A stretch of 64,000 bases of DNA, taken from positions 2,688,001-2,752,000 of the forward strand of contig CBDCTJ010000007.1 of NCBI GenBank assembly GCA_965222115.1. Direction: 5' to 3'. This DNA is from Planctomycetota bacterium (GTDB taxonomy: Bacteria > Planctomycetota > PLA2 > JAEUHO01). The notes beneath the pieces were generated by a model. It was not told the DNA's origin. It saw only the letters and a list, made by a program, of their open reading frames with translations, and made no database searches. Shown in pieces: positions 1 to 64,000 of the stretch. The position numbers were made by a program, and so were the translations under genes. Every line of letters starts with the position of its first letter. Positions within the stretch are counted from its first letter, which is position 1.

Positions 1-2342
1 ATGTTTAGGGTGACGGGCTCTTCGCCGCGTGCGGCGGTCACGTGAATATTGTTCTTTGGGAAGGCGATCTTTGTGGCGGGATCACCGAGCAAGATAAACA
101 TCTCAGACGCTTCGCGCACCAGGCGGTCGGGGCTCACGCCGCCAACCATCATCTTGATGCCGAATCGAATCGCGGTAAGTCCGGGATCCGGCTTGGTGGG
201 GGCGATGCACTCATCAATCGCATTGCGAATGACATCGCCCAGCCGCATGTTACCACCATCGCCGTGGAGGTAGCGGGTCATAGCGCGCGCAATGAGCGTA
301 TTGGCCGCTGGGTGGCAGATGCGCGTTGCACCCCAAAAGGCAATCGGCCCCTGCGGGCGTTTCATGAGCGCCTCGCCGATACCGTCCCCGCGCTTCTGCT
401 TTCGATCAAACTGCGCCGTTGTGCAGGCCAGCACCAATACGATGGGCTTTGTTCCCTTTACGTCAATCTGGGGTGCATGGCGGACGGTGAGAATGGGGAA
501 GCGCCTTCCTCCCGCTTGAAGTTCATCAAAGCCCTCCGCAAAGCCGTGCCCAACGTAGGTATAGAACAGCGCTCCGTCGTTGACGCCCTTGATGACCTTT
601 GCGTTGAACTCGGGCGGCGGCCAAAGAAACGGCGAACGCGCGCTCGCGAAGGTAACTTCGATGTCGTAGGCAGGCGGAATGCCATCGGCAACGACTTTGC
701 GAAATGCGCTCTCCAGTAGCGTATCGACAATGGGGCCAAAGCGCCCTTCCGATGTGATGAATCGCATCATGCGCCGAGAAGCGTGCTTCGGCGGCGCGTT
801 TTCATACTTAATCAGGCGATCGACAAATGCTTGTACATCCTTCGGCTCGCGAAACGGCAACCGACCCAAGGCGGGGCCCCCCGTGTGAACCACGCCACCC
901 ACAGGACGTGTGTAGAGCCGATCTGAAGCAGTAGCGCCGTTGTACATCGTGCGGGCCATCGGTGTGGGGATGGTCCATGTCTTGGTAAAATCGGTGCGGT
1001 CATAGACTGCATCGCCGACAAGCAGTACATATTTGAGCGGTACATCTTTACGCTGCATCAAATGCACAATGAAGGCGCGGAGCGCTTCGGGTGTGTGCTC
1101 GCCATAGCCGAATCGGCTGTAGATCTCCGCGATGGACACGACGGTTGAGGGCGTACCCGTTTTCCCGCGATGATCCACAAGCGGCTTTACCGCGTCCAAG
1201 AGTTCGGGCACAGCAACGATGACGTGTTGTGTGCCCGAGGGAACCAGGAACTGATCTTCGGGTGCGAGTGTTCGTTTTGTCGGCGTCACTTCCGTTGCGT
1301 TTGTTGCCGCATACAGCACCGCATCGCTGGGAACATCAGGTATCAGATACGCGCCGTCCCGGGATCGCCAACGTGCAGGCATCGGGTAGGTGGACCCACG
1401 GCTGAGTACGAACGCAATGCCCTTGTCGGGTGCAGGCACCCGATCGCCGGAGGCAACGGGCACACGCGCGAAGGGCTCGTAGGTAAGTTGCTCCTCAACG
1501 GCCCCCATGGGTCCCACCAAATGAAACCCATCGATCCAAATCGAACCGTAACCAGCGGACATGTCATTTCGCGCGCGCGGAGGAAGCGATTTCGTCACGT
1601 CTCGAAGACGAATCGATTCGCGCATGTTGGGAATGGCCTTCGCGGGGACCTTCCACTCGAGGACGGCACCCCCCGACGCGCGCTGCGTTGTTGCAACACC
1701 GAGGTCCACATTGTTCCACGCCGCTTTAAGACTCACGGGGCCCGTGTGGGTTGCATACACATGTGCGCGCAAGATCTGTTCCTTGCCCCGTGCGGCGCCC
1801 ATGCCACCGAGCAACATGGAGCCCTCGCCAAGTGATTCCAGGCCCATCGCAAACCACACGGGACGATTGCCCGCATACACGGTTGGATCCGCCGAGGCAA
1901 GGGCGCCTAAGTAGTGGTCCGGTGCGTGAACGCGACGAAGAATTCGGGATTCGTTTCCGGTTGCAGGAACCGGATTTGGCTCCTCGGCCGTCCGATCCAC
2001 ATAGGAGGTGTGTTCGATTCGATACGTAGCTACACGACTGTGGGGTCCAGACGTAGACAGCGCCAAAAACACCAATTCGCCGTCCGCCAATATGCTCGGT
2101 ACGGGCACACCGCGCCGCGTGACGACAAGGTCCGATGGCTTCCCAGCGTCCAATGCACTCAACGCCTTGGTGGACACACGGTAAAACCCGTCAGTTGCCA
2201 CACGGATTTCGCCCACATTCCGAGTTTGCTGCTTGGCCACCTCTTTCGCTTCGCCACGCTGGGGTGTCCACACCACCGTGCCGATCGCTGCGACGAGCAA
2301 GAGAGACACGGGGAGCTCGAAGCGGGTACGGAGAAATCGCAT
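1..2342 (-). CDS. Peptidase C25 (gingipain-like) secreted cysteine protease, runs off left edge
   Basis: Not in ORF track because there is no stop in the window. Partial manual translation gives signal-like MRFLRTRFELPVSLLLVAAIG, RVATDGFYRV, EIYSRFGYG, YVLLVGDA, LGRLP..IKYE, YVGHG, LACTTAQFD, GPIAFWGATR and ILLGDPA, all in one frame. AGGA SD before ATG 2342. Confidence 0.85.
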   Translation of the reverse strand, partial: MRFLRTRFELPVSLLLVAAIGTVVWTPQRGEAKEVAKQQTRNVGEIRVATDGFYRVSTKALSALDAGKPSDLVVTRRGVPVPSILADGELVFLALSTSGPHSRVATYRIEHTSYVDRTAEEPNPVPATGNESRILRRVHAPDHYLGALASADPTVYAGNRPVWFAMGLESLGEGSMLLGGMGAARGKEQILRAHVYATHTGPVSLKAAWNNVDLGVATTQRASGGAVLEWKVPAKAIPNMRESIRLRDVTKSLPPRARNDMSAGYGSIWIDGFHLVGPMGAVEEQLTYEPFARVPVASGDRVPAPDKGIAFVLSRGSTYPMPARWRSRDGAYLIPDVPSDAVLYAATNATEVTPTKRTLAPEDQFLVPSGTQHVIVAVPELLDAVKPLVDHRGKTGTPSTVVSIAEIYSRFGYGEHTPEALRAFIVHLMQRKDVPLKYVLLVGDAVYDRTDFTKTWTIPTPMARTMYNGATASDRLYTRPVGGVVHTGGPALGRLPFREPKDVQAFVDRLIKYENAPPKHASRRMMRFITSEGRFGPIVDTLLESAFRKVVADGIPPAYDIEVTFASARSPFLWPPPEFNAKVIKGVNDGALFYTYVGHGFAEGFDELQAGGRRFPILTVRHAPQIDVKGTKPIVLVLACTTAQFDRKQKRGDGIGEALMKRPQGPIAFWGATRICHPAANTLIARAMTRYLHGDGGNMRLGDVIRNAIDECIAPTKPDPGLTAIRFGIKMMVGGVSPDRLVREASEMFILLGDPATKIAFPKNNIHVTAARGEEPVTLN

Positions 2343-2425
2343 CGGCGTATCCTACGGGCCCGGCAGGCACATGATTCACCGTGGCAATTGCGAGCCGAGA
2401 GTGTTGGTCGTTCTAGGCTAGCCAC

Positions 2426-2608
2426 ATGTACTACGTTGGCCGCGCATTGCAGTTCTTCGGACTGATTCTCGTACCGTTCGCGCTGTACTACGGCCTCAAG
2501 GGCGGTGCGGCAAGGGGAGTGGCCCAGCGTGAACTCATGATGTTGGCAGCCGGGGCGCTCGCCTTCTGGCTCGGACGAGGGATCGAGGGGAAGTACGGCG
2601 GGTCGTGA
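2426..2608 (+). CDS. small 2-TM membrane protein
   Basis: 60 aa with two hydrophobic helices; fills an intergenic gap. Confidence 0.6.
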   Translation: MYYVGRALQFFGLILVPFALYYGLKGGAARGVAQRELMMLAAGALAFWLGRGIEGKYGGS

Positions 2609-2618
2609 ATCAACGCGA

Positions 2619-3098
2619 CTAGCTGGCCGCGGCGGCTTCCTGTTCCTTCTTGAGGCGGATGATTTCTTCGGCCTCTTCGCTGGTGCGCGGGTGGAGCTGG
2701 ATCGCTTCCTTGATGCACACCGTGGTGCAGAGCATGTCGCAGCCCTTGCAGGCGTCGGGATCTACATGGGCGACGTTGAAGAAGCCATCGTCCACTTTCA
2801 CGTAGTTGATGGCGTCGTAGGGACATACGTCGAAGCAGAAATCGCACGCCGTGCATCGATCCGTGTTGACAATGGCGAGACGCTCTTTGTCCTGGCGGCG
2901 CTTGAAACGTGTGGCCACGTCGCCATTGAAATCGAGAATGGCTTCCGGCGGGCACACGTAGCCGCACAGGCCGCAATCCACGCAGATATCGGGGTGAATC
3001 ACGTGCATTTCACCGCGCACGCCCGAGATGGCGGTCACGGGGCAGGCCTTTTCGCAGGCCGTACATCCGATGCAGGTGTCGATGATCTCGTATGCCAT
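2619..3098 (-). CDS. polyferredoxin, four [4Fe-4S] motifs
   Basis: CIGCTACEKACP, CVDCGLCGYVCP, CTACDFCFDVCP, CKGCDMLCTTVC. Confidence 0.92.
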   Translation of the reverse strand: MAYEIIDTCIGCTACEKACPVTAISGVRGEMHVIHPDICVDCGLCGYVCPPEAILDFNGDVATRFKRRQDKERLAIVNTDRCTACDFCFDVCPYDAINYVKVDDGFFNVAHVDPDACKGCDMLCTTVCIKEAIQLHPRTSEEAEEIIRLKKEQEAAAAS

Positions 3099-3234
3099 GG
3101 AGTGGCGGTCTCACAGGGGGGCGGTGTTGAGGCCGTGAGCATACCGGGAGGAGGCAATCTCTGCACGATTCCCGCCCTTGGCCAGACGGCGGGTCCATCT
3201 GGGCATAATCTCTTGAAGACCGTAGGAGCCCGCC

Positions 3235-3714
3235 ATGAGTGCATCGTCCCGCCTGATTATCGCCCTGATACTCCGCATCCTGCTACTGCTATTTGCGGGC
3301 TGGTTCGCCTTCGCGCCCGATGCCCTACCGGAAGGGGTCTCGATCGTCTCTCGTATTGGGCTCGCCACGGCCTTCTTGGTGCTCATGATGCTGATCGGCG
3401 AGGTCGGAACCATGCGTATGCACATGGGCATGCTCGTAAGTGCGCTGCGGGCCGGTGGCACACCCGGCGCGTCGGCCGCGGCCGTTGCAGCGACCGCGAA
3501 TGCCATGGGTGTGGGCGCCAGTGGCGGGACGCGCAATGACGCCGCCTCAGTAGACATTCTGATCCAGGCCCTCAAGACCAACGACGCCGACGTTCGCGCA
3601 AAGGCCCACGCCCACCTCACGCGCCTCACCGGCCAGACGATGCCCGACGACGTAGCGACCTGGCAAAAGTGGTGGGACGACAATCGAGATACGTTTCAAG
3701 CCAAGCAATCATGA
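3235..3714 (+). CDS. membrane protein with C-terminal HEAT-like repeat
   Basis: AGGAG SD; two TM segments; LIQALK..DADVRAKAHAHLTRLTG..WQKWW. Confidence 0.75.
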   Translation: MSASSRLIIALILRILLLLFAGWFAFAPDALPEGVSIVSRIGLATAFLVLMMLIGEVGTMRMHMGMLVSALRAGGTPGASAAAVAATANAMGVGASGGTRNDAASVDILIQALKTNDADVRAKAHAHLTRLTGQTMPDDVATWQKWWDDNRDTFQAKQS

Positions 3715-4289
3715 GTCTCGTAAAGTCCTACGACGGATTCGAAACCAAACGTCTGAGATTGCGCGAGCCGCAGCTTGGCGATGCCCCCGTCATGTTTCGC
3801 AGATGGACGTCGGATCCACAAGTGGCGCGCTACGTTACGTATGAAACGCACCGCGAGATCTCAGAAACGGAAGACTACCTCGAGCGCTGCAGAACATTTT
3901 GGAGCGACCCCACGAGCCCGCACGCACAATTCATCCTTGTCCGCAAAGTGGAACAGGATGCTGTTGGCTTTATGGACCTCAGTCACAAGCGATCCTGCAT
4001 TGGGCTCGGCTACGTATTGGCGCGGGACGTGTGGGGGCAGGGTCTCATGACAGAGTTGATTGACACACTTTCGTCAGATTTGCTCGGACGCAAAGCGATC
4101 TACCGCGTGGATGCTACCGTCGATGTGGAAAACATTGCTTCGGCCCGCGTGCTAGAGAAAGCGGGGTTTCAACGCGAAGCTGTGCTTCGAAAGTACGGCA
4201 TGTGTCCCACCATTGGCCCCGAACCACGAGACTTGTGGATGTATGCGCGGGTGAAAGCACGATCGACGGGCGAAAGCGTTACGGTATGA
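3711..4289 (+). CDS. GNAT (RimJ/RimL-type) acetyltransferase
   Basis: ETKRLRLR, LGYVLARDVWGQGLMTE, ENIASARVLEKAGFQRE; ATGA overlap with upstream gene. Confidence 0.9.
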   Translation: MSLVKSYDGFETKRLRLREPQLGDAPVMFRRWTSDPQVARYVTYETHREISETEDYLERCRTFWSDPTSPHAQFILVRKVEQDAVGFMDLSHKRSCIGLGYVLARDVWGQGLMTELIDTLSSDLLGRKAIYRVDATVDVENIASARVLEKAGFQREAVLRKYGMCPTIGPEPRDLWMYARVKARSTGESVTV

Positions 4290-4855
4290 GGCATTTCGAG
4301 GGGTTCGAGACCAACCGAACACGACTTCGCCGACCGGCGATTGAAGACGCCTCAGCTATCTACGAAGGTTGGACGTCGGATTCTGTCGTCACCAAGTATC
4401 TGACATGGAAACCCCACACGGCGCTTCGGGACAGCGAAGGGTTTCTGCAACACTGCCTAGAGCTCTGGGAATCAGCGAAGGCGACGCGCAGTCCGTACAT
4501 GATTGTTGCGCACGAAGACGATCGAGTCTTGGGTATGGTGGACATCCGACTGGCTCCCCGTCGGATTGCATTTGGCTATGTACTCGCGCGGCGGGAGTGG
4601 GGAAAGGGCATTATGACCGAGGTCGTTGGTGCCGTGGCCGATGCGGCGCTTGCACTAGACGACACTGTACAAAACGACACTGTACTAGGCGAAATTGTCC
4701 GCGTCGAAGCAACGACGAGCATCAAGAATATACCGTCTCAGCGTGTATTAGAACGGGCAGGGTTCGAGAGGGAGGGAATATTACGGTGTTATATGCACCA
4801 CCCGAACATTAGCGACGAGCCGTCGGATGTGTACATGTATTCGCGGGTGGAATAG
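4286..4855 (+). CDS. GNAT (RimJ/RimL-type) acetyltransferase, tandem paralog
   Basis: FGYVLARREWGKGIMTE, NIPSQRVLERAGFEREG; ATGA overlap. Confidence 0.9.
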   Translation: MRHFEGFETNRTRLRRPAIEDASAIYEGWTSDSVVTKYLTWKPHTALRDSEGFLQHCLELWESAKATRSPYMIVAHEDDRVLGMVDIRLAPRRIAFGYVLARREWGKGIMTEVVGAVADAALALDDTVQNDTVLGEIVRVEATTSIKNIPSQRVLERAGFEREGILRCYMHHPNISDEPSDVYMYSRVE

Positions 4856-4888
4856 CTTGTTTAAGATCAGGGTGGGCGCGATGCGTAT

Positions 4889-4968
4889 GCCGTCACCCGA
4901 TACCCGTCAGCCGACACCCGGACTCCACTGTGAGCATCCGAAGATCGATTCGCATCGAACGGTGGACG
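4889..4968 (+). repeat. solo composite repeat copy E (degenerate)
   Basis: gccgtca-cccgata-cccgtca-gccgaca-cccggactccactgtgagcatccg..gattcgc..gtggac; matches the copies at 42720, 43422 and 44129. Confidence 0.8.
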
Positions 4969-4995
4969 GAACTAGCTAGGCGAAGCGGTTGTTAT

Positions 4996-5817
4996 CTACC
5001 ACCGCCAATCACTCGCCGTAGGCAGAATGACAAACAACAGGAACGTTGCTAGTAGCGTGGCAATGCGCACACCGGCTTGAACTTCACCCGAGGGTTGCAC
5101 AAGGCCGCGAACCGGTAGGGGGAGCGCTTCTTCACCGCGGTTGTCCGAGCGCATGATGGACAGGCGCATTAGCAAATCGAACACGGAAATGCCCGCGACG
5201 AGAAACACGGCGATGCCGGTCTTGCCCATGAGTGCGCCCAATGCGAGAACCAGCAGTCGCTCGGCCCACGACCAAAGTGTTGGCCCTTCCGGCAAGCGTC
5301 CTTCGGTCGCATCCAATGCACGTGTAAGCGCAAGAAGCAGGACGGCGCCAAGGGCGATCAACAAAATGAGCGTGCGAAACGAAGAGCCGTCACTTGCGGC
5401 GTCCAAGATCATGCCGCCGATCAATGCGAGCGGAACCCCCTCACTCAAGAGTGAAACGAACGCGTCCTTACGTGTCTGATCGATTTTCATTTGTGCGCCG
5501 CGTCGTCGGCTCTCGGGTCGTGAAAACCACGCCAGCACAATCGCGGGAATCGCCAGCAGTGCGCCCACACCGGGATGCGCGAGGGCGAAGCAAGCACTTG
5601 ACAAGCCAGCAATGATGAGAGCTACCAGTACGAGGCGAATCGACGACCAGCCTCGCTTGGCTAGCCATCCCGATGCGTCTCGATGGATTCGCCGAAGCCA
5701 CGACAACTCCGGCGCGCCTACGGGTGCACCTGCAGGCGTAGGCGTCGTTGTCGGCGCTTGCTCTGGAGAGGGTGGAGACGTCTCGGAAACGCTGGGAGAT
5801 TCGTCGGGGTCAGTCAT
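4996..5817 (-). CDS. multi-TM protein resembling a degenerate CDP-alcohol phosphatidyltransferase
   Basis: WLAKRGWS..LVLVAL and ERLLVLALG segments; about 7 TM; the catalytic DxxDG motif is absent. Confidence 0.55.
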   Translation of the reverse strand: MTDPDESPSVSETSPPSPEQAPTTTPTPAGAPVGAPELSWLRRIHRDASGWLAKRGWSSIRLVLVALIIAGLSSACFALAHPGVGALLAIPAIVLAWFSRPESRRRGAQMKIDQTRKDAFVSLLSEGVPLALIGGMILDAASDGSSFRTLILLIALGAVLLLALTRALDATEGRLPEGPTLWSWAERLLVLALGALMGKTGIAVFLVAGISVFDLLMRLSIMRSDNRGEEALPLPVRGLVQPSGEVQAGVRIATLLATFLLFVILPTASDWRW

Positions 5818-5861
5818 GGGTCCGGCAAGATAGCAGGCGCAATCCAGCAAGGAGGCAGACC

Positions 5862-7037
5862 GTGCAACCATGGCCCATCGCAACGCGTCTACAACGCATG
5901 GGAACCGAGGCGGCGTTTCGCGTGTTTGCACGTGCGAAGGCTCTGGAGGCCGGTGGGCGAGACATTGTCCACCTGGAGATGGGACAACCCGATTTTCCGA
6001 CGCCTGGCTTCATTACCGAAGCCGCGATTGCCGCGCTTAAGGATGGACACACGGGCTATGCGCCCGCGGCTGGGCTCCCTGCACTAAGAGAAGCGATTGC
6101 CTCGTATGTCTCTACGACCCGTTCGATTGAAGTGGGGGCAGATGAAGTCGTTGTGTTTCCCGGTGGGAAACCGGTGATTTTCGCAACCTACATGGCGCTA
6201 CTGGAGCCCGGCGACGAAGTCATTTATCCGGATCCCGGTTTTCCAATCTTCGAGTCGATGGCCGACGCGTTGGGGGCCGTGAAACGCCCATGGCATCCAG
6301 GGTCGGGTTCGACGCGTCGACCCAATTTGGATCAGCTCGCCGAGCTCATGGGGCCCAAGACAAAGTTATTGGTGCTCAACAGTCCCGGCAATCCAACGGG
6401 CATTGTTCATTCGCACGAAGAGCTGCATGCCATTGCGGCGCTCGCGATCGAGCACGACGTTCAAGTGCTCAGTGATGAAATCTACTCGCGCATAATCTTT
6501 GGCAAACAGCACCACAGCATTGCGGCCATCGACGGCATGCGCCAGCGCACCATTATTCTCGATGGCTTTAGCAAGACGTGGAGCATGACGGGCTGGCGAC
6601 TGGGCTACAGCGTTTCGCCAGTGCCCATGGCAGAAACGTTCGCCAAACTTATGACCAACGATGCGTCGTGCGCCGTGAACTTTGCCCAACACGGCGCGTT
6701 GGCCGCGTTGCGTGGCCCCACATCCGATGTGGAGCGCATGGTGAGTGCGTTCGCGTCGCGCGCCCGTGTGCTTTCGGGTGGATTGAACGACCTTCCCGGC
6801 GTCACATGCGACATGCCCGGGGGTTCGTTCTTTGCCTTTGCGGACGTGTCCGGTACCGGCATCGATGCCACGCGGTTGGCGGGTCGATTCCTGGAAGAAG
6901 GTGGCGTCGCGTGCGTCGAAGGACCGTCCTTTGGCGGTAATGGCGAAAGCCATATTCGCTTCTCGTTCGCCGCCGACGAGGCACGGATTCGCGAAGCCGT
7001 TGCACGTATGCGCCGCGTACTTGAGTCGCCGTCGTAG
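5862..7037 (+). CDS. PLP-dependent aminotransferase class I/II (aspartate aminotransferase-like)
   Basis: GGAGG SD plus GTG; GQPDF, NSPGNPTG, SDEIY, GFSKTWSMTGWRLG. Confidence 0.93.
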   Translation: MQPWPIATRLQRMGTEAAFRVFARAKALEAGGRDIVHLEMGQPDFPTPGFITEAAIAALKDGHTGYAPAAGLPALREAIASYVSTTRSIEVGADEVVVFPGGKPVIFATYMALLEPGDEVIYPDPGFPIFESMADALGAVKRPWHPGSGSTRRPNLDQLAELMGPKTKLLVLNSPGNPTGIVHSHEELHAIAALAIEHDVQVLSDEIYSRIIFGKQHHSIAAIDGMRQRTIILDGFSKTWSMTGWRLGYSVSPVPMAETFAKLMTNDASCAVNFAQHGALAALRGPTSDVERMVSAFASRARVLSGGLNDLPGVTCDMPGGSFFAFADVSGTGIDATRLAGRFLEEGGVACVEGPSFGGNGESHIRFSFAADEARIREAVARMRRVLESPS

Positions 7038-7136
7038 AACGCGCGTGTTCTCCGAGTCAGTCGTCGCGGGAGGCTCGCGGCCCACTACCATGGTGCCCAC
7101 AGCACGTCGCCCCATCGCGATCTTGAAGGAGTTCCC

Positions 7137-9347
7137 ATGTCGATGTCATTGTCTCAAAACATGCTGTCCCACCCAATTTTGAAGCTCGCGTGCCTTCCCG
7201 TGGCGCTTGTCGTGCTCACGCTCACTCTTCGTACCGGTCATGCTGAGGAGAAAGCTCCTTGGCGTCTCGAAGCTCGCATTCCCGGCACCACGCTCGCCTA
7301 CTTGGGCGTCAATGACATTGGCTCACTGTCGGAGAAACTGGGGAACACGTCGTTCGGCAGAATGATGCAAGAACCGGAGATGCAGGAGTTCCTGAAACCC
7401 CTGACGGATTTCGCGCAGTCGATGATGGACGACGCGGCGAGTGCCGCGCCGGGGCAAGGCGGACCGGTGCCTCCCATGCTCATGGATTTCTTCAAGCAGC
7501 TTCAAGGGCTCAAGGGTCAACTCGGAATTGCCCTGCTTGACTTGTCACAGGAAACGGGCACGCCGTCCCTCGTTGCAAGTCTCGATTTCGGCGGCAACGT
7601 CGGGGATTTCGTAACGTTTCTCAACCGCGTTCGGGGTGAAGTGGATCCGGGCGGTGAACACATCAAGAGCACCGAGCGTGACGGCCGTACATGGTGGACG
7701 CTTGATGGTGGCGATGTGCCCATCGTCGCCACCACGTTTGGATCCGCATTCGTGATCGGAACCGATGAGGCCACCGTGACCCAGACGATCGCGTCGCCGG
7801 GCGCTGAGTCACTCGCGTCGTCAGCCGCCTACACCAAGACGTTGGCGCGTATGGGTGGCCATTCGCAGTCGTTGATGCTCTACGGAAACGTCGCTGAAGT
7901 GATGGGTCGCTTCGGTTCGCAAATGGGCAAGCAGGCCGGCGGCATGATGAAGCTCTTGGGCGTTGACACAATTCACGCAGCAGCCTATGGCATGGCGTTC
8001 GTGGAAGAGGGCTTCCGCGACTCCGTGGTGGTGTATGCGCCCAATCCCACGCATGGCATCTTTTCGTTGATTCGTGGTCGCCCCTACGCGGGCGAAGCCG
8101 CCCCATTCGTTCCCAAGGACGCGGTCTATTACTCCGAAGGCGCGTTTGATGTCGAAGGACTGATGTCCAACATTCGCAAGTTCGCTGCAGAGATCGATCC
8201 CGGCGCGGAACAAGAGTTCTCCCAAGCACTCGATCATCTGCGTCAGGCGTTAGGTGTTGATGTCGAGAAGGACGTCATCAATCAATTGGACGGCAGCATG
8301 GCGTCGTACCTGTCGATGCCAATGACGGGAGGGCTATTTCCTGAATTCGTCTTTATGCTGAAGATGAAAGATGCCGCGGTGGCCCAACAAAATATGGAGC
8401 GGCTGGCAAATGGCATCGCGGGCATGGTGAATGAGAGTGGCGAAGCGATTTGCAGCGTAGAGTCACGTACCTATCACGACAAGCCCATGAATCTGTTCCA
8501 TCTCCAGGCAGCACGAGGGCGAGACGTACTCCCGTTCACGCCCACATGGAGCTTCATGGGCGACTGGATGATGGTGAGTCTCGTTCCGCACACTATGAAA
8601 GAATTGATTCTGCGCAGCAGAGAGACGGGCGAAAGCATCACAGCGAGTCCGGATTTTCAAAGTCTACTCAAGCACAAGCCCGATCACGCATCGTTCGTGA
8701 CCTACTACGATACGGCGTCCATTATGGGACTCATCTACGACACGGCCGTCCCGTTGTTGCAAACAGCGGTGAAGCCCAACATGATGCCGCGCGAGATGCC
8801 ACCGCTCGATTTCAGCAAGCTCCCTGCGGCACGCACGATGAAGCCCTACATGCACAGCATGGCGGCCTTCACCACCATGGACGATGAGGGACTTGCCGTA
8901 TCCGTGCAGGGACCCATGCCCATGATCATGGGCCAGATGGTGTTTATGGCCGGGCTTGGTGCAGCAACGTTCGCGGTGCGTAGTAGATCTTGGCAAAGTC
9001 GCGAACGAGACGTAATGAACGATGTGACCGAAGAAGAGATAGACCGTGTCGCGAAGTCCATGCACGATGGCAACACATTTATGCGAGCGATCAAGGCGTT
9101 TACGAAGCTGCACGGACGCCTACCGAAGTCGCTTTCGGAGCTAACACAAGCGTCGCAAGGTCAGAAGCCAATACTTCGCTACATACCGAGAGACTATTGG
9201 AATCGATCCTATGTGTATCGCCTAAAAGACGGTTCCTACGACATTTATTCCATGGGCCAAGACGGTATTGAGGGCACCAAGGACGACGATCATGTCGCGC
9301 CCATGGGAACGATAGGGCTCGCTCGCGACAAGGATTCGGGGAAGTAG
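7137..9347 (+). CDS. large exported DUF3352-like protein with C-terminal GspG/pilin-like head
   Basis: signal peptide; hydrophobic segment then GRLPKSLSEL..IPRDYWNRSYVY..SMGQDGIEGTKDD. Confidence 0.7.
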   Translation: MSMSLSQNMLSHPILKLACLPVALVVLTLTLRTGHAEEKAPWRLEARIPGTTLAYLGVNDIGSLSEKLGNTSFGRMMQEPEMQEFLKPLTDFAQSMMDDAASAAPGQGGPVPPMLMDFFKQLQGLKGQLGIALLDLSQETGTPSLVASLDFGGNVGDFVTFLNRVRGEVDPGGEHIKSTERDGRTWWTLDGGDVPIVATTFGSAFVIGTDEATVTQTIASPGAESLASSAAYTKTLARMGGHSQSLMLYGNVAEVMGRFGSQMGKQAGGMMKLLGVDTIHAAAYGMAFVEEGFRDSVVVYAPNPTHGIFSLIRGRPYAGEAAPFVPKDAVYYSEGAFDVEGLMSNIRKFAAEIDPGAEQEFSQALDHLRQALGVDVEKDVINQLDGSMASYLSMPMTGGLFPEFVFMLKMKDAAVAQQNMERLANGIAGMVNESGEAICSVESRTYHDKPMNLFHLQAARGRDVLPFTPTWSFMGDWMMVSLVPHTMKELILRSRETGESITASPDFQSLLKHKPDHASFVTYYDTASIMGLIYDTAVPLLQTAVKPNMMPREMPPLDFSKLPAARTMKPYMHSMAAFTTMDDEGLAVSVQGPMPMIMGQMVFMAGLGAATFAVRSRSWQSRERDVMNDVTEEEIDRVAKSMHDGNTFMRAIKAFTKLHGRLPKSLSELTQASQGQKPILRYIPRDYWNRSYVYRLKDGSYDIYSMGQDGIEGTKDDDHVAPMGTIGLARDKDSGK

Positions 9348-9408
9348 AACCGCCCCACTGGGCGCACCGTCTCGTGCGATAACACGCGCGAAGGTGGGGG
9401 GCAAGATC

Positions 9409-11514
9409 ATGAGTCTTCGGAATGCGCTTGTTGGCGGCTCGTTATTGGCGGTGCTTGCGCTCGTCGCAATTGGGCTGCGTGCGGGGAACGCGGGTGCCAA
9501 GGACGCGTGGGACTTGGCTTCTCGCGTCCCGGCTTCCACGGTGGCGTACGTGGCAATCGAAGACGTTGCGTCACTGGACGACCAGTTTGCGCAGACCTCA
9601 CTCGGTGAGTTTCTCGATGAACCCGAGATGAAGGCGTTCCTGGCGCCCGTGATTGAGCGCATCAAGCGATTTCGAGACGAATTGACGTCCGACGGGCGCG
9701 AGTCAGGGATGCCGCCCGAGTTGGTTTCGGTGCTAGAGCACGTGCTCACGCTAAAGGGCCAATTGAGTATTGCTCTCTTGGCGTTGGCGCCGGATGGCGG
9801 GCCTCCGTCCTTCGTGGCCAGCTTTGATGCCCAGGGCGATCTCGATGACTTCGTTGAGAGCATGGAACAATTGCGCGCGAGCGTAGATCCCTCGGGCGAA
9901 CGCGTTGCGAGCGAAGCGCGCGAGGGCCGTACCTGGTGGGCGTTAGACAGCGGCGGATTGTCGATGGCGGCAACCACCTTTGGTGCCACGTTCTTAGTTG
10001 GTTCGAGCGTAGAAGCGGTAAAACACGTCATCGATGCCCCACCTTCCGACTCGTTGGCGTTATCAGAAATCTATACGAAGACCTTGGCCCGCATGGGTAC
10101 GGATGCACGCTCACTGGTGCTCTTTGCCAACGCAGAGTCACTCGTCGCCGCGGGGGGTGAACCCGCTCAAGTCGCGGCACGCATATTCGGCGGCGAGGCG
10201 CTGCGCGGATTGGCCTATGGGATGTCGTTCGTTGAACGCGGATTTCGCGACTCTTTTGTAGTTTACGTGCCGAACGCAACCGGGGGTTTGTTCTCGTTGA
10301 TTCAGGCGCGACCGTATCGCGGCGAAACAGTGGCGTTGGCGCCGAAGAACGCCGTGTATTTTTCCGAGGGTTGTATTGTGCTGTCGGATGTAGTTGCAAG
10401 AATCCGTGCGTTCAACGATGAGCTCGACCCCGAAGCGAATCGTGCGGTGGAGCGGTTCGTAGACCGTCTTCGTCGACATCTGGACATAAACATCGAGGAC
10501 GAGGTTCTGTCTCAGCTCGAAGGCGGTTTGGCGAGTTACGTTGCGATGCCAGCCACGGGCGGGTTGTATCCCGAGGTCGTCATCATGGTGAAAGTCAAGG
10601 ATGCACAAACAGCGGCGCCGCGCATGATGCGCCTCGCAGGCGCCATCGCCGGCGCGCTCAACGAGGAAGGCGAAGTCCTCGCGAATGTCGAGTCACGAAC
10701 GTTTCGAGGTAAGCAGCTGCACCTTGTCAAGTTGCAAGCCGCTAAGGGCGACGACCTCGTCCCGCTAACGCCTACGTGGTCATTCATCGGCGATTGGATG
10801 GTGCTGAGTTTGGTCCCTCACACCATGAAGGAGCTGATTCTCCGCCACGAAGCCAAGGGCGAATCCCTTGCAGCCAACACGGAGTTTCAGCGATTGGTCA
10901 AGAGCCGACCCGCGCACACGTCGTTCGTGACCTATTACGACACGGCGGCAATGATGCGCATGCTTTATGATACCGCCGTGCCGTTGCTCCAAGCCGCGGG
11001 CAAGCCCAATATGCTGCCACGCGATTTCCCAATGCTCGACTTTACGAAGCTTCCTGCGGCGCGCGTAGTGAACAAGTATTTTGACGGCACGATGACATTT
11101 ACAACAATCGATGGAAAGGGGCTGGCAGTCTCTGTGCAGGGACCCATGCCAATGATCATGAGCCAATACACCTTCTTGCTCGCAGTTGCGGTCGGAATGA
11201 ACGTCGTGCGCGCATTGCCGCTCGGCGATCAAAAGGACGAGCTTGCAAGGACGCAGCTCTTTGCGTTCCGAAACGCAGTCAGTATGTACAAGCTTATGAA
11301 TAAGCGACTCCCCACATCGCTTGACGACCTCACGAAACCGGATGCGGACGGTGAGCGGTTCTTAGGTGACGACCGCATACCTCTGGATCCTTGGGGGCGC
11401 CCGTACATGTATCTTGCGACCGACCGAGCGTTTTCCATTGCATCTGCCGGGCCCGATGGAAAGTTCGGGACCGAGGACGACATCGCCTATCCAACGGAGA
11501 GTCGCACGAAGTGA
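9409..11514 (+). CDS. paralog of upstream gene: DUF3352-like plus GspG-like C-terminal domain
   Basis: shares EPEM..FL, TPTWSF.GDWM, YDTAVPLLQ, GPMPMIM with upstream gene; C-terminal IPLDPWGRPYMY..SAGPDGKFGTEDDI. Confidence 0.75.
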   Translation: MSLRNALVGGSLLAVLALVAIGLRAGNAGAKDAWDLASRVPASTVAYVAIEDVASLDDQFAQTSLGEFLDEPEMKAFLAPVIERIKRFRDELTSDGRESGMPPELVSVLEHVLTLKGQLSIALLALAPDGGPPSFVASFDAQGDLDDFVESMEQLRASVDPSGERVASEAREGRTWWALDSGGLSMAATTFGATFLVGSSVEAVKHVIDAPPSDSLALSEIYTKTLARMGTDARSLVLFANAESLVAAGGEPAQVAARIFGGEALRGLAYGMSFVERGFRDSFVVYVPNATGGLFSLIQARPYRGETVALAPKNAVYFSEGCIVLSDVVARIRAFNDELDPEANRAVERFVDRLRRHLDINIEDEVLSQLEGGLASYVAMPATGGLYPEVVIMVKVKDAQTAAPRMMRLAGAIAGALNEEGEVLANVESRTFRGKQLHLVKLQAAKGDDLVPLTPTWSFIGDWMVLSLVPHTMKELILRHEAKGESLAANTEFQRLVKSRPAHTSFVTYYDTAAMMRMLYDTAVPLLQAAGKPNMLPRDFPMLDFTKLPAARVVNKYFDGTMTFTTIDGKGLAVSVQGPMPMIMSQYTFLLAVAVGMNVVRALPLGDQKDELARTQLFAFRNAVSMYKLMNKRLPTSLDDLTKPDADGERFLGDDRIPLDPWGRPYMYLATDRAFSIASAGPDGKFGTEDDIAYPTESRTK

Positions 11515-11903
11515 GTAACTTGAGCGACAGCACGCCGCGCCTCAAGTTCGGCGTCTTGAAATGGGTCGCCCTGGTATTCGTTGTAGGTATGGCAATCGCC
11601 GTGCTGGGGCCCAATGTCTGGAACGGCAAGCAAAGCAAGAAGAGTCTGGCCAAGTCTCAGATTATTTTGTTTCGTGATGCATTGAGTCAATTCCGTCTAA
11701 AACATGAGCGACTTCCTGGCACACTTGATGAACTTGTGCGCGTCGGGCTGCTCAACGAAGATCCCGTTCCCGCAGATCCATGGGGGAATCCCTATTTGTA
11801 TCGCTCTGAGGATCGCACGTTCTACATTGCAAGCGCCGGCCCCGACGGCATATTTGAGAACGAGGACGACATCGTGTATCCAGAACTGAGGCACAACGGA
11901 TGA
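11511..11903 (+). CDS. T2SS GspG-like pseudopilin
   Basis: GTGA overlap; one TM; AKSQI..ALSQFRL..PADPWGNPYLY..SAGPDG..EDDI. Confidence 0.75.
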   Translation: MSNLSDSTPRLKFGVLKWVALVFVVGMAIAVLGPNVWNGKQSKKSLAKSQIILFRDALSQFRLKHERLPGTLDELVRVGLLNEDPVPADPWGNPYLYRSEDRTFYIASAGPDGIFENEDDIVYPELRHNG

Positions 11904-12970
11904 GTCGCTCGGGCGCCAGTGCACCCCGCGTGCCCGAAGGGATGCACGCAGCCGACTTCCGAAGCGATACGGTAACCAAACCATCGCAGGCCATGCGCGG
12001 CGCCATGGCCGCGGCGTTGGTCGGGGACGATGTGTTTGCCGACGATCCCACGGTGCTTGAACTTGAGCGCGAAGTCGCTGCGATGTTTGGGAAAGAGGCG
12101 TCGCTCTTTGTGCCGTCGGGAACACAAGGCAATCAGATCGCGGTGCGATTGCACACACGACCCGGTCAGGAAGTGGTCGTGGGGGAGAACAGCCACACAC
12201 TCGATTGGGAGCTTGCCGGTTTGGCGGCACTCTCCGGTGTGCAGGCCCGCGCAATTCCGGCGCCGGCGGGTCGTGTCGATGTTGATGCGGCGCGCATGAC
12301 TTTGCGTCACGCGGGAGGATTCCGACCCGCGTGTCGTCTACTCATTGTTGAGAACACACACAACTTCTGCGGTGGTGCAGTGGTTCCCTTGGATCACATG
12401 CGTGCCCTTTGGGATGCAGTTGTTGATGCAGGCGCCACGCTCCACATCGACGGCGCGCGCATTTGGAACGCGTCAGTCGCTAGCGACACGACGTTGGCCG
12501 ACTATGGCGCACTCTGTCACACCATGATGGTCTGTCTTAGCAAGGGGATCGGGGCGCCCATTGGTTCACTTTTGCTCGGCACCGAAGCGGCAATGACCGA
12601 GGCGCGCGAGATTCGCAAGCTCTTGGGAGGGGGCATGCGGCAGACGGGGGTGCTTGCGGCACCGGCCTTGGTGGGTCTTAAGGATTATCGCGAACGGCTG
12701 GCCGAGGATCATCGACGTGCGAGTGCTCTCGGTTCCGCGCTCGATTCGCTTGCCTCCGTCTCATTGCCTCTGGGCATGCCCGAGACCAACATATTGTTCG
12801 TTCAAGTCAACAATCACGATGCGCGCGAGGTTCAATCAGCGTTGGCGGGGGAAGGCGTGTTGGCCGTGGCGACAGCGATCGACAGGTTGCGGTTTGTCAC
12901 GCACTGCGATGTGAACGATGATGACGTCAAGCGTGCGGTGAGCGCCATGGCGTCGGCGCTGTCGGACTAG
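11900..12970 (+). CDS. ltaE: low-specificity L-threonine aldolase
   Basis: DFRSDTVTKP, GDDVFADDPT, PSGTQGN, HIDGARIWNA, CLSKGIGAP. Confidence 0.93.
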   Translation: MSRSGASAPRVPEGMHAADFRSDTVTKPSQAMRGAMAAALVGDDVFADDPTVLELEREVAAMFGKEASLFVPSGTQGNQIAVRLHTRPGQEVVVGENSHTLDWELAGLAALSGVQARAIPAPAGRVDVDAARMTLRHAGGFRPACRLLIVENTHNFCGGAVVPLDHMRALWDAVVDAGATLHIDGARIWNASVASDTTLADYGALCHTMMVCLSKGIGAPIGSLLLGTEAAMTEAREIRKLLGGGMRQTGVLAAPALVGLKDYRERLAEDHRRASALGSALDSLASVSLPLGMPETNILFVQVNNHDAREVQSALAGEGVLAVATAIDRLRFVTHCDVNDDDVKRAVSAMASALSD

Positions 12971-12979
12971 CACGGCGTC

Positions 12980-14140
12980 GTGGCGCGTGGTTCCCAAGCA
13001 GGGTGCGACGTCCTTCGATTTATTACGCGCCTCAATGTCGGAGGTCCGCTGCGACAACTCGAAGCGCTCTGCCCCGGGTTGGCGGAAACACATTGGCGCG
13101 GCCCCGTCATCCACGGCAGGGTCGAACCCCACGAAACAGACGGTGCGCATCGACTGCGCGAGCGCGGTGTGCATTTGATTTCGCTGCCAGGCCTCGCGCG
13201 CGGCATCCAACCTGTGACGGATCTCGTCACCCTTCGCCGCGCGTTGGGTGTCGTGCGTCGTTTGCGCCCACGCATTTTGCATTCGCATACATTCAAAGCC
13301 GGCGCGCTTGCGCGCGCGGTTGGGCGCATTGAGGGCATACCTACGGTCCACACGTTTCACGGACATCATTTTCTTGAACCGGGCGTTCGTGGCCGCGCGA
13401 TTCGCATGATTGAGCGTGGACTGATTCCTGCGCCGGATCATTTGATCGCACTCTCCACGCGTCAGCGCCGTGACTTAGCGCGTGTGTTTGGCGATTCCGT
13501 TCCGATCCATGTGATTTCACCGGGCATTTCCCTTCGAGCGCTGCACATCGACGCGATGGAAGAGGTGGACGACACGCCGTGGTCGAATCCGCGTGCCATG
13601 AAGTGGATTTGGACGGGCCGCATGGTTGGCGTGAAACGACTGCGCATATTGTTGGAAGCGCTCTCCAAGACCAAGCACACGCACGAGTTGTTGCTGATCG
13701 GGGATGGCCCCGAACGACCTGCTATAGGGGAGGCTGCGCGCGCCATGGGACTCGAACATCTCGTGATGTTCGCCGGTGCACTGCCTATCGCCGATGTGCC
13801 CCGCCTTGTCGCGCGGGCCGATGCGTTTGTGTTGAGCTCGCGATCCGAAGGAACACCGATTTCGGTGATCGAGGCCATGGCACTTGGCGTGCCGCCGGTC
13901 GTGCCCACGGTGGGAGGGCTGCCCGACGTGGTGGCGCACGAACGCACCGGCCTGTGGTTTGCCCCGGGCGACACACGTGACCTGGCGCGCGCCATGGATC
14001 GACTGGCCACACATCCGACGTTGCGCTTTCGACTCGGTGCGGCAGCACGAGAAGCGGCCCATGAACGATTTTCCGCGGCGCGTTTGGTCGCTGATACGTG
14101 TGCGCTCTACGACGAGGTCGCTGCGGGCGCCCACGCCTGA
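12980..14140 (+). CDS. glycosyltransferase family 4
   Basis: ITRLNVGGP, HTFKAG, HTFHGH, SRSEGTPISVIEAMA. Confidence 0.92.
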   Translation: MARGSQAGCDVLRFITRLNVGGPLRQLEALCPGLAETHWRGPVIHGRVEPHETDGAHRLRERGVHLISLPGLARGIQPVTDLVTLRRALGVVRRLRPRILHSHTFKAGALARAVGRIEGIPTVHTFHGHHFLEPGVRGRAIRMIERGLIPAPDHLIALSTRQRRDLARVFGDSVPIHVISPGISLRALHIDAMEEVDDTPWSNPRAMKWIWTGRMVGVKRLRILLEALSKTKHTHELLLIGDGPERPAIGEAARAMGLEHLVMFAGALPIADVPRLVARADAFVLSSRSEGTPISVIEAMALGVPPVVPTVGGLPDVVAHERTGLWFAPGDTRDLARAMDRLATHPTLRFRLGAAAREAAHERFSAARLVADTCALYDEVAAGAHA

Positions 14141-14153
14141 GTACGATGGGCCC

Positions 14154-15119
14154 ATGACGTCAAGTCCCTCGCCCCATCCGCTTCGCGATCCTTCGTTGAA
14201 ATCCCCCGACGCCCCGCGCGAGCGGTTGGCGCCCTGGCTCAAGAAGCGCCTTCCCCGCGGCAACGAAGTCGCCGACGTTCGCAAGCTGATGGACGATTTG
14301 GAGCTGCACACCGTTTGTCAGAGTGCGCGCTGTCCCAACCTCAATGAGTGTTGGTCGCGCAGTGCGGCCACGTTCATGATCATGGGCGATATCTGCACGC
14401 GCACGTGTCGGTTCTGCACGGTGCCCAAGGGCAAACCGTTGCCGCTCGATCAAGATGAACCAACGAAAGTGGCTGAGGCCGCGGCGAAACTCAATCTGCG
14501 GCACGTCGTTGTGACGAGCGTGGATCGCGACGAGCTTCCCGATCAGGGCGCAGCGCATTTCGCGAAGACCATTCGCGCCATTCGTGAGCGCCTACCTGAA
14601 GCGGTCATCGAAGTATTGACGCCCGACTTTCGTGGCGAGGAATCTTGCATCGATATCGTTTGCAATGCACGCCCCGACATCTTCAATCACAATTTGGAGA
14701 CCGTGCCGCGGCTCTACAAACGCGTGCGTCCTGGTGCTGGCTACGAGCGCAGTCTGCGCCTCTTGGAGCGCGTCAAGGAGACCGACGACACGATCTTTAC
14801 AAAGTCGGGGCTCATGCTCGGGCTTGGTGAATCGAGCGACGATCTGTTGAGGGTCCTGCGTGATTTGCGCAAGGTCAAGGTCGATATCCTCACGTTGGGG
14901 CAGTACTTGCGACCGAGCTTGGCTCAGCTTCCGGTGGAGCGTTTCATTCCGCCAGAGGAGTTTTCGTCGTGGGAAACGAGAGCGTACGAACTTGGCTTTC
15001 TTTCGGCCGCGTGCGGTCCGTTCGTGCGCTCGTCCTACAACGCCGACAAAGTCTACGAAGTGCTTGGATCACGGTCCGGTGCAGGCAGCCACACAGTTGA
15101 AGGCAATGTAGCCAAGTGA
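14154..15119 (+). CDS. lipA: lipoyl synthase
   Basis: CQSARCPNLNEC, CTRTCRFC, FNHNLETV, GQYLRP, VRSSY. Confidence 0.97.
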   Translation: MTSSPSPHPLRDPSLKSPDAPRERLAPWLKKRLPRGNEVADVRKLMDDLELHTVCQSARCPNLNECWSRSAATFMIMGDICTRTCRFCTVPKGKPLPLDQDEPTKVAEAAAKLNLRHVVVTSVDRDELPDQGAAHFAKTIRAIRERLPEAVIEVLTPDFRGEESCIDIVCNARPDIFNHNLETVPRLYKRVRPGAGYERSLRLLERVKETDDTIFTKSGLMLGLGESSDDLLRVLRDLRKVKVDILTLGQYLRPSLAQLPVERFIPPEEFSSWETRAYELGFLSAACGPFVRSSYNADKVYEVLGSRSGAGSHTVEGNVAK

Positions 15120-16399
15120 GCGAGCGCGTCTGCTACATCGATGCGCCTGCCGGACTGTCCGGCGATATGTTTCTCGGCGCGTTGATCGACGCGGGTCTTT
15201 CGCCGGACGTACTAACAGCATTGCCCGCGCGACTTGGGCTTCCCCATGTCGAAGTACGAATCACCAAGACCGAGCGTGCCGCGTTCGCCGCGACCAAAGT
15301 CGATGTACTCGTAAACGACAAACACGTCACGCCCGCGATCGATGTTCACCAACGTGCCTTCGATTCACATGACGGGCACGACCACGACCACGGTCACAAT
15401 CACGTGCACCGCACCCTCGCCGATGTCCTGCACATCTTGAGCCACGCCGGTTCACTTGAAATCGGTCCGCTTGCGACGGCCGCGCGCGCCTTTCGGTTGC
15501 TTGCCGAAGCCGAGGCGGCTGTTCATGGCACCGACGTCGAGCGCGTTCATTTTCACGAAGTCGGCGCGGCTGACGCGATTGTCGATATCGCCGGTACGTG
15601 CATTGGATTCGCAGAGCTTGGCGTGTCTCGACTTGCGGTATCGCCCCTGCCTTGGGGCACCGGGACCGTACACGGCGCCCACGGTGAGATGCCGATTCCC
15701 GCTCCTGCAACCGTGCGATTGCTAACAGGACTGGCGACGTTTCCAAGTGGCGAGACGTATGAGCAAGTAACGCCCACCGGCGCGGCTCTTGTGCGTGCAC
15801 TCGTTACCGACGAGGCGCTCCCCAACGATTTTTGCCCGGAGCACGTGGGCATGGGCGCTGGTCATCATCCCGGTGGGCGGCTTGCGAACGTCTTGCGTCT
15901 CGTCATAGGTACCGTTGCCACTATCCGCAAGCCGGAAGCCGGCGAAGCCTTACTACTTGAAACCAATCTCGACGATTGCACGGGTGAGCAGATGGGCTAT
16001 GTCATTGAACGTGCACTCGCACTCGGCGCACTCGATGCGTGGGCTACTCCGTCCACGATGAAGAAAGGGCGCCCGGGCGTCGTGTTGAGCGTTCTCACCA
16101 ATCGAGCCCATCGCGAAACACTCGAAGCACTACTGTTCGAAGAAACCACCACCCTTGGCATTCGCGCGAGCACCGTGACGCGTTCAACGCTCCCACGACG
16201 TCTGCAGCAAGTCATGACGCCGTGGGGGCTAGTACAAGTCAAAGTACGTACACTGCCTTCGGGCGAAGAACGTGCATCGCCCGAGTATGAGGACTGTGCA
16301 ACGATTGCGCACACACACGGTGTGGCCCTACGCGACGTCATGGACGCCGCCATGCTTGCGTACCGAGAGGTAGCTACGTCGACATCGAACGAATCGTAG
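15116..16399 (+). CDS. larC: nickel pincer cofactor biosynthesis protein LarC
   Basis: GLSGDMFLGAL, His-rich HDGHDHDHGHNHVH, VHFHEVGAADAIVDI, LETNLDD, MKKGRPG, PEYED. Confidence 0.93.
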   Translation: MSERVCYIDAPAGLSGDMFLGALIDAGLSPDVLTALPARLGLPHVEVRITKTERAAFAATKVDVLVNDKHVTPAIDVHQRAFDSHDGHDHDHGHNHVHRTLADVLHILSHAGSLEIGPLATAARAFRLLAEAEAAVHGTDVERVHFHEVGAADAIVDIAGTCIGFAELGVSRLAVSPLPWGTGTVHGAHGEMPIPAPATVRLLTGLATFPSGETYEQVTPTGAALVRALVTDEALPNDFCPEHVGMGAGHHPGGRLANVLRLVIGTVATIRKPEAGEALLLETNLDDCTGEQMGYVIERALALGALDAWATPSTMKKGRPGVVLSVLTNRAHRETLEALLFEETTTLGIRASTVTRSTLPRRLQQVMTPWGLVQVKVRTLPSGEERASPEYEDCATIAHTHGVALRDVMDAAMLAYREVATSTSNES

Positions 16400-17471
16400 A
16401 CTCGATAGCGGCCAAGCACGGATCCAACGTCTCGACATCGAGTCCAAATGAGATGCGTATTGCGTCGGGGAGTTGGAAGTACTCGCCGGGAATTGCGATG
16501 ACGTCGTGTTGCGCGCGCAACGCGTCACAGAATGCATGTGAAGCAATACCCTGCTTGAGTGCGTCGATAAACAACACACCGGTGATGCCGCCATGAGGCT
16601 GGGTCCAGGACACGCCTTCCGTAGCCTCGACCCAAGCGTTCACGCGACGTGCGCGCTTAAAGCCCAGTCGTCGTGCATTGGCCGCATGTCCTGGGGCATC
16701 GCGAAGATAGGCCGCGGCGTGCAGCATAGGTTCGGGCGGTAGCACAGGGCACACCAAGTCATCCCATTCGGCAAGGCGCGTAATCACGTCAGGCGCGGCC
16801 AGCGTCCAACCGAATCGCAAGTGCTGCCGTCCGTGGACTTTGGTCAGACTATTCGTTACGACGAAACGAGGATGGCGCAGAGCGGCGGAGGGGCGCTCCA
16901 CGGGATCAAAGTCGGCATAGACCTCGTCGACCAATACATGCGCGTCGTATTTGTCGGCAATTCGTCCGAGCGCCTCGTAGTCCTCATCCGTTATGCGGCA
17001 GCCGCTTGGATTGTGTAGGTCCGTTACTGCAATCAGGTCCACGCCGCGCCGCGCTTCGTTCTCAAGCGCATCCAGATCGAATTTCCAATCGTTCTTTGGA
17101 TCGCGTTCTACGAACGCGAGATCGGCATTCACCGCACCCGCGAGTCGATGCAACGCCTCATAGGCCGGCCGTTCGGCAATCACGCGACCCGACTTCGCCA
17201 GCGCCAAGTAACAAACAAAGTTGGCGTGCGATGAGCCGCATGTGAGGTGAATTTGATCGTGCCCGACGTTGTATAGCTCGCCGAGGCGTGATTTTGCAGC
17301 CGTCGCGGGGCTGCCGTCCTTGGCCCACGAAGGGGCGTCATCCGGCAGCGGCATGCCACTCAACCCCATGGTGCGTGGGTGGGGTTCCACGAGATTTTGC
17401 TTCGCAAAGCGCATGTACGGAAACGGCGCATCGGCGTGTGGCATCCCGTCAGACGGCGACGAATGGCGCAT
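16374..17471 (-). CDS. PLP-dependent aminotransferase class I/II
   Basis: LHNPSG, VDEVY, SLTKVHG..LRFGW; GGAGG SD before ATG 17471; 26-bp convergent overlap with larC. Confidence 0.88.
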   Translation of the reverse strand: MRHSSPSDGMPHADAPFPYMRFAKQNLVEPHPRTMGLSGMPLPDDAPSWAKDGSPATAAKSRLGELYNVGHDQIHLTCGSSHANFVCYLALAKSGRVIAERPAYEALHRLAGAVNADLAFVERDPKNDWKFDLDALENEARRGVDLIAVTDLHNPSGCRITDEDYEALGRIADKYDAHVLVDEVYADFDPVERPSAALRHPRFVVTNSLTKVHGRQHLRFGWTLAAPDVITRLAEWDDLVCPVLPPEPMLHAAAYLRDAPGHAANARRLGFKRARRVNAWVEATEGVSWTQPHGGITGVLFIDALKQGIASHAFCDALRAQHDVIAIPGEYFQLPDAIRISFGLDVETLDPCLAAIESTIRSMST

Positions 17472-17569
17472 TGGACCCTCCCAGGCTGATGCAATCATAG
17501 ATGCACGCGGCCGCCGCCGAGAGTCCTGTGTCCTGAATACAATGGCGGTGTCCAGGAGACGAATCCGCA

Positions 17570-19000
17570 ATGTACGGAGGCTTCACGATGGCCATGCCCA
17601 CATGCCGATCCGCTCGCCCATGCATCGCAATGGGGACCCTTGTCGCTATCGCCGTCTTGGCCATCAGCAGCCTTGTTTGGGCCGACGTACCAGGCGAGTC
17701 GCCAACGGAGGCACCCAAGAAGGTCGATGCACCTGAGTCAGAGAAGGACGCACCGAAGAAAGAGAATGCCGCCACTAACAAAGAAGACGTATCGGGCGCG
17801 AAGCCAGAGGGTGAAACCAAAGATCCTCTCGCGCAGCCCTTAGATGCCCCCAAGCCGCCTAAGGACGTGGAGCCGCCTAGCAAGACGCGTGTTGTGGTGC
17901 CGAAGGGGCCGGACAAGAACGCGGACGGAATCATCGGTATCGTGCGCGGACAAAATGTGAATCTGCGCGTGGGTCCGCGCCGAGGACCGCATCGAATTGC
18001 GCAACTCAACCGCGGCGCGGTCGTCGTCATTGTTGAGCGAATTGATGACTGGTTGGGCATACATGTACCGGTTGGATTTCCTGCCGTCGCGTCCATGCGT
18101 TATCTAAAGCCGGTGGCCGAAGGTCGCGTGCAGATCGATGCCACCAATCTCAATTTGCGGGTGGCGATTCCCGGTTCAGGTAGGGCAGCGCCCCCTGCAT
18201 TTCGCGACCACCCCAAGCCTGGTGCTGTCGTTCCCGTGATTCGAACGGAGGGGGATTGGGCCTGGGTGTTGGCTCCCGAGTATGTCCGCGCCTACATCAG
18301 CGCGCGCTATGTGAAGGAACTGGGTCCTGCTCGCGAGCACCAAGACGTTCTCGCCAAGGCCCGCGAGTTTCGCAAGAAGAACATTGCGATTCTTGATGCG
18401 CGTCGCAAAGAGCACGTTTCACGCGTATCGGCCAATCGACTGCGCGAAGTCATCGGACACGTGCAGCGTGAGTTGGCAGAACTACGCCGCAAGAACACCC
18501 TCGATCAAGCGCCGGTCATCGCGTTGAGGGATCACTTACGCGATGGACTTAAGGCGCACGCAAGTGCATTACCCCGCGTGCGGCGACTTGCAACTGCGAT
18601 GTATTTAGACCTGGAGGCCGAAGCTGCGCTGCGCGCGGCACGTGCCGACGAAGCCCTGGCCAGCGGGCCACCTACCGGGAAGGCCAGTCCAGCACCAAGA
18701 AAGCCGACACCGCACGCTGTGGGGCCCGTGGCCCTCACAGGTATCCCGCGTTTTGAACCCACGGAAAACAATCAGGGCGAATGGGTCCTGTGGCAGCGCG
18801 AGGCACCTTCCCACGTATTGCGTCCTGCACCGGGCGTGAATGTGAGCTTTCCCGATTTGCGCCGCTACGACGGAAAGCAAACCAAAGTCGTGGGCAAGCA
18901 GACCAAGCATCGTGTATTCGGCTTGCCGCTCGTCATGGTCCACACGCTTGAGCCGTTGCCCGAACCCGTCGTTCGAAAGAACCCCACCGGCACGCGTTAA
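17570..19000 (+). CDS. exported SH3-domain protein
   Basis: signal peptide, low-complexity linker, two VNLR/LNLR..W bacterial SH3 repeats; start codon uncertain. Confidence 0.75.
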   Translation: MYGGFTMAMPTCRSARPCIAMGTLVAIAVLAISSLVWADVPGESPTEAPKKVDAPESEKDAPKKENAATNKEDVSGAKPEGETKDPLAQPLDAPKPPKDVEPPSKTRVVVPKGPDKNADGIIGIVRGQNVNLRVGPRRGPHRIAQLNRGAVVVIVERIDDWLGIHVPVGFPAVASMRYLKPVAEGRVQIDATNLNLRVAIPGSGRAAPPAFRDHPKPGAVVPVIRTEGDWAWVLAPEYVRAYISARYVKELGPAREHQDVLAKAREFRKKNIAILDARRKEHVSRVSANRLREVIGHVQRELAELRRKNTLDQAPVIALRDHLRDGLKAHASALPRVRRLATAMYLDLEAEAALRAARADEALASGPPTGKASPAPRKPTPHAVGPVALTGIPRFEPTENNQGEWVLWQREAPSHVLRPAPGVNVSFPDLRRYDGKQTKVVGKQTKHRVFGLPLVMVHTLEPLPEPVVRKNPTGTR

Positions 19001-20223
19001 CTTTCGGCTCGCTCCTTACGGAGTTGCTCATCTCGCTCACGCGCTGCCTGGCTGCGCTCAAGTGCCTCTGGATCCGCCGCGTGTTCGATCGCCGAACGCT
19101 CCTCACCCGCCGTGTAGCGTGCAGCGAAGGCCTCATGCCAGTCATCAAATGTTCCCGCCTCAATCTCTTTGCGTGCGCGCCGGACGAGATTCAGGAGGAA
19201 CGCCAGGTTGTGCAGGGATCCAAGTGTGATTGCGGACTGTTCGCGGGACTTGAATAGATGGCGCAGGTAGCCTCGGGAGTAGTTGCGACTGACGGCGTGG
19301 GGGGTTTCCGCATCAATCGGGCGGTCATCGCGCTCGTACTTGCGCGCACCTATGCGAATCACGCCGTCGTGCGTATAGAGATAACCCCGGCGACCATTGC
19401 GAGTAGGTAGCACGCAATCGAACATGTCAATCCCCGATGCGATGGCATGGAGCATGTCTAACGGATGTCCCACGCCCATGAGGTAACGCGGTTTGTTGGG
19501 TGGCAATCGTCTCGCCGTGTGCTTGACCACCCGGTACTGAGTCTCCTTCGACTCGCCAACAGCCAATCCGCCAATCGCGTAGCCAGGCAACTCCAGCGCT
19601 ACAAGTGCGTCCGTCGACAGTTCGCGAAGCGCCTCGTCATCCCCGCCCTGCACAATCCCAAAAAGCAGTTGGTCGTTACGCGTACGCGCCCTCATGGCAA
19701 GTTCCGTCCAGCGCGTCGTGCGGTGAACAGCCGCCTCCATGTCATCGCGTGAAGCCGGTAGACCCACACAGTGATCAAACGCCATGATGATGTCGGCACC
19801 GAGGGCTTCTTGAATGGCGATCGAGCGAGCAGGCGTTAGATTCATGATGGATCCGTCAAGATGACTCTTCACCTTGACGCCGTCTTCACGAAGCTTCACC
19901 AGCGCGCCCAGCGAAAAGACTTGATAGCCACCTGAATCCGTCAACCACGGGCGCTGCCAACCTGTAAAGCCATGCAACCCGCCCATGTCCTCAATGAGTG
20001 CTTCACCGGGGCGCTGATGCAAGTGGTAGGTGTTGGCGACGAGCAAATCGGGGCGTAGCTCGTCCAACTGCTCATTCGTCACGCCCTTGAGCGAAGCGCG
20101 CGTCGCGACCGGCATAAAGGCCGGGGTTTGCACGGTGCCATGCGCGGTTTCGAAGGTCGTCACGCGTGCGTCACCGCACTTGGCGAGGCAATGAAATGAC
20201 GGCGAATGGGATGTGGGGGACAC
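18997..20223 (-). CDS. tgt: tRNA-guanine transglycosylase
   Basis: TPAFMPV, NTYHL, DSGGYQVFSL, GIVQGG, RYLMGVG, FDCVLPTRNGR. Confidence 0.96.
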   Translation of the reverse strand: MSPTSHSPSFHCLAKCGDARVTTFETAHGTVQTPAFMPVATRASLKGVTNEQLDELRPDLLVANTYHLHQRPGEALIEDMGGLHGFTGWQRPWLTDSGGYQVFSLGALVKLREDGVKVKSHLDGSIMNLTPARSIAIQEALGADIIMAFDHCVGLPASRDDMEAAVHRTTRWTELAMRARTRNDQLLFGIVQGGDDEALRELSTDALVALELPGYAIGGLAVGESKETQYRVVKHTARRLPPNKPRYLMGVGHPLDMLHAIASGIDMFDCVLPTRNGRRGYLYTHDGVIRIGARKYERDDRPIDAETPHAVSRNYSRGYLRHLFKSREQSAITLGSLHNLAFLLNLVRRARKEIEAGTFDDWHEAFAARYTAGEERSAIEHAADPEALERSQAARERDEQLRKERAES

Positions 20224-20291
20224 GAGTTGCCTAGTTCACAGTCCCTTGAAGAAGCTGCTGTCCGTTACCCTGATGCTGCGTGATAGGACGC

Positions 20292-20897
20292 CTAATCGCG
20301 CAGCGGCTTCATCTTGCTCGCGAGCCGCCACCCGCCGTCAACAAATACGAACGACCAAAGCTTCATGCCCGCCAATTCACCCGGCTCAACGAATTTGACC
20401 GAGTAGAGTTTGACTGGGTTCTTCATCGCCTTCAGTGCCGACACCTGAAGACCTGTGGCAAGCGTGCTCGAAGCGTTATCGACTGAGATAACATCCACCA
20501 CCGTCTTACCCGATTCATGGACGCCCTTAAACAAGGACGTAAGCTGGCCAATACTCTCGGCTGCCTTGTCGTAATCGTCGCCGAGCTTGGACCCCATCTC
20601 CTCTCCAAAGACGTGCTTAAACCAGGCCTTGTGGTTCGGGATGAGCAGCGCTTTACAGTCGTCTACGACGTCTTCACCTGCAGCCACCTTCTTCAAAATG
20701 GCGACCATATGGTCCCGAAGTCCGGTATTGGATTCTGTGACGGAGGTCGATTCGGGAGCGACCGCCGTACCGCTTGACGACGTAGTTGCGGCGTTGTCCC
20801 CTTTGGACGTGCCTGACGTGTCATCGCCGCCGCATCCGATCGAAATGGCGGCAAGGAAAAGGAGGGACAAAACGGTGCGTGGAGTGGAGTTGTGCAT
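20292..20897 (-). CDS. lipoprotein, unknown function
   Basis: lipobox-like ISIGC followed by a Ser/Thr-rich linker. Confidence 0.7.
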   Translation of the reverse strand: MHNSTPRTVLSLLFLAAISIGCGGDDTSGTSKGDNAATTSSSGTAVAPESTSVTESNTGLRDHMVAILKKVAAGEDVVDDCKALLIPNHKAWFKHVFGEEMGSKLGDDYDKAAESIGQLTSLFKGVHESGKTVVDVISVDNASSTLATGLQVSALKAMKNPVKLYSVKFVEPGELAGMKLWSFVFVDGGWRLASKMKPLRD

Positions 20898-20962
20898 GCG
20901 TCTACCATAATCACGCTGTGGGCGCGTCGTCAACGACTCGTCACCGTCCCAAAGGAGGCAAG

Positions 20963-21694
20963 ATGGCTGCAAAACGTGGATCAACGAAACGCGCGTCCGC
21001 AACGCGTACCCGGAAGGCGCCCTTCGGACCCGGACTCATGCGGTTTCTCAAGGAGCTACAGGCCAACAACACGCGCGATTGGTTTGCCGAGAACAAAGAG
21101 CGCTACGAGACGCACGTCCGCGAACCTGCCTTGGCATTTATTCGCGCGATGGAAAAGCCGCTTGAGAAGATCTCGCCCCACTTCGTGGCGAGCGATCGCA
21201 AGGTCGGGGGATCGCTGATGCGCGTGCATCGAGACGTCCGCTTCTCCAAGGACAAGTCCCCCTACAAGACCAACCTCGGCATTCAGTTTCGGCACGAGTC
21301 TGGCAAGGATGTCCACGCGCCGGGCTTCTACCTTCACGTCGATCCAACGAATGTCTTTTTGGGCGCCGGTATGTGGCACCCGGATGCATCGGCCCTTAAA
21401 GCCATGCGCGAGGCGATCGATGCCGATGGCGCCGCCTGGAAGCGGGCTTCGCGAGCCAAGCGCCTACGTGACAACTGGGAACTCGCAGGGGACAGCCTCA
21501 AGCGCGCACCCAAGGGTTATCCAATAGACCATCCATTGATCGAGGATCTGCGGCGCAAGGACCACATTGCGGTCTGCAACCTCAAAAAATCGGATGTGAC
21601 GCGCGCCGATCTCGTGACGTTCCTTGCGCAGCGCTTTCGAGACGTTCGCAGCTACATGGCATTCCAGGCAGAGGCGTTGGGGCTACCTTTTTGA
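20963..21694 (+). CDS. DUF2461 (TIGR02453) family protein
   Basis: NNTRDWF..NKERY, RVHRDVRFSKDKSPYK; AAGGAGG SD. Confidence 0.92.
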   Translation: MAAKRGSTKRASATRTRKAPFGPGLMRFLKELQANNTRDWFAENKERYETHVREPALAFIRAMEKPLEKISPHFVASDRKVGGSLMRVHRDVRFSKDKSPYKTNLGIQFRHESGKDVHAPGFYLHVDPTNVFLGAGMWHPDASALKAMREAIDADGAAWKRASRAKRLRDNWELAGDSLKRAPKGYPIDHPLIEDLRRKDHIAVCNLKKSDVTRADLVTFLAQRFRDVRSYMAFQAEALGLPF

Positions 21695-21863
21695 ACGCAT
21701 GTGAACCGCGCCGCGAAGCCTTGCGCCGCAGTGTGCCGTTGGGCCGCGGAGTTTGGGGCCACGCGTTTGGGCGCTGTTGGGTGGGGGGCGCGCATGCTCA
21801 TTTTCTGCTCGCGAGTTGGACTTTTTTGGTGCGGCAAAACCCCTGCGCGGGGAAGATCACGGC

Positions 21864-23207
21864 GTGAACGGTCGCACCCCCGAGTCTGCCCCGAACGCTG
21901 TGGATCCCGCTGTAACGCCGGAGGCCGCGCTTCGTCGTCGCGCGTCCACCGTCCAGGCGCCTTCGTCCGCGACGGATTCGCGGCGAGCGGCCACCGGCCC
22001 GGTGCCACTTATGGATCCGTCGCGAGTGTATGCTTCGTGGGGCCCCGAAGCAGAAACCGAAGTCGTTCAGATTCTTCGAAGCCAGCGCTACGTGCGTGGC
22101 ATCCATGTAGAGCGACTTGAAGCGGAGTTTGCGGCCTATGTGGGCGTGCGCCACGCCATCGCGCTCGATTCCTGCACCGACGCGCTCACGCTGGCATTGC
22201 AAGCCTGTTTCGAGGGACGTCCCGCAAGTCAGCGTGAGGTGATCCTTCCGTCATTTACATTCATCGCCACCGCGGGGGCTGTTGTCAACGCGGGTGGCAT
22301 CCCACGCTTCGCCGATGTCGATCTCGATACGCATTGTATTGATCCCAAGAGCGTGGATGCGCTGCTCGGTCCCCAAACCGCGGCGATCATTCCCGTGCAT
22401 CTATTTGGTATGCCTGCGGATATGCATGCCCTCGATGAGGTGCTCATCGCGGCAGGACGGCGCGAGCACGTGTTCGTGCTGGAAGATGCCGCACAGTCCA
22501 TTCACGCCGATATCCGTCTGCCTGCCCAAAGTCACGCGAGGACGACAGGCGGCAGTAACGGGTCGAGTCACGCCGCAAATGGTGTTTCGCATGGCTCAGG
22601 CTCCGCGCTTCGAACAGGCGCCATCGGCGACGCGGGTACGTTCTCGTTCTACCCATCCAAGAACGTGGGCGCCGCGGGCGACGCCGGCATGTTGGTCACC
22701 AACAGCGAAGCCATCAATGGGTTGGCCCGTAGTCTTCGCAACCACGGGCAGGCCGACGTTGCGTACGAATACGAACGCGTGGGCACCAACAGCCGCATGG
22801 ACGAAATTCAAGCTGCAGTTCTGCGCATCAAACTGCTCCATGTCGCGGCGTGGACCGAGGCGCGTCAGGCGATTGCGGCTCGCTATGAGCAAGCTTTTTC
22901 ATCAACGCTCGCCGTACAGTGTCAGGGTAAGACGCCGGGCGCCCGCTCGGCCTATCACCTCTTTACGATCCGCGTGCCCGGGCGGGATCACGTGCGCGGT
23001 GCAATGGAGGAAGCGGGGATTGCAACGGGGATCTACTACCCCAATCCACTCCACAGCCAACACTGCTTTGCCTCCTACTCACAAGACCCGTGCCCCAACA
23101 CCGAGCGCCTCAGCGGGGAGGTGCTGTCGCTTCCGTGCTTCCCTGGCCTCTCCATCGATGAGCAGCAGCGAGTCATCGACGCCACATTGGACGCCATAGG
23201 CGATTAG
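21864..23207 (+). CDS. DegT/DnrJ/EryC1/StrS sugar aminotransferase
   Basis: PSFTFIAT, PVHLFG, EDAAQS, SFYPSKN, NSRMDEIQAA; start may be 22011. Confidence 0.92.
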   Translation: MNGRTPESAPNAVDPAVTPEAALRRRASTVQAPSSATDSRRAATGPVPLMDPSRVYASWGPEAETEVVQILRSQRYVRGIHVERLEAEFAAYVGVRHAIALDSCTDALTLALQACFEGRPASQREVILPSFTFIATAGAVVNAGGIPRFADVDLDTHCIDPKSVDALLGPQTAAIIPVHLFGMPADMHALDEVLIAAGRREHVFVLEDAAQSIHADIRLPAQSHARTTGGSNGSSHAANGVSHGSGSALRTGAIGDAGTFSFYPSKNVGAAGDAGMLVTNSEAINGLARSLRNHGQADVAYEYERVGTNSRMDEIQAAVLRIKLLHVAAWTEARQAIAARYEQAFSSTLAVQCQGKTPGARSAYHLFTIRVPGRDHVRGAMEEAGIATGIYYPNPLHSQHCFASYSQDPCPNTERLSGEVLSLPCFPGLSIDEQQRVIDATLDAIGD

Positions 23208-23373
23208 CCCGACTGTTTTGGGTCCATGTTGACCCAGATCAACGTTTTTTGCTCGATGTTGATCGGCTTCGACGTATTTCAGGGTAAGCGCGCGCGAAAC
23301 GGCAGATCGTCGGCCATGGCACGGTGGGCATGGTGAGTGCGTAGCCGCAGGCATGTTGACGGGCATACGCACC

Positions 23374-23760
23374 ATGAAAGAACGTAGACGAGATCCCCGC
23401 ATCCCTGCGACTGCACTTGTGCGTCTGGCCTCGCGCGACGAGCCGGGCGACCGTGGGGCCGCGAACATTGTGGTGGCGAACCTGCTGGACGTGAGCGCAG
23501 GCGGACTCCGCGCCTCGTGCCCCACCGGCTCTCGCCTGGATGTGGGTTCGGAAGTGGTGGTCGAGATTCAACTTGACGAAGAGGGCGATCGCCGAGCCGC
23601 ACCACCCAGCGTTGATCTCCGCGGCACCGGCGTCGTCGTTCGCATGCGCAAGGCCGCCAGCGACGGGTCCGATGGAAAAGGCGGCGCTTGTGTCACGGCG
23701 CTTCGATTCATCGGCCCGCTCACAATGCGCGAACCGTTCGCAAACATGCTGCTTTTCTAG
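23374..23760 (+). CDS. PilZ domain protein
   Basis: ERRRDPR (RxxxR) and DVSAGG (DxSxxG). Confidence 0.85.
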   Translation: MKERRRDPRIPATALVRLASRDEPGDRGAANIVVANLLDVSAGGLRASCPTGSRLDVGSEVVVEIQLDEEGDRRAAPPSVDLRGTGVVVRMRKAASDGSDGKGGACVTALRFIGPLTMREPFANMLLF

Positions 23761-23878
23761 TCGAGTGTTTGACGTCAAGGCTGTGAGGGCCAAAACGGCG
23801 AGCGCCCTCGATTGGCCTGAACCAACAAGGGCGCGTTGCATCCATCACGTGTAGCGGAAATTTCCGGTTGCGTTTGCG

Positions 23879-24442
23879 CTACCGCAGGGCGAGTAGCGTA
23901 AACCCATGATTCACGAGAATCGCAGTGGTCGATGAGAAGATCTGGACGATGATTCCCTCATTGCCATTGGCAAGTGTCCCTACTTGTACTTCAAGGTTAC
24001 GGCTGAGGCCGAACCCATGGGTCATCGTGGCGCTGAGGTAGGCTTGGTTTAGGAACTGCGCGCGCGCAAGTGCCGTGATGTTGGTGAGGTCGATCTCGTA
24101 GTAGCCCGGATTGGGGCGCGTAACGACGGGGATCATGTCACTCGTGGCAGCATAGCTTTCGACGTTGGCGCTAGCATCGACCTTGATCGCCAGACGCGGA
24201 CGAATCAAGTGGATGTTGTCCAGTTCCGACCTGTTCTGCGTAATGCGCGAATCGTTGTCATTCACCGCGCTGGCAATGGCCGTGAAGTTGGCGTTGACTT
24301 CATCCGCAGAGGCCACCGTGCCCGGTACAAACGTATGTGGCAGGGTCACGCTGCTTGCGAGGCTGACGCCCGCAATGATGGCAACGACGAGCAGTGACGG
24401 CATGAGCAATGAAGCAATGGGGGTAGGGCGTTGGGTGAACAT
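23879..24442 (-). CDS. exported hypothetical protein
   Basis: AAGGAG SD; signal peptide; PHTFVPGTVASADEVNANF motif. Confidence 0.75.
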   Translation of the reverse strand: MFTQRPTPIASLLMPSLLVVAIIAGVSLASSVTLPHTFVPGTVASADEVNANFTAIASAVNDNDSRITQNRSELDNIHLIRPRLAIKVDASANVESYAATSDMIPVVTRPNPGYYEIDLTNITALARAQFLNQAYLSATMTHGFGLSRNLEVQVGTLANGNEGIIVQIFSSTTAILVNHGFTLLALR

Positions 24443-24487
24443 AGAAACTCCTTGATACGGCGGTACTGGCGAAAGGCGGGCGGCGGG

Positions 24488-24625
24488 CTACGCCCACTGC
24501 CCCTGATTCCACTGAAGGCTGTCCCAGTTGTTGGTGGGTACGTCGAAATCGGAACCACCGCCGCTGCTTCCACATCCAGCGAGGGTGAGGCAAACGAGGG
24601 CAAGGGCGAGAGCGAGCATACGCAT
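24488..24625 (-). CDS. 45-aa lipoprotein with Trp-rich tail
   Basis: GGAG SD; LAGC lipobox; NNWDSLQWNQGQWA. Confidence 0.7.
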   Translation of the reverse strand: MRMLALALALVCLTLAGCGSSGGGSDFDVPTNNWDSLQWNQGQWA

Positions 24626-24814
24626 GGGAATCTCCAAAGGCGCCGACACGCGTCGGACATAGGGGAGTGCCCGGAGTCCCAAGGAACTTGCAGAAATAAA
24701 GATTTTTGAATTTCGGGATGGGCTCTCGTCGAGTGGATGTGCGTGATATGACCTATCGCCAGCGACCGTAAATCCGCCTAGACTCTTCGCATCGAATCAC
24801 CGCGACCATTCGCC

Positions 24815-27800
24815 ATGCGCGTCATAGGGCCCATGCTCGGCGCGTTGCTGATCTTTGGCACATCGTCCGTCTCCTCCGTGTTTGGCGCTCCGCAAACCGA
24901 CGAACAGGTTGCCGATGCGGCGAATGAGATTCATGCGGCATGGTCGACGAAGGATGACGCGTTTGATGCGCTCGTTCGAAGAGGATTGCCCGATCGTTTT
25001 CAGGTGATTCTTGCCGTTGCACTGAATGCCCGCGATACGGAATCACGAAAGCAGGTTCTTGAGGCCATGGCGGCATCGCTGCGTCGTGACGATGCCCATG
25101 CGGGTGCCGCGACGGAGGCCGACTACTGGGCTCAAGCATCGGAGGCGCGCCTGAAGGTGGAGCGAAATCGGCTTCGCGCGCTGCAATCCTATAAGCATCG
25201 CTTGAATCAAGGAGCGGTCGATGCGCGCTTTGGTGACGGCTTGAGCGACGAGGATGCATCCAGTGTTCCTCGATCGGTGGTGCAACCTCTGGCGGTGTTG
25301 TTCAAGTTGCGTGCGCTGACGAAGGCGGATCGCACAGATGCCGCCCTCCGAGAAGCTCAACAACTCGCCATCACGGTGAGGATTCGGCGCTGGCACTACC
25401 TCGGCGTTCGCCTCGAACAGGCACGCGCGGAGGCCCTGCGCGCGGCGAAACGACCGAGCGAAGCCGTTGATGCCTACCGCCGAATGGCTGACCACGCTGC
25501 CTTGTTGAAAAGCAGTGAGCACGAGTCGCTCGCGCTTCAGTTTGCGATCGTCTTGCTGACCCATCAAGGCCGCATGGCACAACGCTACGCGCTGGGGCTC
25601 CGATTGCATGAACTGGCACTCCGTTCCGCACCCAAGTCAGCGCAGCTTGCAAGCGAGTTGTGGCTGACCGACTGCGAACACCGTCTTGGCGAATTTGGCA
25701 AAGGGGTCGCGCGCGCCAAACGTGTTATGGACGCGGCAAAGAAGATTGATGTCCCGGACGTGTACCGTCGCGCGCGTACACAACTTCTGTCGTTACGCCG
25801 ATCCCAGGGTCAGTTTGGTGAAGCGCTTAAAATCGCCGACGAGATCCGTAGTGAACCCGCATTTGCCGATCCGTCTACCCGCGACGTCCGTGATGTCATG
25901 GCGATCGCGCAGTTGTTTCGAGACGTCGGACAGGAATCCGAAGCCCTACGTCTATGCCAGACGGCGCTGACGCATGCCTCAAGCGCCCGGCAGCGGGCGC
26001 GCACGTCGAGCGCCATGCTGCTGGGATTGACAGCCTCGTTATTGAACCAAGTCGGCAAGCAGGACGAGTCGCGGGAACTGCACGAGCGAACCGCCAAAGT
26101 CTATCGATCGTTGAATCAGCCGCACAGGCTCATGGAATCCTTAACTGCGCTTGTCCAGTTCGATCTGGATAAGGGAGACATCGATGCGGCACGCAACCGA
26201 GCAGACGAGGTCCGGCGACTATCTGAACGTCTTTCACGCGGGAAACAAGCGAGCGCTCTGGAGCTGGTTGGGCGCGTGCAGTTTGCGGCAGGTCAGTTCG
26301 AGGCATGCGCCCTGACCCTTCGGTCCGCCCTCCAACTCACCAAATCCGACGAGTCTCAACCAGCGATCGATGCATACCGACTGGCGCTGCTCGGCAAGGC
26401 CCATGATCGCCTTGGACACGACGCGACGGCACTGAAGCTGCATCGAGGTGCCACGGAAACGCTTGTTCGCATCGCCACTGGAATAGGCGAACGCCATGCA
26501 CTGGCGCTACGCACACGGGCGCACGACGTGGCCATGGCGGGCGTGACGTGTGCACAGCGCTTACAGCGCCCGGGCGATCTTTGGTGGTTTCGCGAGGCGG
26601 GTCACTCACTCTTACTCGCAGATTTCATTGAGAATCGCGACGATCACTCGCAGGCCAATCTTCCTCCTCAAGCGCGTGCGGATGAAGAGACTGCCCTGCG
26701 CAGACTCTCTAGCGCGCAGACGCGTTTACTCTCCGGTATCGTGGGGGACGAGCGCCAAAGGGAAGCGCAAGAGACGTTTCGTGACGCACGCAAGCACTAT
26801 GAATCGATCGTGCAGCGCTCCGATCGTCTGCTCCGTGAACAGCGTGGGTGGCGTCGTGCGAAGCCTGTAGCGCTGGACGTATTTCAACGATATCTGGCAC
26901 CGCAACAAGCCGCGCTGGCCTACGTTCTGGCTGGTGATCGAATCTTGGGTTCTTGCATCACGAATCTGCGAGTTGCAACGCACGATCTTGGGCATGCAAA
27001 AGAAGTGACACGACTCGTTTCGGCGTGGCGTGACCTTGCTTCGGCGCCCGGTGGACCCACGAATACGCTCGGCGCAATACTCTACGACCGCCTCATGAGA
27101 CCTTTCGAGAAGGCATTGAATGCATGCTCGTCGATCCTCGTACTGCCGGCGGGTGCGCTTGCGAATCTTCCGTTCAGTGGTCTTGTGTGCGAGCGTAAGC
27201 ACAAGAACACTGGCGTGACGTACGTTCTCGATCGTTGGCGGGTGAGCTATGTACCGTCGGGCACGGTCTATGTCGCGTTGTCCACCGCCCGCTCTGAACG
27301 CAAAATGGGGACTGGCTTGTTGGCTGTGGGCGATCCGGACTACAGCGAGTCAGGCGCCCATTGGGTGGAGTCGCTAGGAGGCACGCAGGCGGAAATCCGT
27401 GCCATTGCGTCGCTTTACCCTAAGGATCAGCAACTCGTCTTGGCGGGTACGGACGCCACGGTCGCCAATTGGGAGCAAGCTCGCTCAAGTGACAAGGCGT
27501 GGCGCGCGGTGCATGTCGCGTGTCATGGACTCGTTGATACAGAACGACCCTGGTTGAGTGGTCTGGTGTTTTCGGGCGGGCACGTGTTGAGTATCGAGCA
27601 GGTGTGTAGACGCCGACTTCTGTCCGATGTTGTGGTGCTATCGGCATGTGAAACGGCCTACGGTACGAGCCGTCGAGGGGAGGGTGTTATGGCGATGACA
27701 CGTGCTTTCTTCCAGGCAGGTGTTCCTAGTGTGGTTGCATCGACGTGGGCCGTGTCTGATGCAGCTACGGGCGGGCTGATGGCGACGTTTCATCGATCAT

Positions 27801-27922
27801 GGCAGCAACCGCTAGCCCAAGCATCCTCAGCATTGAGAAACGCCCGCCTATCGCTACGTCGGCAACATGGTCATTATGCGCATCCCTACTTCTGGGCGCC
27901 ATTCGTGCTCTGGGGCAGATAG
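24815..27922 (+). CDS. TPR-CHAT (caspase-like) protease with signal peptide
   Basis: helical repeats; LPFSGL, HVACHG, VVLSACET, VVASTWAVSD, HPYFWAPF. Confidence 0.92.
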   Translation: MRVIGPMLGALLIFGTSSVSSVFGAPQTDEQVADAANEIHAAWSTKDDAFDALVRRGLPDRFQVILAVALNARDTESRKQVLEAMAASLRRDDAHAGAATEADYWAQASEARLKVERNRLRALQSYKHRLNQGAVDARFGDGLSDEDASSVPRSVVQPLAVLFKLRALTKADRTDAALREAQQLAITVRIRRWHYLGVRLEQARAEALRAAKRPSEAVDAYRRMADHAALLKSSEHESLALQFAIVLLTHQGRMAQRYALGLRLHELALRSAPKSAQLASELWLTDCEHRLGEFGKGVARAKRVMDAAKKIDVPDVYRRARTQLLSLRRSQGQFGEALKIADEIRSEPAFADPSTRDVRDVMAIAQLFRDVGQESEALRLCQTALTHASSARQRARTSSAMLLGLTASLLNQVGKQDESRELHERTAKVYRSLNQPHRLMESLTALVQFDLDKGDIDAARNRADEVRRLSERLSRGKQASALELVGRVQFAAGQFEACALTLRSALQLTKSDESQPAIDAYRLALLGKAHDRLGHDATALKLHRGATETLVRIATGIGERHALALRTRAHDVAMAGVTCAQRLQRPGDLWWFREAGHSLLLADFIENRDDHSQANLPPQARADEETALRRLSSAQTRLLSGIVGDERQREAQETFRDARKHYESIVQRSDRLLREQRGWRRAKPVALDVFQRYLAPQQAALAYVLAGDRILGSCITNLRVATHDLGHAKEVTRLVSAWRDLASAPGGPTNTLGAILYDRLMRPFEKALNACSSILVLPAGALANLPFSGLVCERKHKNTGVTYVLDRWRVSYVPSGTVYVALSTARSERKMGTGLLAVGDPDYSESGAHWVESLGGTQAEIRAIASLYPKDQQLVLAGTDATVANWEQARSSDKAWRAVHVACHGLVDTERPWLSGLVFSGGHVLSIEQVCRRRLLSDVVVLSACETAYGTSRRGEGVMAMTRAFFQAGVPSVVASTWAVSDAATGGLMATFHRSWQQPLAQASSALRNARLSLRRQHGHYAHPYFWAPFVLWGR

Positions 27923-27951
27923 ACGTCACCGCGAACTGATCGCTTCCACGC

Positions 27952-28893
27952 ATGGGCATCTATCATGCGGCGATGAACGAAGCACTCCCGCAATCAGCCC
28001 ATGCGTTGTTGCGTGCCGGGTTCGATGCGGGGCGTGTTGCGTTCGGCCCCCTGGATCTCACGTTCGACTCCTATGCGTCCGACGTGGTGCAACTCGTTCG
28101 ACGTGCTCGTGAGGCGCTGGGACTTGAGACAACCCCCGATGACCTCATCGTGGCGCTGAAGTACCGTGCACTGAAAGATCTCACGCTTGCGCGCGCGTGC
28201 GAAGCCGGATGCGAACGTGCATGGGGCGTCTTGGTCAGCGTTTACCAACCCCGGCTCGTCTCACACGTCCAACGTCGTGGCGGACGAGGGGCCACACCAT
28301 TACATACCGTGAGTGCCCTGTTATCGGATCTCGCACTTCGCCCTCCGTCGGGCAAGGGGCGCACGCAGATGGGGACCTATGCGGGCATGGGGGCACTTGG
28401 TGCATGGCTCGCTACGCAAGTTGCGCGGCGCCTATGGAAGGATCGCCGCCGACGAGATCGAGACGGTTCCACCTCGTTCGTAGATCGTGAGCGCGACGCC
28501 CGAGCTTCGCCGGTTTGGGCGGGCTCCGTGTCGGCCGAAACCGCGGCTGCATTGGAATTGGCGCTCGACGGCGCGTGGAAAGCCCTTACTGCCGAAGAGC
28601 GCACGTGCACGCTACTCAAGCATCGGCATGGATGTGCCCAACGGCGCATTGCGACCCTACTTGGCATGAAGGAATACCAAGTCAGTCGGATTGTCAAGCG
28701 CGCGAGCGAGAAGCTCAAAGCGGCAATCGTGCACGGGGTTCGGCGACCCTCGTCGGACGAATCGTCCACATGGGATCACTTAAAGGCGCGTCTGGAAAAT
28801 AAGCTTGCGACTTTTGAGGCGCTCGAGCCACTCCCAGGTGGCGCCCCGTCCACAGAAACGCTGCCCTCAGAAACGGACCCTTATGACCGATGA
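27952..28893 (+). CDS. ECF-type sigma-70 factor
   Basis: DLTLARACEAG..AW, YAGMGALGAWL, region 4 HTH QRRIATLLGMKEYQVSR. Confidence 0.8.
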   Translation: MGIYHAAMNEALPQSAHALLRAGFDAGRVAFGPLDLTFDSYASDVVQLVRRAREALGLETTPDDLIVALKYRALKDLTLARACEAGCERAWGVLVSVYQPRLVSHVQRRGGRGATPLHTVSALLSDLALRPPSGKGRTQMGTYAGMGALGAWLATQVARRLWKDRRRRDRDGSTSFVDRERDARASPVWAGSVSAETAAALELALDGAWKALTAEERTCTLLKHRHGCAQRRIATLLGMKEYQVSRIVKRASEKLKAAIVHGVRRPSSDESSTWDHLKARLENKLATFEALEPLPGGAPSTETLPSETDPYDR

Positions 28894-29815
28894 CCAGCTG
28901 ATAGCGGCTCTTCTTCGCCATCTTGACGCCGGGGGAGAACTCCCGGCGATGGATTTTCCCTACGATGACCTCTTGGCGGGACTCGCATCGGGAACGCTCC
29001 TCGACGATGAACGTGCAAAGGCCCTTCAGTTGCTGGACCGCGAGCCTGCATTCCGCGAATTGTTGGCTGAGATTTGCGAGACAGATGGTGAGGCCCAACC
29101 CAGCACGACGTCGGCGCCCAACGAGCCGCTCCGGCGCTGGTTCCCGTTGGGCGTGGCGGCGGCGCTGATCCTGGGTGTGGGCGCCGCGGTGTTCTTCCTC
29201 ACCCGCGAGCCTCGTCCCGCCACGCTCGAAGCGCAACTTGTTGCTTACGTGGATACGCTAACGCAGTCACACCCCAAGCTCTTCGAGGGATTCTCTCCCG
29301 CAACATCGAAGGATCGACTTGCGCCTTACGATCGCGTGCGTCGTGGAGCACCCACACTCATAGCGCCCCACGGTGCCTTGATTTCAGGACGACCCACATT
29401 TCGTTGGAAAGCGGTTCACGGCGCCACGTCTTATGTAGTGACGGTTGTGAGTGAGACGGGTGACACGCTCATCAAGGAATCTTGCGAGTCGACCGAACTC
29501 GCTTGGCCGGAGCATGAATCGGAACTTCCCCCGGGCAAGTATGTTTGGAAGTTGGTGGCGAAAACGCCCGCGCGCCGTGCAACGGCCGCCATGGCGATTC
29601 ATCGGTTGAGTCAAGATGAATCGCGTCGGTATCGCGAAGGGCTGGCGGCGATCAACGTGCGCGGCGGACCCCTAGCGTCTCTGACGGCATCGCAGTGGGC
29701 AGCCCACTGGGAACGTTGGTCCGAGGCGCATCAACTGCTGCAAGATGCACCAGATAACCATGCTCTAGTTCGGGAAACGCGAGCGTGGATTCGGTCCTAC
29801 CTCAAGCCCAAGTGA
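28883..29815 (+). CDS. putative membrane-anchored anti-sigma factor
   Basis: overlaps sigma stop; short N-terminal domain, one TM (LGVAAALILGV), extracytoplasmic Ig-like LIAP.G..RPTFRW. Confidence 0.65.
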   Translation: MTDDQLIAALLRHLDAGGELPAMDFPYDDLLAGLASGTLLDDERAKALQLLDREPAFRELLAEICETDGEAQPSTTSAPNEPLRRWFPLGVAAALILGVGAAVFFLTREPRPATLEAQLVAYVDTLTQSHPKLFEGFSPATSKDRLAPYDRVRRGAPTLIAPHGALISGRPTFRWKAVHGATSYVVTVVSETGDTLIKESCESTELAWPEHESELPPGKYVWKLVAKTPARRATAAMAIHRLSQDESRRYREGLAAINVRGGPLASLTASQWAAHWERWSEAHQLLQDAPDNHALVRETRAWIRSYLKPK

Positions 29816-29912
29816 GTTCGGCCAACATACACAGTGGTCCTTGCTGCAGTGTTCTTTGCTGCACGCCTCTCTGCTGCATGTAGACCGTAACGGCGCGACG
29901 CCGCATCGGTCT

Positions 29913-31379
29913 CTATGCCGTCCCGTTGCGACCGTTCCCGTTGCTGCCTACAGGATAGGTGGAGCGTGAACTGCCGGGACCGCTGCGAGACGCGCTGCCC
30001 TTCTTGTCGCGCCGGCTTCCCAACAGGCCGTATTTGCGCATCTTATTGAAGAGTGTCGTGCGATTGATCATGAGTGCCGCTGCGGTCTCTTGGCGGTTCC
30101 AGCCGTGACTGCGAAGCGTGCGTTCAATGATCTCGCGTTCGGGAATCTCCAGCGCCTTGCGCAGGGGAAGCACTTGTCCCGGCTCCGGTGCACTTACCGA
30201 GTGCGTGAGGCCCGGAGGCAAGAACTTGGTGGTCAACACATCCCCTTTGCAGAGGATGACGCCGCGCTCGATCACGTTTTCGAGCTCGCGAATGTTGCCG
30301 GGCCAGTGGTGGGCTTGCAGCACCGTGAGCGCGCTGTCCTCAATCGTCTCCACGTTCTTCTCGTTTTCGCTGGCGAAGCGATCAAGAAAATGTGCGGCAA
30401 GCAAAGGAATGTCGGCGATACGCTCGCGAAGTGGCGGCAGGTGAATGGGAATGATGTTGATGCGATAGAAAAGATCCTGCCGGAAGCGCCCCTGCTCCAC
30501 CGCTTCCGACAAGTCTTCGTTCGTAGCAAGGATCAAACGCACATCTACGTTGACTGTGGTCTCACTGCCGACCGGCTCAAAGCTTCGTTCTTGAAGCACG
30601 CGCAGCAGTTTGACTTGTAGGGCTGGGCTCGCGGTTCCAATCTCATCCAGGAAGAGCGTGCCGCCATCCGCCGCTTGAAAGCGACCCACGCGCTCGCCCG
30701 ATGCACCGGTAAACGCGCCCTTGGCGTGGCCAAAGAGTTCACTTTCAAGAAGGCCTTCGGGCAGCGCGCCGCAGTTGATCTCGACAAACGGCTTGTCGGC
30801 GCGACCCGACGACTCATGAATGCGTCGCGCGACAAGCGACTTGCCTGTGCCGCTTTCGCCGGTGATCAATACGGTTGCGCGTGTGGGGGCCGCAGCGTCC
30901 ACTGTTTCAAACACGCGTAAGAACGCGGGGTCCTGACCTATAGGGTCACCGGGGCGTGAGCCGCGCTTCGCATCGGCAAGTTGCGCGCGCAAGTTGCGAT
31001 TCTCATTGCGCAGTCGCGTGGACTCAAGCGCGCGCTCCACAACCATCACCATTTCTTCGTCGAGCACCGGTTTGGTCACATAGTCAAACGCGCCTTCGCG
31101 CATGCCGCGGACCGCATTCTCAATGGTGCCGTAGCCCGTGACCAGAATCACTTCTGTATGTGGGCTTTGCCGCTTGACGCGCGCCAACAACTCAAAACCA
31201 TCGGCCCCCGGCATATTGATATCCGAGATAATGAGATCGAAGGGCTGCGCATCCAGCAACGTCATTGCTTCATCAACGCGCGCGGCGGCCTCCACTTCAT
31301 GGCCGTGTTTACGCAGGAGAATGCGTAGGGTGCGCGGTACAAGTGGATCGTCATCCACAATGAGAATGTGAGCCGTCAT
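29913..31379 (-). CDS. sigma-54-dependent NtrC-family response regulator
   Basis: REC domain, GESGTGKS, ESELFGH.KGAFTGA, WPGNIRELEN, Fis HTH. Confidence 0.96.
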   Translation of the reverse strand: MTAHILIVDDDPLVPRTLRILLRKHGHEVEAAARVDEAMTLLDAQPFDLIISDINMPGADGFELLARVKRQSPHTEVILVTGYGTIENAVRGMREGAFDYVTKPVLDEEMVMVVERALESTRLRNENRNLRAQLADAKRGSRPGDPIGQDPAFLRVFETVDAAAPTRATVLITGESGTGKSLVARRIHESSGRADKPFVEINCGALPEGLLESELFGHAKGAFTGASGERVGRFQAADGGTLFLDEIGTASPALQVKLLRVLQERSFEPVGSETTVNVDVRLILATNEDLSEAVEQGRFRQDLFYRINIIPIHLPPLRERIADIPLLAAHFLDRFASENEKNVETIEDSALTVLQAHHWPGNIRELENVIERGVILCKGDVLTTKFLPPGLTHSVSAPEPGQVLPLRKALEIPEREIIERTLRSHGWNRQETAAALMINRTTLFNKMRKYGLLGSRRDKKGSASRSGPGSSRSTYPVGSNGNGRNGTA

Positions 31380-32605
31380 TGTTCACGTTCCTTAGAGTTT
31401 GCAGGTTCTGCGTTCGTCGTGAGTCGCTCAGATGGGGGAGGAGGCGACGAAGGGTCCGCGCGATCCCTCGGCAGCACAATCCGCGCAACGGTGCCGCCAT
31501 CGCGGGGGCTCTCAACACTGAGGCTGCCCCCAAACTTCTCCACCAAACGAGCGGAAATCGGAAGACCGAGGCCCGTACCTTTGCCGGGTTCCTTGGTCGT
31601 ATAGAAAGGTTCGAAGATGCGTGCCAACACATCTTCAGAGATGCCAGTGCCGTGATCCACAACTTCAATATGGACCGCGGCGGCCTTCTTGAATGCACGC
31701 ACCAAAATCGCGTGGCCGTTGAGGTTGGCGTCATTGGCATTACGCATCAGATTGATGAGCACTTGGTGAATGCCCCGTGGCAATGTGAGTTCACTCACGC
31801 CCGGGTCGATCGACACCTCAATGGGTGAGGCATTGGTGCCCAGCGCCATGTTGACGGCCGCGACCGCACCTTGAATCACGGTATTCAAAGGCTCGGGTGT
31901 TTGTTCAATTGCGGCATTGCGAGAAAATTTCAGCAGACTCTGAACGATATTGGCCATACGCTGCAATCCCGCATGGGCCAAATCCAGGTACTCGGTAGCT
32001 TCCGGATCGTCCGCCACATGACTCTTGGTAAGTCGCACGCAGCGCAATGTGGCATCAAGGGGGTTGTTGAGCTCGTGAGCAACGCCCGCTGCCAACTTGC
32101 CAATCATGGCCAGCTTGTCTTTGACACGAAGTTGTTGACGCAGATCCAAGTTGCTACGTAGCGCCATATGGTGCTCGCGTGCTTTCTCAACCGTTGCCAA
32201 GATCTCGGTAGCGCGGCACGGCTTCGTGAGTACATCGAACGCCCCTGCGCGCATAAGCTCCACGGCTCGTTCCACGGTTCCGTAGCCGGTCAATACAATG
32301 CACACCGAGGCCGGCGAAATCTCGGCAATCTGTGTCACCAATTCGCTCCCACCCATCGGCGACATCTGCAGATCCGTCAACACCACTTCCGGCGGCTCTT
32401 CCCGCGCCGCATCCAACGCCGCCACGCCGTTGCTCACCGTCGTGACCGCATACCCCGCCATTTCGAGCACGCTTCGCAAGAAGTCGCGCACGATCTCCTT
32501 GTCATCCACGACCAACACCCGCGCCCCGTCCACAGGACGAGCGTCGGGCAGGGAAGCGCTGGAATTGGCGGGTTTGGGGTGGTTCATGATGAAAAAAGCG
32601 AACAT
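31376..32605 (-). CDS. hybrid histidine kinase (REC-HisKA-HATPase)
   Basis: VLVVDD, HELNNPL, NLMRNA, DHGTG, FEPFYTTK..GTGLGL. Confidence 0.93.
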   Translation of the reverse strand: MFAFFIMNHPKPANSSASLPDARPVDGARVLVVDDKEIVRDFLRSVLEMAGYAVTTVSNGVAALDAAREEPPEVVLTDLQMSPMGGSELVTQIAEISPASVCIVLTGYGTVERAVELMRAGAFDVLTKPCRATEILATVEKAREHHMALRSNLDLRQQLRVKDKLAMIGKLAAGVAHELNNPLDATLRCVRLTKSHVADDPEATEYLDLAHAGLQRMANIVQSLLKFSRNAAIEQTPEPLNTVIQGAVAAVNMALGTNASPIEVSIDPGVSELTLPRGIHQVLINLMRNANDANLNGHAILVRAFKKAAAVHIEVVDHGTGISEDVLARIFEPFYTTKEPGKGTGLGLPISARLVEKFGGSLSVESPRDGGTVARIVLPRDRADPSSPPPPSERLTTNAEPANSKEREQ

Positions 32606-32777
32606 GAACCTTTCGACCCCCCGCGTCGTGATCTTGAGACATTCGCGTTTCGTCCGCCAAACATCTGGGGGGGACGGACGTAGTTGGGGCCGCGGCGGTG
32701 TTCGCAGGATGGAAGGGCCCCGCGGTAGGCGAGCGTGAAGGCGGAGGTTGGCTAAATGGAGAGGTAGCCTCGACGAC

Positions 32778-33050
32778 ATGGCCACATTTCACTGCGAGCA
32801 GACCTTTACGATCCTTCCGGACCGCTTTGTGTTCGCCGGTCAGGTTCGCGCTGGGGTGATCGATGCGGGCATGTCCGTGAACGTTCCGCTCAATGGCAGC
32901 GTGGCCATTCGGTGCGAGGTCGTTGAGGTAGAGGTGATCAATGCGGTCGACTCTACAAAGATCGGCCTAGTTGTCCGGGTTACAGACAACGAAGAACTTG
33001 AGTTCATGCGTGCGCTGAACGTCTACGATGAATTCCTGGAAGTGGAGTAG
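32778..33050 (+). CDS. hypothetical beta-barrel-like small protein
   Basis: GAGG SD; 90 aa, acidic and beta-rich. Confidence 0.6.
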   Translation: MATFHCEQTFTILPDRFVFAGQVRAGVIDAGMSVNVPLNGSVAIRCEVVEVEVINAVDSTKIGLVVRVTDNEELEFMRALNVYDEFLEVE

Positions 33051-33134
33051 CGCGAGGGCTTGAAGTCGCACTTGCACCCTTGGCGCGCAGTTCCAGGAGA
33101 CGCGTAAACTCGAACCCGATTGCGGGTTCCATCA

Positions 33135-34511
33135 CTACCGCGCACGGCGCATCTTGATGTGTCGTCCGCCTGCAATCATCGTGACGTTGAACACGGTTGA
33201 CGTATCGGCCTCGTCCCAGCGTTCTAGTTGCTGGAGCGTGAGCACGCGTCGCATCCGCCGATGGCCTTCCTCGCGTATCTCGGCGAGCACATCTTTGTAG
33301 GTCGATGACGATCCTGGCATGCGCTGAGCCATCACGGCTTGCAACTCGCTTTCGAATTTCGTCCCTTTGTCACGGCCTTCGCGGGTAGTTGCCACCAAAT
33401 GATCTGCAACGTCTTGTTTGATTTCGTGTGGCGCCCGACCCGTGTGAGGTTCTGTCTTAAGTATCGCAAGAATCTCGTCCCGCACTTCATTCTGGATTCG
33501 TTGCATATCCTCGGCCTGATGCGGCTCCAACTTCAGGACTCTGACTGCATGGAGCACGTTCCAAATTCGTGTTTTGGTTTCCTTGGGTTCTTCTTCATCG
33601 ACAGTCTTTGGTTGCGATTCGGTCTCTGCTTCTTCATGCTCTTCTTTGTCTTCTTTAGCAGCGCTCGGTGCGGACTTGCCGGACGAGCGCAGCGCGGGAT
33701 TTGCCTGACTTGGCGTAAGCGGCTCGTTCCTCGGTGGTCCCAACATGGTGGGGGGCGACGCCTCGCGATCGGTATCCAGCGAAGCGTCCAGATGTTCAAG
33801 ATGAGATGCCTCGGTTGAGAGCGATTCTTGATAGTTGTCTTGGATCGCGTGCTCCGCGTCACGAGACGATATCTCTACATACGCGATGCTCCCGATGAGA
33901 AGGAGCAGAAGAGCGCCTCCGAGTGCTGCTGTCGACTTTGTCACTGCGATTCCTCCCGCGAGTTTTGGAAGTGCCCCCGTGAGTAGAGGTGCAATGGATG
34001 CCTGCCACGGCTTACGGTCCGCTTGGTGTTTGCGGTGCAATTCTGCGCGCACCAACGCGAGGCCCCGGTGCACATGCGATCGATGGGTGGCCCTGTTCAC
34101 GCCCAGCGCCTCGGCGGCCTGAGCGGGCTCGAGGCCGACGACGAACTGCAACACCAAGGCAGACCGATAGGGTTGGTCGATGGAGCGAACGACCTGAATC
34201 AGCGACTCAAGCGCATCCATCTGATCAAGTGCGATCTGGTCGGCTGACTTGCCTTCCGGTAGGGCGCAGTGCTCCTCGCGCTTCTTACGTCTTTGCTGAG
34301 ATCTGCGCCGCTCCCGAGCGACGTTGCGGGCAACCCCCGCCAGCCATGCGTCGCTGCGTTTGATCGTTTGTGGTGCATTCAAGACCCGGCACCAAGCATC
34401 CTGCGCCGCGTCGTCCGAGTCGTGCTCGTTCCCAAGCACAGCTCGCGCCAGGCATTTCATACGCAGGGTTGCAACCCGCAGGTCTCCGGCAGTGATCGCA
34501 TCGAGGTCCAT
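33135..34511 (-). CDS. ECF sigma factor with TM segment and C-terminal extension
   Basis: DDAAQDAW, AWLAGVARNVAR, region 4 AEALGV..RSHVHRGL; start approximate. Confidence 0.8.
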   Translation of the reverse strand: MDLDAITAGDLRVATLRMKCLARAVLGNEHDSDDAAQDAWCRVLNAPQTIKRSDAWLAGVARNVARERRRSQQRRKKREEHCALPEGKSADQIALDQMDALESLIQVVRSIDQPYRSALVLQFVVGLEPAQAAEALGVNRATHRSHVHRGLALVRAELHRKHQADRKPWQASIAPLLTGALPKLAGGIAVTKSTAALGGALLLLLIGSIAYVEISSRDAEHAIQDNYQESLSTEASHLEHLDASLDTDREASPPTMLGPPRNEPLTPSQANPALRSSGKSAPSAAKEDKEEHEEAETESQPKTVDEEEPKETKTRIWNVLHAVRVLKLEPHQAEDMQRIQNEVRDEILAILKTEPHTGRAPHEIKQDVADHLVATTREGRDKGTKFESELQAVMAQRMPGSSSTYKDVLAEIREEGHRRMRRVLTLQQLERWDEADTSTVFNVTMIAGGRHIKMRRAR

Positions 34512-34650
34512 CTCTATAGAGTAGTGGCCGCTGGATGGGAGGCTGTTGCGTGCAGGTGAAGTCTGGTTGACAACATTCGCAGGTTCTTTGGAACCTTCTT
34601 GATTCCGGTGGCGTCCGTACTCCTTCCCCATTTTTGAAGAGGACCCACCC

Positions 34651-35247
34651 ATGAGCACACAATCAGACGAATCAACGCAACGAAACGCATCAAACGGGGC
34701 ATCCGAGCCTGGGCCCGCCCAGGAGCATGGCCGCTCCCCACAACACGATCAACCGCCCGAAACCGTCACCGAGGCACCGCCCGAGATCATCGCGCTGATC
34801 GAGCGTCTTCAAAATAGTGAATACGTAAAGTCCCTTGAGCCACTCCAGCACTTTGTGAAGGGCCGTACAGTGATCAGCTCACAGGCCGCACGAGCCGGCT
34901 TCGTCCTCTTCCTAGACAACGACACCTGGGTCGCTGCAATCGCGAACGGTACTCGTCTCGAGCACGCCATGGGCACGCACGCCCCCGGAGCCGACGTCCT
35001 TGCGAGCCTCGGTAGTCCAGCATTTGGCGACGGTACGGCACCACAGTCGAGCGATGGCCCCTATGCCAACGAACTAAACGACATAACGGCCGAACTCAAG
35101 CGTGCCCACAACAAGGCGCTAAACGGATTGGCGATCGGAGAATCGTTATTCAACTTTGCCTTCGAGAACGGCTACGAGCTCGATGTTCATTTGACAACCA
35201 ACCAAGATGGCAAGCCCACGGTTCGCGTCTTTTGGGAGAGGTGGTAG
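34651..35247 (+). CDS. hypothetical protein
   Basis: AGGA SD; 198-aa ORF. Confidence 0.6.
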   Translation: MSTQSDESTQRNASNGASEPGPAQEHGRSPQHDQPPETVTEAPPEIIALIERLQNSEYVKSLEPLQHFVKGRTVISSQAARAGFVLFLDNDTWVAAIANGTRLEHAMGTHAPGADVLASLGSPAFGDGTAPQSSDGPYANELNDITAELKRAHNKALNGLAIGESLFNFAFENGYELDVHLTTNQDGKPTVRVFWERW

Positions 35248-35319
35248 GGGGTGTGACATGACTATCACGTCAACAGGCAGAGGATGGCATGCTGCATAGC
35301 GACCTTGATCGGAGCAGCT

Positions 35320-36321
35320 CTAGGTGAACACCGTGGGCTGATCCGTCTGGATGAATCGACCCAGATATACCAACGCGTCGTCCAATGTAACTTTCACGTC
35401 GTATTTATCGGCGGGCGGATTGAGCGTGATAACGTGAGGCGCAGCTTCTGCGTAGAATCCCTCAGTGCGTTTCACATCCTGATAACCACTTGCAAAACGT
35501 ACTTGAGTCTGCAACAAGAATGGCCCACGCCATTCGCGATCCTTCGTGTCTACGAAGAATCTTATGACAACATGGTCGGAAGCAAGATTGACCTGTTGAA
35601 CGAATGTCGCGCGCTTCCAAAACATGCGTGCCGGGCTCTCAAGACGCACTTTGGACATCCATCGATGCTCGGCAGGTCCATCCAAGAGATTCAGCAGCGT
35701 GTCTCGCTCTGCGGCCGAGCGGCACACGACCCAGCGTAAGTGCTTCAGATCGAGCTTGTCGGGAACGAGAACCTCCGAGTGCCTAGCATTCAGGATTTCG
35801 GCCCGATTGTGAGATCCAGGGCGCCCGACGCCAGAGTCGTGATACACCCATCGCCAGTTCATCGACTCCAGGAACGCGAGGCCAGATCCTCTCTCGGCAT
35901 ACTTCGTCATGCGCCCCTTCGTGAATACGACTCCACGCTGGCTCAAGATCTTCGGCGCCTGAAAGAGGAGATAGACGGGCACTGGCATATGCGCGCCACC
36001 CTGCACCATGGGACGCGGTCGAACACCTTCGTTCGCAAACTGAGTAGGCGCGCGCGGTCGAAAGTAGAGACGGACCCATCGGCGGTCCGCCTCATCTAGA
36101 TCTGCAACAAGACTTAGGTCGGCCGAGTCAACAGCGATGGTCCCAGCCAATTCCGCAGCTGCACGCGATAGAAGGCAGCCGGCGTTCAAAATTCTAGCGA
36201 TGTTTTCCACGTGGTCAGAGCGATAGACAAACATCGGCCACCAACGACGCGCCTTATCGAGAGATGCAATTGTTGGTAATCGGTCTACAAATGCTGCGGC
36301 TTCATCGGGCGTTAGGCTCAT
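35320..36321 (-). CDS. darT: DarT-like ssDNA ADP-ribosyltransferase toxin (DUF4433)
   Basis: HVENIARIL..LLSR, VRLYFRPRAPT, FTKG, RHSEVLVP (catalytic Glu). Confidence 0.8.
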   Translation of the reverse strand: MSLTPDEAAAFVDRLPTIASLDKARRWWPMFVYRSDHVENIARILNAGCLLSRAAAELAGTIAVDSADLSLVADLDEADRRWVRLYFRPRAPTQFANEGVRPRPMVQGGAHMPVPVYLLFQAPKILSQRGVVFTKGRMTKYAERGSGLAFLESMNWRWVYHDSGVGRPGSHNRAEILNARHSEVLVPDKLDLKHLRWVVCRSAAERDTLLNLLDGPAEHRWMSKVRLESPARMFWKRATFVQQVNLASDHVVIRFFVDTKDREWRGPFLLQTQVRFASGYQDVKRTEGFYAEAAPHVITLNPPADKYDVKVTLDDALVYLGRFIQTDQPTVFT

Positions 36322-36330
36322 TGCGGTGGA

Positions 36331-37227
36331 TCATTGGGTAGAAAACAGATCGGAGGACTCGTGTTGAAGTTGCGGCGCCCGAAACTGTAGGGCCTTAGCA
36401 GCATTACGCGACAGGCCCTCGTCACTCTTCGATACATGAACAACGCGTACGTATTTCAGTAACGCGAATATTGGCATGAGATATGAGACTCGCATATGGG
36501 CGGGCGCAATGTTTCGATACACAAACCCATGTTGGCGCAATTGCTGCCAGAACTCTAGGAGATCGTCTTCGCTGAATGAGTAGGTACGTCCGTTTGCGGT
36601 CACGCGAAGTGACGAGTCAGAAAATGCTGCACGAAAGATCCCTCCATTGGTTGTCTTCAGCGTAGGGTGTTTCGCCAACGCTCGACGTAGATCTCGAGAT
36701 ACTTCTTCATAAGCAAGAGAGCGCGGTTCAGACCGAAGCCAAGCGTCAATCGCTTGCTGATCCAAATGCTCAGGCGCGGACTCCTGAGGAAGGGCAGAGT
36801 GAATGAATACTGCGATCGGTAACCGCTTCAGGTACCTGTGCATGAGCGGCTCAACCTGCTCTCGATAGTTTAACTGACCATTTCCGCATCCCAGCGCAGG
36901 GAACGCTACGGAGTGAATACCCGCTTCCGCATACGTATCTGTAAACGTCTTGAGGCCAGCCTCGATGTACTCAAGGCGCGATGCTTGACGCCAGTGCTTC
37001 TTCGTTGGAAAGTTCAGAATCCACTTGTGCGCCGTCTTGTAGAGATGTAGTCCGCCAATCGTCAGCACGCCGCGTTCGCAGAGATCTTGGTACTCGCGAA
37101 ACATCTTGGGATATATTGCCTTGAATCGCTTCGCGATGCCCTTTCCCATGACCCCGACCGTGTTCACGGTGTTGACCAGGACTTGTGCGGGTGACTCGAA
37201 CAAGTCGCCTCTGACGTGGATCAACAT
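36331..37227 (-). CDS. darG: DarG-like macrodomain ADP-ribosylglycohydrolase antitoxin
   Basis: GDLFES..LVNTVNTVGVMGKGIA..FK..YP, NFPTKKHWR, PALGCGNG; AAGGA SD before ATG 37227. Confidence 0.88.
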   Translation of the reverse strand: MLIHVRGDLFESPAQVLVNTVNTVGVMGKGIAKRFKAIYPKMFREYQDLCERGVLTIGGLHLYKTAHKWILNFPTKKHWRQASRLEYIEAGLKTFTDTYAEAGIHSVAFPALGCGNGQLNYREQVEPLMHRYLKRLPIAVFIHSALPQESAPEHLDQQAIDAWLRSEPRSLAYEEVSRDLRRALAKHPTLKTTNGGIFRAAFSDSSLRVTANGRTYSFSEDDLLEFWQQLRQHGFVYRNIAPAHMRVSYLMPIFALLKYVRVVHVSKSDEGLSRNAAKALQFRAPQLQHESSDLFSTQ

Positions 37228-37517
37228 CGGTGTCTTCCTTGGAGCGGTCGTCAATCTCAGGGCGGTCCATGCTAACATAAACCTACTCCGGGGCAAGCTC
37301 CCATTTACCTCGGCTCTCAACCCATCGGGCAAGCACGCGCCGCCAGAACGTATTATACGAGTCTCTCTGAATGGTCCATCGTTCCTGATTGACGTGTGGA
37401 AGGCATATGAGAATCCGCGCACGTCCCAGTAGTCACGAGTTGGCAGGGAGTTCTCGTGAACAACTTCTCCAAGAAGGTCGGCTTCGTTTGGGGCGTGGCC
37501 GACCAACTGCGGGGGCG

Positions 37518-38303
37518 TCAGGCGAGCCTTACCAAGCGCGGCTTCGGCGGCGACAGATCCCGCACTCCTTCCAGGTGATTCACGAGCCATGCCTCTTGAA
37601 AGATGCCGCCCATGAGACTTGTTGCTTCGGCCAAAGTAGCCTCGGCCGGAGTGAAGGCTTGGTAGGTGTTCCGCACAAGCAAGATCAACGGCCCGGACCA
37701 AGGATACTGAGGTGCGCTCTTCGCCTTGGCATGCAAGCGCTCCAAGACAAGGGCGTCAAGTTGCTCATTCTTGATCTTCGTGTGCAGCGGCGATCGATCA
37801 ACATTGGCGCGAGTAGTCCACTTCTCTTTGTCGTTTATTCCAAATCGGAAGCGTGTGACGTTCCATTCCCAAATGCCATCTCTCAATCTAGCAATGAACG
37901 GGCCTGCGCCTCCCGCACGCAAGATCTCAGCGTCCAGCGCGGCAAAAAGTTCTTCCTGCCCACTCCTGCTCAAGTCGGGGAATCGCCCCGTTTGCAATTC
38001 GATATAGCCGCCTGGAGAGGCCGATCTTAGCCTCTCGACGAATCTCTGCCCCATCTGGCGCGTAGCTCGTTGAGCCGCGGCGTCCTCCGACAAAACGACG
38101 CGGGTGATCTCAGCCCCAACTTCAGTATTGTCACGTATTCGGCGTAGAACGGCATCCGGGCGTTCGCGAAATCGAATTTCGTCGTAAACGGCCTGGCCCA
38201 CCTCGTCCTCCAAGAAACGAAGGAAGAGTGCGAGCGTCTGGGACTCGTTGGTCGCTTTGTGTTCGTCGGAGAATCGTGCCATCGGTTTAGATCTTTCGAT
38301 CAT
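37518..38303 (-). CDS. hypothetical protein with PD-(D/E)XK-like motif
   Basis: RERPDAVL..VGAEIT. Confidence 0.55.
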   Translation of the reverse strand: MIERSKPMARFSDEHKATNESQTLALFLRFLEDEVGQAVYDEIRFRERPDAVLRRIRDNTEVGAEITRVVLSEDAAAQRATRQMGQRFVERLRSASPGGYIELQTGRFPDLSRSGQEELFAALDAEILRAGGAGPFIARLRDGIWEWNVTRFRFGINDKEKWTTRANVDRSPLHTKIKNEQLDALVLERLHAKAKSAPQYPWSGPLILLVRNTYQAFTPAEATLAEATSLMGGIFQEAWLVNHLEGVRDLSPPKPRLVRLA

Positions 38304-38509
38304 AGGGTATCCTATCGGATTTCCGGTTTACGGACGGACGAGGTCGTCGCTGCAGGGACAGTGAGTCGGTCGCAGATGCGCGTTATCCATGTGTAAAGAC
38401 CGCAAGCCGGCCGTCGCAGTTTGCCGCACCTGGGGAACTCGCTAGTTACGATCCTCCCACCCCAGTTCTGTGCATCTGGGGAGCAACTCGTGAGGGACAC
38501 ATTCGTTGG

Positions 38510-38625
38510 GCGAGGCGAAGAAGAACGTCTTTTCTTCGTTATTGAGACAAAGGGAGGGCTGTTTCCCAGTGCGCTTCGAGCAACAGAGACCGCAAAGATC
38601 AAGTGCGGAAAGGCATAATTCACAT
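38510..38625 (+). pseudogene. relic of type III restriction enzyme Res subunit C-terminus
   Basis: GEEERLFFVIETKGGLF..LRATETAKIKCGKA*F resembles the Res C-terminal RLYFVVETKG..LR..E..KI.CGK.HF, with a stop where His is expected. Confidence 0.7.
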
Positions 38626-38639
38626 AGGGCCGCTCGATT

Positions 38640-38667
38640 ATTGTATTACGTGTATTGTATTACGTGC
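38640..38667. repeat. 14-bp AT-rich tandem duplication
   Basis: attgtattacgtgt attgtattacgtgc. Confidence 0.8.
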
Positions 38668-38715
38668 GGACGGGTTTGCGCGTGTTAGGGAAGGTAGAGC
38701 ACTTGTTGCGTGCGC

Positions 38716-39288
38716 TCACTTTGTGCTTTCATCGCTAGTTGCGTGCTTGAGAGGAGCGATCTTACTCCAACTCGACAACTCATCACGATGCACGAGAGCG
38801 GCAACTGCGAGCAGCACACACATCGAACCGATCAGGTAAAAGCTCCACGATACGAGGTTGCGCATGCTCGATCTGGTGAATGACGACGGCGAAGTGAGAT
38901 CATCGGCCTTTCTCGCCTTGGCTGCTTCATCTATGGCGGACTTGTGACGTTCAGAGGTCACGATGCTCTTCAACGCGGATAGGACGATTCGCTCAGTCGC
39001 TCGGCGTGCGACCATCGACAGTCCAATGAGTTGCGTGCCTTGTCGCCGCAGCACATCTCCTGCTAGGAGGCCGCAGAGCCCAGCAAGTAGTAAGAGTGCT
39101 GCCACCCCGACGGCTCTACTTTGACCCGGTATCTCGCCGATCGACATCACGCCGACCGCGCCTGAGATCAAAATCACTAGCGCGGCACCGAAGTTCCGAC
39201 TCAGCTGCCAGTACACAGAATTTCGGTGTCGGACCTCCTCGCAATACTCCTTCCAGATCGTCACTGCGTCGTTAACATTCAATCTCAT
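38716..39288 (-). CDS. 3-TM membrane protein (defence-effector-like)
   Basis: WKEYCEEVRHRNSVYWQ followed by TM helices; GGAGG SD. Confidence 0.6.
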   Translation of the reverse strand: MRLNVNDAVTIWKEYCEEVRHRNSVYWQLSRNFGAALVILISGAVGVMSIGEIPGQSRAVGVAALLLLAGLCGLLAGDVLRRQGTQLIGLSMVARRATERIVLSALKSIVTSERHKSAIDEAAKARKADDLTSPSSFTRSSMRNLVSWSFYLIGSMCVLLAVAALVHRDELSSWSKIAPLKHATSDESTK

Positions 39289-39791
39289 TTGACAGGCCTC
39301 CGAGGAAATGCTGCGGAACACCAGAATATCGGCACCCCCTCGTCCTGCCGAATGCAGAGATACGGTGTATGAACAAATTCTACACACGAACGAGTGTTCG
39401 AGGCCTCACGTGCTGGGGTATCCGTGTGAACGTCGAGGTGATGCGAGGCCAGTACGCGCACTGGGTAGATCGATGGCCCTTGAACTGACGGAGACAATTC
39501 CGGTGCGACATACATGCTGGTTTCTGGAGTTGCCATACGACCGTTGATTCTGCACAACTCGACACGCTCACACCCGTTGACTTGCGTCGGATTTGGCCTG
39601 ATGAGGGCGTGCATTTACGCCTTGGTTGGCAGCGCATGGCCACCAGCGCTCGCGCTAGACGGGTTTCACGCAATGCTCATGACGCTTCGCCATCAGCGAT
39701 CTGCACTTTATACGATCACGTCTCAAATCGACGGGATGTAAACCGCACGCTGCATATGCGTGATTCCGCTTCCCGATGTTCGTGCGTTTCC

Positions 39792-39897
39792 ACCACCCCT
39801 GCGGGGTGGTCCCATGTTGGGGGTGTCTAAACCCAGCGTTCCGCGCCGCTGCGCTTGCGCTCCACACTGGGCTGTGATCCGTGGCCCCTTTGGGGCC
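39792..39897. repeat. REP-like palindromic element
   Basis: accacccc-tgc-ggggtggt; cccag..ctggg; ggcccc-ttt-ggggcc. Confidence 0.6.
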
Positions 39898-39957
39898 GTT
39901 GATCTTGACGTGGAACGTTGCCCGCGAGTCGGCACGGAGTAAAGAGGAAGCTCGGAT

Positions 39958-40175
39958 CGTCCACCGTTCGATGCGCAACGCGCAGATCAAAGATCTGCTG
40001 GTGCTTACTCAGGGTCTTCGCGCAAATGGCAATGCCATTTGCTCTTGACGTCCACGTTAAAGCGGCGCGAGTCGTTCATCGAATGCTCAAACCTGAGTCA
40101 GGGTAACGGGCGACGGAAACTTGGGAAACACGCCGATTGGTCCAGCGCGATCGGTACGCGCGGACGCTGCGATGG
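39958..40175 (-). repeat. gene-less degenerate copy H of the composite element with flanks
   Basis: colinear with 55929-56165, e.g. ggtgcttactcagggtcttcgcgcaaatggc..gccatttgctcttgacgtccac and tccagcgcgatcggtacgcgc. Confidence 0.85.
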
Positions 40176-40360
40176 CGTCATTCGGGTGATGGCCTCCACG
40201 ACACGTTGCCGTGTCACTCCCGATCCACACGCGGGTGTGACATGAGCTTCTTACGGTAGAAAGCGAGGACGGCGTCGCCGCCCGCGGCGTCAGATACTCG
40301 ATGCGCAGGGCCCAGCCATGGATGTGGTGAAAAGAGGGTCTGCGGCGAGGAGTCACGTTC

Positions 40361-41914
40361 ATGAGGTTTGCATTTCGACTCACTGTAGTGCTTGTGTGCG
40401 GGGCAGCGTTCGCGCTGACGCCCGCCGCCGATGCGCGCGAGAAATCCAAGGACGAAACGATTGTCAAGGGCAAGCTCGGCGCGGAACTCGATGAACGAGT
40501 CAGCGACAAAGTGCCTGAGTTTTGGGGGTCGGTGCTCGTTGCCAAGAAGGGCAAGGTGTTGTTGGCCAAGGGCTATGGCATGGCCGACTACAAGAACAAG
40601 CCCAACACGGCACGGACGCTGCACGAGCTCGCGTCGGCAAGCAAGCAGGTCGCGGGTACGGCCATTTTGCATCTTCAGCAGCGACGCAAACTCAAGATTG
40701 GCGATTCGATCGGGAAATATTTCAAGAAGGTGCCCAAGGAGAAGAAGGCCATCACAATTCGTCATCTTCTGACCCACACCTCCGGAATTTCCAGAGAGGC
40801 TGGAGTCTCTTACGCATCGCCCATCGACCGAAAGAACTACGTCAAAAAAATGATGGCCGAGCCGCTTGATTCCAAACCGGGTGAGACCTACGCCTATAGC
40901 AATGTTGGCTATGCCTTACTGGCGGCCATTGTTGAGCAGGTCTCGAAGATGACGTATGAGGAATACGTTGAGAAATACTTGTTCAAACCTGCGGGACTGA
41001 AGGATACCGGGTTTATCGGTGACAAGGATCTACAAGAGACAGGACGTGCTTCCGTGCGCAAGGGGCGACTTCGCGGCAAGACGGCCGCCGACTGGCATTA
41101 TGGGTGGGGCTACCGCGGGATGGGCGGCGTGGTCACAAGTGTCTTGGATCTACTGAAGTGGGACCGGGCACTGCGCGACGACACGATTCTGAAAGAAGAG
41201 GCACGCGAGGCGCTCTACATGCCCTACAAGAACTTCTATGCCTGCGGATGGGAAGTCGAACATACCGACCGAGGCACGCGCTGCGTGCATCACTCAGGTG
41301 GTGTTGAGGGCTATGGCACAAACGTCATTCGCTATCTCGAAGACGACGTGTGTGTGTTCGTGCTCTCCAACAAAGGCGACTCGGCCCACAAGGTATCGGC
41401 CGCACTCGAAGCGGTTCTTTTCAAGCCCACTTCGATTCAGGTGAGCATCGACGTGACACCCTACGGCGGTGGGGGCCGCACGCTCAAGACACCAACCACC
41501 CTCACGTGGGGCGTCTCTCGCAAGGGGCGAGATTTGGTGATTGAGGTCCTCGACAAAAAGACCGTTGTACTGGGACTGCGCTTGCCCAAGAAAACGTATG
41601 GTAAGAAGCTCCTGTTCGAACTTGAGCATTCGATTCAGTCGCGCGAATCCGATGAGAAGGCGTCCACATCGCAGTGTCAGGCCGAGCTCCACCTAGGGGG
41701 TTACGGCCCGTCCGCCAAGATCGTTCATCCTTTTGGTCAAGTGCGCTTTGCCGCCGAACACCGCGGTCGAACAACTACCGGCGAGCCGAAGATTGACCGA
41801 CGCGTGACACTGGTTCTCACCGATACACGCTCCGGCGGCATGACGGGCGTCGTGCTCATGAACCTCATCAGCGCAAAGGCGTTGCTCGAAAAACTCTCCA
41901 AAGCGGTTCGATAG
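40361..41914 (+). CDS. serine hydrolase, beta-lactamase class C family
   Basis: signal peptide; ASASK (SxxK), LLTHTSG, YSN, HSGG. Confidence 0.9.
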   Translation: MRFAFRLTVVLVCGAAFALTPAADAREKSKDETIVKGKLGAELDERVSDKVPEFWGSVLVAKKGKVLLAKGYGMADYKNKPNTARTLHELASASKQVAGTAILHLQQRRKLKIGDSIGKYFKKVPKEKKAITIRHLLTHTSGISREAGVSYASPIDRKNYVKKMMAEPLDSKPGETYAYSNVGYALLAAIVEQVSKMTYEEYVEKYLFKPAGLKDTGFIGDKDLQETGRASVRKGRLRGKTAADWHYGWGYRGMGGVVTSVLDLLKWDRALRDDTILKEEAREALYMPYKNFYACGWEVEHTDRGTRCVHHSGGVEGYGTNVIRYLEDDVCVFVLSNKGDSAHKVSAALEAVLFKPTSIQVSIDVTPYGGGGRTLKTPTTLTWGVSRKGRDLVIEVLDKKTVVLGLRLPKKTYGKKLLFELEHSIQSRESDEKASTSQCQAELHLGGYGPSAKIVHPFGQVRFAAEHRGRTTTGEPKIDRRVTLVLTDTRSGGMTGVVLMNLISAKALLEKLSKAVR

Positions 41915-41946
41915 CGTTCAACGGATGATGCCGGCGCAATTCACGC

Positions 41947-42576
41947 CTACTCATCTTCCCCTCGATGCGCCGTCGCTTCTTCGTCCACCCAATCCTCTTC
42001 TTCGTAGGACATGCCGCGGCGGCCGGGGACCTTGCGGGTGGGGCCGGATTTGTAGAGCGGGCAAGATTTGGGGCCGTAGCAGAAGGTTTCGCGGCGGTAG
42101 CGGCGCTGCTTGGGATTCCAGTGGTCGATGATCACTTCGACCGCCATTTCACAAGCCCACATGCATGAGACGCACATATTTGCGAAAGTGCGCGCGGCCA
42201 ATCGTCGGTGGCCGCGTTCGCGGTAGGTGGGGAGTTCCGGGGGGACGCCGAGAAAGGGAGGAGGTTGTACGAGTTTCACGGTTGAGGGACGTTCTGCTTT
42301 GAGGCGACTAATCTTATAGAGATCGGCCACCTCGCGTCGCGGTTCGGCAACGAGCACGCCCAATCCGGAGACGGTGTCGTCCGCGCGGAAGAGATGTTTC
42401 GATTGTGCGGCCTTGCCGATTGCGACTGCGAACAGCCGCTCTTCTTCGCCACATGTTCCATCGATTCGAAGGACATAGCCGAGGTAGCTGTGACTGCGCT
42501 GGTCAAAGCTCCTCGTGAGTCGGATTCGGGGCTGGACGGAGACGACGAGCCCCTTCCAGGCGATTTTGAAGGTCAT
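41947..42576 (-). CDS. conserved hypothetical Cys-rich basic protein
   Basis: CVSCMWACEM..WNP..TFCYGPKSC; AGGGA SD. Confidence 0.7.
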   Translation of the reverse strand: MTFKIAWKGLVVSVQPRIRLTRSFDQRSHSYLGYVLRIDGTCGEEERLFAVAIGKAAQSKHLFRADDTVSGLGVLVAEPRREVADLYKISRLKAERPSTVKLVQPPPFLGVPPELPTYRERGHRRLAARTFANMCVSCMWACEMAVEVIIDHWNPKQRRYRRETFCYGPKSCPLYKSGPTRKVPGRRGMSYEEEDWVDEEATAHRGEDE

Positions 42577-42719
42577 GGTATCCCTACTCTACATCTCAGG
42601 GCGTTCAAGCGCCACGCCTTCAGCATGGTTGTGCGTTCGGGCACGATCTGATAGCAGAGCGCGGCTTGAGCGACTGTGCGTGGTGGAGCAGTTTGCGTTG
42701 ACGTCCGATGTCCCGCTTT

Positions 42720-42840
42720 CCCGTGACCCGTGACCCGATACCCGGACTCAAGTGTGAGCGTCCGAAATTCGATTCACGCCAGCTCGTGGACGTGGACGTG
42801 GACGTGGACGTGGACGTGGACGTGGACGTGGACGTGGACG
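42720..42840 (+). repeat. composite repeat copy A: 3 heptamers, hairpin core, (GTGGAC)x9
   Basis: cccgtga cccgtga cccgata cccggactcaagtgtgagcgtccg..gattcacgcc; GTGGAC x9 at 42786-42839. Confidence 0.95.
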
Positions 42841-42841
42841 A

Positions 42842-43216
42842 TCAAGGCTCGTCGAACCTTCGTTGAAGCACGAACAACATAGCGGCGGATCGCTCTAGTA
42901 TGTTCATGACACCTGAGATTGCGGCCTCGCTGGCGAGTCCGAGTAGTAGAGCCTGATGTAGAGCGGCAATGGCCTCGGTGCATTCGGCGTGTGCGATGTC
43001 GTACGCTTTGCGTTTCTCGGCTGGCCGTCGTTTCGAGAGTCCTTCGGCGACGTTTAGGGCAACGCTGATACTTGCGCGCCTGAGTTGATCGGCGAGCTTT
43101 GCGTGGCCACGAGGCCATGCACCGCAGATTGCTACGCACTCGACCGACGCGGCCTGCGAAGCACGGTAGACATCGAAGCGTTTGAGGTATTCGAGCGTGG
43201 AAGATGCGCTTGTCAT
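42842..43216 (-). CDS. four-helix-bundle protein (23S rRNA IVP / Avd-like)
   Basis: FDVYR, LADQLRRAS.SVALNVAEG, AYDIA..EC.E. Confidence 0.88.
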   Translation of the reverse strand: MTSASSTLEYLKRFDVYRASQAASVECVAICGAWPRGHAKLADQLRRASISVALNVAEGLSKRRPAEKRKAYDIAHAECTEAIAALHQALLLGLASEAAISGVMNILERSAAMLFVLQRRFDEP

Positions 43217-43368
43217 GATGGAACTCCAGCGTGAAGGGATCGCAAGCCGTTTGCTCGCGTGTGCCCTTCACAAAAGAGCCGAAGGCGAAGGAGGGCACAC
43301 GCGAGCGGGTCGTACAAAGGAAGCCCTGCGCAAATGCGACAACTTGTTCTCAAGCTGGAGTTCCATCA
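43216..43368 (-). promoter_or_regulatory. structured leader sequestering the SD of the four-helix gene
   Basis: 15-bp perfect IR 43216-43230/43354-43368; inner 15-bp IR 43253-43267/43292-43306. Confidence 0.8.
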
Positions 43369-43421
43369 CAAGCGGCGCCCGCGCGTACCGGTCCGGTCGC
43401 GCATGAGTTACCGATGGCCTG

Positions 43422-43536
43422 CCCGGAATCCGATACCCGTCAACCGTTACCCTTTACCCGAAACCCGTCACCCGGACTCAAGTGTGAGCGTTCGATGGTC
43501 AATTCGCGCCGGTCTAACGTGGACGTGGACGTCAAG
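43422..43536 (+). repeat. composite repeat copy B: 7 heptamers, core, (GTGGAC)x2
   Basis: cccggactcaagtgtgagcgttcg at 43471; gtggacgtggacgtcaag. Confidence 0.92.
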
Positions 43537-43576
43537 TAGCGCACTAGCCGCGTGCGGCCGATACCGGATAAACACC

Positions 43577-43731
43577 GAACTGTCTGCTGTGTGACGTGAA
43601 GGCGCACTGGGCAACACCCTTTGGGAAGTGCTACGTGCATGCCCCATTCGCCATGAGGGCGAGGGCACGCACTCGCATTCCCGCGGGTGTTTCCTCGTGG
43701 AGCTTCTCGTATGTCACACAGCAAACAGTTC
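43577..43731 (+). promoter_or_regulatory. structured leader pairing over the start codon of the four-helix gene
   Basis: 43577-43597 pairs with 43711-43731 (one G-U, one mismatch); nested aacaccc/gggtgtt, gtgcatgccc/gggcacgcac, tcgcc/ggcga. Confidence 0.75.
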
Positions 43732-44097
43732 TCGGTTTCCTCCACAGCTAGTCGGCTTGAGCGATTCGACGTGTATCGAATCGCGCGGCGTGCCGCTGCC
43801 AGTATTCACCAGCTTTGTGGATCGCTACCGCGAGGCAACGCCGAGCTTGCAAGCCAAGCTCGACGCGCCTCGACCGCCGTCGTTCTCAACATCGCTGAAG
43901 GCATCGGGCGCGCTGGCGCAGGCGCCAAGCACCGTTCGTTCTCCATCGCTCGCGGCGAGTGTGTCGAAGCCGCTGCGGCACTCGACCTCATGGATGCAAT
44001 GGGCATCCTCGCCAGCGCCCACGCCGCACCGACGCTTCGCGACCTTGACCGCGTTCGCGCGATGCTGAATGCGCTCATCCGCCGTTGGAGGGAGTGA
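43711..44097 (+). CDS. four-helix-bundle protein (23S rRNA IVP / Avd-like)
   Basis: LERFDVYR, LASQARRAS.AVVLNIAEG, FSIARGEC.E; GGAG SD. Confidence 0.9.
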   Translation: MSHSKQFSVSSTASRLERFDVYRIARRAAASIHQLCGSLPRGNAELASQARRASTAVVLNIAEGIGRAGAGAKHRSFSIARGECVEAAAALDLMDAMGILASAHAAPTLRDLDRVRAMLNALIRRWRE

Positions 44098-44128
44098 AGC
44101 GTTCCCATTTATGCACAGCGTCGCGCAC

Positions 44129-44257
44129 TCCGTCACCCATTGTCCGTCACCCGTTACCTGTCACCCGTTACCCGGACTCCAGTGTGAGCGTCCGATAGTC
44201 GATTCACGCCTGCTCGTGGACGTGGACGTGGACGTGGACGTGGACGTGGACGTGAAC
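44129..44257 (+). repeat. composite repeat copy C: 6 heptamers, core, (GTGGAC)x6
   Basis: cccggactccagtgtgagcgtccg at 44171; gattcacgcc; GTGGAC at 44216-44251. Confidence 0.95.
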
Positions 44258-44297
44258 GCGCAAATCCGTGCCGGGATCACACGTGCGATCTGCAATA

Positions 44298-44365
44298 TCC
44301 GAAAGCCGTTACCCGACACCCGTCCCCCGGACACCCAACTGAGCATCCGACGAACGATTCGCGCC
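44298..44365 (+). repeat. degenerate composite repeat copy D
   Basis: 4 heptamers, cccggac..tgagcatccg, gattcgcgcc. Confidence 0.75.
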
Positions 44366-44421
44366 GCACGCATCGATGGGTGACGGGGACTGTCCCCCCG
44401 CGCGGGGAGGCTAGGAGCCTC

Positions 44422-45354
44422 ATGATTGATCGCCGCCCTTCCGAATCCAGTACGCGCGCGCGTGTTGCGCAGCTCGATATGCGACTTGCCCTTGAGGGCA
44501 GTCAACTTGTGCACGGTGATTGTCTGGAAGTCATGCAGCGCCTGCCGGATGCGTGTTTGGATCTGATTTACATCGACCCGCCGTTTTTTACCGGCAGCAA
44601 AAAGTTGGGACCGCGGGACCTTGATGGCGAAACGCACGCGGCTCAATTCGATGATCACTGGCCCGGGGGATTGACGGCCTATTTGAGCTGGCTCATGCCA
44701 CGCATTGCAGATATGCATCGCCTGCTAAAAGACACCGGGTCCATGTATATCCATCTCGACTGGCATGCAGTGCATTACGTCAAGGTCGAGGCCGATCGCA
44801 TCTTTGGTTACGACAACTTTCTCAATGAGATTGTGTGGCTCTATGGACTGGGGGGGAGTTCCCCGCGCTACTGGCCGCGCAAGCACGACACGATTTTGTG
44901 GTACGCCAAAAATGCCAAACAACACTACTTCGTGGCCGATCGGATACCGGCCACATCGCAGCGTCTCAAGGGGCAGACCAAGAAGGCGCCCGACACGTGG
45001 GATATTCCAGCACTCAACAATATGTCTCGCGAGCGCTCGGGGTATCCCACACAGAAGCCGGAAGCATTGCTTGAACGCATTGTTCGAAGCTCGTGTCCCG
45101 AGGACGGACTGTTTGCTGACTTCTTCTGTGGCTCCGGTACGTCGTGCGTGGCCGCCGAGCGATTGGGACGCAAGTGGATCGCATCGGACACATCGAGTGA
45201 TGCGATTCAAACCACCGAGTCGCGACTGCATGCCTACCTTGCCGAACAAATTGCCAAGCGCCATCCCGGCCATTTGACGCGCGCCAAGGGGGCGACTTCG
45301 TCACGTCGAAAACGGCGCGTTCCGCTTCCGAGTTTCGTTGTCTTACGGGCGTAG
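44422..45354 (+). CDS. N6/N4 DNA methyltransferase, beta class (orphan)
   Basis: GDCL, IYIDPPF, YPTQKPE, DFFCGSGT; AGGAG SD. Confidence 0.93.
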   Translation: MIDRRPSESSTRARVAQLDMRLALEGSQLVHGDCLEVMQRLPDACLDLIYIDPPFFTGSKKLGPRDLDGETHAAQFDDHWPGGLTAYLSWLMPRIADMHRLLKDTGSMYIHLDWHAVHYVKVEADRIFGYDNFLNEIVWLYGLGGSSPRYWPRKHDTILWYAKNAKQHYFVADRIPATSQRLKGQTKKAPDTWDIPALNNMSRERSGYPTQKPEALLERIVRSSCPEDGLFADFFCGSGTSCVAAERLGRKWIASDTSSDAIQTTESRLHAYLAEQIAKRHPGHLTRAKGATSSRRKRRVPLPSFVVLRA

Positions 45355-45379
45355 AACCGTAGAACCAACGACCCCATTG

Positions 45380-47212
45380 CTACGGTTTCTTGGTTCGGGA
45401 CAAGTTGGTTGGCCGCACGTCGATCAAACGCAACTCGGCGGTGGTCATCCCGCGCCAGTGGTTTAGGTAGGGGACCACCGCCACATCGAGCGGCTGGCCT
45501 TGACCGACCACGTCAAAGAGGGCTGCTTGGCGCCACCCAACCACCCGAATGGCGCCACCGGTCTGCTTGAGCGCAAAGGAGAGGTGCGTTGCGTTCTTGC
45601 CCATGAGTTTGGGCTTGCCCGCTAGCTCTGCACCCTTGAGTACAAACACGGGCTCTGGGTTGCCCTGGCCAAAGGGCGCAAGTCTGTGCAATGCTTCAAC
45701 CGTATCGACGTGCCAATGATCCACCGACGATTCGGCATCGAAATACAGCGCGCCCGAGGCTTCGGTCTGTTCTGCCTGCCGGGTGACCGCGCGTTCGAAT
45801 GCAGCGCGGAACGCATCGAGCTGACTGCGAGCAACCTCGAGCCCCGCCGCCATGGCATGGCCACCATGGGCCGCAAGAACGTCATGACAAGCAGCAAGCG
45901 CGTGATGGAGGTCGTATCCCGGTGGGGTGCGGCATGAGCCACGACCTTCGTCACCTTGCATACCGACGACGGCCGTGGGCAGACCAAAGCGATCCACAAG
46001 TCGCGCGGCCACGATACCGATCACGCCAACATGCCAATCGTCACCCCAAAGCACCAAACTCTTACGCGGGCTTCCCAGCGATTCATGCTCAGCGAGCAAC
46101 GTCTGTGCAGCATGTTCGGCCTGCTTGAGTACGCCCTGCTCGATCTCACGACGTTTCGTGTTGGCCTGATCCAGGGCCTGGGCTTTTCGTTCACATACAT
46201 CCGGATCATCGGAGACCAGGAGCTCAATAACCAACTCGGGTTGGCTCAACCGCCCCGCCGCGTTTAGCCGGGGACCCAACCGAAATCCAATGTCCTCTGC
46301 CGTAATGGGCAACTCACCCACATCCGATACGCGTAGTAGCGCCTGAACGCCCGCATGCGGCGATTCGCGCAGTGCCTTGAGACCATTGGCCACGAGCACA
46401 CGATTCTCTCCATGAAGCGGCACGACATCGGCCACCGTGGCAATCGCCACGAGCCCAACGGCATGTTTCATAAAGCGCTTAAACTCGGCGGCCCTCGAAC
46501 GCAGAACACCGCCTCGCAACCGATCGGCGATTCCCCAGGCGAGTTTGAAGGCCACGCCACAACCGCAGAGAGGCGGTGCGTCGTTACTCGAATCCGAAGT
46601 CTGTATGGATCCATCGGCCGCAAGATGCGGATTCACAATCGCGCACGCGGTCGGCAATCGATTCCCTGGGGGATGATGGTCTGTGATGACGACGTCGATG
46701 CCATGCTGCGTAGCGGCATCCACCGCGTCGTGGGCAGAGATGCCGTTGTCCACCGTGACGGCGACATTGACCTCGCGCGCCTTGAGTTCATCGATGGTTT
46801 CGCGTCGGAGGCCGTAGCCATCGGCGTCACGTAACGGAATCGACCAACTCACATTGGCGCCGAGCAAGTTGAAAAATCGAACCAGGAGTGCCGTTGCCGT
46901 CATGCCATCGACATCGTAGTCACCGCAGATTGCGATGTGTTCATCGTCGGTGATGGCGCGCGCGAGCCGATCGGCGGCGTTGTCCATCCCTGGCAACTCG
47001 AACGGAGAGCTCAAGTGGGCCAGCTTCGGCTCTAGGAATCGCTGAGCCTCATGGCGGGTGCGAACACCTCGCTCCCAAAGCAAATTGGCCACCAAACCAT
47101 CAACATCGAGCGCTGCACAAAATGCGTCACGACCTTCTTCCCGTGCCTCAGAGGCGGGCTCCGCGGCGCGCGCGTCCCGTGCTCGTCGCAAGCGCCATGG
47201 GCGGCGAGACAT
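45380..47212 (-). CDS. recJ: ssDNA exonuclease RecJ
   Basis: GDYDVDG, TVDNG, ITDHH, TVADVVPL, PRLNAAGR, GGHAMAAG, PFGQGNPEP. Confidence 0.96.
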   Translation of the reverse strand: MSRRPWRLRRARDARAAEPASEAREEGRDAFCAALDVDGLVANLLWERGVRTRHEAQRFLEPKLAHLSSPFELPGMDNAADRLARAITDDEHIAICGDYDVDGMTATALLVRFFNLLGANVSWSIPLRDADGYGLRRETIDELKAREVNVAVTVDNGISAHDAVDAATQHGIDVVITDHHPPGNRLPTACAIVNPHLAADGSIQTSDSSNDAPPLCGCGVAFKLAWGIADRLRGGVLRSRAAEFKRFMKHAVGLVAIATVADVVPLHGENRVLVANGLKALRESPHAGVQALLRVSDVGELPITAEDIGFRLGPRLNAAGRLSQPELVIELLVSDDPDVCERKAQALDQANTKRREIEQGVLKQAEHAAQTLLAEHESLGSPRKSLVLWGDDWHVGVIGIVAARLVDRFGLPTAVVGMQGDEGRGSCRTPPGYDLHHALAACHDVLAAHGGHAMAAGLEVARSQLDAFRAAFERAVTRQAEQTEASGALYFDAESSVDHWHVDTVEALHRLAPFGQGNPEPVFVLKGAELAGKPKLMGKNATHLSFALKQTGGAIRVVGWRQAALFDVVGQGQPLDVAVVPYLNHWRGMTTAELRLIDVRPTNLSRTKKP

Positions 47213-47385
47213 CGCCGTGGGGTTGGATCCCGATGAAATAGCCGACCTCCCTCCGAAGCGGTCACGGAGTGGACTCGTTGTACACGCCCAAAGCCCCAGT
47301 TCCGCGCGTGTTTGATCGGGGCCGCCAAATAGGCGGGGTTCATTCGTTTTCAGTAGCATGACCGCCCGCACCTTCGGAGACCCCC

Positions 47386-49317
47386 ATGGCGGCAGCCGCC
47401 GTTCGACGCATCATTTTGGGAACTGCCGGGCACATCGACCACGGCAAGACCTCGCTCGTCAAGCGTCTCACCGCCAGTGAGGAGGCCGATCGCCTGCCCG
47501 AAGAGCGCACGCGTGGCATGACGATCGATATCGGCTATGCCACATTCATGTTGCCCGACGGCACGGAAGCCGGGTTGCTCGACGTGCCGGGTCACGAGAG
47601 TTTCGTCCACACGATGGTGGCGGGCGCCACGGCGATGGACGTTGCCCTACTCGTCGTGGCGGCCGACGACGGTCCCATGCCCCAAACCCGCGAACACATT
47701 GAGATTCTGGATGTGCTCGGCGTGAACCGGTTGGTCGTTGCGCTGACCAAGATCGACCTCGTGGATGCGGACATGGTCGAACTCGCCACCGAAGCGGTCA
47801 ACGAACTGGTCGAGACCACCTCATTGAAGGGCGCGCCCGTCGTTCCCGTCAGTTCGGAAACGGGCGAGGGTTTTGACGCACTCAAGAAGGCCATCGTCGG
47901 AGCAATTCCGAAGAGCCGGAAGGCCAAGGAGAGTCGCTTCGCCTTCCGCATGCCGATTCTGCGACGCTTCGATGTGGCGGGCCGGGGCGTCGTGGTGACC
48001 GGTATTCCGTTGTCCGGACACATCGCGGTGGGGGACGGGATTGAGATTCAGCCCATTGGCGCGCCGTGCCGGGTGCGGAGCATTCAAGTCCATCATCGCG
48101 AAGCCGAGGAGGCGCGCGCGGGTCATCGCACGGCCATGGCGATCAGCGACGTGAAAGCGAGTGCCATTCGTCGCGGCATGGTGGTGAGTCAAGCGGGACT
48201 TGTAGCGCCCACCACACGACTCGTCGCTCGCCTAGATTTGCTGGAGAGCGCCCGCAAGCCCATCCAACATCGTGATCGCGTTCGTCTTCACCTGGGGGCG
48301 TCGCAAACCGTCGCGCAAGTCCACTTGCCCTTGCGCAAAGCGGTTCCACCGGGGTCGAGTGAAATCGTGGAGCTTCAGGCAGTAGCCCCTGTGATCGCCC
48401 TTCCGGGGGACGCCATGGTGCTGCGCGAAGAGAATGCGGCATCAACACTGGGTGGTGGCGTGGTGATTGAGCCTCTAGCGCGTCGGCTCCCCAGTAAACG
48501 GCAGGGGCTAATCGATCGTTTGCGCGACCGCACAAATCACTTGGACTCTCCCAAACATCTCGTGGAGGCCATAGTCGAGGCCGCGGGGATGGATGGCTTG
48601 CTTGAGAGCGAGATCACGAAAACCACCTCGATTGTGCCCAAAGCGCTTTCCGGACTCATGCAGGGGCTTGCGGGCAAAAACACGTTGCGGCCCATCGGTC
48701 GCTCCGGTCGTTGGATCGCCCCCGGCCACTTTGGTTCGGTTCGGGATCGCATTGTCGAAGTCGTCAAGCGCCTGCACACCAAAGACGAAGCGGTGGATAG
48801 CTTGCCCATTGCACAGATTCGAAGTTCGCTTGGGCGCATTCACGAAGCCGTCTTCGATGAGGCCCTGCGTTCACTCACCGATGATGGGGAGTTGGTGCGC
48901 ACAGCGGGCGGCACCATCTACCACCATGAACACAGCTCCGAGCTACCTCCCAAGGACAAAGCCGTTTGCGAGCGCGTAATCAATGTGTTGGCGAAAGCCG
49001 AAGGGCGACCGCCAAGCGAAGAAGATCTTGCGGGTTTGGCGGGAATCTCCTCGTCGGACTTGAAGCGTGCGCTGCGGCTACTTGCGGCGCGAAATCTCAT
49101 TCTTCGAGCCGAACCCTATTGGTTTGAAGGCGCGTGGGTCGAGCAGTCCAAGTTGAAACTGGCCGAGATTGCCAAAGCACAAGGTGGATTTTCGCCGGCG
49201 GATGCCCGCAGCGCGCTTGACACAACGCGCAAGTGGATCATTCCGCTGCTTGAAGCGCTCGACAAAACGGGCTTCTCACGTCGGGCGGGCTCGAAGCGCG
49301 TCCTCCGCTCGAACTAA
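47386..49317 (+). CDS. selB: selenocysteine-specific elongation factor
   Basis: [32 protein letters not shown]-terminal winged helix [12 protein letters not shown]. Confidence 0.95.
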
Positions 49318-49336
49318 CGAGTTCGAGCTAGCGGCT

Positions 49337-50323
49337 CTACTTCTTGCGCGTGGCCGAATTGCTTGAGGACGATTTGCGTGCTGCTGGTGGCGAGAAGGTC
49401 TTTGGCTTGAGCTGTGCATTGACGCGAATCACATTGGGAAACGCAAGCAAGAAACGCTTCATCTGCGCACCGGGACGTGCCTGCGTGTAGGCCTCGATAC
49501 GGCCGGGGTAGCGGAACTGGGGTCCCTGTTTCCACTCTTGCAAGAGGTAATACTCAGTCGGCTCCCCGCGTTCGGGACGGCCCACAACGGTCACGATGCC
49601 CGGATGATTGACGCGGCGAATGCGCCCGTACTGATCTTCTTCATGGGCGAAGAAAAACACGATCGTGGCGCCACCGGGCACCTCGCGCGTGATTTGAACC
49701 CACTTGCCGGCAAAGGTGGACGAGCCCTTCTTCTTTCCATCAAAGGAGAACTTTACGCCGGGTCCCTTGAGACCCTGAAGCGTGACGAACTTGCTGAGGT
49801 CGGCGAGGCGCGTGCGGTCCTTCCGAAGTTGGTTGATGGCTTTGGCGCCACCTTCCTTGCCGTGCATGCGCGTGACACGCCCATTGGACGAGACGACCCA
49901 CATCTTGTCGCCATTGAGAATCTTGGTGGTGGTGTTGCGCAGAGGCTTGCGGGGGCGAATTTCGAAGCGGTACTTATCGGGATCCTGAAACCAAAGCCGC
50001 ACGAAGCCCTCTTGGTGCTGGGCGTCCACCTTCATCTGCACGTCTTCAAGGTCGCAGTAGAAATTGTTGACATCGGGTATTCGTCCGCGTCCTGCACTGA
50101 CCCATGCAATGGCTTGATCGAAGTATTGCGCGCCGAGTTTGTAGTCGGGTTTACGTGGTGCCGTGCTTGCGGGCTTTGCCTTGACGGGTGCCGATGCGCC
50201 GCCACGGGCCTCAACGCTGGATGGTGCACCTATGAATACGCTCAAGGCAAGAATGGCTGCGGCGCTTCCGAGCACGAGCCCGCGTCTCATGGATGCGCTG
50301 AAAAACGTTGTCTTCTTGCTCAT
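49337..50323 (-). CDS. exported LolA-like beta-rich protein
   Basis: signal peptide ending VEA; LWFQDPDKYRFE, KILNGDKMW. Confidence 0.65.
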   Translation of the reverse strand: MSKKTTFFSASMRRGLVLGSAAAILALSVFIGAPSSVEARGGASAPVKAKPASTAPRKPDYKLGAQYFDQAIAWVSAGRGRIPDVNNFYCDLEDVQMKVDAQHQEGFVRLWFQDPDKYRFEIRPRKPLRNTTTKILNGDKMWVVSSNGRVTRMHGKEGGAKAINQLRKDRTRLADLSKFVTLQGLKGPGVKFSFDGKKKGSSTFAGKWVQITREVPGGATIVFFFAHEEDQYGRIRRVNHPGIVTVVGRPERGEPTEYYLLQEWKQGPQFRYPGRIEAYTQARPGAQMKRFLLAFPNVIRVNAQLKPKTFSPPAARKSSSSNSATRKK

Positions 50324-50573
50324 GGCACTTCCTCGTTTTGGCCGCTTCAACCGCGCCCACCTGATATGAGATTCACGTCCCTGCACGTGTGTATCGGCGT
50401 CATCTTAGCCCGTTGGCACGCAGGGTCCTCGTCTGGTTCAGGCAAAATGAACGACAGGCAAAATGAACGAACCGAGCGCGACGGTCTGGTGGGCGTTGCC
50501 TTCGATTCGCAAAAACGAAGTAAACGCCCGAATACGCCGATGAACGTTCCGAGTCCCAAGTCCTTTCGCCGCG

Positions 50574-51608
50574 TTACCGGCGCGGGCGCTGAAAACGTGT
50601 CGGGTCGATGCCGGCGTTGATTTTGATATCGCGCACGGTGGCCTGAAGGAATCGCGCGGGCGAACCTCCCGGCCTCAGGGAATAGGCCTCAATCTGACGG
50701 GGATAGCGAAACGTTCTGGGCTGACGGGGGTCCGAATCGCGCCAATCGCGGAGGATGTAATCCTCGGTGGGGATGCGTTGGCGTGGATCGCCGTCGATGC
50801 GAACGATGCCCGGATAGCGCACGACGTACTGCCCTTGCTGATTACGAGAGTAGGCGAGCCAGAAGTGCATCGTGGCAGCGCCGGGTGCGCGACGCGTGAT
50901 CTTAAGCCAGTTACCTGCGTAGCTGCCGGTGCCGCGCTTTTCGCCTTTGAAGATGAATGAAGCGCCCGGCTTCTTAAGTGCGCCCAACGTCATGAACTTG
51001 GCGAGGTCGCCCAAGCGATCTCGGTCATTTTTCAACTGCGTAATCGTGCGCCGCGCGCCTTCCTTGCCATGCACGCGCGAGACGCGCCCACGCGGATCGA
51101 CAATCCACATGAAATCGGCATTGAGGATCTTTGTAGTTCGGGCGCCCTGAAGCGTGAGTTCTTGACGGAACTTATCGGGCTGTTGCCACCAAATGCGCAT
51201 GGGTCCCGTGTGGCTTGAGCCTGGCAGGACGATGTGGGCGTCCAGGTTGATGTAAAAATCGGATGTGTGTTGAATGCCCGTGGAACCCTTGGAAACCCAA
51301 CGAACGCATTGATCAAAGAGCGCGGGACCCCAGCTTGCGCGACTTGCAGGTCGGGGCGCCGCGGTTCCGCCCCGTGCCTCGGCATCGCGTGGTGCCTTGA
51401 CGCCATCGCATACGAACGCCGCCGATGCGATGCATACGATGGCCATGCCCTTTGCCAAAGGACCGAGGCATCGACGTGGATCGCGCCATCCATCGCGGCA
51501 CATGCTCGTACGCCTGTTCACATTGCTATTCGAATCGTTCTCGCGGCTCGAATGTTTCCTGCTCGAATGGTTCTTGCTCGAATGGTTCATCGTGCGACCT
51601 GTCTCCAT
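50574..51608 (-). CDS. paralogous exported LolA-like protein
   Basis: IWWQQPDKFRQE, TTKILNADFMW, DRDRLGDLAKF; start uncertain. Confidence 0.65.
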   Translation of the reverse strand: METGRTMNHSSKNHSSRKHSSRENDSNSNVNRRTSMCRDGWRDPRRCLGPLAKGMAIVCIASAAFVCDGVKAPRDAEARGGTAAPRPASRASWGPALFDQCVRWVSKGSTGIQHTSDFYINLDAHIVLPGSSHTGPMRIWWQQPDKFRQELTLQGARTTKILNADFMWIVDPRGRVSRVHGKEGARRTITQLKNDRDRLGDLAKFMTLGALKKPGASFIFKGEKRGTGSYAGNWLKITRRAPGAATMHFWLAYSRNQQGQYVVRYPGIVRIDGDPRQRIPTEDYILRDWRDSDPRQPRTFRYPRQIEAYSLRPGGSPARFLQATVRDIKINAGIDPTRFQRPRR

Positions 51609-52012
51609 CGGTGCAAATCTCCGGTCGTGTGTGCCTCGAACATGCGTCGGTACTTCTGATTGGAACTAGGGTCCGAAAAAAACGCCCAGATCCTCGTTCA
51701 ACCAAAAACTCACGGAAGCCAAAAAACTCACGGAAGCGGGCGTGCCCGGAATCGACGCGCGAGCCGCGGCCCAGCATCGTCCAAACCCGTATGGGGTGCG
51801 TGCCAAGAATCCAGCGTCACTCTACGCGATATTGGGGTCAAACCATCATCTCTCTGTTGCTACCGACGAGATTCCCTCATTCCGACGCCGGGACGAACGA
51901 TCGGTGGGCGCCTCATTCACCAATGTGTCACACAAGTTCGGCCCAATTTCAGCCAAGATGCCGCCCGCGGCGCGGCTTTGTCCGTGAACGCTCACCGCGT
52001 AGACTCGCATCA

Positions 52013-53185
52013 ATGTCATCCATCGCGCGTGATCGCATTCGCCGTTGCCTCGCCATGATTCCCCTCATTCGCGCGCGTCCCGGGATTCGTATTCCCGATT
52101 TGGCGAGCATCTTCGGTGTGCGCGAGGACGAGATTTGGGAGGACATTACCGAAGTCCTCACCATGTGCGGCATTCCACCGTACCTGCCGCACAACTACCT
52201 CGTGTTTTCGATTCTTGGCGATCGCGTGAGCATTCGCTTTGCCGAGCATTTGAGCCGTCCGGTTCACTTGACGCTCCAAGAGGCGTTGGCGATTGACTTG
52301 GCATTACGCAGCGTGTCGGGCGGGCGTGTGCCCACGTTTGGCGATGCGGCGCCACGGCTGCGGAAAACCGTGCGGGGATTGATTCGCGGCAAGGACCGCA
52401 CAGCCCTCGATGTTTTGGATCGCGCTGTAGGCGGCACGGCGCCCACCGATCATGTGACCGGTACGATCGGCGTTCTCAAAGCGGCCATGGCTAGAAACGT
52501 CGCAGTGTCGATTTCCTACTACACCGCCAGCCGTGATGCAGTCAGTGAACGGGTTCTTGAACCCTATGGCCTTATTGATCACAGCGGCCATTGGTACGTC
52601 ATTGGCCGAGACCCCGCACGGAATCGTGAAGCACCGTTTCGCGTGGATCGCATCAATACGGCTGCATTGGTTGAGGGGCATGAATACGAGGTGCCGGACT
52701 CGTTTACGACCGAGTCGTATCGACGTGACGAAATGTGGATTCCGGGCCCCGATGATGTGTTGGTGCGCGTTCGATTCTCAAAACGCGCCGCACCGCGAAT
52801 TCGAGAAGGTGTGCCGAAGAAGTTGATCGAAGAATTGCCAGGCGGTGAAGTGATTCGCACGTTCCGCATCAATGCCGATCGTCCGCGGTGGCTTTACACC
52901 CACATTGCTCGCTACGGATCGCATGCCGAAGTGATGACGCCTGAGCATGTACGTTCGGGAATGGCCGCGTTCCTTGATGAAGTTCTCGGGACGTATGGTG
53001 TTGATGCTCAAGACATGAGTACTAACGGCAAGCGTGGCCAAACACCGGATGATGAAGGGCTAAAGCCCATGACGCCGACCACGCGCAAGGCCGCGGCTTC
53101 GTCTCCGCCACGCCGCTCCGCGTCGGCGCGCCGAGCAACGCGAAAAGCCCCTAAGCGGTCTTCGAGGAAGCGCCCGTCCGAATAA
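52013..53185 (+). CDS. PafC-like HTH-WYL-WCX transcriptional regulator
   Basis: RIRRCLAMIPLI..LASIFGV..LTMCGIP, YYTASRD..ER..EPY, WYVIG, FRVDRI. Confidence 0.88.
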   Translation: MSSIARDRIRRCLAMIPLIRARPGIRIPDLASIFGVREDEIWEDITEVLTMCGIPPYLPHNYLVFSILGDRVSIRFAEHLSRPVHLTLQEALAIDLALRSVSGGRVPTFGDAAPRLRKTVRGLIRGKDRTALDVLDRAVGGTAPTDHVTGTIGVLKAAMARNVAVSISYYTASRDAVSERVLEPYGLIDHSGHWYVIGRDPARNREAPFRVDRINTAALVEGHEYEVPDSFTTESYRRDEMWIPGPDDVLVRVRFSKRAAPRIREGVPKKLIEELPGGEVIRTFRINADRPRWLYTHIARYGSHAEVMTPEHVRSGMAAFLDEVLGTYGVDAQDMSTNGKRGQTPDDEGLKPMTPTTRKAAASSPPRRSASARRATRKAPKRSSRKRPSE

Positions 53186-53348
53186 GCGGGGTGATTCGTC
53201 GTAATTCCCGTTCCCGGTGGCACTTCCGTTTGCGCGTTGCTATCATTTGCGGCTGAAGGTGCTCACTGATTCCGGAGCGTCCGGGCACGTGTGCGCTTCC
53301 CTGGTACCTGCCGGCCATGCTCAGCACTCCGGCATTTGGGGCTCGGCT

Positions 53349-55916
53349 ATGGACTTTGGCTCGCAGACTCGCGCGCAACGCAGAACGAGAATGGTGCTCA
53401 CGCGTTTCGCACTCTTGATCATGGCACTCACGCTCCTGATGGGCGGCGAGGCACGCGCCAAGTCGACCCAAGTGGAGTATCCGGTTCGCGATGGGTTCGA
53501 GTGGCATGAGGCGGGTGAGGGACTCGTGGCCCGCGGAATCAGTTCGCTGCAGATGCACCCCAAGGCCACCGACGAGCTGTGGGCTCACGTGCATGGCGTA
53601 GGTCCGTGTGTCAGCAAGAATGGCGGCGCGTCGTGGACACTGCGCGCCAAAGGCATCCGCGAAGCATTCGACGGACCGTGCTCCATTCAGATTAGTTTCG
53701 ATCACGGCAAGCCCAAGATCATGTATTTGGTGATCGACGGCCATGTGTATCGTTCGACAGATGGCGGTGAGAGCTGGGAAGACTCGTCGAGCGGCGCGCT
53801 CGCATCGCAGCGCTGGGACAAAAAGGAGAGTCGCTCGATGATCCACTCCGTGAGCGTGGATCCCAAGAAGGGCGTTTACCTCATGGCGGGCACCCGCCCG
53901 TCGGCGCGTTTTTACGGCGGATTCTACGTATCACGCGATGCGGGGAAGAGCTGGGAGCAGGTTGCCGGAAGCAACGTGGAAGACTCCGGCCTCGGGTCGC
54001 AAACACGATTCGTGCGCCGAGATCCGCGCACGGAAAAGAACATCTGCATCGCCGGTGATCAGGGACTTTGGTACAGCGATGATCGTGGGAAGACATTCAA
54101 GCGTAACGACCCCGGGCAAGGCAAAGGCTCATCCGAGCCGCACCGCGTCTATTCCCTGAGTCGCTTTGCCAATACGCGTGACCTGTTCGCGGGCACGCCA
54201 TCCGGTGTTTGGCATTCCAAAGATGCGGGAAAGGGATGGGGCAAAAAGCCGGTTGCGCAGGGCACCGTAGTCGCCGCCGAACTCGACCCGTTTGCTCGCT
54301 CGCGCCTCATTATCGTGACGCTTGAACGCGGCATCGAGGTTAGTCAGGACGCGCGTTATAAGCAGTGGAAGCTGATCAAGGGGTCGTATCCGCCTTCGAA
54401 TCTTGGCGCACCGCCGTCCGCTGCGCAAGACGACGCGTCATCAACGGATGATGGCGAGGACAAGCCCGCTGACGATTCGGGTGACAAGAAAGGCAATAAC
54501 AAAAAGGACAGTGACGAAAAGGACCGCGACAAGAAGGGTGGCGACAAAAAAGACGATGCGGGCGATGGCTATGTCCACGCGGGCATTCGCGAGATTCTCT
54601 TTCATCCGCGCGACCGTAAGACGGTGTATTTCGCCTCACCCACCACCGGCCTACACATTAGCCGCGATAGCGGCGAGACCATTAGGCCCGTACTGCCCGG
54701 GACCATCGGGAAGGACAACGCCAACGATCGGCTGATGCCTTCCATCGCCATGCCGCTAACGCTTGTGTCCACCCATCCCGCCACCGGGTGTCGATTGGCG
54801 TTTGACACCGTCGGCGGGGCCTATCACCGCGCCACGGGTGCCGATACATGGTCGCCGCGGGGCACGATGACGACGATGGTTACGGAAATTCGCCCACTGC
54901 GCGCTGCCGGCGAGTGGCTGGCTTTGGGCGACGCGTTGCTGAAGACCGCCGACAATGGAGGCACATGGTCCGTCTTGTATGAGCCGGAGAGCATCGGCGA
55001 CCGCGTTGTGGATGTGAACATTGGCACTGACGGAGCCATGCGTATTCTGCTTGAGCGTCGCGGCAATGTTCTAACGACCACGGATGGCAAGGAGTGGACG
55101 GCCACGAAGAAGGAACCGTTCAATGGAGATACCTTTGCGCGTTCCCTTGCCGTGGATCCTGCAAACAGCGATCACATCGTCATCGCCGCAACCACCCTCA
55201 AGCCCATGTGGATGCGCAGGGATAGGGCGGGCGGTGTGTTCGAGACATGGGACGGCGGCAAGTCGTGGCAATCCATCGCGGAAGGGCTTGCACCCGAAAA
55301 GGATGACAAAGGCGCCGCGAGACTCGCGAAACACGGCTGGAATCGTGGCGTTCTAGCGCGATTTGATTTGGCCAGTGGTCTGCTGCTCTATGGCACCGCC
55401 GACGGACGAATGTATGCGCGCAAGCGTCTGCCCCCGTCAACCCCAAAGAAGGAACTCGATGCGGCCTGGTTGGATTGGGCCGAGGTGAGTCCCAATGTGG
55501 ATGGGATCGGACCGGGGACCTACATCACGGCTTCAACGTATGGAACAAGCGCTGATGGCAGCAAGAGTCACTGCGTAGTTCAGATTGCCGATGATGAGAA
55601 TGGCGCTACGCAACTGCGTGAGATCTCCGGAGCGGGCATCGCAGCACTGTGGAAGCGCGCAAAGGCGTCGGCCACGTCCGACGAAGATGAAGAAAGCGAA
55701 TCGGAAACCGCCGCCGTCTGGGGCACGATTCCCGATGTTGGGACACCACTTTCGTCAATCTCGATTCAAGTAGACAACGCTGCCAAGATCACGGCCACGG
55801 ATGCAAAGCATGCCAAGTCCGTGTTGACCTACGGTGTGCCGCCAAAGAAGCCCGACAAGGAAGATGGTGGCGACGGAGACGACAAAGACGGCGGTGAAGG
55901 GGATTCTGAAGAATAG
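53349..55916 (+). CDS. exported BNR/Ycf48/VPS10-type beta-propeller protein
   Basis: multiple S.DGG.SW (Asp-box) repeats; signal peptide. Confidence 0.85.
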   Translation: MDFGSQTRAQRRTRMVLTRFALLIMALTLLMGGEARAKSTQVEYPVRDGFEWHEAGEGLVARGISSLQMHPKATDELWAHVHGVGPCVSKNGGASWTLRAKGIREAFDGPCSIQISFDHGKPKIMYLVIDGHVYRSTDGGESWEDSSSGALASQRWDKKESRSMIHSVSVDPKKGVYLMAGTRPSARFYGGFYVSRDAGKSWEQVAGSNVEDSGLGSQTRFVRRDPRTEKNICIAGDQGLWYSDDRGKTFKRNDPGQGKGSSEPHRVYSLSRFANTRDLFAGTPSGVWHSKDAGKGWGKKPVAQGTVVAAELDPFARSRLIIVTLERGIEVSQDARYKQWKLIKGSYPPSNLGAPPSAAQDDASSTDDGEDKPADDSGDKKGNNKKDSDEKDRDKKGGDKKDDAGDGYVHAGIREILFHPRDRKTVYFASPTTGLHISRDSGETIRPVLPGTIGKDNANDRLMPSIAMPLTLVSTHPATGCRLAFDTVGGAYHRATGADTWSPRGTMTTMVTEIRPLRAAGEWLALGDALLKTADNGGTWSVLYEPESIGDRVVDVNIGTDGAMRILLERRGNVLTTTDGKEWTATKKEPFNGDTFARSLAVDPANSDHIVIAATTLKPMWMRRDRAGGVFETWDGGKSWQSIAEGLAPEKDDKGAARLAKHGWNRGVLARFDLASGLLLYGTADGRMYARKRLPPSTPKKELDAAWLDWAEVSPNVDGIGPGTYITASTYGTSADGSKSHCVVQIADDENGATQLREISGAGIAALWKRAKASATSDEDEESESETAAVWGTIPDVGTPLSSISIQVDNAAKITATDAKHAKSVLTYGVPPKKPDKEDGGDGDDKDGGEGDSEE

Positions 55917-56014
55917 AAGGGCGGTTGCTCGTCCACCCTTCGGTGCGCACTGCGCGGATCAAAGATCCGCCGGTGCTTACTCAGGGTCTTCGCGCAAATG
56001 GCAAAGCCATTTGC

Positions 56015-56113
56015 TCTTGACGTCCACGTCCACGAACCGGCGTGAATCGAATATCGGACGCTCACACTTGAGTCCGGGTGACGGATTTCGGGTAACGGGT
56101 GATGGGTGACGGG
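56015..56113 (-). repeat. composite repeat copy F: 5 heptamers, core, (GTGGAC)x2
   Basis: reverse complement cccggactcaagtgtgagcgtccgatattcgattcacgccggttcgtggacgtggacgtcaag. Confidence 0.95.
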
Positions 56114-56172
56114 AGCTTGGAATGCGCGACCGGTTGCTCCAGCGCGATCGGTACGCGCGAACGGCGCTTGTA

Positions 56173-56321
56173 ATGGAACTCCAGCTTGAGAACGGGGTGT
56201 CGCGATCACGCGGACTTCTGTTTGAGCGACCCGCTCGCGTGTGCCCTCCCTCGCCTTCGGCTTCTTTGTGAAGGGCACACGCGAGCAAACGGCTTGCGAT
56301 CCCTTCACGCTGGAGTTCCAT
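56173..56321 (+). promoter_or_regulatory. structured leader sequestering the SD of the four-helix gene
   Basis: 13-bp IR 56173-56185/56309-56321 (contains GGAG); inner 15-bp IR 56233-56247/56272-56286. Confidence 0.8.
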
Positions 56322-56322
56322 C

Positions 56323-56697
56323 ATGACAAGCGCATCTTCCACGCTCGAATACCTCAAACGCTTCGATGTCTATCGTGTGTCGCAAGCCGCGGCGGTCGAG
56401 TGCGTCGCAGTCTGCGCCGCATGGCCTCGGGGCCACGCAAAGCTTGCCGACCAACTCCGGCGCGCAAGCGCCAGCGTTGCACTCAACGTTGCAGAAGGAC
56501 TAGCGAAACGCCGCCCCGCCGAGAAGCGCAAGGCATACGACATCGCCCACGCCGAGTGCACCGAAGCGATCGCTGCGCTACATCACGCCCTTCTCCTCTG
56601 GATCGCGAGCGAGCACGCGACCTCTCGAGCCATGAATAACCTAGAGCGCGCCGCCGCCATGCTATTCGTGCTGCAACGCAAGTTTGGCGATCCTTGA
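56323..56697 (+). CDS. four-helix-bundle protein (23S rRNA IVP / Avd-like), close paralog of 42842-43216
   Basis: 124 aa; 106/124 identical to the 42842-43216 product by manual alignment. Confidence 0.88.
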   Translation: MTSASSTLEYLKRFDVYRVSQAAAVECVAVCAAWPRGHAKLADQLRRASASVALNVAEGLAKRRPAEKRKAYDIAHAECTEAIAALHHALLLWIASEHATSRAMNNLERAAAMLFVLQRKFGDP

Positions 56698-56699
56698 CG

Positions 56700-56809
56700 G
56701 TCCACGTCCACGTCCACGTCCACGTCCACGAACCGGCGCGCATCGAATATCGGACGCTCACACTTGAGCCCGGGTATCGGGGTACGGGTAACGGGTAACG
56801 GGTGACGGG
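56700..56809 (-). repeat. composite repeat copy G: 5 heptamers, core, (GTGGAC)x5
   Basis: GTCCAC x5 at 56700-56729; cggacgctcacacttgagcccggg. Confidence 0.95.
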
Positions 56810-56880
56810 CAACCGAGGCGCGCTGCTTTAGTGCGCGCGCGATTTGCACCCGGCACTATTTTGCGGGTACGGAGGCAAGA

Positions 56881-59409
56881 CTACGTCGCAACCAGCACAA
56901 CCAAGTTGCCGGAGACGACCATCGCCTTCCGAATGATTTTGCCATCCAAGTGCGAAACGACGTTGTCAATGGCCTGAGCGGCGGCAATGACCTCTTGCTC
57001 GGGCAGCTCCGCCGCGAGTTCGATCTTGCCACGCACTTTGCCGTTGATTTGTACGGCGTACTCAATGGTGTCGGCTGCCAATGCTGCGGGGTCATGGGTC
57101 GGCCATTCGCTTGTGGACGCAAGGCCCTCATAGCCCATCCGCGTCCACAACTCATCGGCGATGTGTGGCGCCATGGGGCTGAGCATGGTCAGGAATGTGC
57201 GCGCAACTTCATTGGGGATGCACGTTGATGCGCCCATGGCGTTCAGCAGGACCATCAATTTGCTCACTGCGGTGTTGTATGCGATAGCATCCATGTCGCG
57301 CGTGATTTCCGCTATCGCCGTGTGCATGGCACGTCTCAAATCGCCCTCGGCGGAACCGTCGGTACGTGGCAGTGCGTCGTGTCGCTCCGTGCCTGCCAAC
57401 AAGCGCCAGGCCCTCTGCAAGAAACGGTCGATGCCGGTGATGCCTGCGTCGGTCCAAATGACATCGGCTTCGGGCGGGCCCACGAACATGATGTAGAGCC
57501 GCAGTGCGTCGGCGCCGTGCTCCCGAACGATATTGTCGGGATTCACGACGTTGTGCTTGGACTTGCTCATCTTTTCAACCATGGCAATGGTTGGTTTTCC
57601 TGTGGCCTTGACAACGACCATGCCGTCGCGCGTCTCAAGTTGTGTCGCGGGAACGTACTTCCCCGTGTCCGGATCGCGGTGTGACGTGCACACGATCATG
57701 CCCTGGTTCACCAGGCGTTGGAAGGGCTCTTGGGTTGAGACCAATCCCAGGTCGAACAAGACCTTGTGCCAAAAGCGTGCGTAGAGCAAATGCAACACTG
57801 CGTGTTCGACACCACCCACGTAAATGTCGACGGGCATCCATTCCTTCTCAATGCTTGCATCGACAAATCGTTCGCTGTTGGTCGGATCCAAGAAGCGCAA
57901 GTAGTACCAACAACTGCCGGCCCATTGAGGCATGGTGTCGGTTTCACGCATCGCCGGTGTGCTGTCGCGCGGATCCGTGGTTTCCACCCATGCTGAAATA
58001 GCTGCCAACGGACTTTGGCCATCGCCGGTGGGCTTGTAGCTGTCCACATCGGGCAGTTGCACCGGCAGTGCGTCGTCGGGCAGGGGAACGGTGGTGCCGT
58101 CCTTACGGTGAATTACGGGAAACGGTTCGCCCCAGTAGCGTTGGCGCGAAAACAACCAGTCGCGCAGGCGGTACTGCACACGCGCACGTCCCAAGCCTTG
58201 CTCGCCCAGCCACGTGGTAATGCCCGCCTTTGCATCGGCGACCGACTTGCCGTCCCAATCACCGGAATTCACCAACGCGCCGTCACCGGCGTGGGCCTCC
58301 TTGGACAGATCGCCGCCTGAGATCACTTCCACGATTGGCAAGTCAAAGGCCTTGGCAAACTCGTAGTCTCGCTGATCGTGTCCGGGTACGGCCATCACCG
58401 CCCCGGTGCCATACGTGGCCAAGACATAGTCGGCAATCCAAATGGGCACGCGTTGTCCATTGACCGGATTGATCGCGAACGCACCGGTTGCCACGCCCGT
58501 CTTCTCTTTGACGTCGGCGATGCGATCTCGCTCCGATCGGGTCGAGGCACGCTGGACGTACTGCTCAACGTCGTCCCGCTGGGCGTCACTCACAATGTCA
58601 TCGACCAATGCGTGTTCCGGTGCCAAGACGCAAAACGTGGCGCCGAACAAGGTGTCGGGCCGTGTTGTGAACACCGTAAACGACTTGTCGTTGTGGCCTT
58701 CGACGCGAAATGTGACTTCGGCCCCTTCGCTCCGCCCGATCCACTCGCGTTGCATGCGCTTGAGCGAGTCAGGCCAATCCAAGCTGTCCAAGTCATCCAG
58801 CAGTCGATCCGCATAGGCCGTAATCTTTAGGACCCATTGGCGCATGGGGCGACGCACAACGGGATAGCCGCCCACTTCACTCTTGCCGTCAATAACCTCT
58901 TCGTTGGCCAGGACGGTGCCGAGCGCCTCGCACCAGTTGACGGGGATCTCCTGTTGATAGGCCAGGCCGCGCTCGTAGAGCTTCAAAAAGATCCACTGCG
59001 TCCAGCGGTAGTAGTTGGGATCGGTGGTGTTGATCTCGCGCGACCAGTCGTAGCTATAGCCCATACGCTTGAGCTGTTTACGAAAGGTCGCCACGTTGCG
59101 TTCGACGGCTACACGAGGATGGACTTCGTTCTTAATCGCATATTGCTCAGCGGGCAAACCAAACGCATCCCAACCCATAGGATGCAAGACGCGAAAGCCT
59201 TTGAGCCGGTAGTAGCGGCTCATGATGTCGGAAATGGTGTAGTTCTCGACGTGACCGACGTGGAGTCCCTTGCCCGACGGGTAGGGAAACATGTCGAGAA
59301 TGTACTTCTTCGGCTTCGAAGAATCTTCCTCGACACGAAACGCATCGTCGTCTTCCCATCGCTGCTGCCAAGTTGGCTCCACGATGGACGGGTCATAGGA
59401 CTGGCTCAC
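56881..59409 (-). CDS. leuS: leucine--tRNA ligase
   Basis: MFPYPSG.GLHVGH, FTTRPDT, RDWLFSRQRYWG, KMSKS. Confidence 0.98.
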   Translation of the reverse strand: MSQSYDPSIVEPTWQQRWEDDDAFRVEEDSSKPKKYILDMFPYPSGKGLHVGHVENYTISDIMSRYYRLKGFRVLHPMGWDAFGLPAEQYAIKNEVHPRVAVERNVATFRKQLKRMGYSYDWSREINTTDPNYYRWTQWIFLKLYERGLAYQQEIPVNWCEALGTVLANEEVIDGKSEVGGYPVVRRPMRQWVLKITAYADRLLDDLDSLDWPDSLKRMQREWIGRSEGAEVTFRVEGHNDKSFTVFTTRPDTLFGATFCVLAPEHALVDDIVSDAQRDDVEQYVQRASTRSERDRIADVKEKTGVATGAFAINPVNGQRVPIWIADYVLATYGTGAVMAVPGHDQRDYEFAKAFDLPIVEVISGGDLSKEAHAGDGALVNSGDWDGKSVADAKAGITTWLGEQGLGRARVQYRLRDWLFSRQRYWGEPFPVIHRKDGTTVPLPDDALPVQLPDVDSYKPTGDGQSPLAAISAWVETTDPRDSTPAMRETDTMPQWAGSCWYYLRFLDPTNSERFVDASIEKEWMPVDIYVGGVEHAVLHLLYARFWHKVLFDLGLVSTQEPFQRLVNQGMIVCTSHRDPDTGKYVPATQLETRDGMVVVKATGKPTIAMVEKMSKSKHNVVNPDNIVREHGADALRLYIMFVGPPEADVIWTDAGITGIDRFLQRAWRLLAGTERHDALPRTDGSAEGDLRRAMHTAIAEITRDMDAIAYNTAVSKLMVLLNAMGASTCIPNEVARTFLTMLSPMAPHIADELWTRMGYEGLASTSEWPTHDPAALAADTIEYAVQINGKVRGKIELAAELPEQEVIAAAQAIDNVVSHLDGKIIRKAMVVSGNLVVLVAT

Positions 59410-59595
59410 GGGGGCTCCTTCCGCCGGTTTGGGGGTTGGGATGGTACCCCCCGACCAAAACAGATACGACGCAATCCGATTCCACGAGGTTCCCCGGCGT
59501 GCGAAATGTCGTGTGTGTGCTGCACTTGCGTTGAGATGGCGGTGGTGCGGAGGCGTCGAATGAAGCGATGCTTCGCCCAGGGAGTTCAGCGTTTT

Positions 59596-61401
59596 ATGAA
59601 GGTTTCGTCCGGCAATCGGGGCTGGCTACTGGCACTTGGTGTGTCACTGCTCGTACTCCTTCCATTTGCCGGGACGCGTGCGCTTTTTGACGCCGATGAA
59701 GGACGCTATGCAGCGGTGGCGCAAAACATGGTTGCGCGTGGCGACTATGTTGTTCCCCATTTGAACGGCATGCCGTTCATGGATAAGCCGCCGCTCGTGT
59801 ACTGGATCCAAGTGATTGGCATTCACATCGCCGGCGCGTCACCCTTTGTTGCACGGCTACCCACCCTGCTTGCCGGTGCGCTTTGGATGGTGGCCATTTT
59901 TGTATTCTCCCTGCGTCTTACAAGAAGGCGAGAGGTCGCATGGTGTGCACTTGGCATCGCCGCTACGTCCGTGGCGGGCATTGTGGGATCTCGCGTGGGA
60001 CCGCAAATGGATATGCCGTTGGCCGCCGCGGTCGCGTGGGCGCTCTATGCCGGTCTACGCAAACTTGAGGGTGGCGGGCGTCGATTCGATGTTCTCATGG
60101 GGGTGGCGATTGGTTGCGGGCTATTGATCAAGGGGCCGTTGGTCGTCGCCGTAACGGCCCTGGTTGGTTGCATGTGGTGTTTGGCCGGCGCGCCGTGGCG
60201 GCGCTACGTACGGATCCTCTTCTCGCCACTGGCATGGGGCGTGGCGCTCGCGATTGCTGCACCGTGGTACGTGCTGGTTGAACGCGCGATGCCCGGATGG
60301 ATTCAACACTTCATCGTGTACGAGCACTTCGGTCGATTCTCGCGTGGGGATCATCGTAGCTTCCACCCGTTTTGGTTCTACGTGCCCATTGCATTGATCT
60401 ATGCATTTCCATGGACGCCCTTGCTTTGGCGCAAAGCACGTGGACAACGAGCCGTGCTGCACTCGTTTCTTGGTCCGTTTTCTCCACGGACCTGGCGCAC
60501 CACGCTTCGCGAATCGACCGAAATCGAATCCCGTGTCCCCAGTCGTCATCTGCAGGCCAGCACCGTTTGTCTTTGGTGGTTCGTTGCCGCGTTCTGTCTC
60601 TACAGCACGGCAACGCGAAAATTGCTCAACTATCTTCTGCCAGCAGCGGCGCCTTTGTTCGTGCTTGCTGGGGCGCGCCTTGCTGAACTACGAGGCTGTC
60701 TTCGCTGGACCTACCGCACAGGACTGTTCGCCTTTGGTGGTGGGCTGGTTGCCGCCGCGGCCTTGATTGGGACGGCGGTGCTTTTGCCGCTTCAAACCGG
60801 TGGCATTGACAAGGCGCTCGATGCGCCGCGTTGGCAGGGCCTCGTCATGCCTCTGAGCGTCGCTGGCGGCGTATTGCTACTTGGTCTGTGGTTCGCGAGC
60901 CGCATGCGCACGCAACGATCGTTGGTGTTCACCTTCGCTTTGGTCGCGTTTGCTTGGTGGTCGATCGACGTCGGATTGGCGCGCACATCACGGGTGGGAT
61001 CGGCGCAAGCCTTGGCGCGCGCGGTTGACAAGCACGTTTCAGAAGACGAGGCCCTCGTTTGCTTCAAGCGGTATCCGCAGGGGCTTGACTTCTACAGCAA
61101 GACACCGGCGTATCTGGCTGGTGGCAACTCGGGTGCATGGTTGCAGCGAGAAATTGTGGAACCGTATGCATCCATGGCAAGGAGTACACAGCATGCGCAT
61201 TCCAGGTTTCGGGGCGGTTTGCTAACGACGAAAGAGTTTGAGGCGTGGTGGCGCGGCGACGACATACCGGGCGTGCATGCCACTGTACTCTTGTGCCGCG
61301 CAGGTGAGTTGGTCATCTTCAATGGCGAGGTGATCGACGGTCCGTTCGCCGGTGCCGGGCGCACCGATTTGTGGTTGATTCGGCGGCGCACAAAGAAATA
61401 G
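59596..61401 (+). CDS. ArnT/GT39-like membrane glycosyltransferase
   Basis: DADEGRYA, DKPPL.YW, ARLP, LIKGP; many TM helices. Confidence 0.9.
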   Translation: MKVSSGNRGWLLALGVSLLVLLPFAGTRALFDADEGRYAAVAQNMVARGDYVVPHLNGMPFMDKPPLVYWIQVIGIHIAGASPFVARLPTLLAGALWMVAIFVFSLRLTRRREVAWCALGIAATSVAGIVGSRVGPQMDMPLAAAVAWALYAGLRKLEGGGRRFDVLMGVAIGCGLLIKGPLVVAVTALVGCMWCLAGAPWRRYVRILFSPLAWGVALAIAAPWYVLVERAMPGWIQHFIVYEHFGRFSRGDHRSFHPFWFYVPIALIYAFPWTPLLWRKARGQRAVLHSFLGPFSPRTWRTTLRESTEIESRVPSRHLQASTVCLWWFVAAFCLYSTATRKLLNYLLPAAAPLFVLAGARLAELRGCLRWTYRTGLFAFGGGLVAAAALIGTAVLLPLQTGGIDKALDAPRWQGLVMPLSVAGGVLLLGLWFASRMRTQRSLVFTFALVAFAWWSIDVGLARTSRVGSAQALARAVDKHVSEDEALVCFKRYPQGLDFYSKTPAYLAGGNSGAWLQREIVEPYASMARSTQHAHSRFRGGLLTTKEFEAWWRGDDIPGVHATVLLCRAGELVIFNGEVIDGPFAGAGRTDLWLIRRRTKK

Positions 61402-61476
61402 ATGCGTCGCTCGCGCGTTCGCATTCATACAGTGTCGAGCGGTGTGACGAAAGCGCGGTCGCCAGCCACGGGCACG

Positions 61477-61528
61477 TACGTCGCACCACTTACGTCGCAC
61501 CACTTACGGCGCACCACTTACGGCACAC
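61477..61528. repeat. 14-bp tandem repeat, about 3.5 copies
   Basis: tacgtcgcaccact tacgtcgcaccact tacggcgcaccact tacggcac. Confidence 0.85.
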
Positions 61529-61542
61529 AGGGAGGAATTGGC

Positions 61543-62082
61543 GTGAATCAGCGAGAGCCTCAGTCTGCATTGCCTCGCCCCGACAAATCCATGGCGTTCG
61601 TCGCATGGCTGCTACTCACTGCGGCAGTGATTGGTTTCGTCGCCTGGACAAGCAACCGGCCCACCTCGAATGTTCGCTCCTCCGAGGCCGGTCTACTCGC
61701 CGATGTTCGTGTGCGGCCCGAAGCCGACGGCGTCGCGCATGTTGGATTCACCTTGGGAGCGCCTTCACGCATTGCTATTCAAATCGATGGCCCGCCCGGC
61801 ACGATTGACGTTTCCGTAGGACTCGCCAAACCCGCTTCACCGGATGAAGGAGAATCGAAACGAGCACTGGCGCCTGCGTCTCTACAACGCGTTCGGGTGG
61901 AGCTACCCACGAGCGAACCCGTCTTGAAGCAAGTTCTGTTCCGGGTTGGCACCTACCTCACCGAGATTCGCTTTACGCCTTCTCCGTCTGTCACCCAATC
62001 GGCGAACGGGGCATCGAAACCGATCCGCGTGCGTGTGATTGCCACGCCGGAACGAACCCTAAGAGATCATCACTCCCAATAG
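61543..62082 (+). CDS. membrane-anchored hypothetical protein
   Basis: GGAGG SD plus GTG; one TM. Confidence 0.6.
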   Translation: MNQREPQSALPRPDKSMAFVAWLLLTAAVIGFVAWTSNRPTSNVRSSEAGLLADVRVRPEADGVAHVGFTLGAPSRIAIQIDGPPGTIDVSVGLAKPASPDEGESKRALAPASLQRVRVELPTSEPVLKQVLFRVGTYLTEIRFTPSPSVTQSANGASKPIRVRVIATPERTLRDHHSQ

Positions 62083-62184
62083 ACCATAGGTAGAATGGCG
62101 GCACCGTCAGGAGGCTCCGCCTTGCTTCGACCCTATCTCTTGCGTCGACCCTGTCTTTTGCGCCGACCATGTGACTCTCGGAAT

Positions 62185-62727
62185 ATGTTGCGTGCGTTCT
62201 GCACACTGACGATGGGACTCTTGTTGCTCGCGGCGTGCGGTGAGGGCGAGTCGTCGTCAAACTCCAGCACACGTGCAGGCGGCAACGTCGAGGGAACGTG
62301 GGTTCCCGATGTGGACGAGACCATCCATCACGCGCGATTTCACGCATTCATGATCGCACGCCCCGATTCGCCCCCGCTCAAGGAGTTGATTCGCGCGTCG
62401 GAGGGGTTGGCCGAGGACATCAAGAACCGCTACGCAAAATCGAGCCTTCGACTCGTGCTGCGGAACAATTCGGATGCAGAGTGGACCATGGTCTCCAAAG
62501 ACGACGAAACCAGCAAAGAGACACGCCAGTTGTGGCGGGGCCGATGGAAGACGTTTGACGGGTATGTGGCGGCCGGCCTTTACTCGTCGGAAGATCCCAA
62601 TGCGGAACGGCCGTGGTGGATCATGTTTATACCCGTGGGTGATCGTCTGATGACGTATTGGCAAGTGCAGAGCGACCAAAATGGCATACGCTCTATGCCG
62701 TATTTCTTCCTGAAGCGCGCGAACTAG
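62185..62727 (+). CDS. lipoprotein, unknown function
   Basis: LAAC lipobox. Confidence 0.65.
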   Translation: MLRAFCTLTMGLLLLAACGEGESSSNSSTRAGGNVEGTWVPDVDETIHHARFHAFMIARPDSPPLKELIRASEGLAEDIKNRYAKSSLRLVLRNNSDAEWTMVSKDDETSKETRQLWRGRWKTFDGYVAAGLYSSEDPNAERPWWIMFIPVGDRLMTYWQVQSDQNGIRSMPYFFLKRAN

Positions 62728-62762
62728 CGATCGCATGGAAGTCTGCTCGACATGCGCTCGCC

Positions 62763-63011
62763 ATGATTACCGGCCCCGTTGAACTGCAAGCCGTTCGACC
62801 CGATGGCACCGATTACCGCACGTTGCTCGACGACGGACAGGTCAATACGGTTCCTCGTTGGTCCAGCGACTCAAAGAGCTTGTTCTTTCATCGCCTCGAC
62901 TTCGCCGATCTTCTCAGTGGTTGGAAAGCGTGTGAAATGGACTTCGATACTGGCGAGTTCGTAGCGATTGAGAATCTGGCGCACACGATTGATGTGTATC
63001 GGGCGAATTAG
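62763..63011 (+). pseudogene. TolB/PD40-like fragment
   Basis: VRPDGT..L..PRWSSDSKSLFF; too short for a propeller. Confidence 0.4.
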
Positions 63012-63066
63012 TGCTGAGTCTTTGCTGATAGGCTGAGCATAAAAATCTACTACTTGCAACGCCTTT

Positions 63067-63155
63067 GCCGATATTCGTCACCCGGACTCAAGAGTGAGCG
63101 ATCGGTGATCGATTCACGCCACAACATCAAGAGCAAATGGCTTCGACATTTGCGC
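63067..63155 (+). repeat. solo composite repeat copy I
   Basis: cccggactcaagagtgagcgatcgg..gattcacgcc..tcaagagcaaatgg..catttgc. Confidence 0.88.
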
Positions 63156-63184
63156 ATCGACGGGTGCGCAGTCAGTCCTCGTTC

Positions 63185-64000
63185 TTAGTACATTCGCCGA
63201 AATGCGACGCCTGGATAGTAAAACGACAGAATCTCGGTGTCGGTCATGCCCTTCTTACCCATTTCCATGGCGCCCCATTGGCACATGCCAACCCCGTGTC
63301 CCCAACCGCGACCCTGAATCGACCAGCCGTCTTTGGTGCGCTTGATGGCGCGAATGTTGTGAGACAACAGGCGTGCCACGGTGCGAAAGGTCGTGCCGGG
63401 CACGAGTTTGGTTCGCTTGGAGGGGCCGTAGACGATGTGAAGCTCCGCGGCCCAGTCACCGCGACCGCGTTTGGTCACTTGGATGGCGTGAATGGGCTTG
63501 CTCACGGGGCGGCCATCGGCCTTCATACCCGCGATGAGATCTTCATTGCTGACCTCTTTGGTCCACGAAAACTTGGGGCTCGTGCGGCAGTGGGGGCAGC
63601 GTACGCCTTGGAGTGCGCCCTCACCGTCGCCCGGATCAAGTCGTGACGTTTTCGCGTCGGTCGTATGTCCGCCACACGTGGACGCATAGTAAGCACTAAA
63701 CGGGCGCCCGTTGTAGGTCATGATCACGCCTGCCGTACTCTGCGCGGCGGCCACCATCTGAGGATAGGTCACGCCAGCGTAGTCGGGGATTGAATGCCCG
63801 CGATAGACCTGGCTGTGGGTGCTATCGAAAAGATGAAAGAACTTGGAACGCGCATCGGGTGTCGAGACGTGAATGTAGGCATAGGTGCGTGCCGTTACTG
63901 CCTGAGCGCGATAAGTAGCCGGTGCGGAATTGGGCGCCGCTTCGTTGGCAATCACGCCCGCGATGTAGTCCTCCATGGGGAGTTCATTCACAAATTCCAG
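63185..64000 (-). CDS. SpoIID/LytB domain protein (5' end beyond window)
   Basis: VNELPMEDYIAGV..E, AQAVTARTY, SQVY, STCGG, GWGHGVGMCQWGA. Confidence 0.93.
   Translation of the reverse strand: MEFVNELPMEDYIAGVIANEAAPNSAPATYRAQAVTARTYAYIHVSTPDARSKFFHLFDSTHSQVYRGHSIPDYAGVTYPQMVAAAQSTAGVIMTYNGRPFSAYYASTCGGHTTDAKTSRLDPGDGEGALQGVRCPHCRTSPKFSWTKEVSNEDLIAGMKADGRPVSKPIHAIQVTKRGRGDWAAELHIVYGPSKRTKLVPGTTFRTVARLLSHNIRAIKRTKDGWSIQGRGWGHGVGMCQWGAMEMGKKGMTDTEILSFYYPGVAFRRMY

Follow-up and report, generated by a model that had tools for sequence, protein, structure and literature searches.

The 64,000-nt stretch of DNA analysed here, referred to below as the window, carries an array of direct repeats that bracket small genes of the PF05635/TIGR02436 family (Table 1). 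The repeat, termed R, is a composite in which CCCGWNN heptamers are followed by a 24-nt core, a TCGATTCRCGCC box and a run of (GTGGAC)n. It is present as an 87-nt repeat in four copies on the same strand, starting at 42694, 43424, 44124 and 44279 and spaced by 730, 700 and 155 nt. The cores of R1, R2 and R3, at 42741, 43471 and 44171, match with 0, 1 and 1 mismatches, and their hexamer runs comprise 9, 2 and 6 units, respectively. At up to three mismatches the core has seven matches in the window, against none in 100 shuffles. The fourth copy, R4, retains 64% identity to the reference copy. The three-repeat array with a decayed fourth member proposed in an earlier sequence-only reading was borne out. 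R is asymmetric rather than a long imperfect palindrome, with a core stem of ~8 pairs, and our reading of the copy alignment found no compensatory changes in the core hairpin. The complement of the heptamer array, again in our reading, has a GGG run every 7 nt.

Each of the two R-R intervals contains one PF05635 gene preceded by a structured leader of ~150 nt. The genes, of type A and type B, lie on opposite strands, as had been described from the letters of the sequence. A further cassette, solo copies of R and a two-hairpin repeat that follows many R copies (module T) are found elsewhere in the window.

Table 1. Features of the window, with coordinates in the numbering of the window.
Feature	Position	Strand	Details
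Solo R	4891..4968	+	match to R; between convergent genes
Solo R with module T	39992..40119	-	R 40052-40119; module T anchor 39992-40016; oriented against replication
Repeat R1	42711..42839	+	heptamer-like units 42711-42740; core 42741-42764; box 42765-42780; (GTGGAC)x9 42786-42839
Type A gene	42842..43216	-	PF05635/TIGR02436; 124 aa; antisense to R; E 1e-15
Leader of gene A	43217..43368	-	long hairpin; outer arms 43216-43234/43350-43368, inner arms 43253-43267/43292-43306
Repeat R2	43424..43533	+	centre of divergent A-R-B pair; core 43471-43494; GTGGAC x2
Leader of gene B	43570..43738	+	long hairpin; arms 43570-43595 and 43713-43738
Type B gene	43711..44097	+	PF05635/TIGR02436; 128 aa from ATG; same sense as R; E 9e-19
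Repeat R3	44124..44258	+	core 44171-44194; GTGGAC x6
Decayed repeat R4	44279..44366	+	nhmmer E 3.2e-6
Module T	55930..56020	-	two-hairpin repeat, ~85 nt
Further cassette	56027..56801 (C7 2744027-2744801)	-	inverted versus replication; R 56027-56104 (-) and R 56723-56801 (-)
Leader of further cassette	~56172-56322		precedes type A gene
Type A gene of further cassette	56323-56697	+	
Solo R	63064..63121	+	match to R; no hexamer run

Both window genes score well above the family cut-offs, with 58.3 and 68.1 bits for PF05635 (curated cut-off 33.8) and 54.5 and 70.1 bits for TIGR02436 (cut-off 24). The family cut-off is exceeded by 18/18 copies in the genome. The AlphaFold model (pLDDT 93.9) consists of four long helices after one short N-terminal helix, and Foldseek matched it to 2gsc (TM 0.78-0.90) and 2rld (TM 0.73-0.88), PDB entries of five chains each. 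The sequence profile of the clade likewise recovers 2gsc at 9e-21 and 2rld at 7e-7. Similarity also extends to Avd (4dwl_D, TMq 0.70 and TMt 0.82 at 12% identity; 8ube_D, TMt 0.84), and the Foldseek matches include the ribonucleoprotein entries 8ube and 8ub7 of diversity-generating retroelements (DGRs). The suggestion that these proteins share the Avd fold is thereby confirmed for the predicted model. We know of no function for free-standing PF05635 genes, and PADLOC gave no defence-system match for A, B or a neighbouring 209-aa open reading frame. Across the genome all 18 genes are intact, with a dS between paralogues of 0.6-0.7 and dN/dS values of 0.11 and 0.08. On these substitution rates, the paralogues are old and under strong purifying selection.

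The leaders are under purifying selection as well. Their identity is 0.89 among the 10 type A copies and 0.88 among the 8 type B copies, compared to 0.67-0.68 at synonymous sites. Both window leaders fold better than shuffled sequences (z -5.27 for A and -6.15 for B; 0/200 shuffles fold as well). In the leader of gene A the 3' arm of the hairpin covers the GGAG ribosome-binding site and the ATG, and in that of gene B it spans the start codon region. Tested leader by leader, pairing across the ribosome-binding site reached 60% in only 22/46 cases, and shuffles in this GC-rich DNA often do equally well, so that this test lends weak support. In relatives the leader hairpin is backed by covariation, and a model built from these relatives matched only beside PF05635 genes, in the genomes G003, G036, G020, G034 and G013. 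The same model found no match in G000, the genome of the window; hence, we describe its leaders as similar in design to those of the relatives and withhold a claim of homology. Against Rfam, the 64-kb window had no hit that reached the gathering score; at E<=1 there was none in 41000-46000, and 55850-56350 gave only chance-level miRNA hits. A scan of 42600-44450 for sigma-70 consensus promoters, a consensus that is uninformative for this phylum, was also negative. The leader is a candidate new cis-regulatory RNA motif.

The association between R and these genes holds throughout the 4.55-Mb genome, which contains ~50 copies of R (nhmmer, E<1e-5). R lies within 470 nt of 18/18 PF05635 genes and on both sides of 16/18 (E<=1e-3), in line with the earlier proposal that repeat, gene and repeat form a recurring unit. 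This unit measures ~0.7 kb. Polarity is strict, as type A genes are antisense to R in 10/10 cases and type B genes sense in 8/8; divergent A-R-B pairs are frequent, and no array has more than two genes. The solo repeats that had been anticipated do exist: 31/50 copies are gene-adjacent and 19/50 are solo. The sequence that copies share starts at R and runs inward, with unrelated outer flanks. Hexamer runs vary from 0 to 33 units, and R copies are separated by as much as 665 kb.

The distribution of R follows the replication terminus. On contig C7, cumulative GC skew is lowest at 0.58 Mb and peaks at 2.76-2.78 Mb, and a dif-like site is located at 2,773,937. All 46 C7 copies of R fall within 2.274-2.939 Mb, around the dif-like site and the skew maximum, a region of ~15% of the genome. 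The orientation of R agrees with the local skew, pointing with replication, in 44/50 copies (23/27 C7 loci), and switches between 2,755,532 and 2,813,527. The exceptions are 6/50 copies (12%), or 4/27 C7 loci, and include the intact cassette at 56027..56801 of the window, ~30 kb from dif. The sequence-only reading saw part of the pattern only; the confinement to the terminus and the flip in orientation are new here. They shift which mechanisms are likely.

Two further accounts of R were rejected. A role for R as KOPS or architecture-imparting octamer conflicts with the sub-motifs of R, which are not skewed outside R (GTGGAC 1151:1011, ACCCGTC 167:236), while GGTGGGGG, the KOPS-like octamer of this genome, is already skewed to the leading strand at 214:5. 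Orientation as a by-product of transcription is at odds with 15/27 loci lying between convergent genes and a gene-strand bias of 710/1237, as obtained with a crude home-made gene caller.

R itself was found in this genome only. BLAST found it in 0/30 relatives, a set that includes no same-genus genome, and an exact-pattern scan for the R core gave no match in metagenome contigs or in 185,579 species genomes. The loci are thus not vertically conserved, as had been foreseen. PF05635 is much more widespread, being present in 13/31 related genomes (the window's own counted) and in 214/301 genomes of the phylum, often in multiple copies (a tally that includes the unpublished genome G325). The clade studied here is divergent, at ~1e-18 against ~1e-40 for most members of the phylum. 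The paralogues of each genome form their own clades, which indicates lineage-specific expansions of this gene clade within the order.

One relative from another family, G020, carries a homologous composite repeat, built of (GGGTTC)n, a hairpin, a ATGATCGACTYCCGC box and (GTGAAC)n, which flanks divergent gene pairs. The three G020 loci that have the box all follow the local GC skew, and one cluster is 3-10 kb away from a point where the skew turns from plus to minus; two solitary genes that lack the R box run against the rule. The G-rich strand of the repeat is on opposite strands in G000 and G020.

Possibly, the cassettes are an ordinary multigene family, in which R and the leader would serve as promoter or operator and as translational control, copies would arise by local duplication and gene conversion in a terminus region prone to recombination, and orientation would be set by selection, with tandem or G-rich repeats tolerated when facing one way relative to the fork but not the other. 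This would be consistent with the upstream hexamer repeats and leader that precede the gene in all cassette-bearing relatives, and with the lack of a downstream repeat at the cassette genes of G036 and G003. The conservation of the leader above that of synonymous sites and the regular GGG runs of the heptamer complement also suit such a family. A variable number of repeats beside promoters is a known way to vary expression. Yet, R is found not just upstream of genes but downstream too, and its 19 solo copies, many of them between convergent genes, have no gene to control. Moreover, flanks that are unrelated right up to R imply that whole segments were not duplicated, and neither the distances of up to 665 kb between copies nor the reversal of the G-rich strand between G000 and G020 is readily reconciled with local duplication and one-directional tolerance. 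On balance, we consider an ordinary multigene family rather improbable.

An alternative explanation might be that R and the locally encoded four-helix-bundle proteins make up a polar terminus-domain system, in which each protein would bind the R arrays beside its gene and the resulting oriented nucleoprotein barriers would pause or trap forks, or otherwise mark and organise the terminus. Two opposed groups of sites flank the dif-like site within ~15% of the genome, the G020 cluster lies beside a skew switch, and R retains its box and hexamer motif across two families. The genome has no homologue of Tus (PF05472) or RTP (PF02334) in searches with positive controls, and 18/18 intact, strongly purified genes would fit a host function. 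Several features of the cassettes argue against it. Six of 50 copies are reversed, one of them in the intact cassette ~30 kb from dif, and in a true fork trap such a reversal would carry a high cost. Most relatives lack the system, among them good assemblies with 5 to 20 contigs, and in closed genomes of the phylum the PF05635 genes are dispersed, among the matches listed. In addition, R sub-motifs are unskewed outside R in a genome that already has a KOPS-like octamer. Finally, 18 paralogues, hexamer runs of such variable length and solo or decayed copies resemble an expanding element and not a core function. By this analysis a dedicated terminus system seems unlikely.

Enzymes that might mobilise the cassettes were sought beside them and across the genome, and no candidate was linked to them. 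No tyrosine recombinase lies beside any array; the genome has seven PF00589 genes, with matches on C7 at 0.646, 1.625, 1.896, 2.413 and 2.445 Mb and on C4, those at 2.413 and 2.445 Mb being nearest to the arrays. The seven reverse transcriptase matches in the genome lie elsewhere, none of them beside a cassette. The closest comes within 1.2 kb of an R copy and belongs to a group of three hits that have the same score and the same open-frame length. Neither was there a DGR template/variable repeat pair beside the cassettes. The sole clear Y1/RAYT gene (C7:1411600-1412047) is flanked by hairpins that differ from R and is separated by 0.86 Mb from the R copy closest to it. Among 40 genomes of the order, Y1 was present in 23 and did not co-occur with the cassettes, being absent from the cassette-rich G036 and from G013. 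Searches of the genome for Y2 and viral Rep gave no match, with the controls for both also silent.

Signs of movement were sought in Logan contigs of four runs from one study, aligned to 41500-57500; a fifth listed run contained almost none of the words of the window, and no RNA run was among those listed. No joint that skips a cassette was found among these contigs, which break at repeats and would not show rare forms. The few joints that did appear, for example from 56029 to 56130, are short-sided and probably derive from paralogous copies.

These results bear on the analogy with integrons, according to which R-by-R site-specific recombination would proceed through a circular intermediate of R plus gene, with a recombinase acting in trans. 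Direct repeats bracket single genes, and the orientation of each gene type relative to R is fixed, which such recombination would preserve; solo copies of R could act as empty attachment sites, and seven tyrosine recombinases are encoded in the genome. Nevertheless, none of these adjoins an array, and there is neither an attI-like platform nor a common promoter, as the genes face both ways behind their own leaders in arrays of at most two. R also differs from the attC palindrome, with its ~8-pair core stem lacking covariation, and the contigs, which cannot reveal rare forms, contain no circle or deletion joint. Integron-style exchange is therefore highly improbable. From the sequence-only reading, the recurring repeat-gene unit, the solo repeats, the non-vertical distribution and the fold have stood, while its integron analogy and the link to HUH/RAYT enzymes that it proposed to test have not.

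Taken together, the evidence points to R and the Avd-like genes as a replication-linked element or a terminus system of a type not described before; we found no description of this architecture in the mainly open-access literature searched. The reading that we tentatively prefer is a cassette family without a transposase, whose spread is coupled to replication. Each modular cassette combines the polar repeat R, a leader hairpin hiding the ribosome-binding site and start codon, and a gene for a protein with the Avd fold, and this DNA element would multiply within the chromosome through a replication-coupled step. R would act in cis as the DNA site, with its top strand on the lagging-strand template and so transiently single-stranded. 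New copies would arise near the terminus, where forks slow or meet. The small protein may be the element's own nucleic-acid-binding cofactor, the leader may keep translation off until its RNA is opened, and catalysis may be supplied by the host or by an unlinked enzyme. The protein has the fold of Avd, which, in partnership with a reverse transcriptase, binds structured RNA.

Precedents exist for the pattern. According to PMC5371812, Tn7 using TnsE prefers termination regions and is orientation-biased, and PMC5027513 describes how excision and insertion of IS200/IS605 exploit the lagging-strand template and stalled forks. Several traits of the cassettes, as read from sequence comparisons, seem typical of elements and favour this preferred reading of replication-coupled spread: the sharing of sequence from R inward, the decayed and solo copies, the separate clades in each genome and the patchy distribution. 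Intact genes at low dN/dS are unusual for non-autonomous selfish cargo and equally compatible with a host function. A combination of the mobile-element and terminus-system readings is conceivable, in which self-propagating polar terminus modules would encode proteins that bind the R arrays next to their own genes and form oriented blocks that pause forks or mark the terminus domain, and fork pausing would feed duplication of the module. We regard this combination as very doubtful. If true, however, a selfish cassette would double as a new termination or terminus-organising system in a phylum without Tus and RTP.

One clade of PF05635 now has a putative defined DNA partner, R, and, in the leader hairpin, a putative defined RNA partner. 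Its restriction to the terminus region and the flip at dif turn 'function unknown' into experiments on binding, fork pausing and mobility. If the cassettes move, they would represent a replication-coupled mobile element without recognisable transposase; if they are fixed, they would amount to a novel class of polar terminus-domain site whose proteins are encoded locally.

Comparison with known systems shows partial likeness to each. Integron cassettes share the single genes bracketed by same-orientation repeats, but here an integrase, attI and the attC-type palindrome are lacking, gene orientation is mixed and arrays have at most two genes. Like IS200/IS605 and REP/RAYT systems, the cassettes are small, biased to the lagging-strand template and accompanied by dispersed intergenic non-autonomous derivatives; the attraction of IS200/IS605 to stalled forks is noted in PMC5027513. 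In contrast to these systems, the cassettes have no Y1 gene inside or beside them, the RAYT of the genome has different hairpins, and R itself is long, composite and asymmetric, its arms being microsatellites. With Tn7/TnsE they share a preference for the terminus and an orientation that follows fork direction (PMC5371812). Tn7, however, is large and makes its own proteins, whereas each cassette encodes a single protein of 124-128 aa.

The Ter/Tus and Ter/RTP systems likewise have two opposed groups of polar sites around the terminus. In known fork traps, the terminator gene adjoins one of its own sites. These systems use ~10 sites of ~23-30 nt, compared to ~50 sites of ~100 nt here, of which 12% are mis-oriented; the cassettes further differ in having 18 protein genes without Tus or RTP and in being absent from relatives.

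Avd shares the fold of the cassette proteins (4dwl, TMt 0.82), although identity is 10-12% and the sequence profile misses Avd; PMC10053308 connects PF05635 with Avd. Unlike Avd, the cassettes have no adjacent reverse transcriptase or template/variable repeat pair. With PF05635/TIGR02436 itself (the '23S rRNA intervening sequence protein', 2GSC and 2RLD), the likeness is in both sequence and structure, as both gene types exceed the curated cut-offs and the model superposes at TM 0.8-0.9. Compared to the rest of this family, the clade described here stands apart by its dedicated leader, its flanking short tandem repeats and, in this genome, its confinement to the replication terminus.

Within 42400–45200, the array contains four same-strand copies of an 87-nt repeat at spacings of 730, 700 and 155 nt, the fourth sharing 64% identity with the reference copy. 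Sequence reading and a repeat finder confirm the sequence-only reading, which had described a repeat-gene array ending in a decayed fourth repeat. In each copy of the composite repeat, here called R, CCCGWNN-type heptamers are followed by a 24-nt core, a TCGATTCRCGCC box, a 5-nt spacer and a run of GTGGAC hexamers (9, 2 and 6 units in the three array copies). At ≤3 mismatches the core matches the window seven times, while 100 shuffles gave no match. As had also been claimed, each interval holds a single PF05635/TIGR02436 gene, one reversed (type A) and one forward (type B), with a hairpin leader of ~150 nt on its 5′ side. These hairpins are nearly perfect (folding z of −5.3 and −6.2, equalled in 0 of 200 shuffles), and the GGAG ribosome-binding site, the start codon or both fall within the 3′ arm. 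The array is placed between two divergent genes, a cysteine-rich ORF without Pfam, NCBIfam or PADLOC match and a DNA methyltransferase gene that starts 14 nt past the decayed repeat.

Coordinates of the repeats, genes and enzyme matches. Positions without a contig name refer to the window; C1–C7 are contigs of its genome (C7, main contig), and G020 is a relative from a different family.
Feature	Position	Strand	Remarks
87-nt repeat, four copies	starts 42694, 43424, 44124, 44279	same	sequence reading and repeat finder
R, 24-nt cores	starts 42741, 43471, 44171		
R, heptamer arrays (examples)	42711-42740, 43431-43470, 44131-44170		
Type A gene	42842-43216	-	124 aa; PF05635/TIGR02436; first interval
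Type B gene	ATG 43711, end 44097	+	128 aa; PF05635/TIGR02436; second interval
Cysteine-rich ORF	41947-42576	-	209 aa
N4/N6 DNA methyltransferase	44380-45354	+	PF01555, E 1.8e-46
Module T	55930-56020, 39992-40016	-	window copies
CCCGCAAAAAAGTGCCGGGTGTAAATTTGCGGGG-like hairpin module (examples)	C7 2315440, 2346400, 2669400		left flanks
Clear Y1/RAYT gene	C7:1411600-1412047		
RAYT locus	C7:1411450-1412620		Y1 transposase of 153 aa
Weaker Y1 match	C7:1066506-1066745		
Reverse transcriptases, one set	C3:81659, C7:1984989, C7:1004494		
Reverse transcriptases, second set	C7:881482, 2631845, 3037923		an R copy lies 1.2 kb from the end of match 2631845-2632531
G020 R-box locus	G020 C47	+	skew +0.025
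G020 R-box locus	G020 C39	-	skew -0.040
G020 R-box locus	G020 C68	-	skew -0.031

The window corresponds to C7:2688001-2752000 of a 4.55-Mb assembly (7 contigs), and a RecJ search (best identity 55%) assigns the organism to Planctomycetota. A profile built from 15 copies of R gave 62 matches at E ≤ 1 in this assembly, 50 of them at E < 1e-5. Each of the 18 PF05635 genes of this genome has an R copy no more than 470 nt away, and 16 are flanked by R (E ≤ 1e-3) on either side; the repeat-gene unit of the window array recurs genome-wide. The 10 type A genes (profile positions 2-104) are antisense to their own R copies and the 8 type B genes (2-106 or 3-106) are sense, with no exception among the 18; divergent A-R-B pairs like that of the window array occur at four loci. 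When all A units and all B units are aligned, likeness begins at the heptamers and ends past the hexamers, the outer flanks are mutually unrelated, and the GTGGAC run varies from 0 to 33 units. While 31 of the 50 R copies adjoin a gene, 19 are solo. An ordinary gene family with the repeats as its control regions would leave both the solo copies and the unrelated flanks unexplained, and we consider it improbable.

The R copies of C7 (n = 46) all lie within 2,274,471-2,939,331, and the other four are on C3, where the skew is negative, as in the right replichore. On C7, cumulative GC skew is lowest at 0.58 Mb and reaches its maximum at 2.76–2.78 Mb. A dif-like site lies at this maximum (C7:2,773,937, ~22 kb beyond the right end of the window); it was found with a dif consensus, which matches the genome at two places only. 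R is plus-strand as far as 2,755,532 and minus-strand from 2,813,527 on, a switch that brackets the dif-like site. Given the inferred origin and terminus, the leading-strand ratio on C7 is 214:5 for GGTGGGGG and 461:47 for GTGGGGG. The former skew is an independent check on the replichore assignment. Both words are likewise skewed on G020 contigs, and they are candidates for the FtsK-orienting (KOPS-like) word of this planctomycete.

Orientation of R matches the local skew in 44 of 50 copies and at 23 of 27 C7 loci (two-sided binomial p ~3e-4, our own arithmetic), which places its top strand on the lagging-strand template. Sub-motifs of R have no strand skew beyond R. We rejected the explanation that this polarity is a by-product of transcription. 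A crude home-made gene caller puts 15 of 27 loci between convergent genes, where R could be flipped without any change, and gives a gene-strand bias of only 710/1237 on the left replichore.

Other repeats share the terminus region, in which several families of small repeats are interspersed. Module T (~85 nt; 30 genome copies at ≤4 mismatches to a 25-nt anchor) runs from a first hairpin, variable in sequence among copies while its pairing is kept, through a conserved CCTGAGTAAGCAC and a second hairpin (GCGGATC...GATCCGC) to GTGCGCATCGAAGGG. It is placed after many R copies, and also occurs alone on C1 and C3; one copy had no Rfam match at a relaxed threshold. A short CCCGCAAAAAAGTGCCGGGTGTAAATTTGCGGGG-like hairpin module is found near cassette ends. 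No R copies occur on C6 (48 kb, 39.7% GC) or C4 (28.7 kb, 55.4% GC, carrying a tyrosine recombinase gene). These small contigs depart in composition from the chromosome (59% GC) and may be a plasmid, phage or binning contaminant.

R was found in none of 30 relatives, and its core was absent from all genome and metagenome records searched. PF05635 is widespread in the phylum (214 of 301 genomes, counting the unpublished G325), patchy in the order (11 of 27 genomes that are ≥85% complete) and, among the matches listed, dispersed in closed genomes of the phylum. The low-scoring clade that holds A and B is present in G020, G036, G003, G013, G034 and G001. In the PF05635 tree, from which 2 of 38 relatives' sequences were left out for length, the copies from each genome form their own clades. 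Such a patchy distribution with lineage-specific expansions fits a mobile element.

The gene pairs of G020 are divergent too, and are flanked by a composite repeat designed like R: (GGGTTC)n, a short hairpin, a ATGATCGACTYCCGC box resembling that of R, and (GTGAAC)n. In G036 and G003, hexamer-periodic repeats (GTTCTC/GTGCTC) and a leader lie upstream, and the downstream DNA is unique. The complement of the R heptamers has GGG runs every 7 nt, a G-quadruplex-type motif; G-run periodicity also marks (GGGTTC)n of G020 and (TCCCCA)n of G013, with the G-rich strand on a different side of the repeat in G020 than in the window's genome.

In the relatives' leader, the GGAGG ribosome-binding site is held by CCTCC in an outer stem, and there is an inner hairpin of 15 pairs. 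Among 17 sequences from 5 genomes, 96% of cells in this hairpin are paired, versus 42–50% with the structure slid, and both sides changed in 5 pairs (equalled by 1 of 500 shuffles). The covariance model has matches in 5 of 40 genomes, adjoining PF05635 genes at every place where coordinates were compared, and none in the window's genome, whose leaders are alike in design, without detectable sequence homology.

Polarity in G020 was examined in ≤100 kb around five loci, a small sample from a fragmented assembly. All three R-box loci agree with local GC skew, as does a fourth whose orientation was inferred from tandem repeats and gene type only; the exceptions are two solitary genes lacking the R box, with discordant orientation. 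On C68, the skew switches from plus to minus at ~55–60 kb, a putative terminus, and three PF05635 cassettes (loci L119 and L002) cluster at 62–69.5 kb, 3–10 kb past the switch. A strict pattern revealed no dif-like site near C68:55000-70000.

Mean dN and dS are 0.076 and 0.684 for type A (n = 10, ratio 0.11) and 0.044 and 0.576 for type B (n = 8, ratio 0.08), and all 18 reading frames are open. Mean identity in the 165 nt 5′ of the ATG is 0.89 (A) and 0.88 (B), compared with 0.67–0.68 at third codon positions. These values indicate that the cassette copies are old and that purifying selection acts on both protein and leader; gene conversion alone would affect the coding region as well.

A profile built from 28 members of the clade matched structures 2gsc (9e-21) and 2rld (7e-7), each deposited with five chains. 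The AlphaFold model of type B is a four-helix bundle (pLDDT 93.9), for which Foldseek ranked 2gsc and 2rld at the top, followed by Avd (4dwl; TMt 0.82, 12% identity) and DGR ribonucleoprotein entries. These matches confirm the Avd-like fold proposed earlier. DGR membership was not upheld, because no reverse transcriptase adjoins any cassette.

The sequence-only reading had further suggested integron-style cassettes, or a non-autonomous element, mobilised in trans. None of the seven reverse transcriptase and none of the seven tyrosine recombinase matches adjoins a cassette, and Y1 enzymes, found in 23 of 40 genomes of the order, occur without relation to cassettes. The integron-style analogy failed its defining tests, and we give it very little credence. 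Tus and RTP had no match in the genome (controls positive); neither had Y2 transposase and viral Rep, a result of low weight since the control queries were silent as well. For Y1/RAYT, one clear gene and one weaker Y1 match were found in the genome. The RAYT locus, bounded by inverted GCGCCCTGTAAGGGCGC-type hairpins plus a longer direct repeat, is REPtron-like and unrelated to R in sequence. Two sets of three reverse transcriptase matches, each set with one score and one open-frame length throughout (515 aa and 445 aa), probably represent two families of active group II introns.

Besides concentration at the replication end and fork-set orientation, there are clear-cut unit ends, copies that are solo or decayed, and insertion between convergent genes, features that fit a mobile element. 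We therefore favour, tentatively, a family of small cassettes that multiply in a manner coupled to replication. R would be its cis site, the Avd-fold protein a cofactor binding nucleic acid, and the leader a gate on translation of that protein. Against this, the analysis saw no case of movement and found no enzyme linked to a cassette, and 18 of 18 genes have stayed intact over a long divergence. The same three points keep alive a host function, in which binding proteins encoded at the sites would serve a polar system of the terminus domain or of fork pausing. However, 12% of sites are reversed, the system is missing in most relatives, paralogues are many and repeat arrays are hypervariable, which makes this alternative unlikely.

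Rfam and PADLOC gave no match, and no description of this architecture was found in the literature searched on PF05635-type genes and polar terminus repeats. Two kinds that the R cassettes resemble are already known, small repeat-bounded elements whose orientation bias is linked to replication, and PF05635 genes present in multiple copies; there is a real chance that the cassettes are something categorically new. Tn7, via TnsE, is concentrated where replication ends with its orientation set by fork direction (PMC5371812), and IS200/IS605 elements are similarly concentrated and oriented, and also prefer stalled forks (PMC5027513). The R cassettes resemble both systems in being concentrated at the terminus and oriented by the direction of the fork.

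Follow-up and report, generated by a model that had tools for sequence, protein, structure and literature searches.

Four-helix-bundle genes in the window

The window, i.e. the whole 64-kb stretch of DNA that was analysed, carries genes for four-helix-bundle (4HB) proteins of two types. The type A gene is present in two copies: copy 1, on the minus strand (42842..43216), encodes a protein of 124 aa with a pI of 8.9 (PF05635, E 1e-15; TIGR02436, E 1.2e-14), and copy 2, on the plus strand (56323..56697; PF05635, E 1.5e-15), is 85% identical to it. The type B gene lies on the plus strand (43711..44097), divergent from type A copy 1, and encodes from its ATG a protein of 128 aa with a pI of 11.2 that is 43% identical to type A; it matches TIGR02436 with E 1.6e-19 and PF05635 with E 9.1e-19, the latter value having been scored on the longer, GTG-started ORF 43687-44097.

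The type A product belongs to the family PF05635 (23S_rRNA_IVP)/TIGR02436 ("four helix bundle protein"), is Avd/S23p-like, and gives a weak match (E 9.3e-4) to the solved pentamer XCC0516 (PDB 2gsc). PADLOC returned no defence-family match for the type A or the type B protein. Proteins of PF05635, which go by the names S23p, "four helix bundle protein" or Avd-like, are abundant and frequently multicopy, and to our knowledge those found outside DGRs have no known function. A Coxiella paper likewise gives them "no known function" (PMC4990558), and our literature search returned no paper on the leaders of PF05635 genes.

A rod-like leader over the start of the type A gene

Two nested inverted repeats lie at the start of type A copy 1. 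The outer arms (43216-43234 and 43350-43368), identified both by sequence reading and by an inverted-repeat finder, are 95% complementary over 19 nt, with the first 15 positions perfect, and the inner arms (43253-43267 and 43292-43306; inverted-repeat finder) are 100% complementary over 15 nt and delimit a perfect minus-strand hairpin of 15 bp with a 24-nt loop (43253..43306). Since copy 1 is on the minus strand, 43216-43230 is the 3′ arm of the RNA, and it holds the SD sequence GGAG (43227-43224), a 7-nt spacer and the A of the AUG at 43216. The sequence-only reading of this locus had described an outer perfect 15-bp stem containing the GGAG SD and the A of the ATG, together with a second perfect 15-bp stem enclosed by it, and both were recovered. 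When the minus-strand RNA 43205-43380 was folded, the MFE was -86.7 kcal/mol (z -5.82) and 0 of 200 shuffles were equally stable. In the MFE fold the outer helix is lengthened to 18 bp (43354-43371 with 43213-43230), so that the whole AUG (43216-43214) is paired together with the SD, and 4 extra GC pairs form between 43375-43378 and 43206-43209. Fold and inverted repeats together outline a leader rod of ~170 nt on the minus strand (43206..43378).

The same arrangement is found at type A copy 2, where fold and inverted-repeat finder place the rod at 56164..56333 on the plus strand. The finder gave outer arms of 17 nt with 94% complementarity (56173-56189 and 56305-56321) and inner arms with 100% complementarity (56233-56247 and 56272-56286), and extra pairing joins 56164-56175 to 56322-56333; the plus-strand RNA 56160-56335 reaches -91.8 kcal/mol (z -7.77), again with 0 of 200 shuffles equally stable. 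The earlier observation that both stems are retained at 56173-56321 thus holds, as does the one that the 5′ linker has diverged strongly, given that the two copies disagree at 16 of its 46 positions. In the inner hairpin there are 3 differences over 54 positions, all of them in the loop according to a visual reading of both segments, and in the 3′ 35 nt of the leader there are none (0 of 35). Perfect inverted 15-mers within 150 nt occur exactly three times in the 64-kb window, as both stems of the copy 1 leader and the inner stem of the copy 2 leader of type A, and in none of 30 dinucleotide shuffles of the window, which excludes a chance origin. A search of Rfam 15, one of the checks that the sequence-only reading had proposed, was run and gave 0 matches at gathering score in the window; with permissive filters on 42600-44400 the sole match was P17, whose 14.6 bits (E 0.81) fall well short of its cut-off of 45. 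As judged from its sequence, the rod is a previously uncatalogued structured leader and a candidate motif absent from Rfam.

Type B rods and the genomic cassette

The type B gene has a rod of its own on the plus strand (43570..43738), whose outer arms (43570-43595 and 43713-43738) are 85% complementary over 26 nt, and the stretch 43565-43745 folds at -95.2 kcal/mol (z -7.92; 0 of 200 shuffles equally stable). Here the SD sequence GGAG is at 43699-43702 and the 3′ arm takes in the second and third bases of the AUG (43711-43713) as well as codons 2-7.

In the whole genome, leader A is present in 10 full copies (87-100% identity), each of which runs straight into a type A ORF in the alignment, and in 1 truncated copy with its break inside the hairpin loop. 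PF05635 matches were found at 18 places, which a reading of the alignments assigns to 10 type A and 8 type B genes; by their coordinates, 8 of the 18 genes make up four divergent A/B pairs. All 8 type B genes have their own rod, different from leader A. A long-range helix with a span of 112-129 nt touches the region from -15 to +6 in 18/18 cassettes; 12-18 of the 21 bases of this start region are paired across the 18, and in 15 of them the start-region helix is uninterrupted over at least 11 bp. An ORF overlapping the 4HB start by ATGA was also noticed in 9/10 type A leaders; it begins at five different places, mostly at non-ATG codons, and such an ORF is found in 0/8 type B leaders, for which reasons coupling to an upstream ORF was rejected.

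Each gene is flanked by a composite repeat, here called R, that consists of a (GTCCAC) microsatellite, a ~45-nt core and G-rich heptamers of the GGGTNAC type. The R profile matches 55 places, 51 of them between 2.27 and 2.94 Mb on the contig that includes the window (C7) and 4 on a further contig (C3), and the 18 cassettes are intergenic, in repeat arrays around the replication terminus, with ordinary genes as neighbours (RecJ, SelB, LeuRS and a DNA methylase among them). Around the divergent pair in the window, one minus-strand R element with its (GTCCAC) array (42717..42840; 9.3 units at 42785-42840) follows directly after the stop of gene A copy 1, another, composed of hexamer microsatellite, core and G-rich heptamers, lies between the A and B cassettes (43429..43535, minus strand), and a third with its hexamer array is downstream of gene B (44128..44258, minus strand). 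Type A copy 2 has an R element upstream (56020..56113) and a hexamer array with an R element downstream (56700..56817), both on the plus strand. Solo upstream modules that lack a cassette (39957-40170 in the window and one place on C3) end at the rod base, and the microsatellite begins directly after the 4HB stop codon, which indicates that the cassette comprises the rod and the ORF only.

No recombinase, transposase or reverse transcriptase (RT) domain was detected among the 50 window ORFs scanned, and the two Y1 transposase matches in the genome are both more than 1.2 Mb away. The sequencing runs listed for 41900-45400 include no RNA run, and the four DNA runs are short contigs with joints from 43390 to 43573 and from 43390/43394 to 44130/44143; these joints carry the upstream module of other paralogous loci, and the contigs are therefore read as cross-mapping paralogs, not as excision products. 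A metagenome scan returned 17 loci, all of them distant homologues (best-segment identity 32-74%, the higher values coming from matches of only 27-34 residues), and no orthologous empty site was found among them.

Constraint on the stems

As a measure of constraint we used the mean pairwise difference among the paralogs in the genome. Paired leader positions differ by 0.085 in type A and 0.059 in type B and unpaired ones by 0.166 and 0.170, respectively; the corresponding values for the coding sequence are 0.080 and 0.045 at codon positions 1+2 and 0.327 and 0.318 at position 3, and the 30 nt upstream of the type B rod differ by 0.53 per site. Paired leader positions thus diverge about as slowly as codon positions 1+2 and 4-5 times more slowly than position 3. 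On these figures the 4HB proteins are under purifying selection, and the stems are as strongly constrained as replacement sites even though the copies differ at a third of third positions.

Compensatory changes were found within both types. In type A, two stem pairs have changed from C-G to U-A, as a visual reading of the listed pairs indicates, and in type B a visual reading gives one change from G-C to A-U and one A-U/U-A exchange, both of which alter an amino acid. Palindromes are prone to deletion, and the persistence of this one in 18/18 intact cassettes argues for selection. These comparisons support the view of the rod as a selected feature tied to the 4HB translation start.

Leaders of related genes

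The DNA of leader A had no match in 40 related genomes, none of which is from its genus. PF05635 itself is patchy among these relatives, with a match in 14 of the 40, mostly a single one; larger numbers are 21 (G026), 7 (G013), 7 (G038) and 5 (G003). From Planctomycetota MAGs we collected leaders by protein similarity (30 loci), by family search and from further regions. The closer homologues have leaders of unrelated sequence and common design. In G003, G044 and the type 1 genes of G026, the leader forms a continuous hairpin of 29-35 bp with a loop of 12-16 nt, and the 3′ arm, which contains GGAGG, ends 5-7 nt before the start. In the type 2 genes of G026, the SD and codons 2-5 both have pairing partners upstream (visual reading of the printed sequences). 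Two G026 copies have lost the inner hairpin. The two paralog types of G026 are 71% identical over the last 100 nt of the leader, compared with 58% in the coding sequences, and their hairpin cores appear near-identical on visual reading of the alignment.

Further afield, the MFE structures of two copies from a Myxococcales MAG (L078, L079) pair 14-15 of the 21 start-region bases with a helix span of 82-97 nt, and in L079 the start of the coding region is itself covered by the fold (visual reading). In a metagenome family (L141, L142, L149, L153 and L154) the rod ends a few nt before the ATG. The leaders of G013 (L056-L058) are an exception, since their 21-bp hairpin stops ~7 nt short of the SD, which remains free; SD occlusion is therefore not universal. 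Among 20 relatives' loci that were folded, 7 had z ≤ -3.0. The classical high-scoring PF05635 genes of G038 and G033 (L030, L031, L044 and L050) gave z values of -0.8 to +0.9, i.e. no special leader, so that the rod belongs to one branch of PF05635 and not to the whole family.

Covariation was analysed on 11 aligned leaders from G003, G044 and G043 with a hairpin of 31 pairs. A MAFFT alignment was set aside because indel classes are mixed in it and its count of covarying pairs (5 of 22) is too low; model-made alignments were not used, because antisense cmsearch matches score like the weaker sense matches. In the alignment, 74.2% of the cells are paired, against 39.8-46.9% with slid partners, and the covariation score is 0.171 versus 0.092 (0 of 500 shuffles). 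Both sides have changed in 11 of the 31 pairs, a number reached by 5 of 500 shuffles; these leaders are related to each other, so that the shuffle statistics overstate independence. Covariation among homologs, the absence of which would have counted against the sequence-only reading, is thus seen as compensatory changes in type A, in type B and in the relatives. A covariance model of the relatives' hairpin had matches in 5 of 40 genomes of the order and none in the source genome, and at the sites with a locus returned the next ORF was a 4HB gene in 22/22.

Strand and expression signals

The core rods fold slightly better as antisense RNA, by 0.4-10.6 kcal/mol, in 9/10 type A and 7/8 type B cassettes, so that folding energy gives the sense strand no advantage. 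The sense-predicted structures contain 47 G-U and 8 A-C cells in type A and 29 and 7 in type B, a count in which the strand used for prediction biases toward sense. At one stem position of the relatives' hairpin, a sense-strand C opposite an A is kept in 11/11 leaders of G003, G044 and G043, and G026 has U-A there. The sense C-A positions would be G-U in an antisense RNA and hence all valid pairs on that strand; alternatively, a protein could make contact at the conserved mismatch. A scan of 42600-44400 for the sigma-70-like promoter consensus gave 0 sites on either strand, and the two terminator-like sites in the same segment, against 1.6 expected, are both inside gene A (42986-43007).

A proposed translational lock

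We propose that the rod acts in cis, in the mRNA of an intergenic 4HB cassette present in many copies, as a lock on translation, and we would give this model a probability of about 55%. The 4HB mRNA would carry a rod-shaped 5′ leader of ~170 nt with the inverted repeats as its core, and at the base of the rod an anti-SD segment from further upstream would be paired to the SD, the AUG and/or the initial codons. Loading of the 30S subunit would thereby be blocked, the gene would be translationally off by default, and translation would need the rod to be opened or cut. As a helix of -85 to -95 kcal/mol would not be expected to open spontaneously, an opener should be needed, and three candidates may be considered. 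RNase III could cleave the long near-perfect helix; its domain has one match in the genome, and helices of 18-35 bp are within the usual range of RNase III substrates. A complementary (antisense) RNA could pair with the leader. Finally, the 4HB protein could attach to the inner hairpin, and the lock would then be autoregulatory; such autoregulation by the Avd-like protein, already raised in the sequence-only reading, is plausible by analogy with its homologue Avd.

The same reading had taken the stems for a translational lock or an ncRNA partner, and the lock is backed by the anatomy of the start site in 18/18 cassettes, by the conservation of the stems and by the compensatory changes. The 3′ arm of a stable helix remains on or next to the translation start through the turnover of the sequence, as a lock predicts and a DNA site does not. 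Moreover, the upstream arm matches whatever start sequence is present, SD and AUG in type A, AUG and codons 2-7 in type B, and its tracking of the first codons in type B and in the type 2 genes of G026 is again expected of a lock and not of a DNA site. We infer that folding occurs in RNA rather than in DNA, that the sense strand is the active one and that the effect is translational repression.

It is the same evidence that makes us regard as unlikely a role of the inverted repeats as a DNA hairpin or cruciform, that is, as a recombination, insertion or replication-linked site that would define the cassette end in the manner of attC or of a transposon-end hairpin. Such a site gives no reason for an arm over the SD/AUG in at least four sequence-unrelated leader classes or for an arm that follows the first codons, and the window ORFs and the distant Y1 matches offer no recombinase or transposase domain nearby, although the start of the rod coincides with that of the cassette, the solo modules end at the rod base, the truncated copy breaks in the loop, the inner hairpin is missing from two G026 copies, the cassettes are in repeat arrays around the replication terminus, and the strand tests are neutral, as DNA would give. 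A possibility that we entertain with considerable doubt, and that overlaps with the mRNA lock as one way in which it could be held or opened, is that the inner hairpin is bound by the Avd-like protein of the same cassette, acting as a basic pentamer and perhaps recognising the conserved mismatch; the outcome would be autoregulation or a stable RNP as functional unit. Its precedent is the homologue Avd, all five protomers of which are contacted by an 11-bp stem-loop with flipped-out bases that enter crevices between the protomers (10.1101/2023.10.23.563531). The basic pI of both proteins and the non-pair kept in 11/11 leaders speak for it, and the greater sharing of leader than of coding sequence between the G026 paralog types would fit a shared binder; against it, the A and B leaders of the source genome are only 54% identical, gene conversion could explain the sharing within G026 equally well, and the stem-loop of DGRs, which is short and ends in a tetraloop, does not resemble the 15-35-bp stems here.

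The remaining explanations concern where, and from which strand, the leader is transcribed. If a promoter were inside the rod, the cassette's own transcripts would lack the 5′ arm and be translated while read-through transcripts would be locked, an insulation by fold-back inhibition, the mechanism known from IS10. The cassettes are indeed exposed to read-through from housekeeping genes such as RecJ, SelB and LeuRS, and type A has a 46-nt 5′ linker between the arms that is most variable in its middle. We nevertheless hold this to be quite improbable: the promoter scan of 42600-44400 was empty on both strands, a promoter does not fit in the relatives' rod, which is one continuous hairpin with a loop of 12-16 nt, and the conserved block of type B starts at the rod base, just after the 30 nt of high divergence, which fits a transcription start at or before the 5′ arm. 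To a gene for a structured antisense sRNA opposite the leader, acting on the near-identical cassette mRNAs in cis and in trans, we give the least credence. The antisense strand folds as well or better, the conserved C-A positions become G-U on it, and antisense RNAs are described for IS200 (art200) and ISPpu9 (Asr9) (PMC4513863, PMC8450116); the scan of 42600-44400 gave no promoter-like site on either strand, the two terminator-like sites are away from the rods, and G-U pairs occur in the sense-predicted structures too.

A broader, distinctly tentative reading is that free-standing Avd/S23p-like proteins are RNA-binding pentamers that always travel with their own long dsRNA element. The rod may then be both the translational lock and the cognate RNA ligand, with the inner hairpin and its conserved mismatch as the binding site; the divergent A/B gene pair may yield a hetero-oligomer, and the ACGT-hexamer array, the rod and the ORF may together be a selfish cassette that regulates itself, does without an RT and spreads among the repeats near the terminus. 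If this is true, the rRNA intervening sequences would have a free-living relative in the cassette, which would hint at the role of Avd before its recruitment by DGRs. The rod carries a candidate link to RNA binding by the 4HB family. The locus is of interest also because one PF05635 branch is coupled to a selected fold, a rod of RNA or DNA that covers the gene's own start site, and because its cassettes, with their ACGT-hexamer arrays and with polar repeats at the replication terminus, have an architecture that is unusual; the Planctomycetota in which they occur are poorly studied.

Comparison with known systems

The cassettes share with retrons the nested inverted repeats that enclose a long hairpin, a likeness on which the sequence-only reading had drawn while stating that there is no RT at the locus. 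The latter was borne out, with no RVT_1 among the 50 window ORFs scanned. In retrons an RT is next to the ncRNA and the a1/a2 repeats flank msr-msd with its branching G. The genome has 7 RVT_1 matches, all outside the window, the nearest (C7:2631845) being ~56 kb before the window start; six of the 7 fall by score into two multicopy groups with three members each, and the members taken to represent them (L086 for one, L089 for the other) have the group II intron RNA domains RF02005 and RF00029 on their flanks. The analogy with retron msr-msd fails, since no RT is nearby, and no other retron-like feature was found; unlike in a retron, the 3′ arm is a translation start region and a 4HB ORF accompanies the fold in every copy. 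An attC site is an imperfect palindrome with conserved core sites beside an integron integrase and a cassette array; the attC core motif was not visible in the arms, and the 50 window ORFs scanned gave no integrase-like domain.

The DGR Avd is a homologous basic pentameric 4HB protein that recognises a stem-loop RNA of its own element, and an Avd-type stem-loop is predicted in 207 of 278 DGRs with Avd homologues (10.1101/2023.10.23.563531). As described there, that stem has 11 bp and a tetraloop and is downstream of TR, not over the avd start. A DGR moreover needs an RT, a template repeat and a variable repeat, none of which was seen in the window; membership in this class was rejected, as no RT is present and R elements and cassettes account for the long direct repeats found there.

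With the intervening sequences (IVS) of 23S rRNA the cassettes share the protein family PF05635/S23p (E 1e-15 to 9e-19). According to the Coxiella paper, IVS with an S23p ORF occur in Coxiella and Leptospira, are inserted in helix 45 of 23S rRNA with a stem that encloses the whole ORF, and are cut by RNase III in the middle of a 28-bp stem (PMC4990558). The cassettes here are, in contrast, intergenic, and the rod is wholly upstream of the ORF and ends at the start codon. Their neighbours are protein genes and the Rfam result indicates that no rRNA is present in the window, so that they were not assigned to the IVS.

The closest parallel is with IS200 and ISPpu9. The tnpA mRNA of IS200 and the tnp mRNA of ISPpu9 have a 5′-UTR structure that includes the RBS and represses translation, so that the gene is almost silent, and antisense RNAs over the 5′-UTR (art200 in IS200; Asr9/Ssr9 in ISPpu9) modulate this lock (PMC4513863, PMC8450116). 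As in these elements, the start region of the single gene of a small multicopy element is within a 5′-UTR fold, here in 18/18 cassettes, and, as is reported for ISPpu9 copies, the cassettes sit within extragenic repeats (PMC8450116). The two systems differ in that the sole ORF of the cassette encodes an Avd-like 4HB protein, with no transposase nearby, and in that the rods are much longer than the IS200 and ISPpu9 folds (150-170 nt, -85 to -95 kcal/mol); the antisense RNAs are a feature described for IS200 and ISPpu9. The rod is most likely an RBS/AUG lock, a variant of the IS200-like kind, and a long stem beside the gene appears as a theme common to three PF05635 contexts: the rRNA intervening sequences, the DGR Spacer RNA and these cassettes.

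Paired four-helix-bundle genes and their leaders

The two paralog types of the Avd-like four-helix-bundle (4HB) gene are arranged as divergent pairs, four of which lie in the source genome, one in the window (42842-44097) and three at other places of the same contig (C7 positions 2274590-2275874, 2345232-2346380 and 2846780-2848013), while two clear pairs are found in the relative G026 (contig C68, 62505-63644, and contig C47, 36513-37800). Since divergent pairing is present in both genomes, which belong to different families of one order, we considered it as suggesting that the two 4HB proteins work together.

In the predicted folds of the leaders, stems that are otherwise near-perfect retain a lone mismatch in the middle, which is C opposite A in the relatives and A opposite C in type B. 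The former was present in 11 out of 11 relatives' leaders (alignment A3 columns 40/67), namely L108, L109, L111, L113, L115, L117, L119, L120, L122, L125 and L128, and L108 carries two such mismatches, 13 nt apart, that is, about one helical turn. The latter, read by eye from the listed pairs, was found in all eight type B leaders; in the window it falls in the inner stem, at about 43638 / 43668. Some leaders are decayed copies: one truncated leader of the source genome (C7 2443746-2443954) breaks off inside the inner-hairpin loop, with no gene following it, and the G026 type 2 leaders L099 and L107 have lost the inner hairpin and retained the outer pairing.

Repeats around the 4HB cassettes

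The R element is composed of a hexamer microsatellite, a core and G-rich heptamers with a G-quadruplex-like spacing. A profile search of the source genome returned 55 matches, 51 of them within 2.27-2.94 Mb of contig C7 and 4 on contig C3; those in the window are at 4893-4956, 40058-40116, 42717-42840, 43429-43535, 44128-44365, 56020-56113, 56700-56817 and 63057-63120. Nearly all copies are placed around the maximum of the cumulative GC skew, at about 2.76 Mb of contig C7, which is likely the replication terminus, and all 18 4HB cassettes of the genome are comprised in the R-rich 0.6 Mb around it. R elements are on the minus strand to the left of the skew maximum and mostly on the plus strand to its right, and R is therefore a polar repeat. 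Upstream of many R elements there is a 101-nt repeat containing two short perfect hairpins (window 39957-40057 and 55929-56029, 92% identity); it was also found after ordinary genes and may be a shared terminator module.

ACGT-containing hexamer arrays stand beside 4HB cassettes of unrelated lineages. In the source genome the unit is GTCCAC, repeated from 2 to more than 20 times depending on the locus (window 42785-42840, 44215-44258 and 56700-56730); it is GTTCAC at the G026 loci L059, L062 and L066, and GTTGAC in one metagenome family, where the array lies inside the rod (L141, L142, L149, L153 and L154). The metagenome locus L138 has a 12-mer array. Such arrays might serve for binding or as a target of insertion, or they might be contingency repeats.

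Neighboring and other elements

Six of the seven RVT_1 matches in the source genome (C3:81659 and C7:881482, 1004494, 1984989, 2631845 and 3037923) form two score groups of three each, and group II intron RNA domains were identified at one representative of each group. One copy is about 1.4 kb from the type A cassette at C7 2633969, a closeness that we take as a coincidence.

Contig C6 of the source genome (48 kb) has a G+C content of 39.7%, compared with 55-59% in the remaining six contigs; it could derive from a foreign replicon or be contamination introduced by binning.

Directly past the A/B cassette pair of the window and a further R copy (44302-44365) lies an N6/N4 DNA methyltransferase gene (44380-45354), for which PADLOC gave matches to models of type II methylases. 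On the minus strand (window 35320-37701), two adjoining ORFs encode a DarT domain (ssDNA ADP-ribosyltransferase) and a Macro domain, respectively, and likely constitute a toxin-antitoxin pair of the DarT/DarG type.

Follow-up and report, generated by a model that had tools for sequence, protein, structure and literature searches.

A long hairpin over the start codons of multi-copy PF05635 genes in a Planctomycetota bacterium

Proteins of the PF05635/TIGR02436 family are widespread and often multi-copy, and have been linked to rRNA intervening sequences (IVS), DGRs and CRISPR loci; to our knowledge, no function has been established for them. The Avd protein of DGRs works with, and binds, structured DGR RNA. 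Among mRNA leaders, 5′ untranslated stems can hide a ribosome binding site and be opened by RNase III or by a protein, and among repeated DNAs the repetitive extragenic elements (REP/BIME) and single-strand transposons (IS200/IS605) have orientations that follow replication. For the 23S rRNA IVS of Coxiella, the published account describes ends that form a 28-bp stem, which RNase III cuts with the removal of a putative Shine-Dalgarno (SD) sequence, and tandem heptameric repeats of variable number 5′ of the S23p ORF (PMC4990558). In Coxiella this homologous ORF is considered to be unexpressed (PMC4990558). A further article likens PF05635 to the DGR protein Avd (PMC10053308).

Here we describe a locus that shares a protein family with these IVS and that sits among protein genes. 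The window is the whole stretch of DNA analysed, 64,000 nucleotides from a Planctomycetota bacterium, and it holds the following PF05635 genes:

43711..44097, plus strand: type A PF05635/TIGR02436 four-helix-bundle gene, 128 aa (Pfam E 8.1e-19; TIGR02436; PDB 2GSC)
42842..43216, minus strand: type B PF05635 gene, 124 aa (Pfam E 1e-15)
56323..56697, plus strand: third PF05635 copy of the window, of type B and 124 aa (Pfam E 1.5e-15)

The type A protein is a member of both families, scoring 68.3 bits against PF05635 (E 8.1e-19, cut-off 33.8) and 70.1 bits against TIGR02436 (E 1.6e-19, cut-off 24); it is arginine-rich, and its closest solved structure is XCC0516 (PDB 2GSC, E 4.5e-7). Its ATG at 43711 belongs, by a correction made here, to the frame of the ORF at 43687-44097 and not to that at 43628-44068. 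The genome as a whole (G000; 4.55 Mb in seven contigs) carries 18 intact PF05635 genes, which lie without exception in the 2.27-2.85 Mb interval of contig C7 and by start position and sequence comprise eight of type A and ten of type B. Proteins of the two types are 43% identical and form sister clades within the genome (SH-aLRT 98, in a quick maximum-likelihood tree that is provisional). Singly or in pairs, the cassettes are scattered across 0.6 Mb, in intergenic sites beside housekeeping genes such as leuS and recJ; their neighbours in the window are ORFs for a DNA methylase, RecJ, LeuRS and a BNR-repeat protein. Among the copies, column conservation rises at the base of a hairpin and falls at the stop codon, so the repeated unit is hairpin plus ORF. 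Elsewhere in the assembly, contig C6 (48,116 bases) has a G+C content of 39.7% against 55-59% in the other six contigs, and may be a plasmid, a phage or mis-binned.

The hairpin before the type A gene consists of these parts:

43577..43731, plus strand: type A leader hairpin, made of 5′ arm, nested helices, apex, SD and 3′ arm (MFE fold; 8/8 type A copies)
43577..43597, plus strand: anti-start 5′ arm GAACTGTCTGCTGTGTGACGT, complementary to ORF nucleotides 1-21 (19/21 Watson-Crick)
43635..43672, plus strand: apical stem-loop GTGCATGCCCC..ATTCGCCATGAGGGCGA..GGGCACGCAC, with a motif in common with type B
43700..43703, plus strand: likely SD sequence GGAG, 7 nt 5′ of the ATG (sequence, fold)

An initial annotation of this DNA had proposed that an upstream segment pairs with the first 21 nucleotides of the ORF and encloses three nested stems. 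The pairing is borne out: the 5′ arm makes 19 Watson-Crick pairs, one G-U pair and one C-A mismatch with 43711-43731, that is, with the ATG and the next six codons, and when the type A upstream region was shuffled 2000 times no shuffle matched 19 pairs in 21. All three stems (aacaccc/gggtgtt, gggaagtgc/gcattccc and gtgcatgccc/gggcacgcac) are present in the MFE fold, a single long hairpin of -90.1 kcal/mol when 43577-43733 is folded, in which the GGAG occupies an internal loop between helices of the 3′ half. Dinucleotide shuffles of the same leader average -53.2 +/- 4.0 kcal/mol (z -9.26), with 0/200 equally stable, and the hairpin is kept in all eight type A copies.

The other two PF05635 genes of the window have leaders of their own:

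43207..43374, minus strand: type B leader hairpin of the divergent neighbour gene (MFE -84.4 kcal/mol, z -8.04)
56165..56332, plus strand: type B leader hairpin of the third copy (MFE -87.4 kcal/mol, z -7.36)

The comparison with shuffles had been set beforehand, and the three leaders proved far more stable than their controls (z -9.26, -8.0 and -7.4); the observed hairpin is real and far beyond chance. A length of about 155 nt, which had been said to be common to the leaders, agrees with the hairpins of roughly 155-165 nt that lie over the SD/AUG region in 18/18 copies. The two types reach the start region differently. The point of closure is +21 of the ORF in type A and +8 in type B, where the basal helix contains both GGAG and ATG and the 5′ arm holds a 15-nt exact complement to -16..+21, the SD-AUG region (0/2000 shuffles). 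In sequence, nhmmer leader profiles run on the genome recover their own kind, the type A profile its eight leaders and the type B profile its ten plus one fragment of 94 nt, and neither profile finds any leader of the other type at E values up to 1. The sequence turnover between the leaders is therefore real. The 94-nt piece, at C7:2443861-2443954, is the 5′ half of a type B leader standing alone without a PF05635 gene, and is probably the remnant of a lost cassette.

An apical motif had been described as shared by all of the leaders; the pattern TGCCC..TTCGCC..GGGCAC is exact in two of the three in the window, the third having CTCGCC for TTCGCC, and the exact pattern occurs in 0/100 shuffled windows. 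The loop edge YGA(A)GGGC keeps a fixed distance from the ATG in this genome, at -51 in 5/5 type A and at -54/-53 in 7/7 type B leaders examined. From structure and motif conserved despite turnover, the initial annotation had gone on to a recognition site. The conserved architecture stands, with 43% protein identity between the types and hairpins in 18 of 18 copies; the apex is a putative recognition site.

Structural conservation can also be sought in the substitutions among copies, and here the covariation within each type is thin. Identity among copies is 94% in type A and 92% in type B, so that most pairs never vary. RNAalifold pairs changed on both sides number 2/63 in type A (alignment pairs 13/158 and 22/150) and 3/58 in type B; at one of the type A pairs the 3′ partner is a non-synonymous His-to-Tyr codon change that is matched in the 5′ arm. 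Mismatches occur in several copies of both types. Where a single side of a pair has changed, G-U and A-C result about equally often, and the antisense strand is on average 3-5 kcal/mol more stable than the sense strand. Folding energy and G-U counts therefore favour neither strand, nor RNA over DNA, and selection on the one is not told apart from selection on the other.

Near-identical copies, pairs that are mostly invariant and mismatches in several copies are what would be expected if the palindrome were a by-product, inherited through recent duplication of a selfish or decaying gene and without present function, and the Coxiella ORF, considered unexpressed, would fit such a history (PMC4990558). 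We regard this as improbable, given that all 18 ORFs are intact, that the two types retain a start-enclosing hairpin although their proteins are 43% identical and their leaders are beyond detectable similarity, and that the same logic recurs with compensatory changes in other genera, as set out below.

How firmly the start region is held was assessed by the energy needed to open positions -18..+12. Across the 18 leaders it ranges from 22.6 to 34.0 kcal/mol, averaging 28.0 in type A and 29.0 in type B. As controls, 200 further long ORFs with an SD, taken from this contig, need 15.0 +/- 4.2 kcal/mol, and nine of them reach 22.6. Opening energy was used in place of unpaired probability, a poor discriminator in this GC-rich genome: the mean unpaired probability over -15..+5 is 0.31-0.42 in type A against a control mean of 0.38 and leaves type A unseparated from the controls, because the type A SD lies in an internal loop and a GC-rich genome pairs almost anything. 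A scan near the leader predicted no sigma-70-like promoter, a point against the explanation that follows, in which transcription would begin upstream of the 5′ arm. Public sequencing runs listed for the locus included none from RNA.

The explanation that we prefer, with a probability of roughly one half, is that the hairpin is a cis-acting 5′ leader of the PF05635 mRNA which locks translation of the gene, and whose apex is recognised by a protein or by RNase III. The far 5′ end of the transcript would pair with the start codon and first codons in type A, or with the SD and AUG in type B, and the further helices stacked on top would prevent ribosomes from loading unless the structure were cut or opened. 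The apical stem-loop (GCCCY ... YGA-RGGGC) would then be the handle for a trans-acting factor. This factor could be RNase III, as at the 23S IVS stems that go with the same gene family, or else the Avd-like PF05635 protein itself, which would make a feedback loop. We infer, in other words, that the sense-strand RNA acts, that it represses translation, and that the reader of the apex is one of these two candidates. Whatever the details, the hairpin is probably a conserved control or processing signal, uncatalogued so far.

Relatives of the locus were sought in 40 genomes of the same order. Close homologues of the gene are present in eight of them, with 18 in G000, 17 in G026, 12 in G044, five each in G013 and G003, three in G042, two in G001 and one in G043, and shorter hairpins of the same logic stand 5′ of homologues in five other genomes of the order. 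One form in G026 (‘type C’) repeats the logic of type A in wholly different letters, its 5′ arm being an 11-nt exact complement to codons 2-5 followed by an anti-SD. Shuffles produced a start-region lock as good as that of type C in 5/2000 cases, compared with 0/2000 for types A and B. A second form (‘type D’), a hairpin of about 85 nt found in G026, G003, G044 and G043, has an anti-SD that pairs with the SD, and its flanking bases differ and compensate between genera, e.g. GGCCUCCAGG/CCUGGAGGCC against GUUCCUUCAGG/CCUUGGAGGAAC. Covariation in type D was counted within G003 alone (3/31 pairs changed on both sides among four leaders), a MAFFT alignment of G003 with G026 having misplaced the outer stem. 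Hairpins of this kind were absent from the more distant homologues in G038, G033, G035, G017, G004 and G022 and from one of those in G001, and a wider contig search returned five related loci (35-53% identity, in MAGs labelled Kofleriaceae, Sandaracinaceae and Deltaproteobacteria) without a clear equivalent. The same architecture in a different sequence is thus found both within the genome and across genera.

The apex is the part of the hairpin that is conserved in sequence across genera. Fourteen apical modules from relatives were aligned. Over 14 pairs, 93.9% of the cells can pair, a share that falls to 37-56% once the partner is slid; three of these pairs covary and five are invariant, and the edge of the loop is a constant YGA-GGGC. 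The YGA(A)GGGC edge lies at -37 to -40 in 4/4 leaders of G003, 3/3 of G044, 1/1 of G043 and 1/4 of G013, and in 0/7 of G026, which has GUGGGGCG in its place and a near-identical apex in both of its paralogue types. A covariance model built from these 14 modules, with no G000 sequence (R1), matches five of the 40 genomes (G003, G026, G044, G043 and G013), the very genomes known to carry this gene clade; the tie between hairpin and clade is exclusive. Its distinct sites number 34 with strands merged, 14 of them the model-building set, and 27 lie directly 5′ of a PF05635 gene, the others being three second tandem hairpins, two contig ends and two sites with no listed gene. In a sample of the phylum (151 genomes, 137 genera) R1 matched one genome, G026. 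Tandem apical hairpins precede some PF05635 genes of G026, 147-205 nt apart (C29:281-338/453-510; C68:714-773/919-976; C39:67642-67700/67789-67846).

For G000 itself the correspondence is looser. Searched genome-wide, R1 has no match at the leaders; in a 60-kb search at the 18 loci, type A apices score 13-14 bits (E 0.5-0.9) and type B apices 8-11.5 bits, values that chance matches also attain, and the type A leader of the window has a weak match at 43628-43678 (13.5 bits). The G000 apex resembles that of its relatives in design and, it seems, weakly in sequence, a similarity that is not statistically secure. Conservation of the apical motif beyond the genome therefore holds as far as a related module 5′ of homologues elsewhere, and reaches the G000 apices with just 8-14 bits from R1. 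The initial annotation had named what would count against it, namely stability no better than that of shuffles and a motif absent from the leaders of homologues; the leaders came through this check, and a related apical module was found 5′ of homologues elsewhere.

A conserved apex might instead mark the hairpin as a product, a stable RNA released by RNase III or another nuclease that forms a particle with the Avd-like PF05635 protein and has a role beyond its own gene. The module conserved across genera, with 5/14 pairs invariant and its YGA-GGGC loop edge, would suit such an RNA, as would the near-identical apex of both G026 paralogue types, the arginine-rich type A protein and the published likening of PF05635 to Avd (PMC10053308). 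Such a particle is decidedly unlikely, however: the cassettes have no linked reverse transcriptase or other partner gene, and the hairpin has coding sequence at its base, as suits a leader more than an RNA of its own.

The surroundings of the cassettes raise a different possibility. Each cassette is bracketed by copies of a polar element composed of (GTNACCC)n heptamers, a core of about 40 nt and (GTGGAC)n hexamers (2 to 33 units), which in the window are placed as follows:

42714..42840, plus strand: polar element 3′ of the type B gene, 9 GTGGAC units
43423..43530, plus strand: polar element between the two divergent genes (repeat families D1-D3, genome census)
44130..44260, plus strand: polar element 3′ of the type A gene, 6 GTGGAC units
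44299..44377, plus strand: solo copy of the polar element
56020..56113, minus strand: polar element 5′ of the third copy, inverted (repeat family D6)
56700..56809, minus strand: partner polar element of the third copy
4890-4968 and 63059-63120, plus strand: further polar elements

The core occurs 32 times in the genome at up to four mismatches, and 30 of these copies lie on C7 between 2.275 and 2.894 Mb; the polar elements keep to a region of about 0.6 Mb that surrounds the terminus (C7 2.27-2.94 Mb). Cores are on the plus strand in 22/24 cases left of 2.756 Mb and on the minus strand in 6/6 right of 2.81 Mb, and the hexamer arrays behave alike (plus in 19/20 to the left, minus in 4/5 to the right). 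Cumulative GC skew is lowest at 0.58 Mb and peaks at 2.76 Mb, and the strand switch of the polar elements therefore coincides with the inferred terminus. Type A genes share the direction of the polar element, 8/8 being co-directional with the inferred fork, whereas type B genes run opposite to the element, 9/10 being head-on with the third copy of the window as the exception; four A-B pairs are divergent neighbours, and G026 has similar divergent pairs of its own two types. Flanking repeats of the relatives differ in sequence but are of the same kind, with periodic G-tract repeats and arrays of hexamers. The G-rich strand of the heptamers could form G-quadruplexes.

Other repeats and genes adjoin these elements. 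A repeat of ~85-100 nt (D5), at 39957-40057 and 55929-56029, carries two small hairpins, GCGGATC..GATCCGC and GCAAATGGC..GCCATTTGC; modules of its type also lie beside several other C7 cassettes and often abut hexamer arrays. A third short module (CCCGCAAAAAGTGCCGGGTG..) adjoins the heptamers in several copies. Past the type A cassette, a gene for an N6/N4 DNA methylase (PF01555, E 1.8e-46; 44380-45354, plus strand) lies directly 3′ of the solo polar element.

Clustering and orientation of this kind are typical of DNA that is mobile or coupled to replication, and they leave a role for the hairpin at the level of DNA as an unlikely but live alternative. The hairpin would then be an inverted repeat at which a mobile PF05635 cassette ends or recombines, with the overlap of the start codon secondary. 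One form this might take is a hairpin extruded from single-stranded DNA at replication and read by a recombinase or an HUH-type enzyme. Much of what was described above would agree with this: a repeat unit sharply bounded from hairpin base to stop codon, 18 copies in one genome with a patchy distribution (8/40 genomes of the order), intergenic sites beside leuS and recJ, a strict replication-linked orientation (A 8/8 co-directional, B 9/10 head-on) with flanking elements that switch at the terminus, folding energy without strand preference, and extra tandem hairpins in G026 that lack a gene of their own. On the other hand, no mobilising enzyme lies beside any copy, the sole strong Y1 transposase match being 0.86 Mb from the nearest cassette, and three or more unrelated sequence forms place a hairpin 5′, over the start region, which a pure recombination site does not need. 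No pair of empty and filled sites was recovered. When contigs of four sequencing runs were compared with the locus they broke at the repeats, and three joints proved to carry the spacers of other paralogues by cross-mapping, so that the joints are uninformative on excision or polymorphism.

A wider synthesis, which we offer tentatively and consider unlikely as a whole, would treat the cassettes as the free-living form of a selfish element otherwise known just as ORF-bearing 23S rRNA IVS. Mobile units of hairpin plus Avd-like gene would spread between polar repeats in step with replication, the hairpin serving both as nuclease or recombinase handle and as translation lock, and the protein binding the apical loop. 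Spread in step with replication, if true, would explain the strict orientation and the clustering at the terminus.

A start-enclosing hairpin tied to one PF05635 clade is a concrete handle on these proteins. From it one would expect post-transcriptional gating, an apex with a specific reader, and kinship with the rRNA IVS stems cut by RNase III. With polar repeats that switch at the terminus, the locus is also a candidate for studying the replication-coupled spread of small cassettes.

With respect to catalogued RNAs, Rfam 15 gave no match at the gathering threshold in the window (rRNA included), around the leader or at the loci of the relatives; below threshold, RF01670 scores highest over the leader, with 14.6 bits where 45 are required, and the hairpins of relatives match just miRNA-precursor models, also below threshold. 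No description of a structured leader of PF05635/TIGR02436/S23p genes was found in the literature searched. Two candidate identifications were rejected. An integron cassette would have an imperfect inverted repeat (attC) at its 3′ end and belong to an array beside an integrase, whereas this hairpin lies at the 5′ end over the start codon and the cassettes, alone or in twos, are spread over 0.6 Mb. A DGR was rejected on its reverse transcriptases, since the seven PF00078 matches of the genome include none in the window and form multi-copy sets of equal score typical of mobile introns. Six reverse-transcriptase frames (C3:81659; C7:881482, 1004494, 1984989, 2631845 and 3037923) form two sets of near-equal score (515 aa and 445 aa) that look like multi-copy elements of group II intron type, and one frame is about 1.4 kb from a type B cassette.

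Among known systems, DGR Avd has the four-helix-bundle fold family in common with these proteins, and differs in that the cassettes are multi-copy and stand alone with no linked reverse transcriptase. REP/BIME and IS200/IS605 elements resemble the flanking repeats as short intergenic repeats with small hairpins and a replication-tied orientation; unlike them, the polar element of G000 has the order heptamer array, core and hexamer array (up to 33 units), is restricted to about 0.6 Mb near the terminus and has no linked Y1 transposase. Leader stems that hide a ribosome binding site likewise pair a 5′ segment with the SD/AUG and have a very high opening energy, but the G000 leader is unusually long (~155 nt, about 60 pairs), belongs to a repeated cassette and has a conserved apex.

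Closest in several respects is the 23S rRNA IVS with an S23p/PF05635 ORF of Coxiella burnetii and Leptospira, with which this locus has in common the protein family, a stem of great stability at the SD/AUG and heptamer repeats nearby (PMC4990558). The stem of an IVS is formed by complementary ends around the whole ORF, whereas the G000 hairpin closes after 21 nt of the ORF in type A or at +8 in type B; an IVS sits in the 23S rRNA gene (helix 25 or 45), whereas the G000 element has protein genes as neighbours and no rRNA in the window; and, unlike an IVS, it exists as 18 dispersed copies of two paralogue types. If it is a cis-acting lock, the leader would be the free-standing counterpart of the 23S rRNA IVS stem; it falls outside the IVS class, yet plausibly works like an IVS.

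Follow-up and report, generated by a model that had tools for sequence, protein, structure and literature searches.

Organization of the copy B locus

The window, by which we mean the whole 64-kb stretch of DNA that was analyzed, carries a BNR/sortilin-type gene (53217-55916, + strand) and leuS (56881-59409, − strand). The annotation agrees with the preliminary description that these genes are convergent and enclose a repeat-bounded unit, here called copy B (56015-56817, +), whose limits were set by alignment with a related unit, copy A. The 5′ repeat of copy B, designated R (56015-56113, +), is composed of (GTCCAC)2, a 45-nt core (56034-56078; nhmmer hit at C7:2744035-2744077), and a GGGNNNN array. 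It is followed by a conserved, structured leader (56114-56322, +) and a type-1 gene (56323-56697, +) encoding a PF05635/TIGR02436 four-helix-bundle protein of 124 aa with a pI of 9.4. The 3′ R (56700-56817, +) begins 2 nt past the stop codon of this gene and contains (GTCCAC)5, a core at 56730-56774, and a G-tract array reaching to about 56817. A repeat search confirmed that the two repeats are 696 nt apart from start to start (56020-56113 and 56716-56809, 89% identical), and their cores are 93% identical, the highest value among 13 bracketing pairs. The unit had originally been taken to start at 55929. However, positions 55929-56014 (+) are a separate T module, a dispersed repeat of 86 nt that contains two short hairpins, which begins 13 nt past the BNR stop codon, is absent from copy A, and gave 35 blastn hits in the genome, with contigs C1 and C3 among them.

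The composition of the cassette is native, with a GC content of 62% compared to 59% for the window. No transposase is present at the unit. At gathering score, Rfam identified no family anywhere in the 64-kb window, rRNA included, and the sole match in a scan of the unit was a miRNA at chance level (E 0.73). A sigma-70-type promoter scan of 55850-56900 found no sites, a model from which planctomycete promoters may differ.

MAFFT alignment of 55900-56900 (+) with 42620-43640 (−) established that the inverted counterpart noticed earlier is real, as repeat, leader, gene, and repeat all align. The homology extends from the GTCCAC run (about 56015 in copy B and 43526 in copy A) to past the G-tract run (about 56817 and 42714); beyond these borders the alignment is noise and the flanking genes are unrelated, as had been proposed. 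A repeat search returned the inverted pair 42809-43393 and 56146-56730 (585 nt, 84%). Both open reading frames (56323-56697, +, and 42842-43216, −) match PF05635 with E values of about 1e-15, and the reported identity of 106 out of 124 residues between their proteins was reproduced without gaps.

Copy A (42714-43526, −) comprises R, leader, type-1 gene (42842-43216), and R. Divergent from it lies a type-2 PF05635 cassette (43527-44097, +) with a leader at 43527-43710 and a gene at 43711-44097, whose 128-aa product has 44% identity to type 1 and a pI of 11.2. A third R at this locus closes the type-2 cassette (44128-44258, −), and a further, degenerate R is found at 44299-44377. The window also contains a solo R (4890-4968, −), a solo R core preceded by the second hairpin of T (63059-63155, −), and a gene-less remnant (39957-40166, +) in which T and R are followed by the initial ~50 nt of a type-1 leader, with repeat matches of 92% and 91%. 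This remnant shares the exceptional + orientation of copy B.

Cassette family and selection on the protein

A PF05635 profile search of the genome (4.55 Mb; genes and arrays were counted genome-wide) gave 18 matches, every one above the cutoff. Copy B is thus not the second member of a pair, as first described, since the genome holds 10 intact type-1 and 8 intact type-2 genes, the latter a second PF05635 subtype, in 14 loci. Its closest paralogue is the cassette at C7:2680842 (86% over the CDS) and not copy A, and a dS of 0.75 speaks against a recent duplication of copy A into copy B.

The copy B protein scores 57.7 bits against PF05635 (cutoff 33.8, E 1.5e-15, profile positions 2-104 of 106) and 54.9 bits against TIGR02436 (cutoff 24), and it matches PDB 2gsc by sequence with an E value of 0.0026. 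All cassette proteins are basic (pI 8.9-11.2), with 124 aa in type 1 and 128 aa in type 2. Neither subtype was matched by PADLOC, and tblastn of the type-2 protein against a plasmid collection gave no match. Outside this genome, the best identities were 54% over a short segment in genome contigs and 46% in related genomes, while leading metagenome matches showed 48%, with higher values over short segments only.

The suggestion that selection acts on the protein held up in a dN/dS check, with a dN of 0.079 and a dS of 0.747 between copies A and B. The mean dN/dS is 0.12 for type-1 genes (45 pairs, dS 0.08-1.63) and 0.08 for type-2 genes (28 pairs, dS 0.40-0.91), and type-1 copies differ at 14-24% of CDS positions. 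The cassette copies are old, and the protein is under strong purifying selection; given the high dS, there has been no recent spread.

The R repeat and its distribution

The general anatomy of R is a (GTCCAC)n run, the 45-nt core, and a (GGGNNNN)n array. It is nonpalindromic and lacks terminal inverted repeats, the hexamer and G-tract stretches being two microsatellite-like runs inside it. The G-tract arrays are period-7 GGG runs of at least four tracts, intergenic and variable in number: all 35 runs of four or more G3N4 units in the genome (24-52 nt) are intergenic and inside R. Such a run could, from its sequence, form a G-quadruplex. Folding of R showed no extra stability relative to shuffled sequence in any of seven copies (z −0.6 to +2.3).

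R is found on both sides of 17 of the 18 genes, with the number of copies per locus usually equal to the number of cassettes plus one, and two-cassette arrays occur. The copies flank cassettes as direct repeats rather than as left and right ends, and T precedes R in four of the 10 type-1 units as well as at several gene-less loci. The earlier proposal that the unit moved as a module with repeat-defined ends is upheld in one part, as R marks the limit of homology in each of the 10 type-1 units. It does not hold for R, which is an independent element and not simply the end of a unit, since R or T-R occurs at about 16 loci without a gene and type-2 genes are bracketed by R in the opposite gene orientation from type 1. 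Leader fragments are kept at two of the gene-less loci, and these remnants show imprecise deletion and not clean R × R excision.

The cassettes cluster around the GC-skew terminus, none of them more than about 0.5 Mb away. All 18 genes, 27 (GTCCAC)n arrays with n of at least 3, and the 35 G-tract arrays lie in C7:2.27-2.94 Mb or at two C3 sites, and every R core likewise maps to this part of C7 or to C3. For 38 of 41 R cores the G-rich strand is the lagging strand, and the orientation flips at the skew switch near 2.774 Mb; the three exceptions include both repeats of copy B. Strict R orientation is not predicted by a model of recombination at R, which would need inversions symmetric about the terminus.

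The relationships among cassettes are mosaic, with the nearest neighbor switching between segments. Half of the informative site pairs (50%) fail the four-gamete test, and compatibility is higher between nearby sites than between sites far apart (permutation p 0.02). The R cores on either side of a given cassette resemble each other slightly more than R pairs do otherwise (0.78 versus 0.73, p 0.017).

A structured leader predicted to enclose the translation start

Each cassette has a strongly folding leader of roughly 200 nt. In the predicted fold of the copy B leader, 56165-56185 pairs with 56309-56332 to form an outer rod, with an inner hairpin at 56233-56286. The GGAG ribosome-binding site is paired in this fold, and two helices flank a 4-nt bulge that contains the ATG. 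The minimum free energy is −127.1 kcal/mol (z −8.1), and none of 200 shuffles was equally stable. RNAalifold analysis of the 10 type-1 copies gave 68 pairs, only three of them with compensatory changes, and a paired ribosome-binding site in all 10. Over the last 160 nt of the type-1 leader, mean identity is 88%, compared to 67% at third codon positions; the leader exceeds synonymous sites in conservation and is under strong purifying selection. The type-2 leader (43527-43710) also folds stably (z −6.1), with the AUG inside a stem. An upstream open reading frame beginning with the ATG at 56174 was rejected as coding because single-base indels break its frame in other copies.

Insertion between the BNR gene and leuS

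The BNR-leuS spacer measures 964 nt in this genome, compared to 4-185 nt in all nine family-level relatives with a visible junction, and the synteny check found no cassette, PF05635 gene, or array in any of these nine spacers. This comparison marks copy B as a lineage-specific insertion into an otherwise tight housekeeping-gene gap. A target-site duplication is not definable at copy B because both edges are variable, microsatellite-like tandem arrays.

Short-read contigs from four runs of one study, possibly of the source sample, tile copy B with no differences. Copy-specific contigs cover 55000-56001, 55999-56084, 56055-56311, 56343-56691, and 56740-57800 in up to four runs; in three runs, a single contig carries the 3′ R together with leuS. 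No contig in the four runs reliably links the BNR gene to leuS without copy B.

Comparison with known systems

Like other PF05635/TIGR02436 proteins, among them S23p, XCC0516 (PDB 2GSC), and Avd, the cassette protein is small and basic and scores above both cutoffs. The cassette genes differ from these relatives in their 18 copies, in their fixed repeat and leader architecture, and in not lying in an rRNA gene. Stand-alone PF05635 proteins are very common in bacteria, and we know of no role for them outside diversity-generating retroelements. Proteins of this family are described as forming pentameric rings (PMC4990558), and Avd, which serves the reverse transcriptase of diversity-generating retroelements as a cofactor, is assigned to it (PMC10053308). 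An Avd accessory gene was considered for copy B and rejected, as no reverse transcriptase lies beside it; a repeat search of the window also found no TR/VR-like pair at copy B.

The 23S rRNA intervening sequences of Leptospira, Coxiella, and Xanthomonas are likewise 0.4-0.8 kb in length and combine a PF05635 open reading frame with a long near-perfect RNA stem, the kind of stem that is cut by RNase III. Mobility of the S23p-carrying intervening sequences has been suspected for thirty years, and we know of no mechanism for it. However, the cassette stem lies ahead of the open reading frame and closes over the ribosome-binding site and start codon, not over the whole frame. The cassettes also lie between protein genes, have direct, not inverted, flanking repeats, and contain intact, selected reading frames, whereas the Coxiella frame is reported to be decaying (PMC4990558). 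The same source has the intervening sequences long suspected of being selfish or mobile. With no rRNA in the window, a position between the BNR gene and leuS, and direct repeats, copy B was not classed as an intervening sequence.

Integron cassettes resemble the units described here in carrying one small gene between site-like repeats, in the number of repeats exceeding that of cassettes by one, and in the occurrence of two-cassette arrays and gene-less sites. They differ in that the cargo here is always one gene family and the loci are dispersed rather than forming a single array. This assignment was rejected because none of the seven tyrosine-recombinase (PF00589) matches in the genome adjoins an intact cassette and R has no attC-like hairpin in the seven copies folded. 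R is similar to REP, BIME, REPIN, and MITE sequences in that it is short, abundant, and intergenic and carries no coding gene itself. A REP/RAYT (REPIN) system was set aside for want of a hairpin in R and because the two Y1_Tnp matches of the genome, at C7 1.07 and 1.41 Mb, have no R nearby. An IS element or MITE seems unlikely, as the ends are direct repeats and no transposase is present. In IS10 and IS50, fold-back inhibition of transposase translation depends on a stem that hides the start in outside transcripts, and at Neisseria pilE a G-quadruplex stimulates gene conversion beside a sequence-exchanging multicopy family, a case cited in PMC4692102; these may serve as analogies for the leader and the G-tract run, respectively.

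Heptamer runs of GGGNATC and GGGGAYT in Xanthomonas and Nostoc have been described as intergenic, with 2-26 units and variable length, and were shown to form quadruplexes in vitro; they have no known function, and the authors place them genome-wide and tie them to no gene class (Rehm et al. 2015, PMC4692102). The runs in R likewise have one GGG tract per 7-nt unit. In contrast, all of them here are inside R, tied to PF05635 cassettes and confined to the terminus region, where each adjoins a hexamer run and a conserved core.

Spread and function of the cassettes

On balance, we lean toward the view that the family of Avd/S23p-type cassettes to which copy B belongs spreads by recombination at R and has its translation locked by the leader. 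Recombination at R would let loci acquire cassettes and trade them, the host machinery acting on the long perfect hexamer runs and the R cores and no transposase of the element being involved. A circle with one R and a gene, integrating at a solo R, would generate exactly the R-gene-R arrangement. Recombination between R copies is the most likely route of spread; no recombination intermediate, empty/filled polymorphism, or circle was seen, and we therefore infer this mobility from anatomy alone. The leader is predicted to keep translation off, with the ribosome-binding site paired and the start codon clamped, and would in this way shield the gene from transcripts running in from the convergent neighbors. 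Release might occur by RNA processing, such as an RNase III-type cut comparable to that in 23S rRNA intervening sequences, or by an internal transcription start. By homology, the protein would be a ring-forming nucleic-acid binder, perhaps with the repeats or leader of its own cassette as target.

Recombination between distant R copies in the same orientation would delete essential genes, and free host recombination should therefore be costly. An alternative is that the cassettes are nonautonomous elements of the IS200/IS605 or REP/RAYT type, moved in trans by a single-strand-DNA enzyme at the replication fork with R as the recognized end. This would explain the strand polarity of the 38 R cores and its flip near 2.774 Mb, and the genome does contain two Y1_Tnp matches. 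We nevertheless regard it as unlikely: R does not fold above its shuffles in the seven copies folded and therefore lacks the hairpin that single-strand transposition enzymes use, neither Y1_Tnp gene has an R nearby, and R copies form direct repeats around cassettes that are old. Arrays beside PF05635 genes in the relative G026 are also divided, with about seven for and about seven against the polarity by local skew.

The same polarity, flipping at the skew maximum, and the confinement of genes and arrays to C7:2.27-2.94 Mb or two C3 sites would suit a chromosome-organizing system of the terminus, in which R serves as polar sites bound by rings of the basic PF05635 proteins (pI 8.9-11.2), and we compared the layout with Ter/Tus, KOPS, and matS/MatP. 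The 18 near-redundant genes, intact despite a dS of about 0.6, would suggest dosage or cis action. However, no polarity is seen in the relatives G026 and G013, where loci are about equally for and against it when array strand is compared by eye with local 20-kb GC skew, a noisy proxy. PF05635 is patchy, being present in 14 of 40 relatives at E ≤ 0.001, and cannot therefore be a core chromosome function. The cassette region extends unequally to the two sides of the skew switch, three R copies break the rule, and inversions symmetric about the terminus would give an equal pattern passively. For these reasons we consider an organizing role quite improbable.

Spread through RNA, in which the structured transcript is copied by a reverse transcriptase of this genome with the Avd-like protein as cofactor and the cDNA integrated at R, draws on the membership of Avd in PF05635 (PMC10053308) and would account for purifying selection if the protein were needed for spread. 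One of the seven RVT_1 matches in the genome is 1.4 kb from the cassette at C7:2634310, but the other 17 of the 18 cassettes have no adjacent reverse transcriptase, and none is in the window or beside copy B. The upstream R was copied with the unit although it would fall beyond the transcript or at its extreme 5′ end, and the high dS argues against ongoing retro-copying, which makes this route very improbable. Finally, an ordinary segmental duplication or assembly artifact, suggested by a repeat-rich region in which short-read contigs break at repeats, is largely refuted by the unrelated flanking genes, the divergence of the copies at 14-24% of CDS positions, the difference-free copy-specific contigs, and the junction of the 3′ R with leuS.

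G-tract runs and PF05635 genes in other genomes

Sense-strand G-tract arrays and structured leaders also precede PF05635 genes in other planctomycetes, Polyangiaceae, and metagenomes. In G026 and G013, runs are 26-fold enriched near PF05635 genes, with 44 of 62 runs within 600 nt and 17 of 20 loci involved. In a collection of genome contigs, sense-strand runs were 15-fold enriched upstream of the genes (11 of 43 loci, each from Polyangiaceae), and metagenome loci showed 12-fold enrichment (11 of 57 loci). Most of the PF05635 loci sampled have no G-tract run, and matches to the G-rich pattern are frequent in relatives lacking PF05635. Across 40 relatives, G-tract runs did not covary with PF05635, in a comparison whose fixed pattern, in genomes as GC-rich as these, also matches irregular G-rich stretches and homopolymers. 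Rfam identified no family at gathering score in 12 related loci, one tRNA excepted.

It is conceivable, though doubtful, that a PF05635 gene, a sense-strand G-tract run, and a rod-like leader constitute a conserved multi-phylum module, an undescribed class of small cassette. The ring protein might recognize, in a TRAP-like manner, the regularly spaced GGG tracts, or the quadruplexes, at its own locus, for autoregulation or local DNA or RNA handling. Alternatively, as at Neisseria pilE, the G-tract run might promote recombination by which cassettes move and swap sequence with one another. If true, either of these ideas would provide a first functional context for stand-alone Avd-like proteins and for the bacterial G-quadruplex heptamers. 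A search of full-text literature outside subscription journals found no account of PF05635 cassettes with flanking arrays.

The cassettes physically link PF05635 genes to simple repeats of the G-quadruplex type, together with a strikingly conserved leader that is predicted to hide the translation start. This genome offers a natural series of 18 intact, selected copies, gene-less sites, remnants, and at least one datable insertion at a gene junction that is otherwise conserved. At further loci, seven of nine leaders folded with z ≤ −2.7 (30 shuffles each), and the repeat unit of the G-tract runs differs between lineages.

Two copies of a repeat-bracketed unit

Alignment of 55900-56900 (+) with 42620-43640 (-) using MAFFT confirmed, and further analysis extended, the preliminary description of the two stretches as reverse-complement counterparts. 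Clear homology begins only at the first (GTCCAC) run and stops where the last G-tract run ends, 56015-56817 (copy B) against 43526-42714 (copy A). A repeat finder returned an inverted pair of 585 nt with 84% identity, and it gave the repeats on either side of copy B as 89% identical and 696 nt apart. The two proteins, each of 124 aa, are identical at 106 of 124 positions and both match PF05635 (E about 1e-15). The interval first proposed for copy B, 55929-56809, holds as the unit (+) from position 56015 onward, whereas its first 86 nt, 55929-56014, are a separate dispersed module (T) absent from copy A (-). Copy B had also been regarded as a duplicate of copy A, but among the paralogues the C7:2680842 unit is closest to it.

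The genome (G000; 4.55 Mb, seven contigs, the window being C7:2688001-2752000) contains 10 full leader-plus-gene units by blastn, every one at C7:2.274-2.848 Mb, and truncated leaders at C7:2443811-2443954 and C7:2728133-2728166. A whole-genome search identified 18 PF05635 matches, comprising 10 genes of this subtype (type 1) and eight of a second subtype (type 2; 128 aa, 44% identical to type 1), which lies divergently beside a type-1 gene in four loci, copy A's included. The units have a GC content of 62% compared to 59% for the window. Divergent PF05635 pairs with runs between and around them were also seen in G026, a relative from a different family (loci L091, L094, and L097, e.g., C68:62499-63653), and the arrangement may be old. 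In addition, contig C6 (48,116 nt) has a GC content of 39.7% against 55-59% in the other six contigs; it could be a plasmid, phage DNA, or contamination from binning.

The cassette genes are old paralogues kept intact through selection and not recent duplicates. Nei-Gojobori estimates for 45 type-1 pairs gave dS of 0.08-1.63 (mean 0.68) and a mean dN/dS of 0.12, with dN of 0.079 and dS of 0.747 between copies A and B; type-2 pairs (n = 28) showed dS of 0.40-0.91 and a mean dN/dS of 0.08. The type-1 ORFs are intact in 10 of 10 cases, one extending by five codons past a lost stop codon, and the selection on the protein that had been suggested from intact ORFs is upheld.

Insertion at the BNR-leuS junction

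Copy B is flanked by a BNR/sortilin-type gene (end at 55916) and the convergent leuS (end at 56881). BNR orthologues were identified in 19 of 40 relatives, every one a member of the same family, and in all nine loci where both genes are visible leuS is convergent with it at a stop-to-stop spacing of 4-185 nt (the other 10 were limited by the 1.5-kb flank or by contig ends before any neighbour). The spacer in G000 measures 964 nt, and those of the nine relatives are free of PF05635 genes and of G- or C-tract runs. These tight spacers indicate that T and the cassette entered an ancestrally tight junction, and with homology confined to the repeat-to-repeat stretch, the earlier proposal that the unit moved as a module stands. 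No close relative of the cassette protein was found in genome_contigs or metagenome_contigs, and the 40 relatives include no genome of the same genus.

Four sequencing runs of one study, possibly including the source sample, contain this stretch in short contigs that break at the repeats. Copy-specific pieces matched with 0 differences from BNR into T, from the R core (R, the bracketing repeat) into the leader, across the CDS, and from the 3' R core through leuS; BNR and leuS are connected by a single contig, an unreliable one with a shorter side of 21 nt.

Repeat R, module T, and strand polarity

R is composed of (GTCCAC)2-33, a 45-nt core, and a run of GGGNNNN units of 24-59 nt. A genome-wide profile search identified 41 cores, 39 at C7:2.275-2.936 Mb and two on C3, and all 27 (GTCCAC)n runs with n of at least 3 and all 35 runs of at least four G3N4 units in the genome belong to R loci. 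The 18 cassettes occupy 14 loci, and 17 have R on both sides; within a locus the R copies share one orientation and typically number one more than the cassettes, with type-1 genes running along R and type-2 genes opposite to it. The repeats had been taken as the ends of the unit, a reading that is not upheld; about 16 more R or T-R loci have no gene, two of them retaining a piece of type-1 leader. R folded no better than shuffled sequence in seven of seven copies (z -0.6 to +2.3). T, an 86-nt repeat with two hairpins, occurs at 55929-56014 and 34 other places, including contigs C1 and C3 apart from R.

Very long perfect (GTCCAC) runs were noted at C7:2669555-2669752 (33 units) and C3:354437 (13 units). 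Many PF05635 matches in G026 lie less than 1 kb from contig ends, which suggests that such repeats break assemblies. Several units share a further short motif of the type ATTTGC..CCCGGCAC immediately beyond R (56846-56866 and 44270-44290 in the window), and an N6/N4 DNA methylase gene (PF01555; 44299-45354) begins at a degenerate R copy beside a type-2 cassette.

Cumulative GC skew along C7 is lowest near 0.58 Mb and peaks at 2.76-2.774 Mb, placing the end of the window about 22 kb short of the probable terminus. R cores lie on the minus strand in 28 of 31 cases left of the skew switch and on the plus strand in eight of eight right of it, and the two C3 cores are on the plus strand where contig skew is negative, so that the G-rich strand is the lagging strand in 38 of 41. 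Type-1 genes are head-on to replication (9/10) and type-2 genes co-directional (8/8), and T near the terminus mostly obeys the same strand rule. The three exceptions are a remnant at 40063 and both R of copy B, which is therefore inverted relative to the local rule and not merely to copy A. Array strand showed no consistent relation to local skew, a noisy proxy, in the relatives G026 and G013. The polarity in G000 may be a passive outcome of local spread and terminus-symmetric inversions.

The structured leader and known systems

Across copies, identity averages 88% in the last 160 nt before the ATG, compared with 67% at third codon positions, and the copy B leader folds at -127 kcal/mol (z -8.1). 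The consensus fold of 10 copies pairs 56165-56185 with 56309-56332, with GGAG paired in all 10, the ATG in a 4-nt bulge, and codons 2-4 paired again. The structure is backed by this conservation and stability and not by covariation, compensatory change being found in only 3 of 68 leader pairs. The type-2 leader, unrelated to that of type 1, folds into a rod as well, with the AUG in a stem (z -6.1). No Rfam family matched in the window or the unit, and a scan for sigma-70-like promoters at the unit gave no match.

The cassette protein belongs to PF05635/TIGR02436, which also includes S23p and the DGR cofactor Avd (PMC10053308). S23p-carrying intervening sequences of 23S rRNA likewise carry a long RNase III-type stem together with a PF05635 ORF (PMC4990558); however, the G000 unit lies outside rRNA and its flanking repeats are direct. 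In type, the G-tract runs correspond to the published G4-forming heptamer repeats found in Xanthomonas and Nostoc, which are not known to have a function and which the authors could tie to no gene class (PMC4692102). Membership among integrons and REP/RAYT elements was rejected, as the features tested fail; an IS element is unlikely, the ends being direct repeats and no transposase being present.

Possible spread of the cassettes

The cassettes come with no transposase, no adjacent reverse transcriptase, and no integrase. Copies A and B each have different nearest neighbours in different segments, and half of the informative site pairs fail the four-gamete test, neighbouring sites being more compatible (p 0.02). 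The R cores around a given cassette resemble each other slightly more than other core pairs do (0.78 versus 0.73, p 0.017, the pairs not being independent), and those of copy B are the most alike (0.93). We infer the mechanism of spread, and likewise the roles of the leader, the runs, and the protein: cassettes may be gained and exchanged through recombination at R. The mosaicism, R-pair likeness, cassettes-plus-one count, and gene-less sites are compatible with such recombination, short of proof, and the leader remnants indicate that cassette loss can be imprecise.

Six RVT_1 matches in G000 (C3:81659, C7:1984989, C7:1004494, C7:881482, C7:2631845, and C7:3037923) form two trios, equal or nearly so in score, with ORFs of 515 and 445 aa; they may be multi-copy group II introns. 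One of the six is 1.4 kb away from the C7:2634310 cassette. A tyrosine recombinase at C7:2445157-2445594 (487-aa frame, L009 region) lies about 1.2 kb from a truncated, oppositely oriented T-R-leader remnant (C7:2443637-2443954), where an integrated element may have disrupted a cassette. Within the window, a DarT-family (PF14487) gene adjoins a Macro-domain gene (35320-37701, -) in what looks like a DarTG-type toxin-antitoxin or defence pair.

PF05635 loci in other genomes

PF05635 is patchy among the relatives, with matches in 14 of 40 at E<=0.001 (21 in G026 and seven each in G013 and G038). Relatives that lack PF05635 often show a crude G-tract pattern too, so the runs do not depend on the protein. 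Twenty 20-kb loci from G026 and G013 contain 62 G/C-tract runs, of which 44, in 17 of the 20 loci, are no more than 600 nt from a PF05635 match (1.31 versus 0.05 per kb), and ACGTTC-type hexamer runs adjoin them. Same-genome paralogues are not independent, and the majority of sampled loci have no run. A sense-strand G-tract run was present within 700 nt upstream in 11 of 43 genome_contigs loci with upstream sequence, all 11 from Polyangiaceae (0.50 versus 0.034 runs per kb), and upstream in 11 of 57 metagenome loci (0.39 versus 0.033 per kb). Metagenome units include GGGAGC, GGGAAC, GGGCAC, and GGGATGC. In a genome_contigs example, (GGGAGC)n is followed by a long hairpin, the base of which pairs with GGAGG, and the run-to-gene stretch folds with z <= -2.7 in seven of nine further loci (30 shuffles each).
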